NCBI GenBank assembly: GCA_044892525.1
Contig: CM097885.1
Location: 2,606,001-2,670,000 of the forward strand
Source: Schmidtea polychroa
Lineage: Eukaryota
Reading direction: 5' to 3'
Length of the DNA: 64,000 nucleotides
In this document: piece by piece, positions 1 to 64,000 of the stretch
How positions within the stretch are numbered: position 1 is the stretch's first letter
Layout of the letters: the number at the start of each line of letters is the position of its first letter
Translations under genes and position numbers: made by a program
The notes under the pieces: generated by a model
What the model was told of the DNA's origin: nothing
Seen by the model: only the letters and a program-made list of their open reading frames with translations
Database searches by the model: none

Positions 1-3000
1 TCTGATATCGCTGCCCATATCTTCCCTATCTGATATCACTGCCTATATCTTCCCTATCTGATATCGCTGCCCATATCTTCCCTATCTGATATCGCTGCCC
101 ATATCTTCCCTATCTGATATCACTGCCCATATCTTCCCTATCTGAAATCACTGCCTTACCTTCCCTATCTGATATCACTGCCCATATCTTCCCTATCTGA
201 CATCACTGCCCATATCTTCCCTATCTGACATCACTGCCCATATCTTCCCTGTCTGATATCACTGCCCACATCTTCCCTATCTGATATCACTGCATATCTT
301 CCCTATCTAATATCGCGGCCCATATCTTCCCTCTCTGATATCGCTGCCCATATCTTCCCTATCTGATATCGCTGCCCATATCTTCCCTATCTGATATCAC
401 TGTCCATATCTTCCCTATCTGATATCGCTGCCCATATCTTCCCTATCTGATATCACTGCATATCTTCCCTTTCTGATATCACTGCCCATATCTTCCCTAT
501 CTGATATCAGAGCAAATCTTCCTTATCTGATATCACTGCCCATATCTTCCCTATCTGATATCGCTGCCCATATCTTCTCTCTCTGGTATCACTGCCCATA
601 TCTTCCCTATCTGATATCAGAGCAAATCTTCCTTATCTGATATCACTGCCCATATCTTCCCTATCTGATATCACGGCATATCTTCCCTATCTGATATCAC
701 TGCCAATATCTTCCCTATCTGATATCACTGCCTATATCTTCCCTATCTGATATCACTGCATATCTTCCCTATCTGTTATCACTGCATATCTTCCCTATCT
801 GATATCACTGCCCATATCTTCCCTATCTGATATCACTACATATCTTCCCTATCTGATATCACTCCCCATATCTTCCCTATCTGATATCGCTGCATATCTT
901 CCCTATCTGATATCACTGCCCATATCTTCCCTATCTGATATCACTGCCCATATCTTCCCTATCTGACATCATTGCCCATACCTTCCCTATCTGATATCAC
1001 TGCCCATATCTTCCCTATCTGATATCACTGCCCACATCTTCCTTATCTGATATCGCTGCCCATATCTTCCCTATCTGATATCACTGCATATCTTCCCTAT
1101 CTGATATCACTGCCCATATCTTCCATATCTGATATCACTGCCCATATCTTCCCTATCTGATATCACTGCATATCTTCTTTATCTGACATCACTGCCCATA
1201 TCTTCCCTATCTGACATCACTGCCCATATCTTCCCTATCTGATATCACTGCCCATATCTTCTCTATCTGATATCACTGCCTATATCTTTCCTATCTGATA
1301 TCACTGCCCATATCTTCCCTATCTGATATCACTGCATATCTTCCCTATCTGATATCACTGCCCATATCTTCCCTATCTGATATCACTGCATATCTTCCCT
1401 ATCTGATATCACTGCCCATATCTTCCCTATCTGATATCACTGCCCATATCTTCCCTATCTGATATCACTGCCCATATCTTCCCTATCTGATATCACTGCA
1501 TATCTTCCCTATCTGATATCACTGCCCATATCTTCCATATCTGATATCACTGCCCATATCTTCCCTATCTGATATCACTGCATATCTTCCCTATCTGATA
1601 TCACTGCCCATATCTTCCCTATCTGATATCACTGCATATCTTCCCTATCTGATATCGCTGCCCATATCTTCCCTATCTGATATCACTGCCAATATCTTCC
1701 CTATCTGATATCACTGCATATCTTCCCTATCTGATATCGCTGCCCATATCTTCCCTATCTGATATCGCTGCCCATATCTTCCCTATCTGATATCACTGCC
1801 AATATCTTTCCTATCTGGTATCACTGCATATCTTCCCTTTCTGATATCACTGCCCATATCTTCCCTATCTTATATCACTGCCTATATCTTCCCTATCTGA
1901 TATCACTGCATATCTTCCCTATCTTATATAAATGCCCATATCTTCCCTATCTGATATCACTGCCCTTATTTTCCCTATCTTATATCACTGCCCTTATCTT
2001 CCCTATCTGGTATCACTGCCAATATCTTCCCTGTCTGATATCAGAGCAAATCTTCCCTATCTGATATCAATGCCCATATCTTCCCTATCTGATATCACTG
2101 CCCTTAATTTCCCTATCTTAAATCACTGCCCTTATCTTCCCTATCTGGTATCACTGCCAATATCTTCCCTATCTGATATCAGAGCAAATCTTCCCTATCT
2201 GATATCAGAGCAAATCTTCCTTATCTGATATCACTGCCCATATCTTCCCTATCTGATATCGCTGCCCATATCTTCTCTCTCTGGTATCACTGCCCATATC
2301 TTCCCTATCTGATATCAGAGCAAATCTTCCTTATCTGATATCACTGCCCATATCTTCCCTATCTGATATCACGGCATATCTTCCCTATCTGATATCACTG
2401 CCAATATCTTCCCTATCTGATATCACTGCCTATATCTTCCCTATCTGATATCACTGCATATCTTCCCTATCTGATATCACTGCATATCTTCCCTATCTGA
2501 TATCACTGCCCATATCTTCCCTATCTGATATCACTACATATCTTCCCTATCTGATATCACTCCCCATATCTTCCCTATCTGATATCGCTGCATATCTTCC
2601 CTATCTGATATCACTGCCCATATCTTCCCTATCTGATATCACTGCCCATATCTTCCCTATCTGACATCATTGCCCATACCTTCCCTATCTGATATCACTG
2701 CCCATATCTTCCCTATCTGATATCACTGCCCATATCTTCCCTATCTGATATCACTGCATATCTTCATTATCTGATATCACTGCCCATATCTTCCCTATCT
2801 GATATCACTGCCCATATCTTCCCTATCTGATATGACTGCATATCTTCCCTATCTGATATCGCTGCCCATATCTTCCCTATCTGATATCACTGCCTATATC
2901 TTCCCTATCTGATATCGCTGCCCATATCTTCCCTATCTGATATCGCTGCCCATATCTTCCCTATCTGATATCACTGCCCATATCTTCCCTATCTGAAATC

Positions 3001-6000
3001 ACTGCCTTACCTTCCCTATCTGATATCACTGCCCATATCTTCCCTATCTGACATCACTGCCCATATCTTCCCTATCTGACATCACTGCCCATATCTTCCC
3101 TGTCTGATATCACTGCCCACATCTTCCCTATCTGATATCACTGCATATCTTCCCTATCTAATATCGCGGCCCATATCTTCCCTCTCTGATATCGCTGCCC
3201 ATATCTTCCCTATCTGATATCGCTGCCCATATCTTCCCTATCTGATATCACTGTCCATATCTTCCCTATCTGATATCGCTGCCCATATCTTCCCTATCTG
3301 ATATCACTGCATATCTTCCCTTTCTGATATCACTGCCCATATCTTCCCTATCTCATATCACTGCCCATATCCTCCCTATCTGATATCACTGCCCATATCT
3401 TCCCTATCTGACATCACTGCCCATATCTTCCTATCTGATATAACTGCCCATATCTTCCCTATCTGATATCACTGCCCATATCTTCCCTATCTGATATCAC
3501 TGCATATCTTACCTATCTGATATCACTGCCCATATCTTTCCTATCTGATATCACTGCCCATATCTTCCCTATCTGATATCACTGCATATCTTCCCTATCT
3601 GACATCACTGCATATCTTCCCTATCTGATATTACTGCCCATATCTTCCCTATCTGATATCACTGCCCATATCTTCCCTATCTGATGTCGCTGCCCATATC
3701 TTCCCTATCTGGTATCACTGCCAATATCTTCCCTATCTGATATCACTGCATATCTTCCCTATCTGATATCGCTGCCCATATCTTCCCTATCTGATATCAC
3801 TGCCAATATCTTCCCTATCTGATATCACTGCATATCTTCCCTATCTGATATCGCTGCCCATATCTTCCCTATCTGATATCGCTGCCCATATCTTCCCTAT
3901 CTGATATCACTGCCTATATCTTCCCTATCTGATATCACTGCATATCTTCCCTATCTTATATCACTGCCCATATCTTCCCTATCTGATATCAGAGCAAATC
4001 TTCCTTATCTGATATCACTGCCCATATCTTCCCTATCTGGTATCACTGCATATCTTCCCTTTCTGATATCACTGCCCATATCTTCCCTATCTGATATCAC
4101 TGCATATCTTCCCTATCTTATATCACTGCCCATATCTTCCCTATCTGATATCAGAGCAAATCTTCCTTATCTGATATCACTGCCCATATCTTCCCTATCT
4201 GATATCGCTGCCCATATCTTCTTTCTCTGGTATCACTGCCCATATCTTCCCTATCTGATATCAGAGCAAATCTTCCTTATCTGATATCACTGCCCATATC
4301 TTCCCTATCTGATATCGCTGCCCATATCTTCTCTCTCTGGTATCACTGTCCATATCTTCCCTATCTGATATCACTGCCCATATCTTCCCTATCTGATATC
4401 ACTGCCCATATCTTCCCCATCTGATATCACTGCCCATATCTTCCCTATCTGACATCACTGCCCATACCTTCCCTATCTGATATCACTGCCCATATCTTCC
4501 CTATCTGATATCACAGTCCATATCTTCCCTATCTGATATCACTGCATATCTTCATTATCTGATATCACTGCCCATATCTTCCTTATCTGATATCACTGCC
4601 CATATCTTCCCTATCTGATATCACTGCCCATATCTTCCCTATCTTATATCACTGCCCATATCTTCCCTATCTGATATCACTGCCCATATCTTCCCTATCT
4701 GATATCACTGCCCATATCTTCCCTATCTGATATCACTGCATATCTTCATTATCTGATATCACTGCCCATATCTTCCCTATCTGACATCACTGCCCATATC
4801 TTCCCTATCTGATATCACTGCCCATATCTTCCCTATCTGATATCACTGCCCTTAATTTCCCTGTCTTATATCACTGCCCTTATCTTCCCTATCTGATATC
4901 ACTGCATATCTTCCCTATCTGATATCACTGCCCATATCTTCCCTATCTGATATCACTACCCATATCTTCCCTATCTGATATCACTGCTCATATCTTCCCT
5001 ATCTGATATTGCTGCCCATATCTTCCCTATCTGATATCACTGCAAATCTTCCCTATCTGACATCACTGCCCATATCTTCCCTATCTGATATCACTGCCCA
5101 TATCTTCCCTATCTGACATCACTGCCCATATCTTCCCTGTCTGATATCACTGCCCACATCTTCCCTATCTGATATCACTGCATATCTTCCCTATCTAATA
5201 TCGCGGCCCATATCTTCCCTCTCTGATATCGCTGCCCATATCTTCCCTATCTGATATCGCTGCCCATATCTTCCCTATCTGATATCACTGTCCATATCTT
5301 CCCTATCTGATATCGCTGCCCATATCTTCCCTATCTGATATCACTGCATATCTTCCCTTTCTGATATCACTGCCCATATCTTCCCTATCTGATATCAGAG
5401 CAAATCTTCCTTATCTGATATCACTGCCCATATCTTCCCTATCTGATATCGCTGCCCATATCTTCTCTCTCTGGTATCACTGCCCATATCTTCCCTATCT
5501 GATATCAGAGCAAATCTTCCTTATCTGATATCACTGCCCATATCTTCCCTATCTGATATCACGGCATATCTTCCCTATCTGATATCACTGCCAATATCTT
5601 CCCTATCTGATATCACTGCCTATATCTTCCCTATCTGATATCACTGCATATCTTCCCTATCTGTTATCACTGCATATCTTCCCTATCTGATATCACTGCC
5701 CATATCTTCCCTATCTGATATCACTACATATCTTCCCTATCTGATATCACTCCCCATATCTTCCCTATCTGATATCGCTGCATATCTTCCCTATCTGATA
5801 TCACTGCCCATATCTTCCCTATCTGATATCACTGCCCATATCTTCCCTATCTGACATCATTGCCCATACCTTCCCTATCTGATATCACTGCCCATATCTT
5901 CCCTATCTGATATCACTGCCCACATCTTCCTTATCTGATATCGCTGCCCATATCTTCCCTATCTGATATCACTGCATATCTTCCCTATCTGATATCACTG

Positions 6001-9000
6001 CCCATATCTTCCATATCTGATATCACTGCCCATATCTTCCCTATCTGATATCACTGCATATCTTCTTTATCTGACATCACTGCCCATATCTTCCCTATCT
6101 GACATCACTGCCCATATCTTCCCTATCTGATATCACTGCCCATATCTTCTCTATCTGATATCACTGCCTATATCTTTCCTATCTGATATCACTGCCCATA
6201 TCTTCCCTATCTGATATCACTGCATATCTTCCCTATCTGATATCACTGCCCATATCTTCCCTATCTGATATCACTGCATATCTTCCCTATCTGATATCAC
6301 TGCCCATATCTTCCCTATCTGATATCACTGCCCATATCTTCCCTATCTGATATCACTGCCCATATCTTCCCTATCTGATATCACTGCATATCTTCCCTAT
6401 CTGATATCACTGCCCATATCTTCCATATCTGATATCACTGCCCATATCTTCCCTATCTGATATCACTGCATATCTTCCCTATCTGATATCACTGCCCATA
6501 TCTTCCCTATCTGATATCACTGCATATCTTCCCTATCTGATATCGCTGCCCATATCTTCCCTATCTGATATCACTGCCAATATCTTCCCTATCTGATATC
6601 ACTGCATATCTTCCCTATCTGATATCGCTGCCCATATCTTCCCTATCTGATATCGCTGCCCATATCTTCCCTATCTGATATCACTGCCAATATCTTTCCT
6701 ATCTGGTATCACTGCATATCTTCCCTTTCTGATATCACTGCCCATATCTTCCCTATCTTATATCACTGCCTATATCTTCCCTATCTGATATCACTGCATA
6801 TCTTCCCTATCTTATATAAATGCCCATATCTTCCCTATCTGATATCACTGCCCTTATTTTCCCTATCTTATATCACTGCCCTTATCTTCCCTATCTGGTA
6901 TCACTGCCAATATCTTCCCTGTCTGATATCAGAGCAAATCTTCCCTATCTGATATCAATGCCCATATCTTCCCTATCTGATATCACTGCCCTTAATTTCC
7001 CTATCTTAAATCACTGCCCTTATCTTCCCTATCTGGTATCACTGCCAATATCTTCCCTATCTGATATCAGAGCAAATCTTCCCTATCTGATATCAGAGCA
7101 AATCTTCCTTATCTGATATCACTGCCCATATCTTCCCTATCTGATATCGCTGCCCATATCTTCTCTCTCTGGTATCACTGCCCATATCTTCCCTATCTGA
7201 TATCAGAGCAAATCTTCCTTATCTGATATCACTGCCCATATCTTCCCTATCTGATATCACGGCATATCTTCCCTATCTGATATCACTGCCAATATCTTCC
7301 CTATCTGATATCACTGCCTATATCTTCCCTATCTGATATCACTGCATATCTTCCCTATCTGATATCACTGCATATCTTCCCTATCTGATATCACTGCCCA
7401 TATCTTCCCTATCTGATATCACTACATATCTTCCCTATCTGATATCACTCCCCATATCTTCCCTATCTGATATCGCTGCATATCTTCCCTATCTGATATC
7501 ACTGCCCATATCTTCCCTATCTGATATCACTGCCCATATCTTCCCTATCTGACATCATTGCCCATACCTTCCCTATCTGATATCACTGCCCATATCTTCC
7601 CTATCTGATATCACTGCCCATATCTTCCCTATCTGATATCACTGCATATCTTCATTATCTGATATCACTGCCCATATCTTCCCTATCTGATATCACTGCC
7701 CATATCTTCCCTATCTGATATGACTGCATATCTTCCCTATCTGATATCGCTGCCCATATCTTCCCTATCTGATATCACTGCCTATATCTTCCCTATCTGA
7801 TATCGCTGCCCATATCTTCCCTATCTGATATCGCTGCCCATATCTTCCCTATCTGATATCACTGCCCATATCTTCCCTATCTGAAATCACTGCCTTACCT
7901 TCCCTATCTGATATCACTGCCCATATCTTCCCTATCTGACATCACTGCCCATATCTTCCCTATCTGACATCACTGCCCATATCTTCCCTGTCTGATATCA
8001 CTGCCCACATCTTCCCTATCTGATATCACTGCATATCTTCCCTATCTAATATCGCGGCCCATATCTTCCCTCTCTGATATCGCTGCCCATATCTTCCCTA
8101 TCTGATATCGCTGCCCATATCTTCCCTATCTGATATCACTGTCCATATCTTCCCTATCTGATATCGCTGCCCATATCTTCCCTATCTGATATCACTGCAT
8201 ATCTTCCCTTTCTGATATCACTGCCCATATCTTCCCTATCTCATATCACTGCCCATATCCTCCCTATCTGATATCACTGCCCATATCTTCCCTATCTGAC
8301 ATCACTGCCCATATCTTCCTATCTGATATAACTGCCCATATCTTCCCTATCTGATATCACTGCCCATATCTTCCCTATCTGATATCACTGCATATCTTAC
8401 CTATCTGATATCACTGCCCATATCTTTCCTATCTGATATCACTGCCCATATCTTCCCTATCTGATATCACTGCATATCTTCCCTATCTGACATCACTGCA
8501 TATCTTCCCTATCTGATATTACTGCCCATATCTTCCCTATCTGATATCACTGCCCATATCTTCCCTATCTGATGTCGCTGCCCATATCTTCCCTATCTGG
8601 TATCACTGCCAATATCTTCCCTATCTGATATCACTGCATATCTTCCCTATCTGATATCGCTGCCCATATCTTCCCTATCTGATATCACTGCCAATATCTT
8701 CCCTATCTGATATCACTGCATATCTTCCCTATCTGATATCGCTGCCCATATCTTCCCTATCTGATATCGCTGCCCATATCTTCCCTATCTGATATCACTG
8801 CCTATATCTTCCCTATCTGATATCACTGCATATCTTCCCTATCTTATATCACTGCCCATATCTTCCCTATCTGATATCAGAGCAAATCTTCCTTATCTGA
8901 TATCACTGCCCATATCTTCCCTATCTGGTATCACTGCATATCTTCCCTTTCTGATATCACTGCCCATATCTTCCCTATCTGATATCACTGCATATCTTCC

Positions 9001-12000
9001 CTATCTTATATCACTGCCCATATCTTCCCTATCTGATATCAGAGCAAATCTTCCTTATCTGATATCACTGCCCATATCTTCCCTATCTGATATCGCTGCC
9101 CATATCTTCTTTCTCTGGTATCACTGCCCATATCTTCCCTATCTGATATCAGAGCAAATCTTCCTTATCTGATATCACTGCCCATATCTTCCCTATCTGA
9201 TATCGCTGCCCATATCTTCTCTCTCTGGTATCACTGTCCATATCTTCCCTATCTGATATCACTGCCCATATCTTCCCTATCTGATATCACTGCCCATATC
9301 TTCCCCATCTGATATCACTGCCCATATCTTCCCTATCTGACATCACTGCCCATACCTTCCCTATCTGATATCACTGCCCATATCTTCCCTATCTGATATC
9401 ACAGTCCATATCTTCCCTATCTGATATCACTGCATATCTTCATTATCTGATATCACTGCCCATATCTTCCTTATCTGATATCACTGCCCATATCTTCCCT
9501 ATCTGATATCACTGCCCATATCTTCCCTATCTTATATCACTGCCCATATCTTCCCTATCTGATATCACTGCCCATATCTTCCCTATCTGATATCACTGCC
9601 CATATCTTCCCTATCTGATATCACTGCATATCTTCATTATCTGATATCACTGCCCATATCTTCCCTATCTGACATCACTGCCCATATCTTCCCTATCTGA
9701 TATCACTGCCCATATCTTCCCTATCTGATATCACTGCCCTTAATTTCCCTGTCTTATATCACTGCCCTTATCTTCCCTATCTGATATCACTGCATATCTT
9801 CCCTATCTGATATCACTGCCCATATCTTCCCTATCTGATATCACTACCCATATCTTCCCTATCTGATATCACAGCTCATATCTTCCCTATCTGATATTGC
9901 TGCCCATATCTTCCCTATCTGATATCACTGCAAATCTTCCCTATCTGACATCACTGCCCATATCTTCCCTATCTGATATCACTGCCCATATCTTCCCTAT
10001 CTGACATCACTGCCCATATCTTCCCTATATGATATCACTGCCCATGTCTTCGTTATCTGACATCACTGCCCATATCTTCCCTATCTGATATCACTGCCCA
10101 TATCTTCCCTATCTGACATCACTGCCCATATCTTCCTTATCTGATATCACTGCCCATATCTTCCCTATCTGATATCACTGCCCATATCTTCCCTATCTGA
10201 TATTGCTGCCCATATCTTACTTATCTGATATCACTGCCCATATCTTCCCTATCTGATATCACTGCCCATATCTTCCCTATCTGATATCACTGCCCATATC
10301 TTCCCTATCTGATATCACTGCCCATATCTTCCCTATCTGATATTGCTGCCCATATCTTCCCTATCTGATATTGCTGCCCATATCTTCCCTATCTGATATC
10401 ACTGCCCATATCTTCCCTATCTGATATCGCTGCCCATATCTTCCCTATCTGATATCACTGCATATGTTCCCTATCTGATATCACTGCCCATATCTTCCAT
10501 ATCTGATATCACTGCCCATATCTTCCCTATCTGATATCACTGCATATCTTCCCTATCTGACATCACTGCCCATATCTTCCCTATCTGACATCACTGCCCA
10601 TATCTTCCCTATCTGATATCACTGCCCATATCTTCTCTATCTGATATCACTGCCTATATCTTTCCTATCTGATATCACTGCCCATATCTTCCCTATCTGA
10701 TATCACTGCATATCTTCCCTATCTGATATCACTGCCCATATCTTCCCTATCTGATATCACTGCATATCTTCCCTATCTGATATCACTGCCCATATCTTCC
10801 CTATCTGATATCACTGCCCATATCTTCCCTATCTGATATCACTGCCCATATCTTCCCTATCTGATATCACTGCATATCTTCCCTATCTGATATCACTGCC
10901 CATATCTTCCATATCTGATATCACTGCCCATATCTTCCCTATCTGATATCACTGCCCATATCTTCCCTATCTGATATCGCTGCCCATATCTTCTTTCTCT
11001 GGTATCACTGCCCATATCTTCCCTATCTGATATAAATGCCCATATCTTCCCTATCTGATATCACTGCCCTTAATTTCCCTATCTTATATCACTGCCCTTA
11101 TCTTCCCTATCTGGTATCACTGCCAATATCTTCCCTATCTGATATCAGAGCAAATCTTCCCTATCTGGTATCACTGCCAATATCTTCCCTATCTGATATC
11201 AGAGCAAATCTTCCCTATCTGATATCAGAGCAAATCTTCCTTATCTGATATCACTGCCCATATCTTCCCTATCTGATATCGCTGCCCATATCTTCTCTCT
11301 CTGGTATCACTGCCCATATCTTCCCTATCTGATATCAGAGCAAATCTTCCCTATCTTATATCACTGCCCTTATCTTCCCTATCTGGTATCACTGCCAATA
11401 TCTTCCCTATCTGATATCAGAGCAAATCTTCCCAATCTGATATCAGAGCAAATCTTCCTTATCTGATATCACTGCCCATATCTTCCCTATCTGATATCGC
11501 TGCCCATATCTTCTCTCTCTGGTATCACTGCCCATATCTTCCCTATCTGATATCAGAGCAAATCTTCCTTATCTGATATCACTGCCCATATCTTCCCTAT
11601 CTGATATCACTGCCCATATCTTCCCTATCTGATATCACTGCCCTTAATTTCCCTATCTTATATCACTGCCCTTATCTTCCCTATCTGGTATCACTGCCAA
11701 TATCTTCCCTATCTGATATCAGAGCAAATCTTCTCTATCTGATATCAGAGCAAATCTTCCTTATCTGATATCACTGCCCATATCTTCCCTATCTGATATC
11801 GCTGCCCATATCTTCTCTCTCTGGTATCAGTGCCCATATCTTCCCTATCTGATATCAGAGCAAATCTTCCCTATCTTATATCACTGCCCTTATCTTCCCT
11901 ATCTGGTATCACTGCCAATATCTTCCCTATCTGATATCAGAGCAAATCTTCCCTATCTGATATCAGAGCAAATCTTCCTTATCTGATATCACTGCCCATA

Positions 12001-15000
12001 TCTTCCCTATCTGATATCGCTGCCCATATCTTCTCTCTCTGGTATCACTGCCCATATCTTCCCTATCTGATATCAGAGCAAATCTTCCTTATCTGATATC
12101 ACTGCCCATATCTTCCCTATCTGATATCACGGCATATCTTCCCTACCTGATATCACTGCCAATATCTTCCCTATCTGATATCACTGCCTATATCTTCCCT
12201 ATCTGATATCACTGCATATCTTCCCTATCTGATATCACTGCATATCTTCCCTATCTGATATCACTGCCCATATCTTCCCTATCTGATATCACTACATATC
12301 TTCCCTATCTGATATCACTCCCCATATCTTCCCTATCTGATATCGCTGCATATCTTCCCTATCTGATATCACTGCCCATATCTTCCCTATCTGATATCAC
12401 TGCCCATATCTTCCCTATCTGACATCATTGCCCATACCTTCCCTATCTGATATCACTGCCCATATCTTCCCTATCTGATATCACTGCCCATATCTTCCCT
12501 ATCTGATATCACTGCATATCTTCATTATCTGATATCACTGCCCATATCTTCCCTATCTGATATCACTGCCCATATCTTCCCTATCTGATATGACTGCATA
12601 TCTTCCCTATCTGATATCGCTGCCCATATCTTCCCTATCTGATATCACTGCCTATATCTTCCCTATCTGATATCGCTGCCTATATCTTCCCTATCTGATA
12701 TCGCTGCCCATATCTTCCCTATCTGATATCACTGCCCATATCTTCCCTATCTGATATCACTGCCTTACCTTCCCTATCTGATATCACTGCCCATATCTTC
12801 CCTATCTGACATCACTGCCCATATCTTCCCTATCTGACATCACTGCCCATATCTTCCCTGTCTGATATCACTGCCCACATCTTCCCTATCTGATATCACT
12901 GCATATCTTCCCTATCTAATATCGCGGCCCATATCTTCCCTCTCTGATATCGCTGCCCATATCTTCCCTATCTGATATCGCTGCCCATATCTTCCCTATC
13001 TGATATCACTGTCCATATCTTCCCTATCTGATATCGCTGCCCATATCTTCCCTATCTGATATCACTGCATATCTTCCCTTTCTGATATCACTGCCCATAT
13101 CTTCCCTATCTGACATCACTGCCCATATCTTCCTATCTGATATCACTGCCCATATCTTCCCTATCTGATATCACTGCCCATATCTTCCCTATCTGATATC
13201 ACTGCATATCTTACCTATCTGATATCACTGCCCATATCTTTCCTATCTGATATCACTGCCCATATCTTCCCTATCTGATATCACAGTCCATATCTTCCCT
13301 ATCTGATATCACTGCATATCTTCATTATCTGATATCACTGCCCATATCTTCCTTATCTGATATCACTGCCCATATCTTCCCTATCTGATATCACTGCCCA
13401 TATCTTCCCTATCTTATATCACTGCCCATATCTTCCCTATCTGATATCACTGCCCATATCTTCCCTATCTGATATCACTGCCCATATCTTCCCTATCTGA
13501 TATCACTGCATATCTTCATTATCTGATATCACTGCCCATATCTTCCCTATCTGACATCACTGCCCATATCTTCCCTATCTGATATCACTGCCCATATCTT
13601 CCCTATCTGATATCACTGCCCTTAATTTCCCTGTCTTATATCACTGCCCTTATCTTCCCTATCTGATATCACTGCATATCTTCCCTATCTGATATCACTG
13701 CCCATATCTTCCCTATCTGATATCACTACCCATATCTTCCCTATCTGATATCACTGCTCATATCTTCCCTATCTGATATTGCTGCCCATATCTTCCCTAT
13801 CTGATATCACTGCAAATCTTCCCTATCTGACATCACTGCCCATATCTTCCCTATCTGATATCACTGCCCATATCTTCCCTATCTGACATCACTGCCCATA
13901 TCTTCCCTATATGATATCACTGCCCATGTCTTCGTTATCTGACATCACTGCCCATATCTTCCCTATCTGATATCACTGCCCATATCTTCCCTATCTGACA
14001 TCACTGCCCATATCTTCCTTATCTGATATCACTGCCCATATCTTCCCTATCTGATATCACTGCCCATATCTTCCCTATCTGATATTGCTGCCCATATCTT
14101 ACTTATCTGATATCACTGCCCATATCTTCCCTATCTGATATCACTGCCCATATCTTCCCTATCTGATATCACTGCCCATATCTTCCCTATCTGATATCAC
14201 TGCCCATATCTTCCCTATCTGATATTGCTGCCCATATCTTCCCTATCTGATATTGCTGCCCATATCTTCCCTATCTGATATCACTGCCCATATCTTCCCT
14301 ATCTGATATCGCTGCCCATATCTTCCCTATCTGATATCACTGCATATGTTCCCTATCTGATATCACTGCCCATATCTTCCATATCTGATATCACTGCCCA
14401 TATCTTCCCTATCTGATATCACTGCATATCTTCCCTATCTGACATCACTGCCCATATCTTCCCTATCTGACATCACTGCCCATATCTTCCCTATCTGATA
14501 TCACTGCCCATATCTTCTCTATCTGATATCACTGCCTATATCTTTCCTATCTGATATCACTGCCCATATCTTCCCTATCTGATATCACTGCATATCTTCC
14601 CTATCTGATATCACTGCCCATATCTTCCCTATCTGATATCACTGCATATCTTCCCTATCTGATATCACTGCCCATATCTTCCCTATCTGATATCACTGCC
14701 CATATCTTCCCTATCTGATATCACTGCCCATATCTTCCCTATCTGATATCACTGCATATCTTCCCTATCTGATATCACTGCCCATATCTTCCATATCTGA
14801 TATCACTGCCCATATCTTCCCTATCTGATATCACTGCCCATATCTTCCCTATCTGATATCGCTGCCCATATCTTCTTTCTCTGGTATCACTGCCCATATC
14901 TTCCCTATCTGATATAAATGCCCATATCTTCCCTATCTGATATCACTGCCCTTAATTTCCCTATCTTATATCACTGCCCTTATCTTCCCTATCTGGTATC

Positions 15001-18000
15001 ACTGCATATCTTCCCTATCTGATATCACTGCCCATATCTTCCCTATCTGATATCACTGCCCATATCTTCCCTATCTGATATCACTGCCCATATCTTCCCT
15101 ATCTGATATCACTGCATATCTTCCCTATCTGATATCACTGCCCATATCTTCCATATCTGATATCACTGCCCATATCTTCCCTATCTGATATCACTGCCCA
15201 TATCTTCCCTATCTGATATCGCTGCCCATATCTTCTTTCTCTGGTATCACTGCCCATATCTTCCCTATCTGATATAAATGCCCATATCTTCCCTATCTGA
15301 TATCACTGCCCTTAATTTCCCTATCTTATATCACTGCCCTTATCTTCCCTATCTGGTATCACTGCCAATATCTTCCCTATCTGATATCAGAGCAAATCTT
15401 CCCTATCTGGTATCACTGCCAATATCTTCCCTATCTGATATCAGAGCAAATCTTCCCTATCTGATATCAGAGCAAATCTTCCTTATCTGATATCACTGCC
15501 CATATCTTCCCTATCTGATATCGCTGCCCATATCTTCTCTCTCTGGTATCACTGCCCATATCTTCCCTATCTGATATCAGAGCAAATCTTCCCTATCTTA
15601 TATCACTGCCCTTATCTTCCCTATCTGGTATCACTGCCAATATCTTCCCTATCTGATATCAGAGCAAATCTTCCCAATCTGATATCAGAGCAAATCTTCC
15701 TTATCTGATATCACTGCCCATATCTTCCCTATCTGATATCGCTGCCCATATCTTCTCTCTCTGGTATCACTGCCCATATCTTCCCTATCTGATATCAGAG
15801 CAAATCTTCCTTATCTGATATCACTGCCCATATCTTCCCTATCTGATATCACTGCCCATATCTTCCCTATCTGATATCACTGCCCTTAATTTCCCTATCT
15901 TATATCACTGCCCTTATCTTCCCTATCTGGTATCACTGCCAATATCTTCCCTATCTGATATCAGAGCAAATCTTCTCTATCTGATATCAGAGCAAATCTT
16001 CCTTATCTGATATCACTGCCCATATCTTCCCTATCTGATATCGCTGCCCATATCTTCTCTCTCTGGTATCAGTGCCCATATCTTCCCTATCTGATATCAG
16101 AGCAAATCTTCCCTATCTTATATCACTGCCCTTATCTTCCCTATCTGGTATCACTGCCAATATCTTCCCTATCTGATATCAGAGCAAATCTTCCCTATCT
16201 GATATCAGAGCAAATCTTCCTTATCTGATATCACTGCCCATATCTTCCCTATCTGATATCGCTGCCCATATCTTCTCTCTCTGGTATCACTGCCCATATC
16301 TTCCCTATCTGATATCAGAGCAAATCTTCCTTATCTGATATCACTGCCCATATCTTCCCTATCTGATATCACGGCATATCTTCCCTACCTGATATCACTG
16401 CCAATATCTTCCCTATCTGATATCACTGCCTATATCTTCCCTATCTGATATCACTGCATATCTTCCCTATCTGATATCACTGCATATCTTCCCTATCTGA
16501 TATCACTGCCCATATCTTCCCTATCTGATATCACTACATATCTTCCCTATCTGATATCACTCCCCATATCTTCCCTATCTGATATCGCTGCATATCTTCC
16601 CTATCTGATATCACTGCCCATATCTTCCCTATCTGATATCACTGCCCATATCTTCCCTATCTGACATCATTGCCCATACCTTCCCTATCTGATATCACTG
16701 CCCATATCTTCCCTATCTGATATCACTGCCCATATCTTCCCTATCTGATATCACTGCATATCTTCATTATCTGATATCACTGCCCATATCTTCCCTATCT
16801 GATATCACTGCCCATATCTTCCCTATCTGATATGACTGCATATCTTCCCTATCTGATATCGCTGCCCATATCTTCCCTATCTGATATCACTGCCTATATC
16901 TTCCCTATCTGATATCGCTGCCTATATCTTCCCTATCTGATATCGCTGCCCATATCTTCCCTATCTGATATCACTGCCCATATCTTCCCTATCTGATATC
17001 ACTGCCTTACCTTCCCTATCTGATATCACTGCCCATATCTTCCCTATCTGACATCACTGCCCATATCTTCCCTATCTGACATCACTGCCCATATCTTCCC
17101 TGTCTGATATCACTGCCCACATCTTCCCTATCTGATATCACTGCATATCTTCCCTATCTAATATCGCGGCCCATATCTTCCCTCTCTGATATCGCTGCCC
17201 ATATCTTCCCTATCTGATATCGCTGCCCATATCTTCCCTATCTGATATCACTGTCCATATCTTCCCTATCTGATATCGCTGCCCATATCTTCCCTATCTG
17301 ATATCACTGCATATCTTCCCTTTCTGATATCACTGCCCATATCTTCCCTATCTGACATCACTGCCCATATCTTCCTATCTGATATCACTGCCCATATCTT
17401 CCCTATCTGATATCACTGCCCATATCTTCCCTATCTGATATCACTGCATATCTTACCTATCTGATATCACTGCCCATATCTTTCCTATCTGATATCACTG
17501 CCCATATCTTCCCTATCTGATATCACAGTCCATATCTTCCCTATCTGATATCACTGCATATCTTCATTATCTGATATCACTGCCCATATCTTCCTTATCT
17601 GATATCACTGCCCATATCTTCCCTATCTGATATCACTGCCCATATCTTCCCTATCTTATATCACTGCCCATATCTTCCCTATCTGATATCACTGCCCATA
17701 TCTTCCCTATCTGATATCACTGCCCATATCTTCCCTATCTGATATCACTGCATATCTTCATTATCTGATATCACTGCCCATATCTTCCCTATCTGACATC
17801 ACTGCCCATATCTTCCCTATCTGATATCACTGCCCATATCTTCCCTATCTGATATCACTGCCCTTAATTTCCCTGTCTTATATCACTGCCCTTATCTTCC
17901 CTATCTGATATCACTGCATATCTTCCCTATCTGATATCACTGCCCATATCTTCCCTATCTGATATCACTACCCATATCTTCCCTATCTGATATCACTGCT

Positions 18001-21000
18001 CATATCTTCCCTATCTGATATTGCTGCCCATATCTTCCCTATCTGATATCACTGCAAATCTTCCCTATCTGACATCACTGCCCATATCTTCCCTATCTGA
18101 TATCACTGCCCATATCTTCCCTATCTGACATCACTGCCCATATCTTCCCTATATGATATCACTGCCCATGTCTTCGTTATCTGACATCACTGCCCATATC
18201 TTCCCTATCTGATATCACTGCCCATATCTTCCCTATCTGACATCACTGCCCATATCTTCCTTATCTGATATCACTGCCCATATCTTCCCTATCTGATATC
18301 ACTGCCCATATCTTCCCTATCTGATATTGCTGCCCATATCTTACTTATCTGATATCACTGCCCATATCTTCCCTATCTGATATCACTGCCCATATCTTCC
18401 CTATCTGATATCACTGCCCATATCTTCCCTATCTGATATCACTGCCCATATCTTCCCTATCTGATATTGCTGCCCATATCTTCCCTATCTGATATTGCTG
18501 CCCATATCTTCCCTATCTGATATCACTGCCCATATCTTCCCTATCTGATATCGCTGCCCATATCTTCCCTATCTGATATCACTGCATATGTTCCCTATCT
18601 GATATCACTGCCCATATCTTCCATATCTGATATCACTGCCCATATCTTCCCTATCTGATATCACTGCATATCTTCCCTATCTGACATCACTGCCCATATC
18701 TTCCCTATCTGACATCACTGCCCATATCTTCCCTATCTGATATCACTGCCCATATCTTCTCTATCTGATATCACTGCCTATATCTTTCCTATCTGATATC
18801 ACTGCCCATATCTTCCCTATCTGATATCACTGCATATCTTCCCTATCTGATATCACTGCCCATATCTTCCCTATCTGATATCACTGCATATCTTCCCTAT
18901 CTGATATCACTGCCCATATCTTCCCTATCTGATATCACTGCCCATATCTTCCCTATCTGATATCACTGCCCATATCTTCCCTATCTGATATCACTGCATA
19001 TCTTCCCTATCTGATATCACTGCCCATATCTTCCATATCTGATATCACTGCCCATATCTTCCCTATCTGATATCACTGCCCATATCTTCCCTATCTGATA
19101 TCGCTGCCCATATCTTCTTTCTCTGGTATCACTGCCCATATCTTCCCTATCTGATATAAATGCCCATATCTTCCCTATCTGATATCACTGCCCTTAATTT
19201 CCCTATCTTATATCACTGCCCTTATCTTCCCTATCTGGTATCACTGCCAATATCTTCCCTATCTGATATCAGAGCAAATCTTCCCTATCTGGTATCACTG
19301 CCAATATCTTCCCTATCTGATATCAGAGCAAATCTTCCCTATCTGATATCAGAGCAAATCTTCCTTATCTGATATCACTGCCCATATCTTCCCTATCTGA
19401 TATCGCTGCCCATATCTTCTCTCTCTGGTATCACTGCCCATATCTTCCCTATCTGATATCAGAGCAAATCTTCCCTATCTTATATCACTGCCCTTATCTT
19501 CCCTATCTGGTATCACTGCCAATATCTTCCCTATCTGATATCAGAGCAAATCTTCCCAATCTGATATCAGAGCAAATCTTCCTTATCTGATATCACTGCC
19601 CATATCTTCCCTATCTGATATCGCTGCCCATATCTTCTCTCTCTGGTATCACTGCCCATATCTTCCCTATCTGATATCAGAGCAAATCTTCCTTATCTGA
19701 TATCACTGCCCATATCTTCCCTATCTGATATCACTGCCCATATCTTCCCTATCTGATATCACTGCCCTTAATTTCCCTATCTTATATCACTGCCCTTATC
19801 TTCCCTATCTGGTATCACTGCCAATATCTTCCCTATCTGATATCAGAGCAAATCTTCTCTATCTGATATCAGAGCAAATCTTCCTTATCTGATATCACTG
19901 CCCATATCTTCCCTATCTGATATCGCTGCCCATATCTTCTCTCTCTGGTATCAGTGCCCATATCTTCCCTATCTGATATCAGAGCAAATCTTCCCTATCT
20001 TATATCACTGCCCTTATCTTCCCTATCTGGTATCACTGCCAATATCTTCCCTATCTGATATCAGAGCAAATCTTCCCTATCTGATATCAGAGCAAATCTT
20101 CCTTATCTGATATCACTGCCCATATCTTCCCTATCTGATATCGCTGCCCATATCTTCTCTCTCTGGTATCACTGCCCATATCTTCCCTATCTGATATCAG
20201 AGCAAATCTTCCTTATCTGATATCACTGCCCATATCTTCCCTATCTGATATCACGGCATATCTTCCCTACCTGATATCACTGCCAATATCTTCCCTATCT
20301 GATATCACTGCCTATATCTTCCCTATCTGATATCACTGCATATCTTCCCTATCTGATATCACTGCATATCTTCCCTATCTGATATCACTGCCCATATCTT
20401 CCCTATCTGATATCACTACATATCTTCCCTATCTGATATCACTCCCCATATCTTCCCTATCTGATATCGCTGCATATCTTCCCTATCTGATATCACTGCC
20501 CATATCTTCCCTATCTGATATCACTGCCCATATCTTCCCTATCTGACATCATTGCCCATACCTTCCCTATCTGATATCACTGCCCATATCTTCCCTATCT
20601 GATATCACTGCCCATATCTTCCCTATCTGATATCACTGCATATCTTCATTATCTGATATCACTGCCCATATCTTCCCTATCTGATATCACTGCCCATATC
20701 TTCCCTATCTGATATGACTGCATATCTTCCCTATCTGATATCGCTGCCCATATCTTCCCTATCTGATATCACTGCCTATATCTTCCCTATCTGATATCGC
20801 TGCCTATATCTTCCCTATCTGATATCGCTGCCCATATCTTCCCTATCTGATATCACTGCCCATATCTTCCCTATCTGATATCACTGCCTTACCTTCCCTA
20901 TCTGATATCACTGCCCATATCTTCCCTATCTGACATCACTGCCCATATCTTCCCTATCTGACATCACTGCCCATATCTTCCCTGTCTGATATCACTGCCC

Positions 21001-24000
21001 ACATCTTCCCTATCTGATATCACTGCATATCTTCCCTATCTAATATCGCGGCCCATATCTTCCCTCTCTGATATCGCTGCCCATATCTTCCCTATCTGAT
21101 ATCGCTGCCCATATCTTCCCTATCTGATATCACTGTCCATATCTTCCCTATCTGATATCGCTGCCCATATCTTCCCTATCTGATATCACTGCATATCTTC
21201 CCTTTCTGATATCACTGCCCATATCTTCCCTATCTGACATCACTGCCCATATCTTCCTATCTGATATCACTGCCCATATCTTCCCTATCTGATATCACTG
21301 CCCATATCTTCCCTATCTGATATCACTGCATATCTTACCTATCTGATATCACTGCCCATATCTTTCCTATCTGATATCACTGCCCATATCTTCCCTATCT
21401 GATATCACTGCATATCTTCCCTATCTGATATCACTGCATATCTTCCCTATCTGATATCACTGCCCATATCTTCCCTATCTGATATCACTGCCCATATCTT
21501 CCCTATCTGATATCGCTGCCCATATCTTCCCTATCTGATATCGCTGCCCATATCTTCCCTATCTCATATCACTGTCCATATCTTCCTTATCTGATGTCGC
21601 TGCCCATATCTTCCCTATCTGGTATCACTGCCAATATCTTCCCTATCTGATATCACTGCATATCTTCCCTATCTGATATCGCTGCCCATATCTTCCCTAT
21701 CTGATATCACTGCCAATATCTTCCCTATCTGATATCACTGCATATCTTCCCTATCTGATATCGCTGCCCATATCTTCCCTATCTGATATCGCTGCCCATA
21801 TCTTCCCTATCTGATATCACTGCCTATATCTTCCCTATCTGATATCACTGCATATCTTCCCTATCTTATATCACTGCCCATATCTTCCCTATCTGATATC
21901 AGAGCAAATCTTCCTTATCTGATATCACTGCCCATATCTTCCCTATCTGGTATCACTGCATATCTTCCCTTTCTGATATCACTGCCCATATCTTCCCTAT
22001 CTGATATCACTGCATATCTTCCCTATCTTATATCACTGCCCATATCTTCCATATCTGATATCAGAGCAAATCTTCCTTATCTGATATCACTGCCCATATC
22101 TTCCCTATCTGATATCGCTGCCCATATCTTCTTTCTCTGGTATCACTGCCCATATCTTCCCTATCTGATATCAGAGCAAATCTTCCTTATCTGATATCAC
22201 TGCCCATATCTTCCCTATCTGATATCGCTGCCCATATCTTCTCTCTCTGGTATCACTGTCCATATCTTCCCTATCTGATATCACTGCCCATATCTTCCCT
22301 ATCTGATATCACTGCATATCTTCCCTATCTGATATCACTGCCCATATCTTCCCCATCTGATATCACTGCCCATATCTTCCCTATCTGACATCACTGCCCA
22401 TACCTTCCCTATCTGATATCACTGCCCATATCTTCCCTATCTGATATCACAGTCCATATCTTCCCTATCTGATATCACTGCATATCTTCATTATCTGATA
22501 TCACTGCCCATATCTTCCTTATCTGATATCACTGCCCATATCTTCCCTATCTGATATCACTGCCCATATCTTCCCTATCTTATATCACTGCCCATATCTT
22601 CCCTATCTGATATCACTGCCCATATCTTACCTATCTGATATCACTGCCCATATCTTCCCTATCTGATATCACTGCATATCTTCATTATCTGATATCACTG
22701 CCCATATCTTCCCTATCTGACATCACTGCCCATATCTTCCCTATCTGATATCACTGCCCATATCTTCCCTATCTGATATCACTGCCCTTAATTTCCCTGT
22801 CTTATATCACTGCCCTTATCTTCCCTATCTGATATCACTGCATATCTTCCCTATCTGATATCACTGCCCATATCTTCCCTATCTGATATCACTACCCATA
22901 TCTTCCCTATCTGATATCACTGCTCATATCTTCCCTATCTGATATTGCTGCCCATATCTTCCCTATCTGATATCACTGCAAATCTTCCCTATCTGACATC
23001 ACTGCCCATATCTTCCCTATCTGATATCACTGCCCATATCTTCCCTATCTGACATCACTGCCCATATCTTCCCTAAATGATATCACTGCCCATGTCTTCC
23101 TTATCTGACATCACTGCCCATATCTTCCCTATCTGATATCACTGCCCATATCTTCCCTATCTGACATCACTGCCCATATCTTCCTTATCTGATATCACTG
23201 CCCATATCTTCCCTATCTGATATCACTGCCCATATCTTCCTTATCTGATATCACTGCCCATATCTTCCCTATCTGATATCACTGCCCATATCTTCCCTAT
23301 CTGATATCACTGCCCATATCTTCCCTATCTGATATCACTGCCCATATCTTCCCTATCTGATATTGCTGCCCATATCTTCCCTATCTGATATTGCTGCCCA
23401 TATCTTCCCTATCTGATATCACTGCCCATATCTTCCCTATCTGATATCGCTGCCCATATCTTCCCTATCTGATATCACTGCATATGTTCCCTATCTGATA
23501 TCACTGCCCATATCTTCCATATCTGATATCACTGCCCATATCTTCCCTATCTGATATCACTGCATATCTTCCCTATCTGACATCACTGCCCATATCTTCC
23601 CTATCTGGTATCACTGCCAATATCTTCCCTATCTGATATCGCTGCCCATATCTTCCCTATCTGATATCACTGTCCATATCTTCCCTATCTGATATCGCTG
23701 CCCATATCTTCCCTATCTGATATCACTGCATATCTTCCCTTTCTGATATCACTGCCCATATCTTCCCTATCTGATATCACTGCCCATATCCTCCCTATCT
23801 GATATCACTGCCCATATCTTCCCTATCTTATATCACTGCCTATATCTTCCCTATCTGATATCACTGCATATCTTCCCTATCTTATATAAATGCCCATATC
23901 TTCCCTATCTGATATCACTGCCCTTAATTTCGCTATCTTATATCACTGCCCTTATCTTCCCTATCTGGTATCACTGCCAATATCTTCCCTATCTGATATC

Positions 24001-27000
24001 AGAGCAAATCTTCCCTATCTGATATCAATGCCCATATCTTCCCTATCTGATATCACTGCCCTTAATTTCCCTATCTTATATCACTGCCCTTATCTTCCCT
24101 ATCTGGTATCACTGCCAATATCTTCCCTATCTGATATCAGAGCAAATCTTCTCTATCTGATATCAGAGCAAATCTTCCTTATCTGATATCACTGCCCATA
24201 TCTTCCCTATCTGATATCGCTGCCCATATCTTCTCTCTCTGGTATCAGTGCCCATATCTTCCCTATCTGATATCAGAGCAAATCTTCCCTATCTTATATC
24301 ACTGCCCTTATCTTCCCTATCTGGTATCACTGCCAATATCTTCCCTATCTGATATCAGAGCAAATCTTCCCTATCTGATATCAGAGCAAATCTTCCTTAT
24401 CTGATATCACTGCCCATATCTTCCCTATCTGATATCGCTGCCCATATCTTCCCTATCTGACATCACTGCCCATACCTTCCCTATCTGATATCAGAGCAAA
24501 TCTTCCTTATCTGATATCGCTGCCCATATCTTCCCTATCTGATATCAGAGCAAATCTTCCTTATCTGATATCACTGCCCATATCTTCCCTATCTGATATC
24601 ACGGCATATCTTCCCTATCTGATATCACTGCCAATATCTTCCCTATCTGATATCACTGCCTATATCTTCCCTATCTGATATCACTGCATATCTTCCCTAT
24701 CTGATATCACTGCATATCTTCCCTATCTGATATCACTGCCCATATCTTCCCTATCTGATATCACTACATATCTTCCCTATCTGATATCACTCCCCATATC
24801 TTCCCTATCTGATATCGCTGCATATCTTCCCTATCTGATATCACTGCCCATATCTTCCCTATCTGATATCACTGCCCATATCTTCCCTATCTGACATCAT
24901 TGCCCATACCTTCCCTATCTGATATCACTGCCCATATCTTCCCTATCTGATATCACTGCCCATATCTTCCCTATCTGATATCACTGCATATCTTCATTAT
25001 CTGATATCACTGCCCATATCTTCCCTATCTGATATCACTGCCCATATCTTCCCTATCTGATATGACTGCATATCTTCCCTATCTGATATCGCTGCCCATA
25101 TCTTCCCTATCTGATATCACTGCCTATATCTTCCCTATCTGATATCGCTGCCCATATCTTCCCTATCTGATATCGCTGCCCATATCTTCCCTATCTGATA
25201 TCACTGCCCATATCTTCCCTATCTGATATCACTGCCTTACCTTCCCTATCTGATATCACTGCCCATATCTTCCCTATCTGACATCACTGCCCATATCTTC
25301 CCTATCAGACATCACTGCCCATATCTTCCCTGTCTGATATCACTGCCCACATCTTCCCTATCTGATATCACTGCATATCTTCCCTATCTAATATCGCGGC
25401 CCATATCTTCCCTCTCTGATATCGCTGCCCATATCTTCCCTATCTGATATCGCTGCCCATATCTTCCCTATCTGATATCACTGTCCATATCTTCCCTATC
25501 TGATATCGCTGCCCATATCTTCCCTATCTGATATCACTGCATATCTTCCCTTTCTGATATCACTGCCCATATCTTCCCTATCTCATATCACTGCCCATAT
25601 CCTCCCTATCTGATATCACTGCCCATATCTTCCCTATCTGACATCACTGCCCATATCTTCCTATCTGATATCACTGCCCATATCTTCCCTATCTGATATC
25701 ACTGCCCATATCTTCCCTATCTGATATCACTGCATATCTTACCTATCTGATATCACTGCCCATATCTTTCCTATCTGATATCACTGCCCATATCTTCCCT
25801 ATTTGATATCACTGCATATCTTCCCTATCTGATATCACTGCATATCTTCCCTATCTGATATCACTGCCCATATCTTCCCTATCTGATATCACTGCCCATA
25901 TCTTCCCTATCTGATATCGCTGCCCATATCTTCCCTATCTGATATCGCTGCCCATATCTTCCCTATCTCATATCACTGTCCATATCTTCCTTATCTGATG
26001 TCGCTGCCCATATCTTCCCTATCTGATATCACTGCCCATATCTTCCCTATCTGATATCACTGCATATCTTCCCTATCTGATATCACTGCCCATATCTTCC
26101 CTATCTGATATCACTGCCAATATCTTCCCTATCTGATATCACTGCATATCTTCCCTATCTGATATCGCTGCCCATATCTTCCCTATCTGATATCGCTGCC
26201 CATATCTTCCCTATCTGATATCACTGCCTATATCTTCCCTATCTGATATCACTGCATATCTTCCCTATCTTATATCACTGCCCATATCTTCCCTATCTGA
26301 TATCAGAGCAAATCTTCCTTATCTGATATCACTGCCCATATCTTCCCTATCTGGTATCACTGCATATCTTCCCTTTCTGATATCACTGCCCATATCTTCC
26401 CTATCTGATATCACTGCATATCTTCCCTATCTTATATCACTGCCCGTATCTTCCCTATCTGATATCAGAGCAAATCTTCCTTATCTGATATCACTGCCCA
26501 TATCTTCCCTATCTGATATCGCTGCCCATATCTTCTCTCTCTGGTATCACTGTCCATATCTTCCCTATCTGATATCACTGCCCATATCTTCCCTATCTGA
26601 TATCACTGCATATCTTCCCTATCTGATATCACTGCCCATATCTTCCCCATCTGTTATCACTGCCCATATCTTCCCTATCTGACATCACTGCCCATACCTT
26701 CCCTATCTGATATCACTGCCCATATCTTCCCTATCTGATATCACAGTCCATATCTTCCCTATCTGATATCACTGCATATCTTCATTATCTGATATCACTG
26801 CCCATATCTTCCTTATCTGATATCACTGCCCATATCTTCCCTATCTGATATCACTGCCCATATCTTCCCTATCTTATATCACTGCCCATATCTTCCCTAT
26901 CTGATATCACTGCCCATATCTTACCTATCTGATATCACTGCCCATATCTTCCCTATCTGATATCACTGCATATCTTCATTATCTGATATCACTGCCCATA

Positions 27001-28524
27001 TCTTCCCTATCTGACATCACTGCCCATATCTTCCCTATCTGATATCACTGCCCATATCTTCCCTATCTGATATCACTGCCCTTAATTTCCCTGTCTTATA
27101 TCACTGCCCTTATCTTCCCTATCTGATATCACTGCATATCTTCCCTATCTGATATCACTGCCCATATCTTCCCTATCTGATATCACTACCCATACCTTCC
27201 CTATCTGATATCACTGCTCATATCTTCCCTATCTGATATTGCTGCCCATATCTTCCCTATCTGATATCACTGCAAATCTTCCCTATCTGACATCACTGCC
27301 CATATCTTCCCTATCTGATATCACTGCCCATATCTTCCCTATCTGACATCACTGCCCATATCTTCCCTATATGATATCACTGCCCATGTCTTCCTTATCT
27401 GACATCACTGCCCATATCTTCCCTATCTGATATCACTGCCCATATCTTCCCTATCTGACATCACTGCCCATATCTTCCTTATCTGATATCACTGCCCATA
27501 TCTTCCCTATCTGATATCACTGCCCATATCTTCCTTATCTGATATCACTGCCCATATCTTCCCTATCTGATATCACTGCCCATATCTTCCCTATCTGATA
27601 TCACTGCCCATATCTTCCCTATCTGATATCACTGCCCATATCTTCCCTATCTGATATTGCTGCCCATATCTTCCCTATCTGATATTGCTGCCCATATCTT
27701 CCCTATCTGATATCACTGCCCATATCTTCCCTATCTGATATCGCTGCCCATATCTTCCCTATCTGATATCACTGCATATGTTCCCTATCTGATATCACTG
27801 CCCATATCTTCCATATCTGATATCACTGCCCATATCTTCCCTATCTGATATCACTGCATATCTTCCCTATCTGACATCACTGCCCATATCTTCCCTATCT
27901 GACATCACTGCCCATATCTTCCCTATCTGATATCACTGCCCATATCTTCTCTATCTGATATCACTGCCTATATCTTTCCTATCTGATATCACTGCCCATA
28001 TCTTCCCTATCTGATATCACTGCATATCTTCCCTATCTGATATCACTGCCCATATCTTCCCTATCTGATATCACTGCATATCTTCCCTATCTGATATCAC
28101 TGCCCATATCTTCCCTATCTGATATCACTGCCCATATCTTCCCTATCTGATATCACTGCCCATATCTTCCCTATCTGATATCACTGCATATCTTCCCTAT
28201 CTGATATCACTGCCCATATCTTCCATATCTGATATCACTGCCCATATCTTCCCTATCTGATATCACTGCCCATATCTTCCCTATCTGATATCACTGCCCA
28301 TATCTTCCCTATCTGATATCACTGCCCATATCTTCCCTATCCTATATCACTGCATTTCTTCCCTATCTGATATCACTGCCCATATCTTCCATATCTGATA
28401 TCACTGCCCATATCTTCCCTATCTGATATCACTGCATATCTTCCCTATCTGATATCACTGCCCATATCTTCCCTATCTGATATCACTGCATATCTTCCCT
28501 ATCTGATATCACTGCCCATATCTT
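1..28524. repeat. 28-bp satellite array, consensus TCTGATATCACTGCCCATATCTTCCCTA, with 26/27-bp deletion variants; runs off the left edge of the window
   Basis: Monomer starts at 1, 29, 57 and so on. The array is continuous until it ends abruptly in a T-run at about 28524. Confidence 0.99.
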
Positions 28525-29290
28525 TTTTTTAGAAAATTCAAATTGAATTCAAATAATAAAAATTTTATTTGGTCTGGTGATTTTTGGCATGCGCGCTAGC
28601 TTGTGATAACTTAGCAAGACTTTCAAAACTGTACAGCACACATTTTGCACTTGCGCGTTACTATAACGTAGGCATGAATGTGTTGGTGTTAAACTTTGAA
28701 CTATAAGCTCTACTTGTATTGGTATTGCTGTGACTAATATCATCGTAGCTACCCAGGCTAAGACAACACGCACGTAGTATAAAATTGACACAAATTCAGT
28801 ACTGCTAAATACACACTTCATTTACAAATATTCATAAACACTAACAAAAATTTCTATAAAAATTTAAATATGGAAAGCGAAAAGATGAGATAATGAAAAT
28901 TTTCGATTACCCATTAGGGTTGTCGATGTGGTGCTCACTCAGCACGCGTGGAATATCCGGCCGTGATATATAAGGCTTAGACCCTTTTCATAACAATATC
29001 ACAGGTCTCACTTGCTCCCGTTGGTCTCTTTATCCGATATCATTCCTTTCATCTTCAGGACTGACTATCTATCATTTGTTTATAATTTGGTTGGGTCACT
29101 ACTTCCTGGGCACCGATACGGATACAGCAAATGTTGAGGGGGGTGGGGGTAGCGATTTATAATATATCTAATTATACAATTAATAATTATAAAGTGAAAT
29201 TGAATATAAGTGAAAGGGGCATGTATTTTGCGGTTTCTTATTGAACTGTCTGAAATTTGTTTAAATTCCCTAAGATAATACTGATTATAG

Positions 29291-30031
29291 CATCGGCAAG
29301 GGCGGATAATAGCGAAAGAACAGGAAGAATCCCCAGATACAGAATCTGAATTAAGTCCTCCGCAGGCAGGAAGGCAGCCGAAACCAACACAAATGTGTAT
29401 GAGACGATCAATACAAATGTTACGGCCTAAATCATGCGCTAGTTTTAGCATTAATAAGGAGGCAAAAATGAAAGTTTCAGGTCAGCAGATGGCGATTTTG
29501 TCAAATAATTTTGCCCCGGAATCCTGTAGATGTTCCACAAAGATCGACTACTCCAAGTATATCAGCAAGAAAGACAGCGCATTTATGCGACCGGAAACTG
29601 CAGTTCCGCAACATCGAAAGAAAGTAAAATTTAAATGTTTTTGGATTTATTATTTGTAGAATTTCCCATCTCTGGCGAAATGCTTGGAACCCACGTTAAC
29701 TGGGTCACAGAAACCAATGAAGAAATTGAAAAAGAAAAGAAAGCAGCTGTCAATTCAAACAGAATTGGATAATAATTTTCCCATCGGGAATGCTACAGAG
29801 CCATCAAATATTTATTCTGATGATAATTCTGATTCAGAGAAAGACACAATGGAAATGTCTCCAGGAAACGCGTTGGGACAGAAAGAAAGTATTGCAATTA
29901 GGAATGAGGAGGACAAAGCCGAAGATTCCGTTCTAACTGGAAATGAATGGAATAAAGTTGCCAATGGAATTGAAGACGAAATTTCGGACCATTTCAGTTC
30001 GTTCGGTTATGAATCACGTAGCTCTTCATGA
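29291..30031 (+). CDS. Possible spliced gene fragment of unknown function (exon 29291-29623, 36-nt intron 29624-29659, exon 29660-30031)
   Basis: ORFs 29393 and 29684 are in the same frame and are joined by an AT-rich GTAAAA...TTGTAG segment. There is an AG acceptor at 29289-29290. The product is hydrophilic and low-complexity with no recognisable domain. Confidence 0.3.
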
Positions 30032-30766
30032 ATTCTTTTTTATATTTATCGTGGCCATTCTTTGTGATGTCAATATATGCTTTTACATTGATTTTATCTT
30101 TTTATTCTGTTCTTTTATTTCCATTTTCTATTTTCATTATGATAAAAGATCAAAAAATAGATGTTCCTATGCAACAAATTTTCGACACAGCCTTTATCAA
30201 GCGTTGCTAAATTTATTTAACCAATATTTGGCTCATGGTGCATTTTCATATAATTCCCCTAATGTTTGTAATGCGTCAGACTTTCAAATTAATAAATATA
30301 TTTATTTAATATTAAATTTTAAACACTGTAAGGAGTTAAATTTTTATATTTAAATTCTATATTAAATTATATCATATTATATTAAATTATATTAAATTAA
30401 ATCAATTAAATGTATGACCAGTAATTACATTAATATTAATTATTATCACGCCTCGGTGTTTAAATACGCTAGTAAACGGCACAATTTTGAAGTTGTTATA
30501 AAAACAAATGCTTGAAGAAGATTTGAATTTAATTGCGTCTAACAAACACATTAAATTAATTTCATTAAAAAGATATTGTTTTAATATTCATATATATTCA
30601 ATCATCTTTTTTCGAACGTCACCACCTTTATCCAAAAAATGTATACAAAACAATGGAATTTTATCATTTTACTAGAATTCAGTTTCTTCCAAAAATTCGT
30701 CATTCCAAACAACCAATATTGCAACATTCGAAACTTCAGCTCGTCAAACAGGCCGCTGGATCACTT

Positions 30767-31240
30767 CAGTGGCGGAACTTCAAAATTTGGGCCCCCCGCG
30801 CAATGCAAAATATTTCCACTTAAATTTTTCGGTTAAAGTTTAATGCAATGACCCCAATTGTTGGGATAGGAATAAGCAAATTCCTTTTCATTTTTTAAAA
30901 TTATAGTTTTCTTTTAGCTAGGGACTGACAACCTAATTCTTCGTAGAAAATGTTTCCAGCATTGAAAAAACCGACTAAAATACCTAAATAGCAAATAAAA
31001 AGCAATAAGTTTACTTAAATAAAAAATAACGTCAAATAAAACAAAAAAAAGATATTCAAAACAAAACTAGTTATCCACAGCAACCGCTATTCAATGATAG
31101 TTTTATGTTTGTAGGCAAATATAACTGCGGGAAAAAAGTTTCAGAAAATGATTGTAAATATTTTTTTAGTAATAATTTTGGGCCTCTATAGCTGGGAGCC
31201 CCAGCAACGCAGGGTCCTACGTCCACTAGTTACGCCATTG
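30767..31240. mobile_element. Non-autonomous hAT-type element (MITE)
   Basis: Imperfect TIRs CAGTGGCGGAACT / AGTTACGCCATTG and a perfect 8-bp TSD GATCACTT (30759-30766, 31241-31248). Confidence 0.85.
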
Positions 31241-31599
31241 GATCACTTCTATATGGAATTCATTATGGTAACCGCATTAATATTCTTATTATCCATATGT
31301 TCGTACGCCGTTAAGACTGGAAGTGATATTTATGCAGTATTCAATAAATATATTGTTCCATTTAGTTTTATGTTCTTTCACCATATATAAATTTGAGTAT
31401 TATCTATGTTATACTGAAATGAATATGGAGTATTTATCAGAAAATAATACACCATTATGTTTTTATTGACTCAAGCATGAAAAATTATGTCTGTCTCCCA
31501 TTGTCTTTTTATGTCACTGTTTTATATTTAAACTGTGGGAAGAGAATTGGATCCAATTGGGAGGTAAAATGTAAATTTTATAATACTAAGTAAAAATAA

Positions 31600-31879
31600 A
31601 GGGTCATTACATAATTACGTCATGCTAAAAATGACCATTTTGACCCACCCTGTCATGTTTGGTCAAATTTCTGTTGATCCACTACCCAATAATGACGTTA
31701 TTTTATTGTTCACGAAATGAGGGTAGCTTATTTGTTCCATACGGTCCTCTAGACTGCTTGGGAGCTTGCTGTAGTAGCAATAATTGTTAGTCATCGTTGT
31801 CCAGTCAATATACAACTAGCGTGACGTCACATTCAGCTCAACCCTCCCACGTCACATTTCGTGATTATGCAATGACCCC
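31600..31879. mobile_element. MITE with about 20-bp TIRs (possibly PIF/Harbinger-type)
   Basis: AGGGTCATTACATAATTACG at the left end versus CGTGATTATGCAATGACCCC at the right end. No clean TSD. Confidence 0.6.
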
Positions 31880-32797
31880 AATTGTTGGGATAGGAATAAG
31901 CAAATTCCTTTTCATTTTTTAAAATTATAGTTTTCTTTTAGCTAGGGACTGACAACCTAATTCTTCGTAGAAAATGTTTCCAGCATTGAAAAAACCGACT
32001 AAAATACCTAAATAGCAAATAAAAAGCAATAAGTTTACTTAAATAAAAAATAACGTCAAATAAAACAAAAAAAAGATATTCAAAACAAAACTAAATAAAA
32101 TCTAGGAAATGCAAGAAGTTGCACATAATACATATAAAACAGCAAAATGAATATAAAAGAATAAAACATGCACGTTATCCAACCAGAATGGGGAAAATAA
32201 TTAAAATTTAATTAAATAATTAAATAATCAAAAGAAAAATATAAAAAGAATAAATCAAGAACAGAAAGCAAAAAATAAGAAATTACCAATTTGCACCCAT
32301 ACTCAATTCTGATTGGATACTAAACAAACCCGAGCGGTATAAATAGGTCCCTTTTATTCAGTTTGTTCAATGCTATTTTTTACTATTTCATAGACTTTAG
32401 ATCAGCGGACGAATTTTTAAATTATTCTACTGAATCAAACCGAATACTTCAATTCATTACCGATCCAGCGTATTCAATTCTAGAACCATTTTGACATCTA
32501 TAGTGGGAGCCGAATCTTTGGAAATCTATAGTAAATTTTGTAAGTTGCTAGAGAAATTTAGTTAATCCACAAAAACCATGTAGAGCATGAGAACCGACCA
32601 ACTCACAAGTTAACTATTGCAGATAAAGTAGTCAATTATAATTTCCCATTGCCAACTGTTATTGCATGCGAGCTCAAGTTCGATAACATAACTTAAAAAG
32701 TTTTTATACTTCAAAAATTCTTACCGCCTGTTAAATCACTACAGACTGTTTTTATGTATATTCTTACAGAATCATCCCAGCTACCACTGTACCAAAG

Positions 32798-33528
32798 ATG
32801 ATCCGGAAACCATGTTTTTCTTGTACGGACAAGAATGCCGCCAATAAATCTCTTCGGTCCGAAATTAGACTCCTTAAAAAACGAATAGATTATCTGGAAA
32901 GGACCTGGTTCATCCCTAGCCAGATGAAAGAATCGACAAAGAAACTCCTCAGGTTAGAACATTGCTGGGATAGCCTGCTGGAAGAAAATAGGGCACAGCG
33001 CGTGCTCATTCGCGAGCAGTCTCAAGCTCTACACCGAATATATTCCGATTCGGAATTTGTTAAACGTATGGTGCATCATAGAAAAAAAAACATTTCCCCA
33101 GTCATCATCAATCAGAGGTTTCAAGCTCCCCCAAACGAACAATATATACCAATCACAGTGAGAGTCTATCTTTCCACTATACCCCAGATATCGTCTACAT
33201 GGGGACAAGTCTAGCTCCCGCACAAATTACCCCTCCAGAGACTACCTCAACATCTATAGTAGCAACGGCAAAGCCAAAACGCAAGTCGCTCACTCGAGCA
33301 GAGCGCACAAAACGACGGAAGGAAAGACAAGCTGAAGTAGAGGCATTACTGATCTCTTCTAGTATGAAAATGGCGGCGGAACTCATTGTCGCCATGGATA
33401 CCTCCAGAAACTCTGCTTACGCCATCGTCCCAGTCTCAGGTACTCCTTGGATGGAAGTAGACCATTCAATGAAGCCGAGGGCAGTGACTCCAAACACAAT
33501 CGGCCCCGAGCATCTCGTCGCATCATAA
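32798..33528 (+). CDS. Two overlapping hypothetical ORFs (138 aa coiled-coil-like; 109 aa basic), possibly a transposon remnant
   Basis: More GC-rich than the flanks, with a TATAAATA at about 32338 upstream. No recognisable domain. Confidence 0.2.
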
Positions 33529-35777
33529 ATAAATCATGTAACACTTTGATGTATGACAATTCTGATTTAGCATAAAATGAATCGTGAATATTGTTTCCTG
33601 ATTAATCGTTGAGGTGTTTTCCTTCTGTCTGTTTAATATAAATTCCCGTTTTTGGTAATATTCTGAATAAATCTCATCAGGTGTGTAGTATCGTTGACCA
33701 TGGAAGACCTCGAGATTCATGGGTATGAGTAGAGGTCAAATAATTCTATCGGCAGTCCAGAACCCGAGAGGAAAACATAATGAGGAGTAGTTTTAGCAAT
33801 GGAGCTCACCTGCTCATGGGTTTTCAGTCATTGTGTACAGCATCAACATGGTCGTCACCATGGGTATACAGGTGGTCTAAAGTACATTAATCATGTGGTC
33901 GTTTAGGAAGGAGTCACCCAAGTATCCATCACTACCCCAGACACATCCTTAAGCAGCCCAATACTATTAAAGGAAAATTTAATTTGACATTTATTTTATT
34001 TTAAATTTAAATAATAATTTTCTTTATTTACTCCTTCTGAGATTTCTATTGGTATTGAAAATTTTGTGTTAGTGTGGTCAAAGGTGAGGTAGCAAGAGCA
34101 GTCAAAATAAAAGAAAAGGTGGTACGATAAAAAAATTCAGTGTTTATGACACTAAAGAGAGTAGTCGCAGTATTATGCTTGAAGTGGTGCATTAGCAGAT
34201 GATTTGAATGATACTTCAATGTCATTTTAGTCAGATACAACCAATTCACGTTCCATCAAGGATCTGATTTGTTCTTTGGTTCCGTGGTTCAGTATTGGTC
34301 AATATATTTCACATAATGATAGCCAAATTGGTGTCAGTTCCGGGATTTTGGATTCGTTTAGGGTTGGGGAGGTCTTCTTATCCAATCATTATCAAGCATG
34401 CTGGCCTTCATTTTTTTGGCTGCACGAAATTATGGAATCGCTATTTAAACAACCGATAAATAAGAGGAAATGGGTGGCAGTTTGGGCCACATTAGTCATG
34501 TCCATAAGAAGTATCCAATCTGACACGGCTCTTCAAGGGATCCATAATTATGAATAATTTTTGAGATTATATTTTTTATATAATTAATATTTTGCGAAGA
34601 TTATTATTGCAGAACGTGAAGAACCAAAGCCGTTAAAGCGAGATTTATTTTAATAGTCAGAATGGGCATTTTTTGCGATAATCGGAATGTTGTAAATGTT
34701 GTAGATTATATAAATTTTATTACAAATACACGTTGAGTTTTGTTTATCTAATTGATTTTACTGAACTCATGGAGTCAGAAACACCGAATTTATCTAATTG
34801 AAAACACAACACCATTACCAAACAGGCCCGAACAAATTCCGGGTGAATGTATATGTTAGGTGTGAGCACGCATGAGGTACTCGAGAGCCAAATACAGGTT
34901 TTCTTTGTATTACAAAGAGCCACAACTATAAAATCAGATCTCAATGGTAGCCACACAGCTCATCAAACAGCCGCACTTACCCACCCCTGATATATGTAGA
35001 AATAAATGATAATCGATAGAGAAATGATTACAGATATAAATAAACAGTATAATTAAAGCGGTAGACGCATGATAGCATAAAATAAAACATTTTGTGAGTT
35101 AAAAAGGTAAATCATTCCTAAACCTGAAAATCAAACAGACACAACCAAAACGTTCAAACTTCACAAGCAGTATATAATATCTGACAAAACAACATGCACA
35201 AATTTTTCGGAAATATTTGTAGGAGAATCGAATAGATAACACCAGTGTAACGTTGTGAAACTCAATTCTTTTATCATGACTTCAACACAAGCAAATTATT
35301 CCCATTTTATCATATAATAAAATCTATTTGATCTCACTGACAAAAAAAACCTTTCGACCCAAACGAAAATTCAATTCGAAACTTACCAATCATAATGAAT
35401 TAGCATTGTTGTAATACACAGAAATTTCTCCATGCCTCCAGGGAGCTCATTACGCATTGAAATACAAATTTCGGTAATTTGCTTTTTGTGCAACCCTTTG
35501 CTAGTTAATGATTATCGATATGCAATTGCCGTGTACAGTATACAGTTGAACTTGTGCCACGCAGAATTGATGATCAATTTAATGTTGTCCCCATCCTGAG
35601 ATGAAATCACGAGAACCAAAGTTCTATATGGGTAACAAAATCATCCATAAAATAAACTACAAAATGAAATGCGCTCAAAGCTCACCCAATCAAAACACGC
35701 GTGCTACAACCGATAAAATTGATAAATGATAATCGATAAACAAAAGAATAATTTAATTAACGCAAATCAAGAATCAA

Positions 35778-37650
35778 TTAATTTAATTTCAATCGCTTCT
35801 CGGTTGGCTGGGATTCTTGATCGAGATCGGTATCGATCTGCTCGGTAGCCGCCTGTGTTGCCGGTGGCATCACGATCACCATCGGTGGGGGTGGAGGTGG
35901 TGGGGGAGGCGCGATTTGCGATACCGCCTGTGAGATGATGGGAGTGTTGACAATAATTGTGATTGTGGGGGCAGGCATCACCTGGGGCACCGCCTGCGGA
36001 CCGATCCGATCCATATCTGCTGCTGCCGCCGCCTCCTTCTTGTCGTCCCCGCGGGCCGTTCCCCCCATATCGGATTGCCTAGAGATTAATGGTTCCTGCG
36101 TCGCGGCGTGACCGTCCCAGATATATTTCTCACCCTTCTTAGCGTCCTCCTCTCCTACCTTCCGCCCGATTACCGTTTCCTCGATACCGAATATATCCGT
36201 TCGACGCTCCGCCATCATTTTCAGATTGTAATCGACATTCGGGCCCGATGTGAACGGCGTGTCCTCTTGCGATTTGTTCTTGGTGTTGCGGTCTCGGTGC
36301 TCTCGCCACGAGGGGTTCAATAGGCCAACATGAATGTGCTGATTGGCTTGGCTCGTCGTGATCTTCTTGTTATCGCCGAGTGGTGAGATCAGGAACACCT
36401 GGATGGAAACGGACAAATAAACAAACAAATATCATTGGACTAATTGCAAAACGGAACATAGTAAAATGAAAATAAATTACTTCATCATTTTGTTTCTTAG
36501 ATTTCGCTTTCGGATCGTAAGGTTTAATGAGGACTTCTTCCGGTTTGATAAGATTTGTTCTAGCTGCATCGCTTACAGGCTGTTTGAATGTTCCAGTTGA
36601 ACCAAGCGGCATTGGTGGAGGAGGAGCAGGGATTGAATCTTCCTCTTCATCACTCACCTCCATGTCTTCCACTTCCATGTCATCGTTTTCCTTATCACCA
36701 TGAACATCAGTTTGACGAATTTTCTCTTCTTCAATTTCTTCCTCTTCTTCTTCCTCAACTTCTTCTTCTTGTTGTGTTTTATTATCTTCAATCCACCTAT
36801 TAACAACTTGTTCTCCTCTTTCTTCAGCAATCGCTCTTGCTCCAACCTCTTCTGGAATTGTAGGTGGGGGAAAGTTTCCAACTTCATTAGGTTGATAATC
36901 TACCATTTCCACAACAACAAAATCATGCCAATCAATTTGTCCATAAGCAACCCTTTCTTTGTCTTCAGCCTCCATTTCCTTTTTACGCTGCCTTGCCTGA
37001 TACCGATCCCAGGATACACGATATTTACAATTTTTCATGAATATTTCTGGGCTTTTTGATTCTTTATTAAGTTTTTCAATGATATCATTTGGAGGTAACA
37101 AAATTTTGGTAAATTGTTCAACAAGTTTGGTGAAATAACTGAACATATTGTGCTGAGGACGCAAGAAATCAAATAAATAATTACGTTGCTCACGATTCAT
37201 GAGCTGGGTTAAAAATTGTCTGCCATTTCGTGCTACAAATTGAGCTGTAAGTCTTACAATATCAAGCTCCAAACTATTAATACTCGGAGGGTCAACTATA
37301 AATTCAAATTCTGCTGGTGTTTCCTTGGGTTCAAAAACTTCTTGAATAGCTTTAGGTGTGTCTTGAGCCAATTTCATGGCTGTAGGAACTGAAACATTAG
37401 CAGAAATAGATTCAACTGTACCCTCAATACATTGCTTAACTCTTTGATTATAATAAGGATTGTAAGGGTCAAGAGAATTAAGAAAGTTAAATTTGGGATT
37501 ATTAGCTTCATTTATTTTAACCCTTGCTTCAAAATCAGGTCCATTTCGAGCAACAAATTCTGCCGTTCGGTCAACAATATTTCTGACATCTGGTGGCGGA
37601 ATTATTACACCAAATTTTGGTGCAATGTGCTCTGGTTCAGTTATAGTCAT
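35778..37650 (-). CDS. SF3A1: Splicing factor 3A subunit 1 (Prp21/SAP114), about 596 aa; exon 1 37650-36481, 82-nt intron 36480-36399, exon 2 36398-35778
   Basis: Two SURP domains (IVDRTAEFVARNG; IVRLTAQFVARNGRQFL), PRP21 motifs IDWHDFVVVE and MAERRTDIFG...IWDGH, and a phase-0 GTAATT...TCCAG intron that joins the two ORFs in frame. Confidence 0.95.
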
Positions 37651-39204
37651 CTTTAAAATTATAGCATAAGAATTCAAATTTAAAATAGAAAAATAACATA
37701 CTTTTAAAATATGGCGATAAAAATTCAAAAATGTACAATAAATGATAGATTTTAAAACAAACTTAAAACATTTATATAAAATATAAATATTTATATCTTT
37801 ATGAATTATTAAAATAACGAATTTATGAGTAATACTTTGTAGAGAATAGGCAATATCATAAACTTACAATAATAATATTATGATCTTACAATATGAATCG
37901 ATGATGTGAATGATATTGAGAAAAAACTGTTAAGCTAAAACTGAAAGCTGAAGTTTGTTAGTAAGTAGGTGGCAATAAGATAATTACAGTAATAAGGCAG
38001 TATATTTAAAATTAATAAAACACAAACAAATATAATATAATAGTACACAAGTCAAAAAAGGTACATATTATTTGGCAGTAAACAGAGGCGTCGTGCAACG
38101 AGAAATTTAGGGGCCCGAAAGACACTTCTTCAACTTTATGAATATTATAATAATTAGCAGCTGCTTTAAATATACGTCTTTGTATTCAGTACGAGAACAC
38201 ATTTCTATCCAAACTGTACTATATTTTCCAATTGCGTAAGAAAGCAACAACATCAGTTCATTATCGTCCTTCTACATATGACGTCTTCTGTGCTCGCTCT
38301 GACCCCACTGCTATCACCATCAAGGAGGAGAATCGCCGATGTCCCATTACACTTAGAGTATTTTTTACAAACTTGAGAACAGAAAATGAGCTTTCATATA
38401 AAGCAGAAGTTACTGGAATATTTTAAACGAGACGATAGAGAATACTCAAATTAGTGAAAGGCTAGAAGGCCGATAATTAATAAAACAATTAATTAAGAAT
38501 TAATTAAGAAAATTCTGTCAAAGCAAGCCACACATCAGCAAAAACCGCAAGAAGTGAATTTAAAACCATAACAAAACATCAAATGAACAAGAAATTAAAA
38601 AATAAAACACAATCAATAATAAAAAGTTGCAGATTGAAATATATTTAAATGAAAAAGAAAAATTATTGCATAAAAATAAAAACTAAATTAATCAAAAAAA
38701 TAAATGGAATACTTTTACCTGATTGGTCGGAAAATAAGTATATATAAGCTGCCCTGACAGTAAATTTTTAACTTTTTAACAACTACTAGTTTAACGAACT
38801 TACTGTTAATTTTATGCGTATTGATTAATATGGAAGTAAATATTTTGGTTGTTTATAATTATTTTATTTTTATTTTTTCTATGATAAATATATGTTCGGG
38901 TTGCATTTTTTGATTTATGGTTTTTATCTATTTATGCATTTTGAGACATTCCAAAAGTTTAACACATGAGGATCCAAGGAGAAAGCCAAAAGTGAACTTC
39001 CTTGGAGTTTGGAGAACATTCGAACATTAGCCCATCAGGAGACCGGCCGAGCAGAGATCAGCAGTGTTGTGTTTTCATATAATACTCTTTGTGCTCACCT
39101 AATATATTCATCTTTCGTAAATCTATTCCTTGGAATAACAAAATCTATGTCAGTTTTCAGAATATTTTCTGAACTTCTTGCTCTATCTTTTTTATTTTTA
39201 ATTT

Positions 39205-39236
39205 ACTAGCTGAGGTTCCCAGCGCTGTCCGGGACA
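39205..39236 (-). mobile_element. Possible Helitron-type 3' terminus
   Basis: The minus strand reads CCCGGACAGCGCTGGG (weak hairpin) ...CTAG|T. No other end was identified. Confidence 0.25.
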
Positions 39237-40604
39237 GTATAAGTTGTGTTGTAAAACTATTTTTTTTCAGTAAAACGCACATTTTTTTCCAAAAGTATTT
39301 ATTTATTTTCAACATCTATCACATGTTTTAAGAATTTCAAAATTACAAAAGAAAACAAAATTTTAATACTTTTTAAAATGATCCTCTCAACCTGACATTT
39401 TAAAAAAGTGCATTTGATAGACAATGTTTTTTGCTCAGCCACATAGTGTAAAGATGAAGAGGTTTTTGGCTGAACCAACTCTGGGCTTTGTAGATGGACA
39501 TGGCAAAAGCGAGGCGTTTTATCGGGGTGTAACCTAACTGGTTCGGATAGGGGGCTGTCAAAATGCATGAACATCTTGTTATTCAAACTTACTTTTTGTT
39601 CATGATAGTATTGTGAAATCTGCTGTTTAATTGTACTTTACTTAGAAACCAGAAAACAGGATCAGTAAATATGAGAAAGGCAGTTATGTGTAAAGGACAG
39701 CTACAACTATAACTACATAACCCATGAATCAAATATTTCACTACTCAGATCATCTTCATAGTATTCGGTTATTCGTTTTATGAATTGCTCAAACTCTTGT
39801 ATCCCGCTACAACAGTTGGCTCATCAAATGTTCCCACCCCTCTTTAAGTCTAGCTCATTCAAGAATGAAATATCCTGGCGTGAAACTCTAACGCCACATA
39901 AACCAATATAGAGAAGCCAAACAAAATTTGGAAAGTTCAAACAAGCAAATTAAGGTGTTTAACTATTTATATATTTATTGTTGTCGTTCTGAGTATATTT
40001 GATTCGCTTGTTTTTGTATGTGTTAGAAATAATGGAAACAAAACAAAAACAGGCCGAAGCCGCGAAAGGAAAAAATTATAAATATTGCGACGGCTGTCAA
40101 AGATAACTCGGTCGGAGGGAAAACTGGGAAATCATGTTGGAGATAAAAAATGTGGAATTGGAGATAAACTGAAGTGCGACCAATTGACGAGGTATAAAAG
40201 GAAGTGGTATAGCAGAAGCGAGAGAGAAACTATAAAGAGGACGATTTAAAAAATTAAGAAGACGTGGGAGAATTGTATTAACGAACAGTTTGGAGAAGCC
40301 ATTGAGAGAACAATTTGAAAGAAATATTTGAATAAAATTGAAATAGAGAAACTAAAAAGAAAACAGAATTAAAGAGAATCAGCAAGAATTTATTCAGTTG
40401 ATAATAGAATAAAGTTAGGCGAGTAAAACCAAATCAAAATCAGAGAACAACCAGTTAAAATTACCAATTATTACACTCCTCAGTTGTGAGAGATTTGTCA
40501 CATCAAAGTTATACGAGTGTGCTATTCCTCACCATAGTTTTGTAATAAGCACGGTATAATAGTTAGCTTATTGAGTCAATTGTATCAGTAAAAAGTAAAA
40601 AGTA

Positions 40605-41367
40605 TGTTGGTAGCAGTATTAGGAAATGCCAATAGCTGTTGCGAAAGGCAAGAATCCAGGAATCCAAATAAAATCAATATATTGTAAAGTTATCGAAATT
40701 GAATTGGTAAAACGGGAGAGGTATAGATTAGCTGATGGTCAGCAATATAATGATTAGGGATTTATCAGAAAATGGTTAGAAATGGTCGAAAAGCATTCGA
40801 GTGTGTTAAAACAGAAAATCGTTAATTAATTAATTAATTGACTAATAGAAAACCCGAGCTAATAGGAAACCCGAGCTAATAGGAAACCCGAGCCAATGGA
40901 GAACCCGAGAGATGAAGGAAACCCAAGCTCAATTAACATGAAAAGTAAACAAAATGAGAATCTCGGAAGACCATCATCACGACAGCATGATTTTTTGGAC
41001 TATTACGAAGAAATAGCAGAGGCAGCCAATTAGCCATGATATGGTGAAAACAGCGTTCAACGAGCCGGTTGTCAAACCATTGTCAGATAGGAGCAACCAA
41101 TCAAAAACTGATTAATCATAGTGATTAGTCCAGTATAAAAGCAAAGTCGAAATTCAAAATAATTGGCAATTTGCCTCAGCTAGAGTTAGAAGAAAACGAG
41201 AATAAACAAACGCTAAAGGCGAAATAAGGAGATTAGGGAAAAAGGAAATATAGAATAGGAGATACGAAAAAGTGAAAAGGAATCAAATCAAATAGAAAAA
41301 GGAAAACGTTGGTCAAGAGAAGCCAAGAAATAAAAAGGTGAATATTATCTTTTGTCAAAGCATCAAC
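40605..41367 (+). mobile_element. Possible solo or truncated LTR containing a short about 17-bp tandem repeat (GGAAACCCGAGCTAATA, about 40847-40930)
   Basis: Begins TGTTG and ends near CAACA, with TATAAAA at about 41134 and downstream AATAAA. TSD is not convincing. Confidence 0.3.
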
Positions 41368-42207
41368 AGTAGTGTGGTTATATACCCAACCAAAACAGCC
41401 CCCCAACAAAAACATGCCTCCAAATCACTTAAGCTATTAGAAAAACAACCTAAAACTTATACTTTTATAGTATTTTAACCCTATATTTTGAAAACAACCA
41501 CCCTTAATGACTCTAACTGTTTTAATCTTTAAAGCCTCAAACTCAAAAGCTTCAAACTAAAAAGAGAATAGAAAAGAAAATGGCATTATGAAAAAGTTAG
41601 AGGGCTATTTGATCTTTATCAGATTATTGATTTTAAATTATATAAATTAAAAAATAAATGAAAAATAGTAAAACTGCTCTGAGGGGACAGTGGTATTTTT
41701 TTTTTTTTTTTTCACTGTCCCCTCAACAGTTTTTTTTTGATCCGGATCATTTTTTTTATTTATCAACCTCTTTCGTTTATCGAATCTCTTCCAATATACA
41801 AGCTGGCCAGACTCATACATCAGAATCAATCCGATAATAGCAGCACACCTTATTATTCGCTTCTCGCTCGAATACGATTTCATCGGCGTTTTAAGTGTGC
41901 TGCTCGAAAGTACAAATGAATTCGAAAGCGAATCCGAAAGAGGTCCGAAAACAACTGAGAAATAAATGTGCACATTACCGGAATCGATCCGGGGGTGTTC
42001 GAAAGACAGGTGGCGATAATTACCGGTTCGCCACCATCACCCGTTTCAATATTTTTTTTTTCATATTTATGTTTAAAAAATAATTAATTAATAAAAAAAT
42101 AAAATAAAATAAAATAAATAAAATAAAATATACAAGTACTTTATAAATATAAGATACCCACACTATTTTCAATATTATTTTCAAATTTTTAATATTATTT
42201 TATGTTG

Positions 42208-42288
42208 AAAAAAACTAACCACAGTTAGGATTTGAACCGCTATCCATTTGAACCACTGTGCCGGTCTAGCCCACTGCGCTATCTAGGA
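42208..42288 (-). ncRNA. Pol III tRNA-like unit A (second copy at about 54876-54957)
   Basis: A box TAGCGCAGTGG, B box GGTTCAAATCC starting 43 nt later, T7 terminator. Confidence 0.5.
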
Positions 42289-42535
42289 TTGGATTTTTGT
42301 CATTTTTTAGACTATAAATAATCGATTCAAGTTCTTTAACTCTTTCCTGTAATTGTTTCATTTTCTTCAATCTTATATCAGCAACATCTACAGCCTTCAT
42401 ATAAAAATGTCGATACTTTTCATTATCTACCATCAACTCTTTGATGTATTCTAATGGTTCTTCTTCTCTTCTTCTCATTCTTTTATGTTTAACTTCATTC
42501 AATTCATTTCTCATTCTTTCTTTTAACTCATCCAT
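42266..42535 (-). CDS. Small coiled-coil Polinton protein (89 aa)
   Basis: Preceded by TTTATAAAAATG like other genes of the element; charged heptad-like sequence. Confidence 0.55.
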   Translation of the reverse strand: MDELKERMRNELNEVKHKRMRRREEEPLEYIKELMVDNEKYRHFYMKAVDVADIRLKKMKQLQERVKELESIIYSLKNDKNPILDSAVG

Positions 42536-42696
42536 TTTTATAAATATTTTTTTATTGGATATATTAATTTTTGGTAGCTTAAGTTAAAACGTTTTTGATC
42601 TTAAATTTCCAAGAGTTGCCGTTGACCAATCTCCTTAAAAATTTGTACAAGTACTAAATCGAGTATGCTGATCAATATTTCGTTAAAAAAAATTTG

Positions 42697-42778
42697 AAAA
42701 AAAATGACCGAAATGGGATTTGAACCCATTGGTATTGGCAATGCAGTCGAGTGCTATTACCACTAAGCTATTAGAGCT
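42697..42778 (-). ncRNA. Pol III tRNA-like unit B, 5' half resembles tRNA-Cys (second copy at about 55117-55198)
   Basis: TAGCTTAGTGGTAATAGCACTCGACTGCA, then a perfect T-arm ATGGG-TTCAAAT-CCCAT and a T8 terminator. The anticodon stem does not pair. Confidence 0.55.
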
Positions 42779-42938
42779 ATACTCAATATAAAATAAGTTG
42801 TTAATGTGTGACTATTTATTGATGAAATTAATAATTAATTATTCATTTTCTCGACAAGTACCACTCAGATCGATCTGAAAATTTAAATATATACTAAAAT
42901 CAGTACGCTGAATCAGATTCCGTTGAAAAAAAAATATC

Positions 42939-43020
42939 GAAAAAATTGACCAAAATCGAAAATTGAACCCGGTACTCCCGGTGATAAAATTGAAGCCTAT
43001 TCCCACTCCGCTATAATGGC
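42939..43020 (-). ncRNA. Pol III tRNA-like unit C
   Basis: A box TAGCGGAGTGG, B-box-like GGTTCAATT 44 nt later, partial acceptor stem GCCATTA/TTTTGGT, T-run terminator. Confidence 0.4.
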
Positions 43021-43076
43021 TTACATAATATATTTAATTAATCCTATTTTGTGTGTGTAAATTTTAATATATAAAA

Positions 43077-44358
43077 ATGAATAATATAAAAATTCAAGAA
43101 AAAAATAAATTAAATCTTGATTATAATAAAGAATTTACTCATGAAATCAAGAAAAACGATGTACTTAAAATCTCCCCAACTTCAGGATCTATTGCAAACT
43201 TAAATCGTAGGGGTGATATAGTTTTTCAATCTCTTCAAACATCAAACCCTATAGATATTTGTAATGCCAAATTATATTATAAAATCGAATTAGAAATTGA
43301 AGCAAACAAAGATATAACCCTAGAAAATAATTTCTTTCCAAATTTATTCTCCAACATGAGATTAAAACTAGGATCATCAGAAATTGAAACTGTTTTGCAT
43401 CCGGGAGTATATTCTACAATGTTAAATTTTATTTTGACAGGTTATGATTATAAAAACGAATATGGTGAATTAACAGGTTGGATTCCTGATGTTAATAAAG
43501 GGGATTTAGATAAAGATGGTTTAGATGTAAACCATGGTTACCATAAAAGAGCTGAACTTTATAAATCTAAAAAATTTGAAGGTTATTTTGAATTAAAACA
43601 CTTATTTGGATTCCTTCAAAACTATAATCGTATATTTCATAATGTTTTTATAGAATTCATCTGTAATAGAGTAGAAGGTGATAAAAGATTGTTCTATGGA
43701 GCTGTAGATACAAAAGCTAAATTAAAATTATCAACACTTGAATTACATATACCTGAATGGACATTAAACCCACATTCTGAGATTAAACTCCTTGAAAGAT
43801 TAAATTCCAACAAGTCTATAAATGTAAATTATTTAAATAGAATCTGTAGGGAATTTAGTATGACAGAGGGTTCAACATATTCTATAAAGGTAGCAAATTT
43901 AGCATACCGACCAAGATATATCTTGATTGGATTCAAAGAAGTAGATTCATCTTTCCAAAAAAATAACAACTTGTTTATTCAAAAGATTGGAGTTGATAAT
44001 TTAAAAACAAATTCAATTAAATAGTTCTTATTATCCAATAAATAGAATGGAATTTAATATTGAAAATAATGAAAACATATTCCCATATCTAAATTATATT
44101 GAAACATGTTATGATTTCAAAGTTGAACCGCAATTAAGTTTAGAAGATTTCAAAAATTTATATTCTATATTTTGTATAAATGTTTCAGACCAAGATGATC
44201 GCCTAGCCATAAATAATGTTGATGTTACACTTCATGTAACAAAGGATTCTAATTTTAAAGCTAAAGTATATACATTAATATTAGAAGAAAAGAAAATAGA
44301 AATGAAATTATATGGTGGAAAGATTTCAATAATCGAAAATGTTAGGGGAGATTCTTGA
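43077..44358 (+). CDS. Polinton major capsid protein (double jelly-roll), frameshifted at about 44005
   Basis: Motifs LENNFFPNLFS, ELKHLFGF, PRYILIGF, QLNSSYYP and YSIFCINVSDQ. The +1 frame after the A-run at about 44003-44007 reads KQIQLNSSYYPINRMEF directly into ORF 44047. Confidence 0.8.
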
Positions 44359-44387
44359 TATAATCTCTGATATTTTAACATTTTAAA

Positions 44388-45800
44388 ATGTCTCTAAATA
44401 AATATTGGAGATGTGAAAGTTGTAATTGTCAAGTTACAAGACATCATAAAGCAAGTCATTTAAAAACTAAAAAACATACAGGAGGTGATCTAATTCCACG
44501 AGCTGGAGGCGATTTGCAATCTTCAAAAACAACATCTTCAATATTAAAACCTTTTACTACAGAAAAATATCCAGGTGAAAGACATTTATTTAAACACAAC
44601 TATACTGGACCAGGAACACGTCTAGATATTAGATTAGATGAAAATAATAATCCCAAACAAGGAGAAGAACCAATAAATAGAATTGATCAAGCAGCTTTAA
44701 AACATGACATTGCATACAATTCAACAAATCTTAGAGATAGACATGTTGCAGATGTGAATTTAATACATGATTTAAATAGTATCCAAAATCCATCAACCCA
44801 AGAAAAGATTCAAAGAGCTCTAGTTAAATTAGCAATGAAAGGTAAGATTTTCATAGGCTTAGGACACAGTCCGATCACCATGGGTGCAAGACTTCCTAGG
44901 AAAGCAAAAGATGTTGCTTATAAAAAGATTATCGAACAAGCAGAGATTGAAAGATCCCTCGAGAGTACAGCCAAGACTAGTTTACAAACCCCAACAGAAT
45001 CAGAAATAAAATATGCAAAGGAATTACACCATGAATTTAGAAAAAATAAAAAATATTTAAAAGTTCAAGTACATGAAAAAGATCAAACATGGTCTGCTGA
45101 TTTAGTCTTTATGCCAACCAAATCATCAGACCCTGAAAAATATAAAATAATTTTAACTGTAATAGATTTATATACAAGATTTGCTTTTGCAAGATGTTTA
45201 GAAAATAAAACAGGATATTCCATTACAGAAGCATTTGAAAATATATTTGAAGAAAATCAAAGAATCCCAAAATATTTATGGTGTGATAAAGGAACAGAAT
45301 TTTATAACAAAGTTTTTACAAAGTTTTTAAATGAAAATGATATTAAATTATATTCAACAGAAAACGAAGGAAAAGCAGTCGTAGTTGAAAGATTAAATAG
45401 AACATTAAAAAATAAAATGTGGAAATATTTTACTGCTATTGGAAAACAAAAATGGAACAATGAATTGTTACAAAAGATTGTAAATGAATATAATAATGAT
45501 GTACATAGTTCTATAAAATTAACACCTTTAAATGCTTCCATGAAGCCTGAAACCATTAAAGTGGTAAATATTGAAAATGATGTTATTGAAAAACCAAAGT
45601 TTAAAATTGGTGACCGAGTAAGAATATTTAAATATAAAAATAAATTTGAAAAAGGATTCACAGCAAAATGGACAAATGAAATTTTTATTATAAATAAAAT
45701 ACATTATACAACTCCAATAACATATAGCATCTTTGATTTAAATAATGAAAAATTATTAGGTAGATTTTATAATAATGAACTACAGAAAACAGATTTTTAA
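44388..45800 (+). CDS. C2H2 zinc finger + parvovirus-type PLA2 + retroviral-like (rve) integrase fusion
   Basis: CESC...H...H finger; HNYTGPG...NRIDQAALKHDIAY; DDE motifs WSADL / WCDKG / VVERLNRT; C-terminal KFKIGDRVRI...WTNEIF region typical of Polinton integrases. Confidence 0.92.
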   Translation: MSLNKYWRCESCNCQVTRHHKASHLKTKKHTGGDLIPRAGGDLQSSKTTSSILKPFTTEKYPGERHLFKHNYTGPGTRLDIRLDENNNPKQGEEPINRIDQAALKHDIAYNSTNLRDRHVADVNLIHDLNSIQNPSTQEKIQRALVKLAMKGKIFIGLGHSPITMGARLPRKAKDVAYKKIIEQAEIERSLESTAKTSLQTPTESEIKYAKELHHEFRKNKKYLKVQVHEKDQTWSADLVFMPTKSSDPEKYKIILTVIDLYTRFAFARCLENKTGYSITEAFENIFEENQRIPKYLWCDKGTEFYNKVFTKFLNENDIKLYSTENEGKAVVVERLNRTLKNKMWKYFTAIGKQKWNNELLQKIVNEYNNDVHSSIKLTPLNASMKPETIKVVNIENDVIEKPKFKIGDRVRIFKYKNKFEKGFTAKWTNEIFIINKIHYTTPITYSIFDLNNEKLLGRFYNNELQKTDF

Positions 45801-45811
45801 GTCGACAAGCC

Positions 45812-46552
45812 CTAAAACAAACTTTTCCATATTTCAGCTTCTTCTCTATCCAAATAAATATAATTATATTTTTCTTTCCAATGATTATCAACAAACATAT
45901 CAAACATATTCTTATCAGGTTCAACATTTGAAAATAAATCATTATAAATCATATTCTTATCACGGCGATCTAATTTAAAAAATATAAAACAATTGGAATT
46001 ATTTCTTATTGAATTTTTATCTAAAGCATAATATGTTTGAGATATATAAATAACATTACAATTATTATGTCGACCTCGTGTAAAGTAACTCTTTTGAATC
46101 TCTTGATTTTTCATATTAACAACATCATCAAATATAACTAGATTCTTTTTATCTTTAGGAAGTAAATCACAATGTAAAACATCTTCAGGTTTATTAGAGA
46201 ATAAAACTTGAATTGCCTCCTGCCCTTCTTCACAAATATAATCATTTTTATTACTAATATCTGATTCTAAAATCTTTTCCTTATACCAATCAACCATATC
46301 ACAAGGTTGAAAAACTTCTTCAGGACACCTATGTTGATTTTTAAAAATATCAATTATTGCTTTTTTAGTTAATTTATTTTCAAATCCACATTTCAAAAGT
46401 TGTAATTCTGGTTGATTTATGGTTGTAGAATAAAAGATTAAATTATTATAATCTAAAAAATCATCTTCAAGTAACATTCTCAAAACAAGTACATTCTTTC
46501 CACATCCAGAAGAACCAACAATTAATAATCTAAAATTATCAGGAAATACTTT
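45812..46552 (-). CDS. A32/FtsK-like genome packaging ATPase, main part (native first 18 codons displaced to 51254-51309)
   Basis: Walker A GSSGCGKN, Walker B LVIFDD, RGRHNN and ISQ motifs. Confidence 0.92.
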   Translation of the reverse strand, partial: KVFPDNFRLLIVGSSGCGKNVLVLRMLLEDDFLDYNNLIFYSTTINQPELQLLKCGFENKLTKKAIIDIFKNQHRCPEEVFQPCDMVDWYKEKILESDISNKNDYICEEGQEAIQVLFSNKPEDVLHCDLLPKDKKNLVIFDDVVNMKNQEIQKSYFTRGRHNNCNVIYISQTYYALDKNSIRNNSNCFIFFKLDRRDKNMIYNDLFSNVEPDKNMFDMFVDNHWKEKYNYIYLDREEAEIWKSLF

Positions 46553-46713
46553 AGTTAAATCCATCTTTAGATCCATCTTTAAATTTGCAGCAAAAATCTC
46601 GAAACTAACAATATATATTTAATCAAAGAATTTCTAAATAACAAGTTTTAATTAATTCGCAAAACCGCCAATTCCAAATTATTTAAACAAACAGATATCT
46701 AACTCTCCCCTTC

Positions 46714-49700
46714 TTAAGAATTTTTCCACTTCTTCAGCCACTCGATTCTTCTTTCTTTCGTTCCTTCTTGTGAATGTAGTTCGACTCGATGAGGTGATAG
46801 AAATCTGGCGATTTTATATGGGCCATCGTATTGCATACCATCCTTGTGCCTGTTCTGCGGCTCTTTACGTACGAGTACCTCCTCCCCCACCTCGAAAACA
46901 CGAGTGCCCCTCTTTGTCTTATCCATGGCTCTCATAGTGTCTGCGGCTTTACTCGAATTAAATCTCGCGTCTTCGATTCTTTCGCTTCTTGATATCTCGG
47001 CTTGTTTCAGGTTAGAGTGTAGGTTAACACTCCGTCCATAGATTATCTCAAATGGTGATAAACCTGTAGCACTTTGTCGACTGCTATTTATAGTGAACTC
47101 TATTCTGGGTAGAAGTTCGTGCCAGTTTCTCTCTTCACATCCGCCTGCCAATGTTGCTGTAATAAGATCTCTTATCGTTCGTATGGCTCTTTCGGCTAAA
47201 CCATTTGATTGGTGCTGATAAGGTGAGCTGAATTCCTGTTTGATTCCAAGTTTCTGTAGCTTCTGTCTTAAAAAATTCCCTTCGAAATTTCGGCCTCTAT
47301 CTGTTAAAATGCTCTTCGGTTTTCCAAATCGATAGATCCAACTATTAAGTATTGTTTTGAAAATGGTCCCTTCGTCTTGCTTTGTGATTGCAGTTAAAGA
47401 AATCAGTTTGCTAAAACGGTCCACCATTACTACCATATATTTTTTCATGGCGTTTATTTCCATGTAAGCCACATCTAAAACAATCTGTTCTAGGAATTCA
47501 GAGCTATATCTAGGAATAAATGTTTCCTTGGTTTTTGTCTGATCGATCTTTCTCTTAGCGCAGATCTCGCAACATCGTAAACAGAGTTGGATTGTTTCTT
47601 GCATTTTCGGCCAATAAAATATCTTTTCCATATAATGAAATAATTTCTTAACTCCAATGTGACATAGTTCTTCATGTAGTGTTGTTGTTAACAGGCCTGC
47701 AAATGTTTCTGGGACTAACATTAAGATATTTTTGTTCTTTTCTACTGTTATTAATCCTCCATCAATTCGTGTATTTTTTACGTTAAAAGGAAAACAATTC
47801 TTTTTCTCCCGTGTACATCCATTTTCCAATATCTCTCGCAGCTCTTGAAACCGAATGTCCTTTTGTTGTTGTTCCCATACTTTTTCCATAGCTTCTGTTC
47901 TTTGGATAGTATATATATATCTAATCTTTGATTTTCCTTGCTTAGCTTCTTCATGTCTTGTTTGACACTGGGTGCAAATCATACTTTTTAATCTTGATAG
48001 TCCATATGCATTCGAGTGTTCTTCTCCTTTCCGATATTTTAGTTCAAAATCATATTCCGACAGGTTAGCTAACCATGTTTGGAACTGCGGACTGATTGGC
48101 GTTTTTGTAGTGTTCATGAAAACCAATGCCTTGTGGTCGGTGCGAATTATGAATTTTTTTTCCGTACAGATATTCTCTAAAATGCATGACGTATTCATGT
48201 ACGGCGAGCAGTTCTTTCCTGGTTACACAGTATCCCTTTTCATGTGATGACATATGTCTCGAGCCATAAGCTATGACAGATTCTTCTCCATCTTCTGTAA
48301 TTTGACTCAAAACTGCACCAATGGCTCCAAAACTAGCGTCTGTGTCTAAGATAAAAGTCCTATCTTCTCTTGGAAAATCAAGGATAGGTGCTTCGCACAA
48401 CCGTCTCTTCAGAGTTTGGAAGCTCTCATTGCATTCTTTAGTCCAATTTATATCTTTATCGCATCCAGATGTTGCAGCGTATAATGGTTCGGCGATTTTG
48501 GCATAGTCTTTGATGAATCTTCTATAGTAGTTCGTTAATCCGAGAAACGATCTCAATTGTTTTGAACATTTTGGTACTTCTGCTTTCTCAATCTCTTCCA
48601 CTTTCTTCCTGTTTGTCTGGATACCCTTCTCGTTAATTGTGTGACCAAGGAAACACAATTCTGTTTTATTGAATTTGCATTTTTCTGGATTTATCTTCAG
48701 TCCTGCCACTTGAATTCTTCTGAATATTTCCCTTAATAGCTCATCGTGGTCTTTTTGACTTTTACCATATACCAAGATATCATCTAGATAAACTACTACT
48801 CCCTTGAATAGCATTCCTTCTAGCACTGTGTGCATCAGTCTCTGGAATGTCGCAGGAGCTGTTGCTAAGCCAAATGGTAGTCTATTGAAGCAAAATTGTC
48901 CTTCTCTTGTACTGAATGCAGTCATCTCTTGAATTTCTGGAGCTAACTCCACTTGATAATACGCCTGACCTAAATCGATTGACGAAAATATTTTTGCATT
49001 CGCGAGACAGTCTAGTAAGAATTTGGTGTTAGGCATCGGAAATGACTCTTTTTCTGTTATGGAATTTAATCCACGATAATCTACACACATCCTGATAGAT
49101 CCATCTTTCTTCCCTACTATCACTAACGGGGCATTCCAAGGACTCTTGCAACACCGAATAACATTTGCTTTCATTAACTCTTTTATCAGTTCTTCAATCT
49201 TTTTCTCCATGTGCATTGGTTGACGTCGAGGATGTTGCATTATTGGGCCTCCTGTTATCCGCATCTCATGTCGAACTAAGTTTGTAAATCCCAGATCGAA
49301 TTTCGATGCCATAAAAATTCCGCCGAATTCCCTGATCATTCCTTCAATATCTTTATTATTCTCACCTGCCATTGCCACTAGTGCTTTATTTATTCTTTCT
49401 TCATCAGTGTAAATTTTGTTTATCAATGACGTTTCTATATTATTGATTTTCATTAACTTTACTCCAAACTCTTTCATTGTATCAATGCCCCCTATGAATT
49501 CGGGTTTGATCTCTTTTACCACTACTACTGTGATCATTTTGGTCTTCTGATTCCACGTGGCCGGTATAGTCATGTATCCCATTGCTTCTTCACCTCCAGT
49601 TGAAAAAACTCCGCACAATAATATCATACAACGTTTAAGTTCTGGTTTGCCTATTTTCTCCCACAAATTCTTGCTCATAACTGTTACTGATGCTCCAGAA

Positions 49701-49870
49701 TCCCATAACATCTCTGTTTCGGCATTATTCAACATTATTTTACTCCAATTTCTTCCATCTTTCGTCTGGTACATCTCTTCTTCTGCCTCGTCTCTTCGTT
49801 GTTCATTTCCTATTTCACAATTTATTGTCTTGACTCCACCGACGAAATGAAACCCATGGAGTCGCTGATG
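46714..49870 (-). CDS. pol: Gypsy Pol (aspartic protease, RT, RNase H, integrase), frameshifted at the T8 run 48154-48161
   Basis: WDSGA, RMCVDYRGLN, YLDD, DTDAS, TDHKAL, HHCC zinc finger, D-D-E and GPY motifs across ORFs 48065-49774 and 46714-48198. Confidence 0.95.
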
Positions 49871-51125
49871 TTTTTCCGTCTTCTCTCAATATAGTATATT
49901 TCTCAGGGACATTGTATCTATCTTCCATATTGCTGTGATCCATTCTGAAATCCTGGCTGTTCTCGGTGTAATCTCTTGTTTCAGATTTTGAATCTTCTTC
50001 TATGCACGCTATTCTTTGATATCGTTGTGGAACATCTTTCCGTAACGAAAAACAATCTCGGAACCCGTGTCCTTCCTTGCCACATATCAGACATTTATTT
50101 CCCAGTGGACACTCATACCTTCTATGTCCCCTTTCGCCACAGCAAAAACAATCACCTACCGTTAATTTTGGGACCGATGCTTGTGGTAGTCCCCTACTTT
50201 CATTGTACAGCCTCCTTGCAATATTCTTCATGGATATTGTTGGCAGCTTCCTTTCTGAGCTATTCGGGATTCTCGCATTTCTCAAGAATTGTTGTCTTGG
50301 AGATTGTTCTCGACGACCATGGTTATTTCCTTCGTATTGTATTGGTCCGCGTATAGGATGTTCGTCTCTTCTTGATCTGTGGTGACTAAATTGGTCCTCT
50401 GGTAGTCTTCTTTGTGATGATGTATGCATGGGATCTTGGGTATTCTTTTGAATTCTCATCTTCCCTCCCTCAGTCACGCTAGCGTATGTTCTTTGACCGA
50501 TTGCTTTAATAAATTCTGTTTTATGGTTTCCATTTTTGTTACTTTCAAAAATTTTCGCCAATGATCTCGTTTCTTCAATTTTTGTTTCTGGTTTCGTCAA
50601 TAGTATCTCTCTCAGTCTCGCATCGCGTGCTTTATTTGCGATGAGATCTTGAACAATATCTTCTTCTGATCGTCCTGAATTTATAACTTCAGCTAAAGCT
50701 TTCCTTAGCCGTATTTCAAAAGCTGCAAACCTTTCATCATCTTCCTGTTCCATAGCTGCCAATTCTCTGATTTTGTCAGTTATTGATTTTGTAATTGTGA
50801 ACGTATTTAAGAACCACGCTTTGGCTTTTACATCTGTTGTTTCTGTTTCTCTGACGTTTCCCAACAATGTCTTTGCTTCTGCCACTAATAACACATCGAA
50901 AGTGCTTGTCAATCGCTGTCCATTTGTCAGCAACCATTCTTCTATATCCCTGATCCATTCTTCGGCTTCTTTTAAACCTCGTCCATCATATCGTCTGATG
51001 TTCAATGTGAGCATGTCTTGGCATGATTTCGGTAGGCATTCCATTAGCGATTTTGTCGATTTTGAAATGGCGTTGATATTTTGATTTTCGGCGTGGTCGC
51101 CAGTTAAATCCATCTTTAGATCCAT
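49815..51125 (-). CDS. gag: Gypsy Gag with two CCHC zinc knuckles; start codon lies inside the 5' LTR
   Basis: CFCCGERGHRRYEC and CLICGKEGHGFRDC; capsid-like YDG...EEWI and QEDDERF motifs. Confidence 0.92.
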   Translation of the reverse strand: MDLKMDLTGDHAENQNINAISKSTKSLMECLPKSCQDMLTLNIRRYDGRGLKEAEEWIRDIEEWLLTNGQRLTSTFDVLLVAEAKTLLGNVRETETTDVKAKAWFLNTFTITKSITDKIRELAAMEQEDDERFAAFEIRLRKALAEVINSGRSEEDIVQDLIANKARDARLREILLTKPETKIEETRSLAKIFESNKNGNHKTEFIKAIGQRTYASVTEGGKMRIQKNTQDPMHTSSQRRLPEDQFSHHRSRRDEHPIRGPIQYEGNNHGRREQSPRQQFLRNARIPNSSERKLPTISMKNIARRLYNESRGLPQASVPKLTVGDCFCCGERGHRRYECPLGNKCLICGKEGHGFRDCFSLRKDVPQRYQRIACIEEDSKSETRDYTENSQDFRMDHSNMEDRYNVPEKYTILREDGKTSATPWVSFRRWSQDNKL

Positions 51126-51253
51126 CTTTAAATTTGCAGCAAAAATCTCGAAACTAACAATATATATTTAATCAAAGAATTTCTAAATAACAAGTTTTAA
51201 TTAATTCGCAAAACCGCCAATTCCAAATTATTTAAACAAACAGATATCTAACT

Positions 51254-51309
51254 ACTTTATTATTAAATTTACTCTTATGTCTATTTAAAATTGGTTTCCA
51301 AATATCCAT
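51254..51309 (-). CDS. Displaced native N-terminus of the packaging ATPase (MDIWKPILNRHKSKFNNK)
   Basis: Removing the LTR element and one TSD joins it in frame to VFPDNFRLLIVGSSGCGK. Confidence 0.85.
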
Positions 51310-51324
51310 TTTGTTTATTATAAA

Positions 51325-51840
51325 ATGACAACTGAAGAATCTTTGCAAGAATTAATAAATTCAAATAAAAATAAATCAGTAGTAATTGATGGTAAAAAAT
51401 ATTTTATTGGAAAACATGTAAAAGAACAAGTTAGAGCGAAGCTCCACGAAGCTAAAGAAGGTGGCATTCTTCCATTAGCTGCTTTAATACCTGCAATCAT
51501 TGCTGGTTTATCAGGTGCTGCTGGAATAGCTGGAGGAATTGCAACTACAGTTCAAAAAGCTAAAGAATCTCAAAAGACAGACCTAGAAAAAGAAAAACTA
51601 CAAACTGAAATCGATTCAATGAAGAAGGTAGGGCAAGCTAAGGGAAAGGGTCTCTATCTTGATCATTATAAAGGTAGAGGTTTAAATGATTTTTTAAAAA
51701 ATCAAATTTCTACATCTGAATCTTTATCTTCAAAAGATAAAGATGATTTAAAAAAAATATGTAAATCTTTAAAGAATGGATGCCTTTGTAAAACTAAAAA
51801 TGGTAAAGGTTTATACTTGAAGCCCTTCGAACCCCATTGA
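51325..51840 (+). CDS. Putative virion core protein, adenovirus pX/mu-precursor-like
   Basis: EGGILPLAALIPAIIAGLSGAAGIAGG resembles adenovirus pX (RGGILPLLIPLIAAAIGAVPGIA); repeated GKGL/GRGL motifs. Confidence 0.7.
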   Translation: MTTEESLQELINSNKNKSVVIDGKKYFIGKHVKEQVRAKLHEAKEGGILPLAALIPAIIAGLSGAAGIAGGIATTVQKAKESQKTDLEKEKLQTEIDSMKKVGQAKGKGLYLDHYKGRGLNDFLKNQISTSESLSSKDKDDLKKICKSLKNGCLCKTKNGKGLYLKPFEPH

Positions 51841-51862
51841 TACCATTTTTAATACCATTAAA

Positions 51863-52744
51863 ATGGTATATGAAGAAAGATTAGCACTTTTAAAAAAATT
51901 ACAATCAGAACAAGATAAATATAATAAAAAAGATACAACTCAACATGCTGAATCTATAATATTAAATGAGGTAATAACACAACAACAGGGGCCAACAATT
52001 AAAGCTATAAAAGAGTTGGAAGATTTCAATGAGCAAGCAAAATTTAAAGAGTTAGAAGATAAAAAACAAAAAATAAAAGAACTAGAGTGGCAGGATAAAG
52101 AAAAAGAATCCAGTGAAAACCATCCTGAAAGAAATCAAAGAAAACGCAGAAGAATTTCTAATGTGGAAGAAGAAGAAATGTTTTTAAAAACAAAACCTCT
52201 TAAAGTTGATCCTAAAATTAGAGATGATTTACCTCCTTCAATTAGACCCACATTTAATACTAATACTGAAGGATATCAAATAATAACAATTAATAAACAA
52301 AACTTTACTTTATATTCAAATTCAGAAAATAAATCACGTATTCATTCACAAAATGTTTATAATAATGAATATTTAGACTTTGAATTTACAGATGATTTTT
52401 ATAGATTACTTTGCGGATATTCTTCAGATGATGTTGAAAAAATTAAAAAATATTTAAATTTAATAAAATTAATAAGAGCTAGTTCTAAAGCAAAATATAT
52501 TCAAGATTTAAAGAATTATTTAAATAAAAATGAAAAGGGTTATGTTGTTACAGAGGGAGAGGGATTAATTAGTGAAGGTGGTAAACCAAATCCCATCAAT
52601 CTTTTTATTGAATTAAGAAAACTATTAGCTGCAAGGAAAGCAAGACATAATAATTTAGATTCTGATATTTTAAAGATTTCTAAAGATTTGTTAAAACAAG
52701 GAATAATTTCAAAAGATAAATTTAATAAGTATACGAAGTTATAA
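51863..52744 (+). CDS. Polinton hypothetical protein (293 aa)
   Basis: Intact ORF in the gene block; GEGL motif followed by a helical C-terminus (LRKLLAA...LLKQGII) of a kind I recall from Maverick ORFs. Confidence 0.7.
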   Translation: MVYEERLALLKKLQSEQDKYNKKDTTQHAESIILNEVITQQQGPTIKAIKELEDFNEQAKFKELEDKKQKIKELEWQDKEKESSENHPERNQRKRRRISNVEEEEMFLKTKPLKVDPKIRDDLPPSIRPTFNTNTEGYQIITINKQNFTLYSNSENKSRIHSQNVYNNEYLDFEFTDDFYRLLCGYSSDDVEKIKKYLNLIKLIRASSKAKYIQDLKNYLNKNEKGYVVTEGEGLISEGGKPNPINLFIELRKLLAARKARHNNLDSDILKISKDLLKQGIISKDKFNKYTKL

Positions 52745-52766
52745 ATACGAAGTTTTAAAATACAAA

Positions 52767-53162
52767 ATGACTCCTTCAATATTAGATTTTTTAAAAACAT
52801 TTGGAATAAATGCAAAAACAAATTTTGATTTAAAAGATTATGCAAATTATTTAAATTTAAAAATTAAAATATTAATGAATGATGAATTATCAAGTCTGGA
52901 GAGTCCCCTGAATATAATAATCAATTATCAAAATTCAAATGAAAAAGGATCTCATTGGGTTTGTATATATAAGAAATCTATCTACTTTGATTCTTTTGGG
53001 ATTAAACCTACTAAAGAAGTTGAAGATTATCTCTTGAGGGGTTCTCCGATTGATTCCCCAAATGGTTATACTTTTAACTCTTTACAAGTTCAACCTTTGA
53101 ATACTAAAATATGTGGTATTTTAAGTTTATATGTTTTGTATAGATTGAATAAGGGAGAGTAG
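52767..53162 (+). CDS. Adenain-like cysteine maturation protease, C-terminally truncated (native tail at about 55412-55483)
   Basis: GSHWV, YFDSFG and QVQP...ICG catalytic motifs. The duplicated 3' part continues ...NKGEGKGHTQDFESIIQEIYNDLESLL*. Confidence 0.88.
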   Translation: MTPSILDFLKTFGINAKTNFDLKDYANYLNLKIKILMNDELSSLESPLNIIINYQNSNEKGSHWVCIYKKSIYFDSFGIKPTKEVEDYLLRGSPIDSPNGYTFNSLQVQPLNTKICGILSLYVLYRLNKGE

Positions 53163-53403
53163 TGAGGAATCTATGCACCCCAGCACCCCCACCCTCAAAA
53201 AAAACAGCGCTATTGACCCATATTTTCCACATTTATATGCTTTTTTACCCCATATTCTTCACTTTTTTTAACTTTTAAACTTTGTCACCTATTGCCATTA
53301 ACCCTTAATTTCTTCCCTTAAAAGTAAAAAAGTTCGGAATAGATGTATTTATAGATTAGTAATTCCGAGAAAAGGTAACGGGGTGCATAGATTCCTCACT
53401 ACT
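53158..53403. mobile_element. 246-bp element with perfect 24-bp TIRs beginning AGTAGT (mini-Polinton-like)
   Basis: AGTAGTGAGGAATCTATGCACCCC (53158-53181) and its exact reverse complement (53380-53403). No TSD seen. Confidence 0.7.
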
Positions 53404-53979
53404 TGGTCTTAAGGATTTAATGTTATAAGGATTTAATGTTATAAGAATATCAGATTACCTAATTCATAATGATCTAGGTCGCCTGATCACCTTAAGGTTT
53501 TGAAAGTTTTAAAAATAAAAAATTTTATGAAAATAGTAAAACTGCTCTGAGGGGACAGTGGTATTTTTTTTTTTTTTTCACTGTCCCCTCAACAGTTTTT
53601 TTTTGATCCGGATCATTTTTTTTATTTATCAACCTCTTTCGTTTATCGAATCTCTTCCAATATACAAGCTGGCCAGACTCATACATCAGAATCAATCCGA
53701 TAATAGCAGCACGCCTTATTATTCGCTTCTCGCTCGAATACGATTTCATCGGCGTTTTAAGCGTGCTGCTCGAAAGTACAAATGAATTCGAAAGCGAATT
53801 CGAAAGAGGTCCGAAAACAACTGAGAAATAAATGTGCACATTACCGGGATCGATCCGGGGGTGTTCGAAAGACAGGTGGCGATAATTACCGGTTCGCCAC
53901 CATCACCCGTTTCAATATTTTTTTTTTTCATATTTATGTTTAAAAAATAATTAATTAATAAAAAAATAAAATAAAATAT

Positions 53980-54796
53980 TAATAGAGAAACGCCAACTCA
54001 ATAAATTCAACATAAACGCGATATATTTCAATTGTACAACAATCTTCGTCAGGCCGCAATCTGGATAATCAATAATAAGACATAAAATATGCAATATCTA
54101 AACAAATTAACTAATAATAATCATCTCCAAACTGTATCAAAAATTTAAAAAAAAAAAAAAATATTTTAAAAAAAAATATTTCAAAAAAAACATTTTAAAA
54201 AACCAAACCATATTTTACATAACCCACATACATATTATTTTAAAATTAAATTTTAATTTAATCACATTTAACATTCAACATAAAATTAACAAATTTTAAA
54301 AAAAAATTACATAGTTTACAAAACACAAACATAATTATACCACAAACAAGACTCCCAACCTTCATCCTTCAATTACTTAAACACATTCAAAATCTCCGTG
54401 GAACGGGCAACTTGATCATTTATTTTTGGATTTAAATATCTAATCAACAATGCCTCACAAGTTACTCGTTCCCAATAATTACTTAAACCTTTTGAAATAA
54501 TTTTAAAATCAGAGATACCTATTTTTTTACTGACACATTTCCTAACATGATTACTAATATTAGTCAATCCTTTTGGTCGACAGTGTTCAAGAACTCGGGT
54601 GCAGAGATGACGGGCAGTCTCTCCAATGTATATGGCATTACACCCATTACATGAAAATTGATACACAAGCTCAGAACACAAACCAATTGGCGTTGGACAT
54701 TTACTAGTAAACATACTGCTAACTTTGCAAGAAGTGGAAACAATCCTGAATTGATCCTTGTCTACATATTTGAGAATTTTATGTTTAAATTCTCTG
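53980..54796 (-). mobile_element. 5'-truncated Penelope-like retroelement (GIY-YIG endonuclease 3' end plus tail)
   Basis: LVYQFSCNGCNAIYIGET...RVLEH...EALLIRYLNPKIN; 12-bp TSD AAAATAAAATAT (53968-53979, 54797-54808); empty site visible at about 42120. Confidence 0.88.
54015..54058 (-). ncRNA. Candidate minimal hammerhead ribozyme in the Penelope tail
   Basis: The minus strand reads GCGGC-CTGACGA-A-GATTG ttgta CAATT-GAAA-TATA-TC-GCGT: catalytic core boxes, stem II, palindromic stem III and an AUC cleavage triplet. Stem I is weak. Confidence 0.55.
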
Positions 54797-55531
54797 AAAA
54801 TAAAATATACAAGTACTTTATAAATATAAGATACCCACACTATTATTTTCAAATTTTTAATATTATTTTATGTTGAAAAAAAACTAACCACAGTTAGGAT
54901 TTGAACCGCTATCTATTTGAACCACTGTGCCGGTCTAGCCCACTGCGCCATCAAGGTTTGAATTTTTGTCATTTTTTAGACTATAAATAATCGATTCAAA
55001 TTAAAACGTTTTTGATCTTAAATTTCCAAGAGTTGCCGTTGACCAATCACCTTTAAAATTTGTACAAGTACTAAATCGAGTATGCTGATCAATATTTTGT
55101 TTAAAAAAAAAATTTGAAAAAAAATGACCGAAATGGGATTTGAACCCATTGGTATTGGCAATGCAGTCGAGTGCTATTACCACTAAGCTATACTCAATAT
55201 GAAATAAGTTGTTAATGTGTGACTATTTATTGATGAAATTAATAATTAATTATTCATTTTCTCGACAACTACCACTCAGATCCATCTGAAAATTTCTCCG
55301 ATTGATTCCCCAAATGGTTATACTTTTAACTCTTTACAAGTTCAACCTTTGAATACTAAAATATGTGGTATTTTAAGTTTATATGTTTTGTATAGATTGA
55401 ATAAGGGAGAGGGAAAGGGGCATACGCAGGATTTTGAATCTATAATTCAAGAAATTTATAATGATCTAGAATCTCTACTATAAGGATTTTTACTATAAGG
55501 ATTTTTACTATATGAATTTACTACTAAAGAA

Positions 55532-56296
55532 ATGGAGCTTCACAACCCTCCGGAAGATAATTTAAAAAAAATGGTAAACATAATGTCAGATAAATATTCA
55601 AGAACTTTATCTATAAATTCAAAAGAATCAGACTTTACTATAAACTTTCAAGATTCAATTAAATTAGATCAAAATTTAAATTATGAATTGGGGCTATTAT
55701 GGTTTTGTGCTTATAATACTATTTTTAATATAACTAAAGATAATAATAAATTTACTATTCAAACTCGTGATGGGCATAAACCAGAAATTATAACAATAGA
55801 ACCTGGGGCATATGAGATAAAAGATTTAAATGATATACTTTCTAAAAAAACAAATGAAGGAATTAAAATTAAAATGGATATACCAACTTCAAAATGTGTA
55901 ATGACTTTGAAGAATATAAAAATTAGTTTTTTAGATAATTGTTTCTTTCACACAGTTTTAGGATTTAAACCTATGGATATAACAATAAAAGAAGATAAAA
56001 TAATAACATCAGAACATATTATAAAAATAATAAATACAAACACAATAAATATTCATTGCGATTGTATAACAGGTTCTTATAATAATGGTAAACAAACAAA
56101 TGTTTTATATTCCTTTCCCTCAAACACAGTTCCTATGGGATATAAAATAGTTGAAAGAATGAATCCTCCAAATTATTTACCTTTATGTAGAAAATATATA
56201 ATGGATATTAATTTTAAAATTCTTAATCAAGAAGGAGAATTGATTGATTTTAATGGAGAAGAGATTTCAATGTATTTACATTTGAAACAGGTTTAG
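55532..56296 (+). CDS. Polinton minor capsid (penton) protein; true start may be at about 55583
   Basis: YELGL, IEPGAYEI, INIHCDCITGSY, LYSF, YLPL and ILNQEGELIDFNGE motifs. Confidence 0.85.
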   Translation: MELHNPPEDNLKKMVNIMSDKYSRTLSINSKESDFTINFQDSIKLDQNLNYELGLLWFCAYNTIFNITKDNNKFTIQTRDGHKPEIITIEPGAYEIKDLNDILSKKTNEGIKIKMDIPTSKCVMTLKNIKISFLDNCFFHTVLGFKPMDITIKEDKIITSEHIIKIINTNTINIHCDCITGSYNNGKQTNVLYSFPSNTVPMGYKIVERMNPPNYLPLCRKYIMDINFKILNQEGELIDFNGEEISMYLHLKQV

Positions 56297-56336
56297 TTCC
56301 TCTCAGGGGACTCCGTCCATTTTAAATTATTAATAA

Positions 56337-57347
56337 ATGAGTTCTTATATTCCATGTAATAGAGGTGGTGGAACAATAAAAACAGGGTTTAATACAGAAG
56401 AAATATTAACTTTAACAGAAAATAAATATATTAATGAAAGAGGTGATTCAATGAAGGGTGATTTAATTTTAAATGGACACAAGATAAAAGAATTATCTTT
56501 TCCAACTGATGAAGCTGATGCAGTTAATAAGAAATATGTAGATGGTGTTAAAAAATATACTGATTTAACAACAACAAGAATTGAAAGTTCATTAACAACA
56601 AAAATTGATTCAATGGAATCAAAGCTTAATAATATCGAACAACGATTTAATGATAAATTTGACAAGTTACAAAGTCTGTTAACTGAACAAGTTGTAAAGT
56701 TAAATACTGCTATATTAAATTCTAAAGATAAACAAATTATGAATACTAAATTTAATGCAATATATAATATAATAAATGAGATGATTACATCATTTAATAA
56801 AAGAATTTCAAATTTAGAGTCTCATGGAACACACATTAACACCACACATAGTATTAGAAAAAGAGCTGCTGAATTAGAACAGAATAAAACATTATTACCC
56901 CATACATATAAACATTTTATAGAACCAAGTTTAATAACAACAAACAGTAAAGAATGGGGTGTTTTTATGGTTGTAAAAATTATTGATCCTTATTTCTTTT
57001 TGTTTGATGATGATAATGAAAGAATGAAATGGTTTGTGAAATGTGATTATAATAGTAAGCTTGAAAAGGGTGATGTTATAATGACTAGTTATGATTTACC
57101 ACACGGAGATTGGTATGTTAATACTCATTCACATGGACTACATAAAGTTAAAAGTAAGAATATTCATTTTTCTAGTTCACTTGTACAATATATAGATTTA
57201 ATATTTTATGAAAAAAAGGTTGATGTTGATGAAGTTCGTAAAGCATTGAGAGAATTGTATAAAGATATCCTCTCAACAAGAGTTTCTTTTGATATCCGAG
57301 TATTGGTGCCAGATGGTGCTCAGAAGAATAAAGTCTTATTTTTTTAA
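56337..57347 (+). CDS. Putative fiber/receptor-binding protein
   Basis: GDSMKGDLILNGHKIKEL...PTDEADAVNKKYVD fiber/adhesin-type repeat, long coiled coil, globular C-terminus. Confidence 0.6.
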   Translation: MSSYIPCNRGGGTIKTGFNTEEILTLTENKYINERGDSMKGDLILNGHKIKELSFPTDEADAVNKKYVDGVKKYTDLTTTRIESSLTTKIDSMESKLNNIEQRFNDKFDKLQSLLTEQVVKLNTAILNSKDKQIMNTKFNAIYNIINEMITSFNKRISNLESHGTHINTTHSIRKRAAELEQNKTLLPHTYKHFIEPSLITTNSKEWGVFMVVKIIDPYFFLFDDDNERMKWFVKCDYNSKLEKGDVIMTSYDLPHGDWYVNTHSHGLHKVKSKNIHFSSSLVQYIDLIFYEKKVDVDEVRKALRELYKDILSTRVSFDIRVLVPDGAQKNKVLFF

Positions 57348-57355
57348 TTATTAAA

Positions 57356-57679
57356 ATGGAAGAAGTAAGAGAAGAAAAAATTTACCCAGAATTGAGATCA
57401 TCAGGATATTATTCCGAAGGTCACAAAGGTTCCAAGGCCTCGGCTCCCACAGAACTTGAAATTATGAGAGTAAAAGAATTTAAATCAGAAACCTTACATT
57501 TACAAGATTTATTAAAGCATTATAAAAAAATTAAAAATAGATGGAATAAAGGGAATACAGTTTTAAAAGTTATAGGTTATTCTTTAGGATTTGCATCTGC
57601 AATATTAACAGTTATTTTACCCATAACTTTACCAGTTGTTACTCTTGCACCTGTAATACTTGGAAGTATTTCTGAGTAG
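57356..57679 (+). pseudogene. Truncated Polinton membrane-associated protein
   Basis: IYPEL...ASAP...HYKKIKNRW followed by hydrophobic helices. The ORF stops at the AGTAG junction where sequence composition changes abruptly. Confidence 0.55.
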
Positions 57680-57818
57680 GTAGTTAGTGGCCCGCGGCAG
57701 CAATAGGGGGGGGGGGTAAAAAATGTTGCAAACTTTTGATTGCATAACTTTTTCCGTAGACATTTTTTGATTACATAATTGTTGCCGTAATGCCCAATGT
57801 TTTCTGGGATTTTAAATA

Positions 57819-57849
<31 letters not shown>

Positions 57850-58829
57850 CAATAAACAAGCCAAGGATAAATATTATTTGGGTGGGTCTCCTTGGTCCTG
57901 AGAATTTCAATAGAAAAAGGTAGTCTTCAATAAAAAAGCATGGATTTTTCACACTATAGTGAGGGGATCTTCTTGGTCATGAGAATTTCAATAGAAAAGG
58001 TGGTTTACATTATAAAACGCATAGTAAATTTTTAAAATAAAGTAAATTATGGGTCTAAAATTTAAAAATAAAGTAAATGATGGGTCTAAAAATTTAAGTA
58101 AATCAAGGTTCAGATTTATTTTTGAAATAAAGTAAATTATGGTCTAAATAAGTAAATTATGGGCTAAGATTTTTCAATTAAAGTAAATAATGGTTCTAAA
58201 AAAATTAAATTACAGTAAATTATGGTCCAAATTTTTAAATTAAAGTAAATTATGGTTCTTAAAAATTAAATTAAAGTAAATTATGGTTCTTAAAAATTAA
58301 ATTAAAGTAAATTATGGTCAAAATTTTTGAATTACAGTCCAAAAATTTAAATTAAAGTAAATTATGATCCAAATTTTTAAATTAAAGTAAATAATGGTTC
58401 TAAAAAATTAAATTAAAGTAAATAATGGTCCAAATATTTTAAATTACAGTAAATAATGGTCAAAAATTTTAAAATTAAAGTAAATTATGGTTCTAAAAAT
58501 TAAATTAAAGTTAATTAAGGTCCAAATTTTAAAATTAAATAATCAATGGTAAAAAAAAATTTAAATTAAAGTTAAATAAGTAAATTAAAGTAATAATTTT
58601 TAAATAAGTAAATTAAAGTAATGTAATAAGTAAATTAAAGTAAGATTTTTAAATTTATTAACAAAAATAGAAGGTGTTTGAGAATTGAAATTTTTTAATG
58701 GAAATTTTAATGAATTATTTTTTAAGTAATTTTTAATAGAAATTTTTATGAATAATTTTCAATGGTAATTTTTAATGGAAATTTTAATAGAATAATTTTT
58801 AAGATAATTTTTAATGAAAATTTTTATGA

Positions 58830-58897
<68 letters not shown>

Positions 58898-59060
58898 TAA
58901 TATTAATAATATATCAACCAAATACTATACAACACATAAAAAATTAACTAAACACATAAAAATAACTAGACACATAACAAAACATATAAACATTAACTAA
59001 ACACATAAAAATGAACTAGACACATAACAAACATAAAAATTTACCAAATAACAAATGTAA
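57675..59060. repeat. Probable terminal/subterminal region of a second Polinton: AGTAG start, GC-rich tract, then AT-rich tandem repeats (core AAATTAAAGTAAATTATGG) and an (ATA)n microsatellite at 58831-58893
   Basis: The repeats are directly visible. The terminus assignment is inferred. Confidence 0.55.
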
Positions 59061-59084
59061 AGATATAAAATTTATTCAATAAAA

Positions 59085-62000
59085 TTAGTCCTCATCGGAC
59101 AAAATAACGTCATCGATATCGATGTCATCTTCTCCAAAATCTTCATTTAATTCTTCCTCATCTTCTCCATCATTTTCTCCAACATTTTCTGAAACATTTT
59201 CTGCAACAATTTCTCCAACATTTTCTCCAATATTTAATTCACTTAATCTTACATGCCCATATGCAAGACTAGTATTTTGCCCCACCCAAACCCTTTTGTC
59301 ATCTTTGTTAGTTAGTGCTATTTTTGTGTTTTTAATTGTAAAAATTTGATGATTTTTGCTTGTTATTTTAGTCTGAGGAACCGAAAAAATCTGGTTAGTG
59401 TTATAACAATCCAGGTATGACTGATGTTTTATGTCACCACCTTTCAATGTTACACCTTTAGCCTTTTTTGTTTCCTCATCACCCAACAAGCTATAACATT
59501 TAGGTCTAAGAAAAACCCACTCCTTATATTTAAGACCTTTATTCTCGTCTTTGAACTTTCCAATGACTGAATCAAGGTTCTTACTATATAAGGAATGACA
59601 ACTATTGTAATTGGAAGTATCCAATAAATTATCTCGAACCATTGCAGGTAAAAGAACCTCAAGTTTGCAGTTAATGACTTCGAGGAAAAAAGAATCTGTA
59701 TCACCTGCAACGATATTAATTTTACAATTAAACTCATTGCGAAATGATTCCAGATCCTTATATTGCAATTCATACATTCTAAGTTTAGATAGATCAAGTA
59801 CAGATTGACCAATGTAACTCGGTCTATCTAAACATATAGAATCGGAATTCAATAGTGCTGCAATTAAATTATCTGCTATTTTAATAGATTTTTTAAAAGT
59901 CGGTTTTGACGAATATTTAACTAATTTACCGGCAGTTGTACAAAGACGAAGATTCATTCTTCTCTTTAAATTTTCAACTGTTTTGCCGTATAAACTATTA
60001 TTTAGCAATTTATAATAATTTTTATCTAAGCTATTTACGCTTTTTGATCTTAATTCGGTATTTGTATCTATATATTTTTTAAAAATTGGTGATTGCTTAA
60101 ATCTTACACCCCTATTTACACGTGTTACTTTAACACCAAGTTCCAAATATAATTTTAATAATCTCCAATGAATAACATAATTAGATTTTGGAAGATGAGT
60201 TAATAATAATTTTTCAACCTTAGACCCAGCAGGTTTCATTTTTTCAGCAGCTACAGGGAAATCATCCAACTTATCATGAAGCTCAGAAGGAATTACAAGA
60301 TCAACTTCAAGTGTGTATCCATAAGACAAAGATTCAAGATTTAAATTCCTACATTCATCCATTATTTTATCAAATCCATCAAGAACCCAACAAAATTCGC
60401 CACAAGGTAATGATTGACTTAAAGCCCAGCCATAAAGATTATTAATATCTATATATAGTAACTCAGTGTTCTCGTCGGTTTTTACGTAATGCTTATTCAC
60501 AAAAGTAAGACCGCCTCTTATTCCACCCTCATAAAAGCTAAACATTTCGTTTTCAGTTATGAGTTCAATTGGTTCATTTAAAGACATTAATGCAGAAGAC
60601 CAAGACATGCCTGGAATTCCGAAATAATTCAATGGTTCCAATCTATTGTGAGCAATGGATTTCAACCGAAACTGATGAAAGAAATCAGCCAAAAGAAAAC
60701 AATCAAGTTTTAGGTAGATCATCATATAATCTAATAAAGTTACGCAATTAGTTTCTACCCAAATCTCCTGAGCTTTTTCATACTCAAGCTCAGTGACACC
60801 CTCCCAGATTGGTGGTAATTCATAAGTAGTTTGGAGAATATCTAAAGAAGTGGCGAAATTATAAGGGAAGATTCCTTTTTCACTTACTATGGTGCCAGAA
60901 AAAGCAGAATTAGTAAAAGGCAAAGAATTCAAAGTTTTGACTGCTTTAGCCAAAGAATCATTGACAAATTGATACGAATCAATGAATCTTAGGCTAATTT
61001 TACCTAAATGAGCAATCAAAGATATAAATTTTTCCGTAGTTATTGGGATGCACCCTAAATTCCAATTTTTAAATTTATTTAATCCATATTTAAGTATATG
61101 GTGCATATCGTATCCCTTCAAGTTGTGAAATACGATAGGCAAAATTTTATTTATTTTCCTATTTACGTTACATGTGCTACAAGCTGCACCCAAGTATTTC
61201 CCCGTAAAATGATCGTGATCTCTAACAGGATCGACGATAGATTTCATACAAAGATAACAAACAGATGCACTAACAAATTGACGTTGTTCAATTTTTGTTA
61301 ATTTCATCATAGGTTTCCTACCCATTTTATAATAAAAAGGAAGAACCTTATTTAATGCTATATCCTCTATAGCACTTAAAAAACTCTCGACGCAATCTAA
61401 ACCTATGAACTGCTGATAAGATTTAGATCCGTCAAAGTTATTTACAAGTAAAAGACCAGCAGATATTGGCATGTGTCGTTGGAAATGATCATTATCAGAA
61501 GGTAAAATAGCCTCAAAATCTGCATAAACTACAAAAGGAGGAGTTACTGTTTTCGACCAGTCAGTAAACTGTAATAATTTATTTTGAGGGAAGGTGTAAA
61601 GAGTTGTTCCTAATTGATTACGTTTACATAATATTTCATGTTTTTCTAGTGCGTGTTTATTATTAAACCCATTCAAACACCGATGGCACCATAATGAACG
61701 TATGCGTGTAGGACAACTAGTGTTGATATGACAATTCATTAACTTATTTAAATTACTTATAGCAACGTAATGGAAATTGTTTCCTTTATTTAATAATAGT
61801 AAATTAATTACAGTTCCATTTAAAACTTTGGAACGATGTATAATATCTAAATGTGGGTGTTTTAATACGTAATTATCTATTAATTGTTTGTTATTGTCAT
61901 AAGAAAAAACGTTAATTATTAAGCCTGGATTTTTGGCCTCGAATTTTCTAATATCTTTTAATTTCATGGGTAAGTCCAATGGATTATATATTAATTCAGA

Positions 62001-62668
62001 TAAATTATAACTGGATGTCCTATTTCTAGCATAACTACTAACCTCATCATATTTTAAAATAGCTAAAATGCTATATAAAAAACATGAATCATCGGTGTTT
62101 TTTATATTAATTAAACAATATTTATTTTTTTTAGATAAGTAGGTAGTTCAATGAAACTCCTACCACTTAATCTACTTAGCCTACTTATCTTTGTTATGGT
62201 GAAGTGAATTTCTGTTATTTTTTTTATGATCCAGCTACTTCCTAACTCTGTGATATTACTTATTTTCTCGTTTAGTTCCCTAATGCCTTCGTCAAAAAAT
62301 GATGCAGTTAAAGGCTTTGCATAATTTGAGATATTATTAACCTTTATTTCCCCGTCTTTTTCAAATTCGATTGTTATTCCGAATTGAATTTTGACGGAGC
62401 CTAATTCGTTAATAATATCTCGTAATTTTTTTATTAGTTGTTCAGGAAATATTATTTCTTTTATATTTAAGTCGCTTGTATTTAAGCTTAATATTTGATG
62501 GGTACCTCTTAGATCTTTTTGTATTATTGGAACATTTCCACCTATTTGTATTATATTTAATCCATCCCAAGAGTCAAGGGAAATATTATCTAATCCGACC
62601 TGGGATTCAACAACCAATCCATCATGGGATTCGACAACCAATCCATCATTGGATTCCACAAAAGGCAA
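59085..62668 (-). CDS. Protein-primed family B DNA polymerase with N-terminal terminal-protein/vOTU-like region and inserted endonuclease VII-like domain; frameshifted at the T8 run 62125-62132
   Basis: Exo motifs YADFE and FHNLKGYD; pol motifs YIDINNLYG, KLLNNSLYGK, GDTDS and KAKGV; CYLC...RDHDHFTG...CSTCN; reading across the frameshift gives INIKNTDDSCFLYS in frame with the main ORF. No in-frame ATG was found at the 5' end. Confidence 0.93.
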
Positions 62669-63306
62669 TCCGACCTGGGATTCAAAAGAAGAAGTATCTA
62701 ATTTAATTTTTTAATTTTTATTATTTTTTTTTCTATAGTTGAGGGTCTTTTAAAAACACTATCTTTTTTAAAATTAAACCTATCTAAATGATTTTTATGT
62801 TTATTATAAAAAACGCTATATGTTACGGGGTCACTAGTCTTACATACTGGACATATTTTAAAACACATTTTGACGCTAAAGTTGACTTATTTAACATTTT
62901 CATAATAATTTAATAAAAATAATGTGATGAACCCACAAAGTAATATCATTTTTCATCAAATTGCAAAACAGTAATAACGTTTTCATAAAATTGTAACAAA
63001 GTAATAACATATTTCAGATAAATTTTCAACAGTTGTAAAATATTTAAGCAAATTGTAACAAGATTAGAAAATATTACAACAAAGTAGTAACATATTTCAG
63101 AAAATTTCAACAAATTTGTAAAATATTTATCAAATTGTAACTAAAATAATAAAAATATTGCAACAAAGTAATAAAATAATAATGGTAATTAAGACAAATC
63201 AATACATTATTTCGAAGACGGACAACAAATTAAAAAGAATATTGTAACTAAAATAATAAAAATATTGCAACAAAGTAATAAAATAATACAACATTTTAAA
63301 CTCTAG

Positions 63307-63720
63307 ATCAATCCATTTTATAGAAAATTAAATTTTATCTATATAATATATGAATAAATATCCAAGGAAATTACGTTAACGTATAATAAATACAAATTTA
63401 TCGTAAAAACATGTGTGTATTACACACAAAACAAGATACATAATTTCTAATCAATCCATTTTATAGAAAATTAAATTTTATTTATATATTATATGAATAA
63501 AATCCTAAGAAAATTACGTTAACTGTATGAAAAATACAAATTTATCATAAAAACATGTGTGTATTACACACAACATACGAGACATAATTTTTAATCAAGC
63601 TATTTTATAGAAAATTAAATTTTATCTATATAATATATGAATAAAAATCCAAGAAAATTACGTTAACCGCGCGAAAAACTACAAATTTATTGTAAAAACA
63701 TGTGTGCATTACACACAAAG
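63307..63720. repeat. About 144-bp tandem repeat, about 3 copies (shorter AT-rich repeats at 62940-63290)
   Basis: ATCAA...ATTTTATAGAAAATTAAATTTTAT recurs at 63307, 63450 and 63594. Confidence 0.85.
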
Positions 63721-63838
63721 CATCAAACTGAAATTGTAATTGCGCCATGTTGTAGAGAATTAAATTCTGCCTATACATTGTTACACTTAAATCTCGATCA
63801 GACATGTGAAAAGAGACATAAAAGATAAAAAACAGTAG

Positions 63839-64000
63839 AGTAGTATGATGTGGGCCCGCCCGGCCAGGAGCCCGCTCGGCCACATATACCCCCTCCCCCC
63901 CGTTTGTAAAATAATGTTAATAATAATATTTATATATCAGTATATAGATTTTGCACTGGGCTTTAAAATAAGTGTTTGATTAATAAATTCGGATGATGGA
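63839..64000 (+). mobile_element. Possible start of a further Polinton-type terminus
   Basis: AGTAGT followed by GC-rich palindromic sequence and a C-tract, like the motifs at 41368 and 53158. Confidence 0.35.

Follow-up and report, generated by a model that had tools for sequence, protein, structure and literature searches.

Small RNAs made from type 2 RNA polymerase III (Pol III) promoters are known from adenovirus and from gammaherpesviruses (PMC8223928). The VA RNA of adenovirus is transcribed from an internal type 2 promoter in a viral gene, and the TMERs of murine gammaherpesvirus 68 carry such a promoter in a tRNA-like head that is followed by hairpins, with several units in a row (PMC8223928). 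Pol III-type genes have likewise been reported from elements related to Polintons: Polinton-like viruses yielded 558 tRNA matches in 8300 genomes (PMC12220804), and tRNA genes occur in MELD viruses, in a paper whose accessible text contains the term "VA RNA" 0 times (PMC8502044). Those genes were annotated as tRNAs and taken to serve codon supply, whereas the units that we describe here, U1 to U4, are not intact tRNAs. A further known layout is that of BC1-like and SINE-type Pol III RNAs, which consist of a tRNA-like head, a body, an A-rich tract, a 3′ hairpin and a U tail. A sequence-only reading of the present locus was aware of no description of its units in Polintons; we found no report of such a Pol III RNA module in the accessible parts of the open-access literature.

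We analysed a window of 64,000 nt (the whole stretch of DNA under study) from a 781-Mb genome. From 41368 onward, the window holds a Polinton whose genes, by Pfam, comprise a double-jelly-roll capsid, a PLA2-like/rve integrase, an A32-like ATPase and a pPolB. The double-jelly-roll capsid, rve, ATPase, pPolB, PLA2-like gene and terminal repeats identify the element as a Polinton, or alpha-type adintovirus, the PLA2-like gene being a mark of the alpha class (PMC8502044). The left terminus (41368..41600, plus strand; the end of the terminal unit is approximate) starts with AGTAGTG and was common to 29 out of 29 other copies fetched, which aligned from 41365-41383 onward at 96-98% identity. The family comprises about 3,000 young copies, with capsid searches of the genome listing 3009-3322 candidates. 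The major capsid gene (PF21738; 43077..44358, plus strand) is in two pieces here (43077-44024 and 44047-44358); in most listed copies it forms one long frame, unlike the split window copy. An 89-aa ORF of unassigned family (42266..42535, minus strand), which at its end runs into the start of U3, had no match in a Pfam search. We fetched 20 loci from 101 capsid-search places, picked for divergence by their unusual frame lengths, and the 89-aa ORF was present in 11 of them. Two distant capsids used as genome queries returned only relatives at 88-96% among the 20 out of 101 places fetched.

Each element end is a unit of about 250-290 bp, opened and closed by inverted, AGTAGTG-led 24-30-mers, and no alignment of these ends was possible between subfamilies with 88-96% capsid identity (41368-41600 and 53158-53404 in the window; L050-L066). 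One terminal-unit type has 2868 exact matches in the genome. A second left end (53158-55411) consists of a terminal unit of another type, then U4, a GIY-YIG Penelope-like fragment (54373-54714), U3 and U2; it interrupts an ORF (52767-53162) and has a 118-bp exact direct repeat on its flanks. A Gypsy-type retroelement (46553-51253) with identical 152-bp terminal repeats is inserted at the start of the ATPase. Outside the Polinton, a 26/28-bp satellite occupies the first 28 kb of the window (1-28500), and an intron-less SF3A1/PRP21-like ORF lies at 36370-37650.

We named the units in transcription order as U1 (43020), U2 (42777), U3 (42288) and U4 (42042). The sequence-only reading had flagged the first three and placed them on the minus strand, upstream of the capsid ORF and diverging from it, an arrangement that we confirmed: the A boxes start at 43013, 42770 and 42281, with GGTTCAA B boxes 43-44 nt past them and then T6-T8 runs. 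All four units show the type 2 internal spacing of A and B boxes and a T-run end, with an internal T4 in U4 that would need read-through. A search for an A box, 31-36 nt and a B box returned seven sites in window 28.5-64 kb (35.5 kb), five of them with a T5 run; 200 first-order Markov sequences gave a chance average of 0.09, or 0.015 when a T5 run was required. The motif is a tRNA consensus that was fixed after the units had been seen. Two of the seven sites were U4 and its second window copy, neither of which had been listed before. The units are indeed not working tRNAs, as had been proposed: ARAGORN made 0 calls, and the stems of U2 are broken. An Rfam search of the units gave no adenovirus VA RNA match, with E allowed to reach 5 or 10, and the tRNA-Lys and tRNA-Arg arrays of the host had no blast match to the units. 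These host tRNA genes form long tandem arrays with periods of 424 bp and 278 bp (L067-L075).

The three flagged units are real and heterogeneous. The module has a mixed origin, with U3 and U4 being the element's own and U1 and U2 host-derived. U1 (42940..43020, minus strand; A box 43013-43003, B box 42969-42961, T6 42945-42940) is a diverged paralogue of U2 (42697..42777, minus strand; A box 42770-42760, B box 42726-42717, T8 42704-42697), a degenerate tRNA-like unit. With flanks, the two gave a local alignment score of 153 against 66.6 ± 7.8 in 300 shuffles, contrary to the earlier view that the bodies of the units are unrelated. Against the Rfam tRNA model (cut-off 29), U2 scored 32.4 bits; its anticodon place reads GCA, and it is presumably Cys-like, judging by the Rfam alignment; three of five anticodon-stem pairs and three of seven acceptor-stem pairs are broken. 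Its second window copy (55118..55197, minus strand) scored 26.7 bits against Rfam tRNA, and the U2 fold had a z of -2.6 relative to shuffles.

Both units sit in a 495-bp cassette (42571..43065, minus strand) that came from the host rDNA spacer. The cassette is 96-98% identical, in the same order, to stretches of rDNA-array spacer on C1 and C115; the host spacer has U1 and at least three copies of U2, and the Polinton has one of each. On C1, U1, the first sub-repeat of the spacer array, lies at 12504 and U2 at 12748, 12991 and 13234, with 5.8S genes at 6917 and 28628. In both arrays checked (C1 and C115), the 243-bp tandem sub-repeat, of which U1 and U2 are paralogous versions, is found on the strand opposite to 5.8S, at a distance of 5.4-6.3 kb upstream. 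From the usual gene sizes, we infer that the matching region is spacer and not transcribed rRNA. Beyond either edge of the match, the rDNA pieces continue with sequence foreign to the Polinton. The end of the cassette and the host flank also occur in a host macrosatellite, at only 82-88%, which argues that the host version is the older one. Among the sampled loci, which were chosen for divergence, the cassette was present in 5 out of 20 and absent from 15 out of 20; from match counts, we estimate that roughly half of all copies carry it. The 89-aa ORF joins the capsid upstream region directly, without the cassette, in 6 out of 20 sampled loci, and the cassette-free joint (42565-43060) was also found in contigs of sequencing runs X1 and X2. 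The genome has 3256 matches to U2 and 2142 to U1; among the 39 U2 matches listed on C1, 35 adjoin U4, and three of the other four lie in rDNA. Given the 96-98% identity to the spacer and the presence in only 5 out of 20 sampled loci, U1-U2 is a recent capture of host rDNA spacer in one lineage. This corrects the lead from which we started, with two of the three flagged units being host rDNA spacer. The sequence-only reading had itself named, as the observation that would count against it, a host SINE absent from other Polinton copies; a host repeat of this kind was found for U1 and U2, with the rDNA spacer and not a SINE as its source, and for U3 none was seen in the rDNA spacer at C1:7-30 kb or in the copy counts.

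The host rDNA spacer is a separate oddity, in that tandem tRNA-like Pol III units lie inside it, antisense to the pre-rRNA (C1:12440-13420; C115:22450-22950). A boundary or spacer-promoter role is possible for them, and our literature search returned nothing on tandem tRNA-like Pol III units in an animal rDNA spacer.

U3 (42208..42288, minus strand; A box 42281-42271, B box 42238-42229, T7 42214-42208) also has an extra GGTTCAAA at 42254. Its second window copy (54876..54957, minus strand) carries the TGG variant of the A box at 54950; this TAG-to-TGG change, noted in the sequence-only reading, is real and belongs to the unit at 42281. Among the 100 U3 matches listed on C1, out of 3062 in the genome, 94 have U4 downstream, and tandem doubling of U3 was seen in 7 out of 100 matches listed. 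We scored variants common to two or more U3 copies as shared. Across 52 copies, shared variants fell at 2 out of 21 box sites, both consensus-compatible, and at 24 out of 58 flank, body and trailer sites (Fisher p=0.007, which is optimistic, the copies being related and some changes linked). The folds of U1 and U3 were no better than those of shuffles, with z of 0.30 and 1.00 for the two. Because its boxes are spared and its fold is no better than shuffles, the boxes of U3 seem to matter and its RNA body seems not to. Selection on boxes with a free body, as originally proposed for all three units, is thus supported for U3 only. It fails for U1 and U2, whose divergence arose in the host spacer and not in the Polinton, given their match to rDNA spacer and their absence from most sampled loci; almost no inherited variation exists in either unit inside Polinton copies. 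The U3 body and trailer (42221-42263) contain several linked multi-site haplotypes that recombine freely, which is unusual for copies 97% alike.

U4 (41661..42042, minus strand) is a tRNA-headed unit of about 375 nt, with its A box at 42033-42023 and its B box at 41990-41980, the same box spacing (42033/41990) as in U1-U3. Behind the boxes lie the internal T4 (41951-41948), a 25-bp stem (41837-41777), an A-rich tract, a terminal hairpin (about 41731-41674) and T4/T5 at 41673 and 41665. The second window copy (53535..53908, minus strand) lies behind a different terminal unit (53158-53533). The predicted minus-strand fold reached -134.8 kcal/mol (z -8.36), and 0 out of 100 shuffles were as good; the plus strand gave -107.9 kcal/mol (z -5.12). 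A hairpin forms the head of the fold and leads into a multibranch core, whose 25-bp stem with its 7-nt loop is pre-miRNA-like; A runs follow, and a terminal hairpin stands ahead of T4/T5. Neither ARAGORN nor the fold gave a cloverleaf in the head. We also considered 7SL, 7SK, RNase P and known miRNAs, for which U4 had no Rfam match near cut-off.

The predicted U4 RNA resembles VA RNA in being structured, in ending on a U run and in having as its carrier a relative that encodes a capsid and pPolB. It differs from VA RNA, which is about 160 nt long, in its length, in its A-rich tract and in its position at element ends, often twice per element; U4 has no Rfam VA match, and the PKR target is probably absent from the host. 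Compared with the TMERs, the head of U4 forms no cloverleaf, and production of miRNAs from it is putative. U4 is therefore VA/TMER-like in its predicted layout, without being a member of those families by sequence. The idea of a VA-like RNA fits U4 much better than U1-U3, two of which fold like shuffles. Overall, the sequence-only reading is partly supported, being right for one of its three units, wrong for two and better suited to U4.

We looked for conservation of the U4 structure in 44 distinct near-full copies, whose variant counts are not independent events, the copies being related. One double change (41721/41684) appeared as G-C in 31 copies and A-U in 13, and another (41896/41847) as A-U in 31, G-U in 8 and G-C in 5; several G-U swaps in the core stems pair only on the minus strand, which is that of the boxes. 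On the fold of the window copy, shared variants kept 13 pairs and broke 9, compared with 11 kept and 20 broken for singletons (p=0.10), and restricting the comparison to high-probability pairs gave p=0.19-0.25; by either measure the structure-conservation test was not significant. Pair breaks clustered in the T-arm-like helix and one outer helix. A test on the alignment's own consensus fold, in which 8 out of 9 shared-variant pairs were kept, leans towards that fold and was not counted. U4 was 78-98% identical to diverged copies, which is not above the 93-98% of capsid DNA.

Four sequencing runs (three samples, two studies), guessed to be RNA and none on record as such, had contigs over 41370-44369; these contigs give no strand, ends or level, and DNA may be in the runs. 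U4 was partly covered in all four runs, by contigs at 41696-41977 in X8, at 41875-42049 in X9, across the internal T4, and at 41930-42036 in X2. Summed contig depth, which cannot rank parts, had its highest values on U4; it was 5,914-10,422 in X1 and 3,522-23,580 in X2 at 41770-41969, 173 and 1,285 at U3, and 4-20 over U1-U2, where DNA copy number is similar. We regard the cover of U4 as a hint of expression only. X8 and X9 had no contig on U1-U3 or the 89-aa ORF; such gaps carry no weight as evidence, and U-tailed RNAs of 75-80 nt are lost from ordinary libraries. The oligo-T loose ends of X2 at 41750, together with an AATAAA and A runs near 41760, would suit a rival reading, in which a leftward Pol II mRNA with the 89-aa ORF, which lies on the same strand, ends in U4 as a structured 3′ untranslated region, and the boxes are relics. 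We consider this very unlikely: the ORF was absent from 9 out of 20 sampled loci, six of which have U4 or part of it, and U4 has exact tRNA-spaced boxes at the 5′ edge of its fold and a T-run end.

U3 and U4 are confined to the element. Genome matches to the U4 body (3133), the U4 5′ flank (2905) and U3 agree in number with the capsid candidates, and one 5′ flank is common to 60 out of the 66 U4 matches listed on C1. U4 shares the layout of BC1-like and SINE RNAs; unlike SINEs, it is not dispersed alone. The agreeing counts and, among the matches listed on C1, the single U4 flank and the position of U3 beside U4 rule out a dispersed tRNA-derived SINE. Neither U3 nor U4 had a match in the rDNA spacer at C1:7-30 kb or an excess of copies. 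Among 100 U4 matches listed, we found 18 outward pairs 11-16 kb apart and two inward pairs, compared with a random expectation of 0.7 outward pairs and a maximum of 6 in 2000 shuffles; with outward pairs so far above random, many elements must carry the module at both ends. U3 and U4 were each present in 16 out of 20 sampled loci (U4 partial in three of these) and persist beside terminal repeats that cannot be aligned with those of the window. In the other 4 out of 20, neither U3 nor U4 accompanies the capsid gene: L051, L055 and L062, for each of which one element end was read, have an element end there, and L049 is cut. U3 and U4 thus belong to this Polinton family without being universal in it, and they often occupy both element ends in outward orientation.

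Our searches found 21 capsid homologues, and related species have capsids with 50-75% identity. In viral contigs, capsid searches returned 0 relatives and the U4 pattern 0 matches. Six metagenome loci with 30-52% capsid identity showed no box pair or tRNA; most have little upstream DNA, and none has an element end. The metagenomic relative L041 (51% capsid identity) has a long pre-miRNA-like hairpin (3810-3889, minus strand) that scored 48.6 bits (E 2.8e-7) against Rfam mir-754, below the cut-off of 84, with no A or B boxes seen upstream. We take mir-754 to be a planarian miRNA family; it may be of Polinton origin.

Outward placement at both element ends strengthens the insulator alternative, in which all four units act as DNA only, as TFIIIC/Pol III-bound boundaries that shape the spread of piRNA-guided heterochromatin, with RNA as a by-product. 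That U3 keeps its boxes and not its body, and is at times doubled in tandem, is consistent with this. In fission yeast, tRNA genes, as at cen1, and the B boxes in IR-L and IR-R, inverted repeats around a 15-20 kb domain, act as boundaries (PMC2040200, PMC7474672), and planarian Polintons are PIWI-silenced with chromatin effects (PMC8532177). The U3 and U4 boxes differ from the yeast elements in lying on a mobile element, and a boundary role here is putative. As an account of all four units we consider it somewhat unlikely, for it leaves unexplained the very stable, strand-biased fold that takes up 280 nt past the B box of U4.

The captured cassette raises a second alternative, that every unit is neutral cargo, whether from captured Pol III genes or from a dead SINE, and travels with the terminal regions as these are copied between the element ends. 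Such an origin is true for U1-U2, the module is missing in some lineages, and the U4 structure test was not significant. For U3 and U4, by contrast, we saw no host source in the rDNA spacer or the copy counts, no Rfam family reached cut-off on either unit, and shared variants spare the U3 boxes. We therefore think neutrality of the whole module unlikely.

The explanation that we favour, at even confidence, is a Polinton-encoded Pol III module in which U4 acts as an RNA against host silencing and the short units act as TFIIIC-binding DNA. Host TFIIIC would bind the A and B boxes, and Pol III would read past the internal T4 of U4 as far as the T runs near 41670, giving a 375-nt RNA that opens with a tRNA-like head, continues through long stems and an A-rich tract and closes with a 3′ hairpin. 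By analogy with VA RNA and the TMERs, this RNA would most likely serve as an abundant double-stranded decoy or as a precursor of small RNAs, loading the Dicer/Argonaute route of the host, and the outcome would be eased silencing of the element. For U3, with its retained boxes and variable body and trailer, a function as DNA is most likely; it would be a TFIIIC site that keeps the element end and the capsid promoter open. U1 and U2 would be passengers or extra TFIIIC sites. Planarian Polintons are PIWI targets, with effects on chromatin (PMC8532177), and this would supply a motive for an anti-silencing RNA if the host is a planarian. A PKR decoy role is unlikely outside vertebrates, because PKR is vertebrate-specific.

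In its most specific form, which we put forward tentatively and at less than even confidence, U4 would be an abundant tRNA-headed RNA, diced or acting as a decoy, that blunts host RNA silencing; animal Polintons would then encode their own Pol III small-RNA gene, in a family that also collects host Pol III units. If true, this would help to explain the rise of the family to about 3,000 young copies, and the adenovirus VA strategy would have an equivalent in relatives that integrate. Knowledge of Polintons concerns their proteins, and a Pol III unit that is confined to the element and present in about 3,000 copies makes their coexistence with host RNA silencing testable.

Follow-up and report, generated by a model that had tools for sequence, protein, structure and literature searches.

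An ORF of 470 aa on the plus strand (44388..45800) of the window, by which we mean the whole stretch of 64,000 nucleotides that was analysed, joins a phospholipase A2 (PLA2) to a DDE integrase in one chain. Comparison with database proteins and metagenomic loci indicates that this fusion is real and common to many related elements. We read the ORF as the PLA2-integrase gene of one alpha-adintovirus-like Maverick/Polinton lineage, whose product would be packaged as a precursor and cut at glycine junctions, and we give this reading a probability of roughly 0.6 on the basis of sequence comparison, a predicted structure and analogy. Because the architecture is already labelled in public data, the gain lies in the prevalence and history of the fusion and in a testable model of its processing, and less in its discovery.

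The fused ORF and its host element

The ORF contains no internal stop, as the preliminary description had stated, and encodes in order a zinc-finger-like N-terminus, the PLA2, a linker and an rve integrase with an SH3-like end. The PLA2 is of the parvovirus VP1u type (aa 42-159; 44511..44864, +). Phospholip_A2_4 (PF08398) matched aa 66-147 (E 4.3e-9, score 36.9 against a cut-off of 23.9), and the intact YTGPG loop (aa 72-76) and H106-D107 pair reported earlier were confirmed, together with Y110 and D122. The calcium-loop and HD motifs are shared with the parvovirus VP1u enzyme (PF08398), which is tethered to a capsid protein, whereas the PLA2 described here is tethered to an integrase. The Polinton-type DDE integrase (45021..45797, +) carries D238, D300 and E334, and rve (PF00665) matched aa 229-322 above its cut-off (E 7.2e-12). 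Chromo had no Pfam match in the 470-aa protein (E ≤ 0.1) or in its last 71 aa (E ≤ 10), in agreement with the earlier claim of a DDE integrase without a chromodomain.

Glycine motifs lie at the domain boundaries, where they had been placed before. HTGGD (aa 30-34) and RAGGD (aa 38-42) contain two GG|D motifs (aa 32-34 and 40-42; 44475..44513, +) that make up a candidate protease site, and the second of these is conserved and marks the N-terminus of the PLA2. FIGLG (aa 155-159, with G157-x-G159; 44850..44864, +) closes the final helix of the PLA2 and is a candidate GX|G site. A variable linker of about 51 aa in the window copy follows (44865..45020, +). Internal initiation is possible at Met165 of this copy, and a Met is not conserved among its relatives.

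Judged from sequence and model, the finger (C-x2-C-x11-H-x5-H, aa 9-30; 44412..44477, +) is the weakest part of the protein. Its Cys/His spacing and its predicted fold, a hairpin plus helix with a pLDDT of about 68-79 in AlphaFold, speak for the C2H2 finger of the preliminary description, but Pfam gave zf-met only, at E 6.7, and the finger is not part of the core, being found in 10 of 57 fused proteins with a C4 ribbon instead in 3. zf-U1 was matched by two of the 32 aligned proteins. The spacing presumably resembles the U1/matrin type more than the classical C2H2 type.

An AlphaFold2 model built on a 32-row alignment (mean pLDDT 76.9, pTM 0.49) comprised three ordered units with low-confidence stretches between them at aa 32-56 and 159-170. 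Both glycine junctions are modelled with low confidence and are likely exposed. A fold search with the C-terminal part matched the integrases of foamy virus, RSV, MELD virus and mavirus, with MELD virus first and mavirus third. When the PLA2 model was compared with BFVD, the top matches were VP1 proteins of densoviruses and parvoviruses, at weak scores (best E 0.03, none at 0.001). In a VIA-align comparison of the same model, rice sPLA2 ranked third with a Z of 6.3 (rmsd 3.7, 83 aligned), level with helical bundles that are unrelated. Against PDB sequences, the PLA2 part matched parvovirus capsids only, at E about 0.4.

The fused ORF sits in a Maverick/Polinton at about 43-62 kb of the window. 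The hallmarks of these elements were present, namely PolB, an rve-family DDE integrase, a double jelly-roll capsid protein and an A32-like ATPase, and the gene order was capsid, fused gene, ATPase, pX-like gene, 293-aa ORF, cysteine protease, probable penton, two ORFs and polymerase. The double jelly-roll major capsid gene (43077..44358, +; PF21738, E 2.6e-17 and 0.0028) is broken into two ORFs in different frames. The A32-type packaging ATPase gene (45812..51313, −; PF04665, E 4.6e-8) has an LTR retrotransposon inserted close to its 5' end. A stand-alone pX-like core protein (51325..51840, +) showed a weak Adeno_PX match at aa 45-72 (E 0.057), and the conserved 293-aa ORF, which belongs to no Pfam family (51863..52744, +), has homologues adjoining fused genes in three other loci (L004, L007 and L010). 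In the adenain-like cysteine protease ORF (52767..53162, +), the His, Asp, Gln and Cys motifs are visible and the Pfam match is weak and below the cut-off; its homologues occupy the expected places in canonical loci, and the window ORF is truncated by an insertion with a 118-bp direct repeat on either side. The probable penton (55532..56296, +; no Pfam match) has homologues that adjoin the capsid gene in L028, L038 and L039, which are canonical loci, and two more ORFs, a coiled-coil protein of 336 aa and one of 107 aa (56337..57679, +), have homologues next to fused genes. The protein-primed family B DNA polymerase (59085..61967, −) matched PF03175 (E 4e-31), and the Pfam scan of this ORF listed no OTU family. 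No pair matching terminal inverted repeats was seen among the inverted pairs listed for 38-64 kb, nor between 28-43.1 kb and 57.6-64 kb, and the ends of the element may be lost or lie beyond the window.

The retrotransposon in the ATPase gene (46553-51253) is of the Ty3/gypsy type, with gag, protease-RT-RNase H and integrase in separate frames; its two 152-bp LTRs are identical, with the ends AGTT...AACT, and the target duplication is 5 bp long. Since contigs of two runs have loose ends at 46553, other copies appear to be free of it. A 246-bp element with perfect 24-bp inverted ends starting AGTAGT (53158-53403) is possibly a tiny non-autonomous Polinton derivative; AGTAGT is given as the commonest end motif of vertebrate Mavericks in a passage of PMC8097293. 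This element is one part of a composite insertion of 2.1 kb that interrupts the protease gene and is flanked by the unusual 118-bp direct repeat (53042-53159 and 55294-55411). Two copies of another repeat, 93-97% identical, were found at 41631-42884 and 53498-55295, and the latter holds a 113-aa GIY-YIG-like ORF (54373-54714, −), which we take to be possibly a Penelope-like remnant. A long satellite with a 28-bp unit and a strong C/T skew fills 1-28524 of the window, and a host SF3A1/PRP21-like splicing-factor gene with Surp and PRP21 domains is located at 35778-37650 (−).

Occurrence and conservation of the fusion

Fifty-seven database proteins were fused, the window protein included, with a median identity of 41% and a range of 22-98%. 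All six catalytic residues (H106, D107, D122, D238, D300 and E334) are kept in 51 of them, and the other 6 look truncated or gapped. H106 was found in 55/57 and both D107 and D122 in 57/57, and D238, D300 and E334 were invariant in the 32/32 aligned proteins. With aa 55-200 as the query, 50 proteins were found, comprising 30 with both families by precomputed Pfam, 18 Lottia gigantea gene models and 2 with one family; in two of the Lottia models, the PLA2 runs on into the start of the integrase. When the whole protein was the query, both domains occurred in 25 of the best 150 representatives, a set that this query biases toward fusions. The absence of a chromodomain, which had been regarded as a feature, holds for the window ORF but is not part of the core, as 4 of the 41 complete fused proteins keep one.

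The DNA loci numbered 81, consisting of 80 kept of the 202 confirmed in metagenomes and one viral locus; IMG/VR gave one locus, which was unfused. A PLA2 was present in 44/81 loci, in 27 of them in frame with the integrase, in 5 adjacent and out of frame, in 5 as a canonical PLA2X elsewhere and in 7 with no integrase on the contig. The junction was in frame in 27 of the 32 loci with adjacent PLA2 and integrase; sister and related copies thus preserve the fused frame, and the refutation named beforehand, a stop or frameshift at this point in sister copies, was not borne out. Fused genes adjoin homologues of the capsid, ATPase, pX, protease or penton genes. Estimates from the aligned sequences put both PLA2 and integrase under purifying selection, with dN/dS of 0.07-0.50 and 0.09-0.38, respectively, below 1 in all computable pairs (9/11) at a pS of 0.43-0.88, which is near saturation. 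Conservation suggests that both enzymes have been kept functional. Among 46 proteins measured, the linker is 2-58 aa long in 45, with 2-8 in many members, and 219 aa in the remaining one. It has no Met in 31/46, so the integrase would usually lack a start of its own and the fusion would normally be its sole source.

Two proteins are labelled 'PLA2-Integrase' in supplementary file 2 of Buck et al. 2024 (PMC11071296), those of Adintovirus nemertoderma6405 (BK066529) and Adintovirus sediment15303 (BK066759), which come from an acoel-worm data set and from estuary sediment. As in the window protein, PLA2 precedes the integrase in one chain, the junction has GxG and there is no chromodomain; unlike it, they have no zinc finger and a short linker. 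Three unsubmitted elements of a Dugesia assembly in the same source (uAdinto11140, 15034 and 20531), labelled 'Integrase' only, have an N-terminal Cys/His region and are very like the window protein by eye. In the main text of PMC11071296, 'PLA2' and both genome names are absent, and the passages searched gave no cleavage sites or mechanism. The text of the genome-map figure in PMC8502044 bears no fusion label. PLA2 is a separate gene or goes unmentioned in the searched parts of PMC3671162, PMC5803895, PMC4642659, PMC11296320, PMC8097293, 10.64898/2026.06.19.733378, 10.1101/2023.08.22.554363, 10.1101/341131 and 10.64898/2026.07.28.741253. Public data annotate the architecture, the passages searched do not discuss it, and the window ORF is a further member. 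The preliminary description had named a common, described architecture as a refutation, and this applies in part: the fusion is widespread and labelled in two published genomes, but no text describing it was found in the literature searched, and subscription papers, Repbase entries or the rest of the PMC11071296 supplements may hold one.

Glycine junctions and proposed processing of the precursor

Cleavage by the protease of mavirus occurs at GG|X and GX|G, though not at every GxG site of that virus (PMC6048507). A motif of this type (GG|x or Gx|G) is present at the PLA2-integrase junction in 48/57 fused proteins, with GxG in 39/57 and GG in 9/57, and at the N-terminal junction in 23/37, where GG directly precedes the conserved Asp in proteins with at least four upstream residues; pLDDT is low at these places, and a match does not equal cleavage. 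G-[GASN] lies within five residues of the N-terminal junction in 34/37, and the remaining 9/46 proteins begin at most three residues from the conserved Asp. Stand-alone PLA2s end 0-3 residues past the GxG. Since these starts lie near the Asp and these ends just past the GxG, natural genes begin and end at the predicted cuts. The adenovirus consensus is stricter, (M/I/L)xGx|G or (M/I/L)xGG|x (PMC7998265), and is found at only 7/57 PLA2-integrase junctions, with Phe at the M/I/L position in the window copy. The proposal that the glycine motifs are protease sites thus fits the mavirus specificity but not the adenovirus one.

The distribution of the motifs within the element was also examined; the counts come from related, non-independent sequences. 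GxG followed by a hydrophobic residue occurred 30 times in 9 pX-class ORFs, six-fold above the 4.7 expected, and 0 times per 13,601 residues of integrase domains. The GG dipeptide was counted 0 times against 9.6 expected in ATPase ORFs of the loci (24 ORFs, 5200 residues) and 5 times against about 15 in fused integrase domains. Packaged enzymes may avoid the protease motif, which would account for this scarcity, although the sequences are related. Lys is located four residues before the putative cut at 10/10 pX sites and 28/57 junctions, against a background of 12%. If the Polinton protease prefers Lys at this position, the 7/57 fit to the adenovirus consensus would be explained. The pX-like protein of the window carries one K-x-G-G and three GxGL motifs. 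We assume that the pX GG site ahead of the hydrophobic part, with its Lys, is the counterpart of the adenovirus pX cut site. The three-fragment processing described in PMC7998265 agrees with such a counterpart.

In our model, the precursor would be made as one chain and packaged with other core proteins. The element's cysteine protease would cut at GG|D ahead of the PLA2 and at GX|G or GG|X behind it. These cuts, before D42 and G159 in the window copy, would free a 13-kDa PLA2 for membrane penetration and an integrase of about 37 kDa acting on the incoming genome. One of the closest known systems is mavirus virophage (Born et al. 2018, PMC6048507), with a related protease of GG|X and GX|G specificity and virions that contain the integrase and a cleaved hydrolase. 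Unlike in the window element, integrase MV02 and hydrolase MV13 are separate there, and MV13 is an alpha/beta hydrolase and not a PLA2. That the lipases of Polintons are packaged and assist entry was already proposed in PMC4642659. No Maverick virion had been seen according to PMC8097293, which counts against the model. Overall, the sequence evidence makes processing plausible and supports it better than at the outset.

Alternatively, the fusion may be functional and never cut. The two enzymes would then act within a single chain, with the PLA2 tagging the integrase into the particle, and the glycines would be a hinge and helix cap that came down from PLA2X. We consider this possible but unlikely. 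G157 closes the modelled helix 137-157, the last of the PLA2, and stand-alone PLA2s retain it right at their C-terminus, where cleavage would take off only 1-3 residues; it may therefore be a helix cap. An uncut chain also agrees with the linker of 2-8 residues in many members, with the strict adenain consensus in 7/57 only, and with the activity of parvoviral PLA2 while tethered to VP1 (PMC4642659), and the second junction Gly is absent in 9/57, which counts against cleavage. However, it leaves unexplained why GG precedes the PLA2 only where an N-terminal extension exists, and why GxG-hydrophobic is repeated in pX and absent from integrase domains.

History of the fusion

The PLA2X gene of alpha adintoviruses, or group 2 Maverick/Polintons, combines PLA2 with a C-terminal pX-like domain (Starrett et al. 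2021, PMC8502044; Sf Maverick CAP, PMC5803895). These elements share with the window element the PLA2 catalytic motifs, the terminal GxG and the core gene set. Their integrase is separate and usually has a chromodomain, whereas in the window element PLA2 is fused to the integrase and pX is encoded on its own; the C-terminal chromodomain of the integrase, an adintovirus trait (Starrett 2021; Buck 2024), is absent from the window ORF. In sequence comparison, the FIGLG position corresponds to the PLA2/pX junction of PLA2X and to the C-terminus of stand-alone PLA2s. In the canonical loci L028, L031, L038 and L039, PLA2 runs past the GxG into a basic stretch and then pX, and in fused loci pX is a separate gene; therefore, the integrase replaced pX at the same junction. 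The comparison shows that in an ancestor the PLA2 half of PLA2X joined the integrase at this native glycine junction, and that pX became a gene of its own.

A single origin of 28 fused integrases was not rejected (AU p 0.64) when P0038 and L072, dropped after inspection of the tree, were left out, and was rejected with P0038 included (AU p 1e-5; 29 fused against 19 unfused rows). The P0038 integrase is of another type and is sister to the unfused L072. A reading of many independent fusions, taken from this AU rejection and from a 206-row FastTree in which the 'unfused' label of database proteins may reflect truncated gene calls, fell once these two were dropped. We also rejected stand-alone PLA2s beside an integrase as the state before fusion, since 7 such PLA2s nest inside fused ones (PLA2X root, support 93 and 98; the root is four PLA2X rows and the alignment 120 columns). 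One clade (L058 and L072) has reverted to a stand-alone PLA2, with an integrase of another type behind it. The simplest reading is one old fusion with later integrase replacement and splitting and one probable re-fusion (P0038).

The fusion could instead be a tolerated by-product of compaction, in which adjacent late genes lost a stop and the inherited PLA2X protease site made the join harmless, without any benefit from coupling. This is compatible with cleavage and differs on selection only. No PLA2 was found in the same protein in 125 of the best 150 integrase representatives, some of which may be truncated, and the reversal of the L058 and L072 clade and the packaging of an unfused integrase by mavirus (PMC6048507) also suit it. 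We nevertheless regard it as improbable, as the fusion is kept across 22-98% identity and the P0038 protein, in which PLA2 is linked to the other type of integrase, suggests that fusion happened a second time.

Returning to a packaged and cleaved precursor, we tentatively propose, at less than even odds, that the fusion works as a Gag-Pol-like device of Polintons. Retroviral integrase is carried into the particle within the Gag-Pol precursor, linked to a structural partner, and the viral protease then releases it. Here, PLA2 would act as a handle for packaging that carries the integrase into the particle at a fixed stoichiometry, a protease preferring Lys four residues before GG|x or Gx|G would free both, and the arrangement would be selected strongly enough to re-form after integrase replacement, as in P0038. 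The analogy is one of function, with homology within the integrase fold only, and the window element differs from Gag-Pol systems in being DNA virus-like, in its cysteine protease and in having no frameshift control. Conserved fusion to a presumed virion entry enzyme, with an integrase usually lacking a start codon of its own, is good genomic evidence for integrase in the particle, and the fused protein offers a small two-site substrate for finding the specificity of the Polinton protease.

That the fusion is an accident of this copy, or an artefact of assembly, in a dead element is scarcely credible: the window copy is damaged in three neighbouring genes (capsid, ATPase and protease), which also counts against our model, and frame breaks fall at the junction in L016 and L079, but the other breaks in fused loci are scattered, and 56 other fused proteins, 27 in-frame loci and published genomes with the fusion refute it. 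A 92%-identical database protein exists, and contigs of other runs cross the junction region with 0 differences at 44655-44918 (run X2) and 1 difference at 44903-45016 (X15). Because of this protein and these contigs, the window copy is not an assembly artefact. No single contig among those listed spans the whole ORF. The stretch was found whole or partly in 20/24 listed runs, from 9 studies under three organism labels, with many variant copies. No indel was detected in the PLA2-integrase linker among the 12 examined of 18, and one run contained a minority single-base deletion early in the integrase.

Two further observations concern related sequences. The P0154 cluster, a fused PLA2-integrase-chromodomain protein with 58 members on contigs of up to 191 kb, may mark a recent expansion in one host. 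In L009, which also has a PLA2-integrase, protease-like and pX-like sequences share one stop-free frame (2182-3513, −), a possible second fusion.
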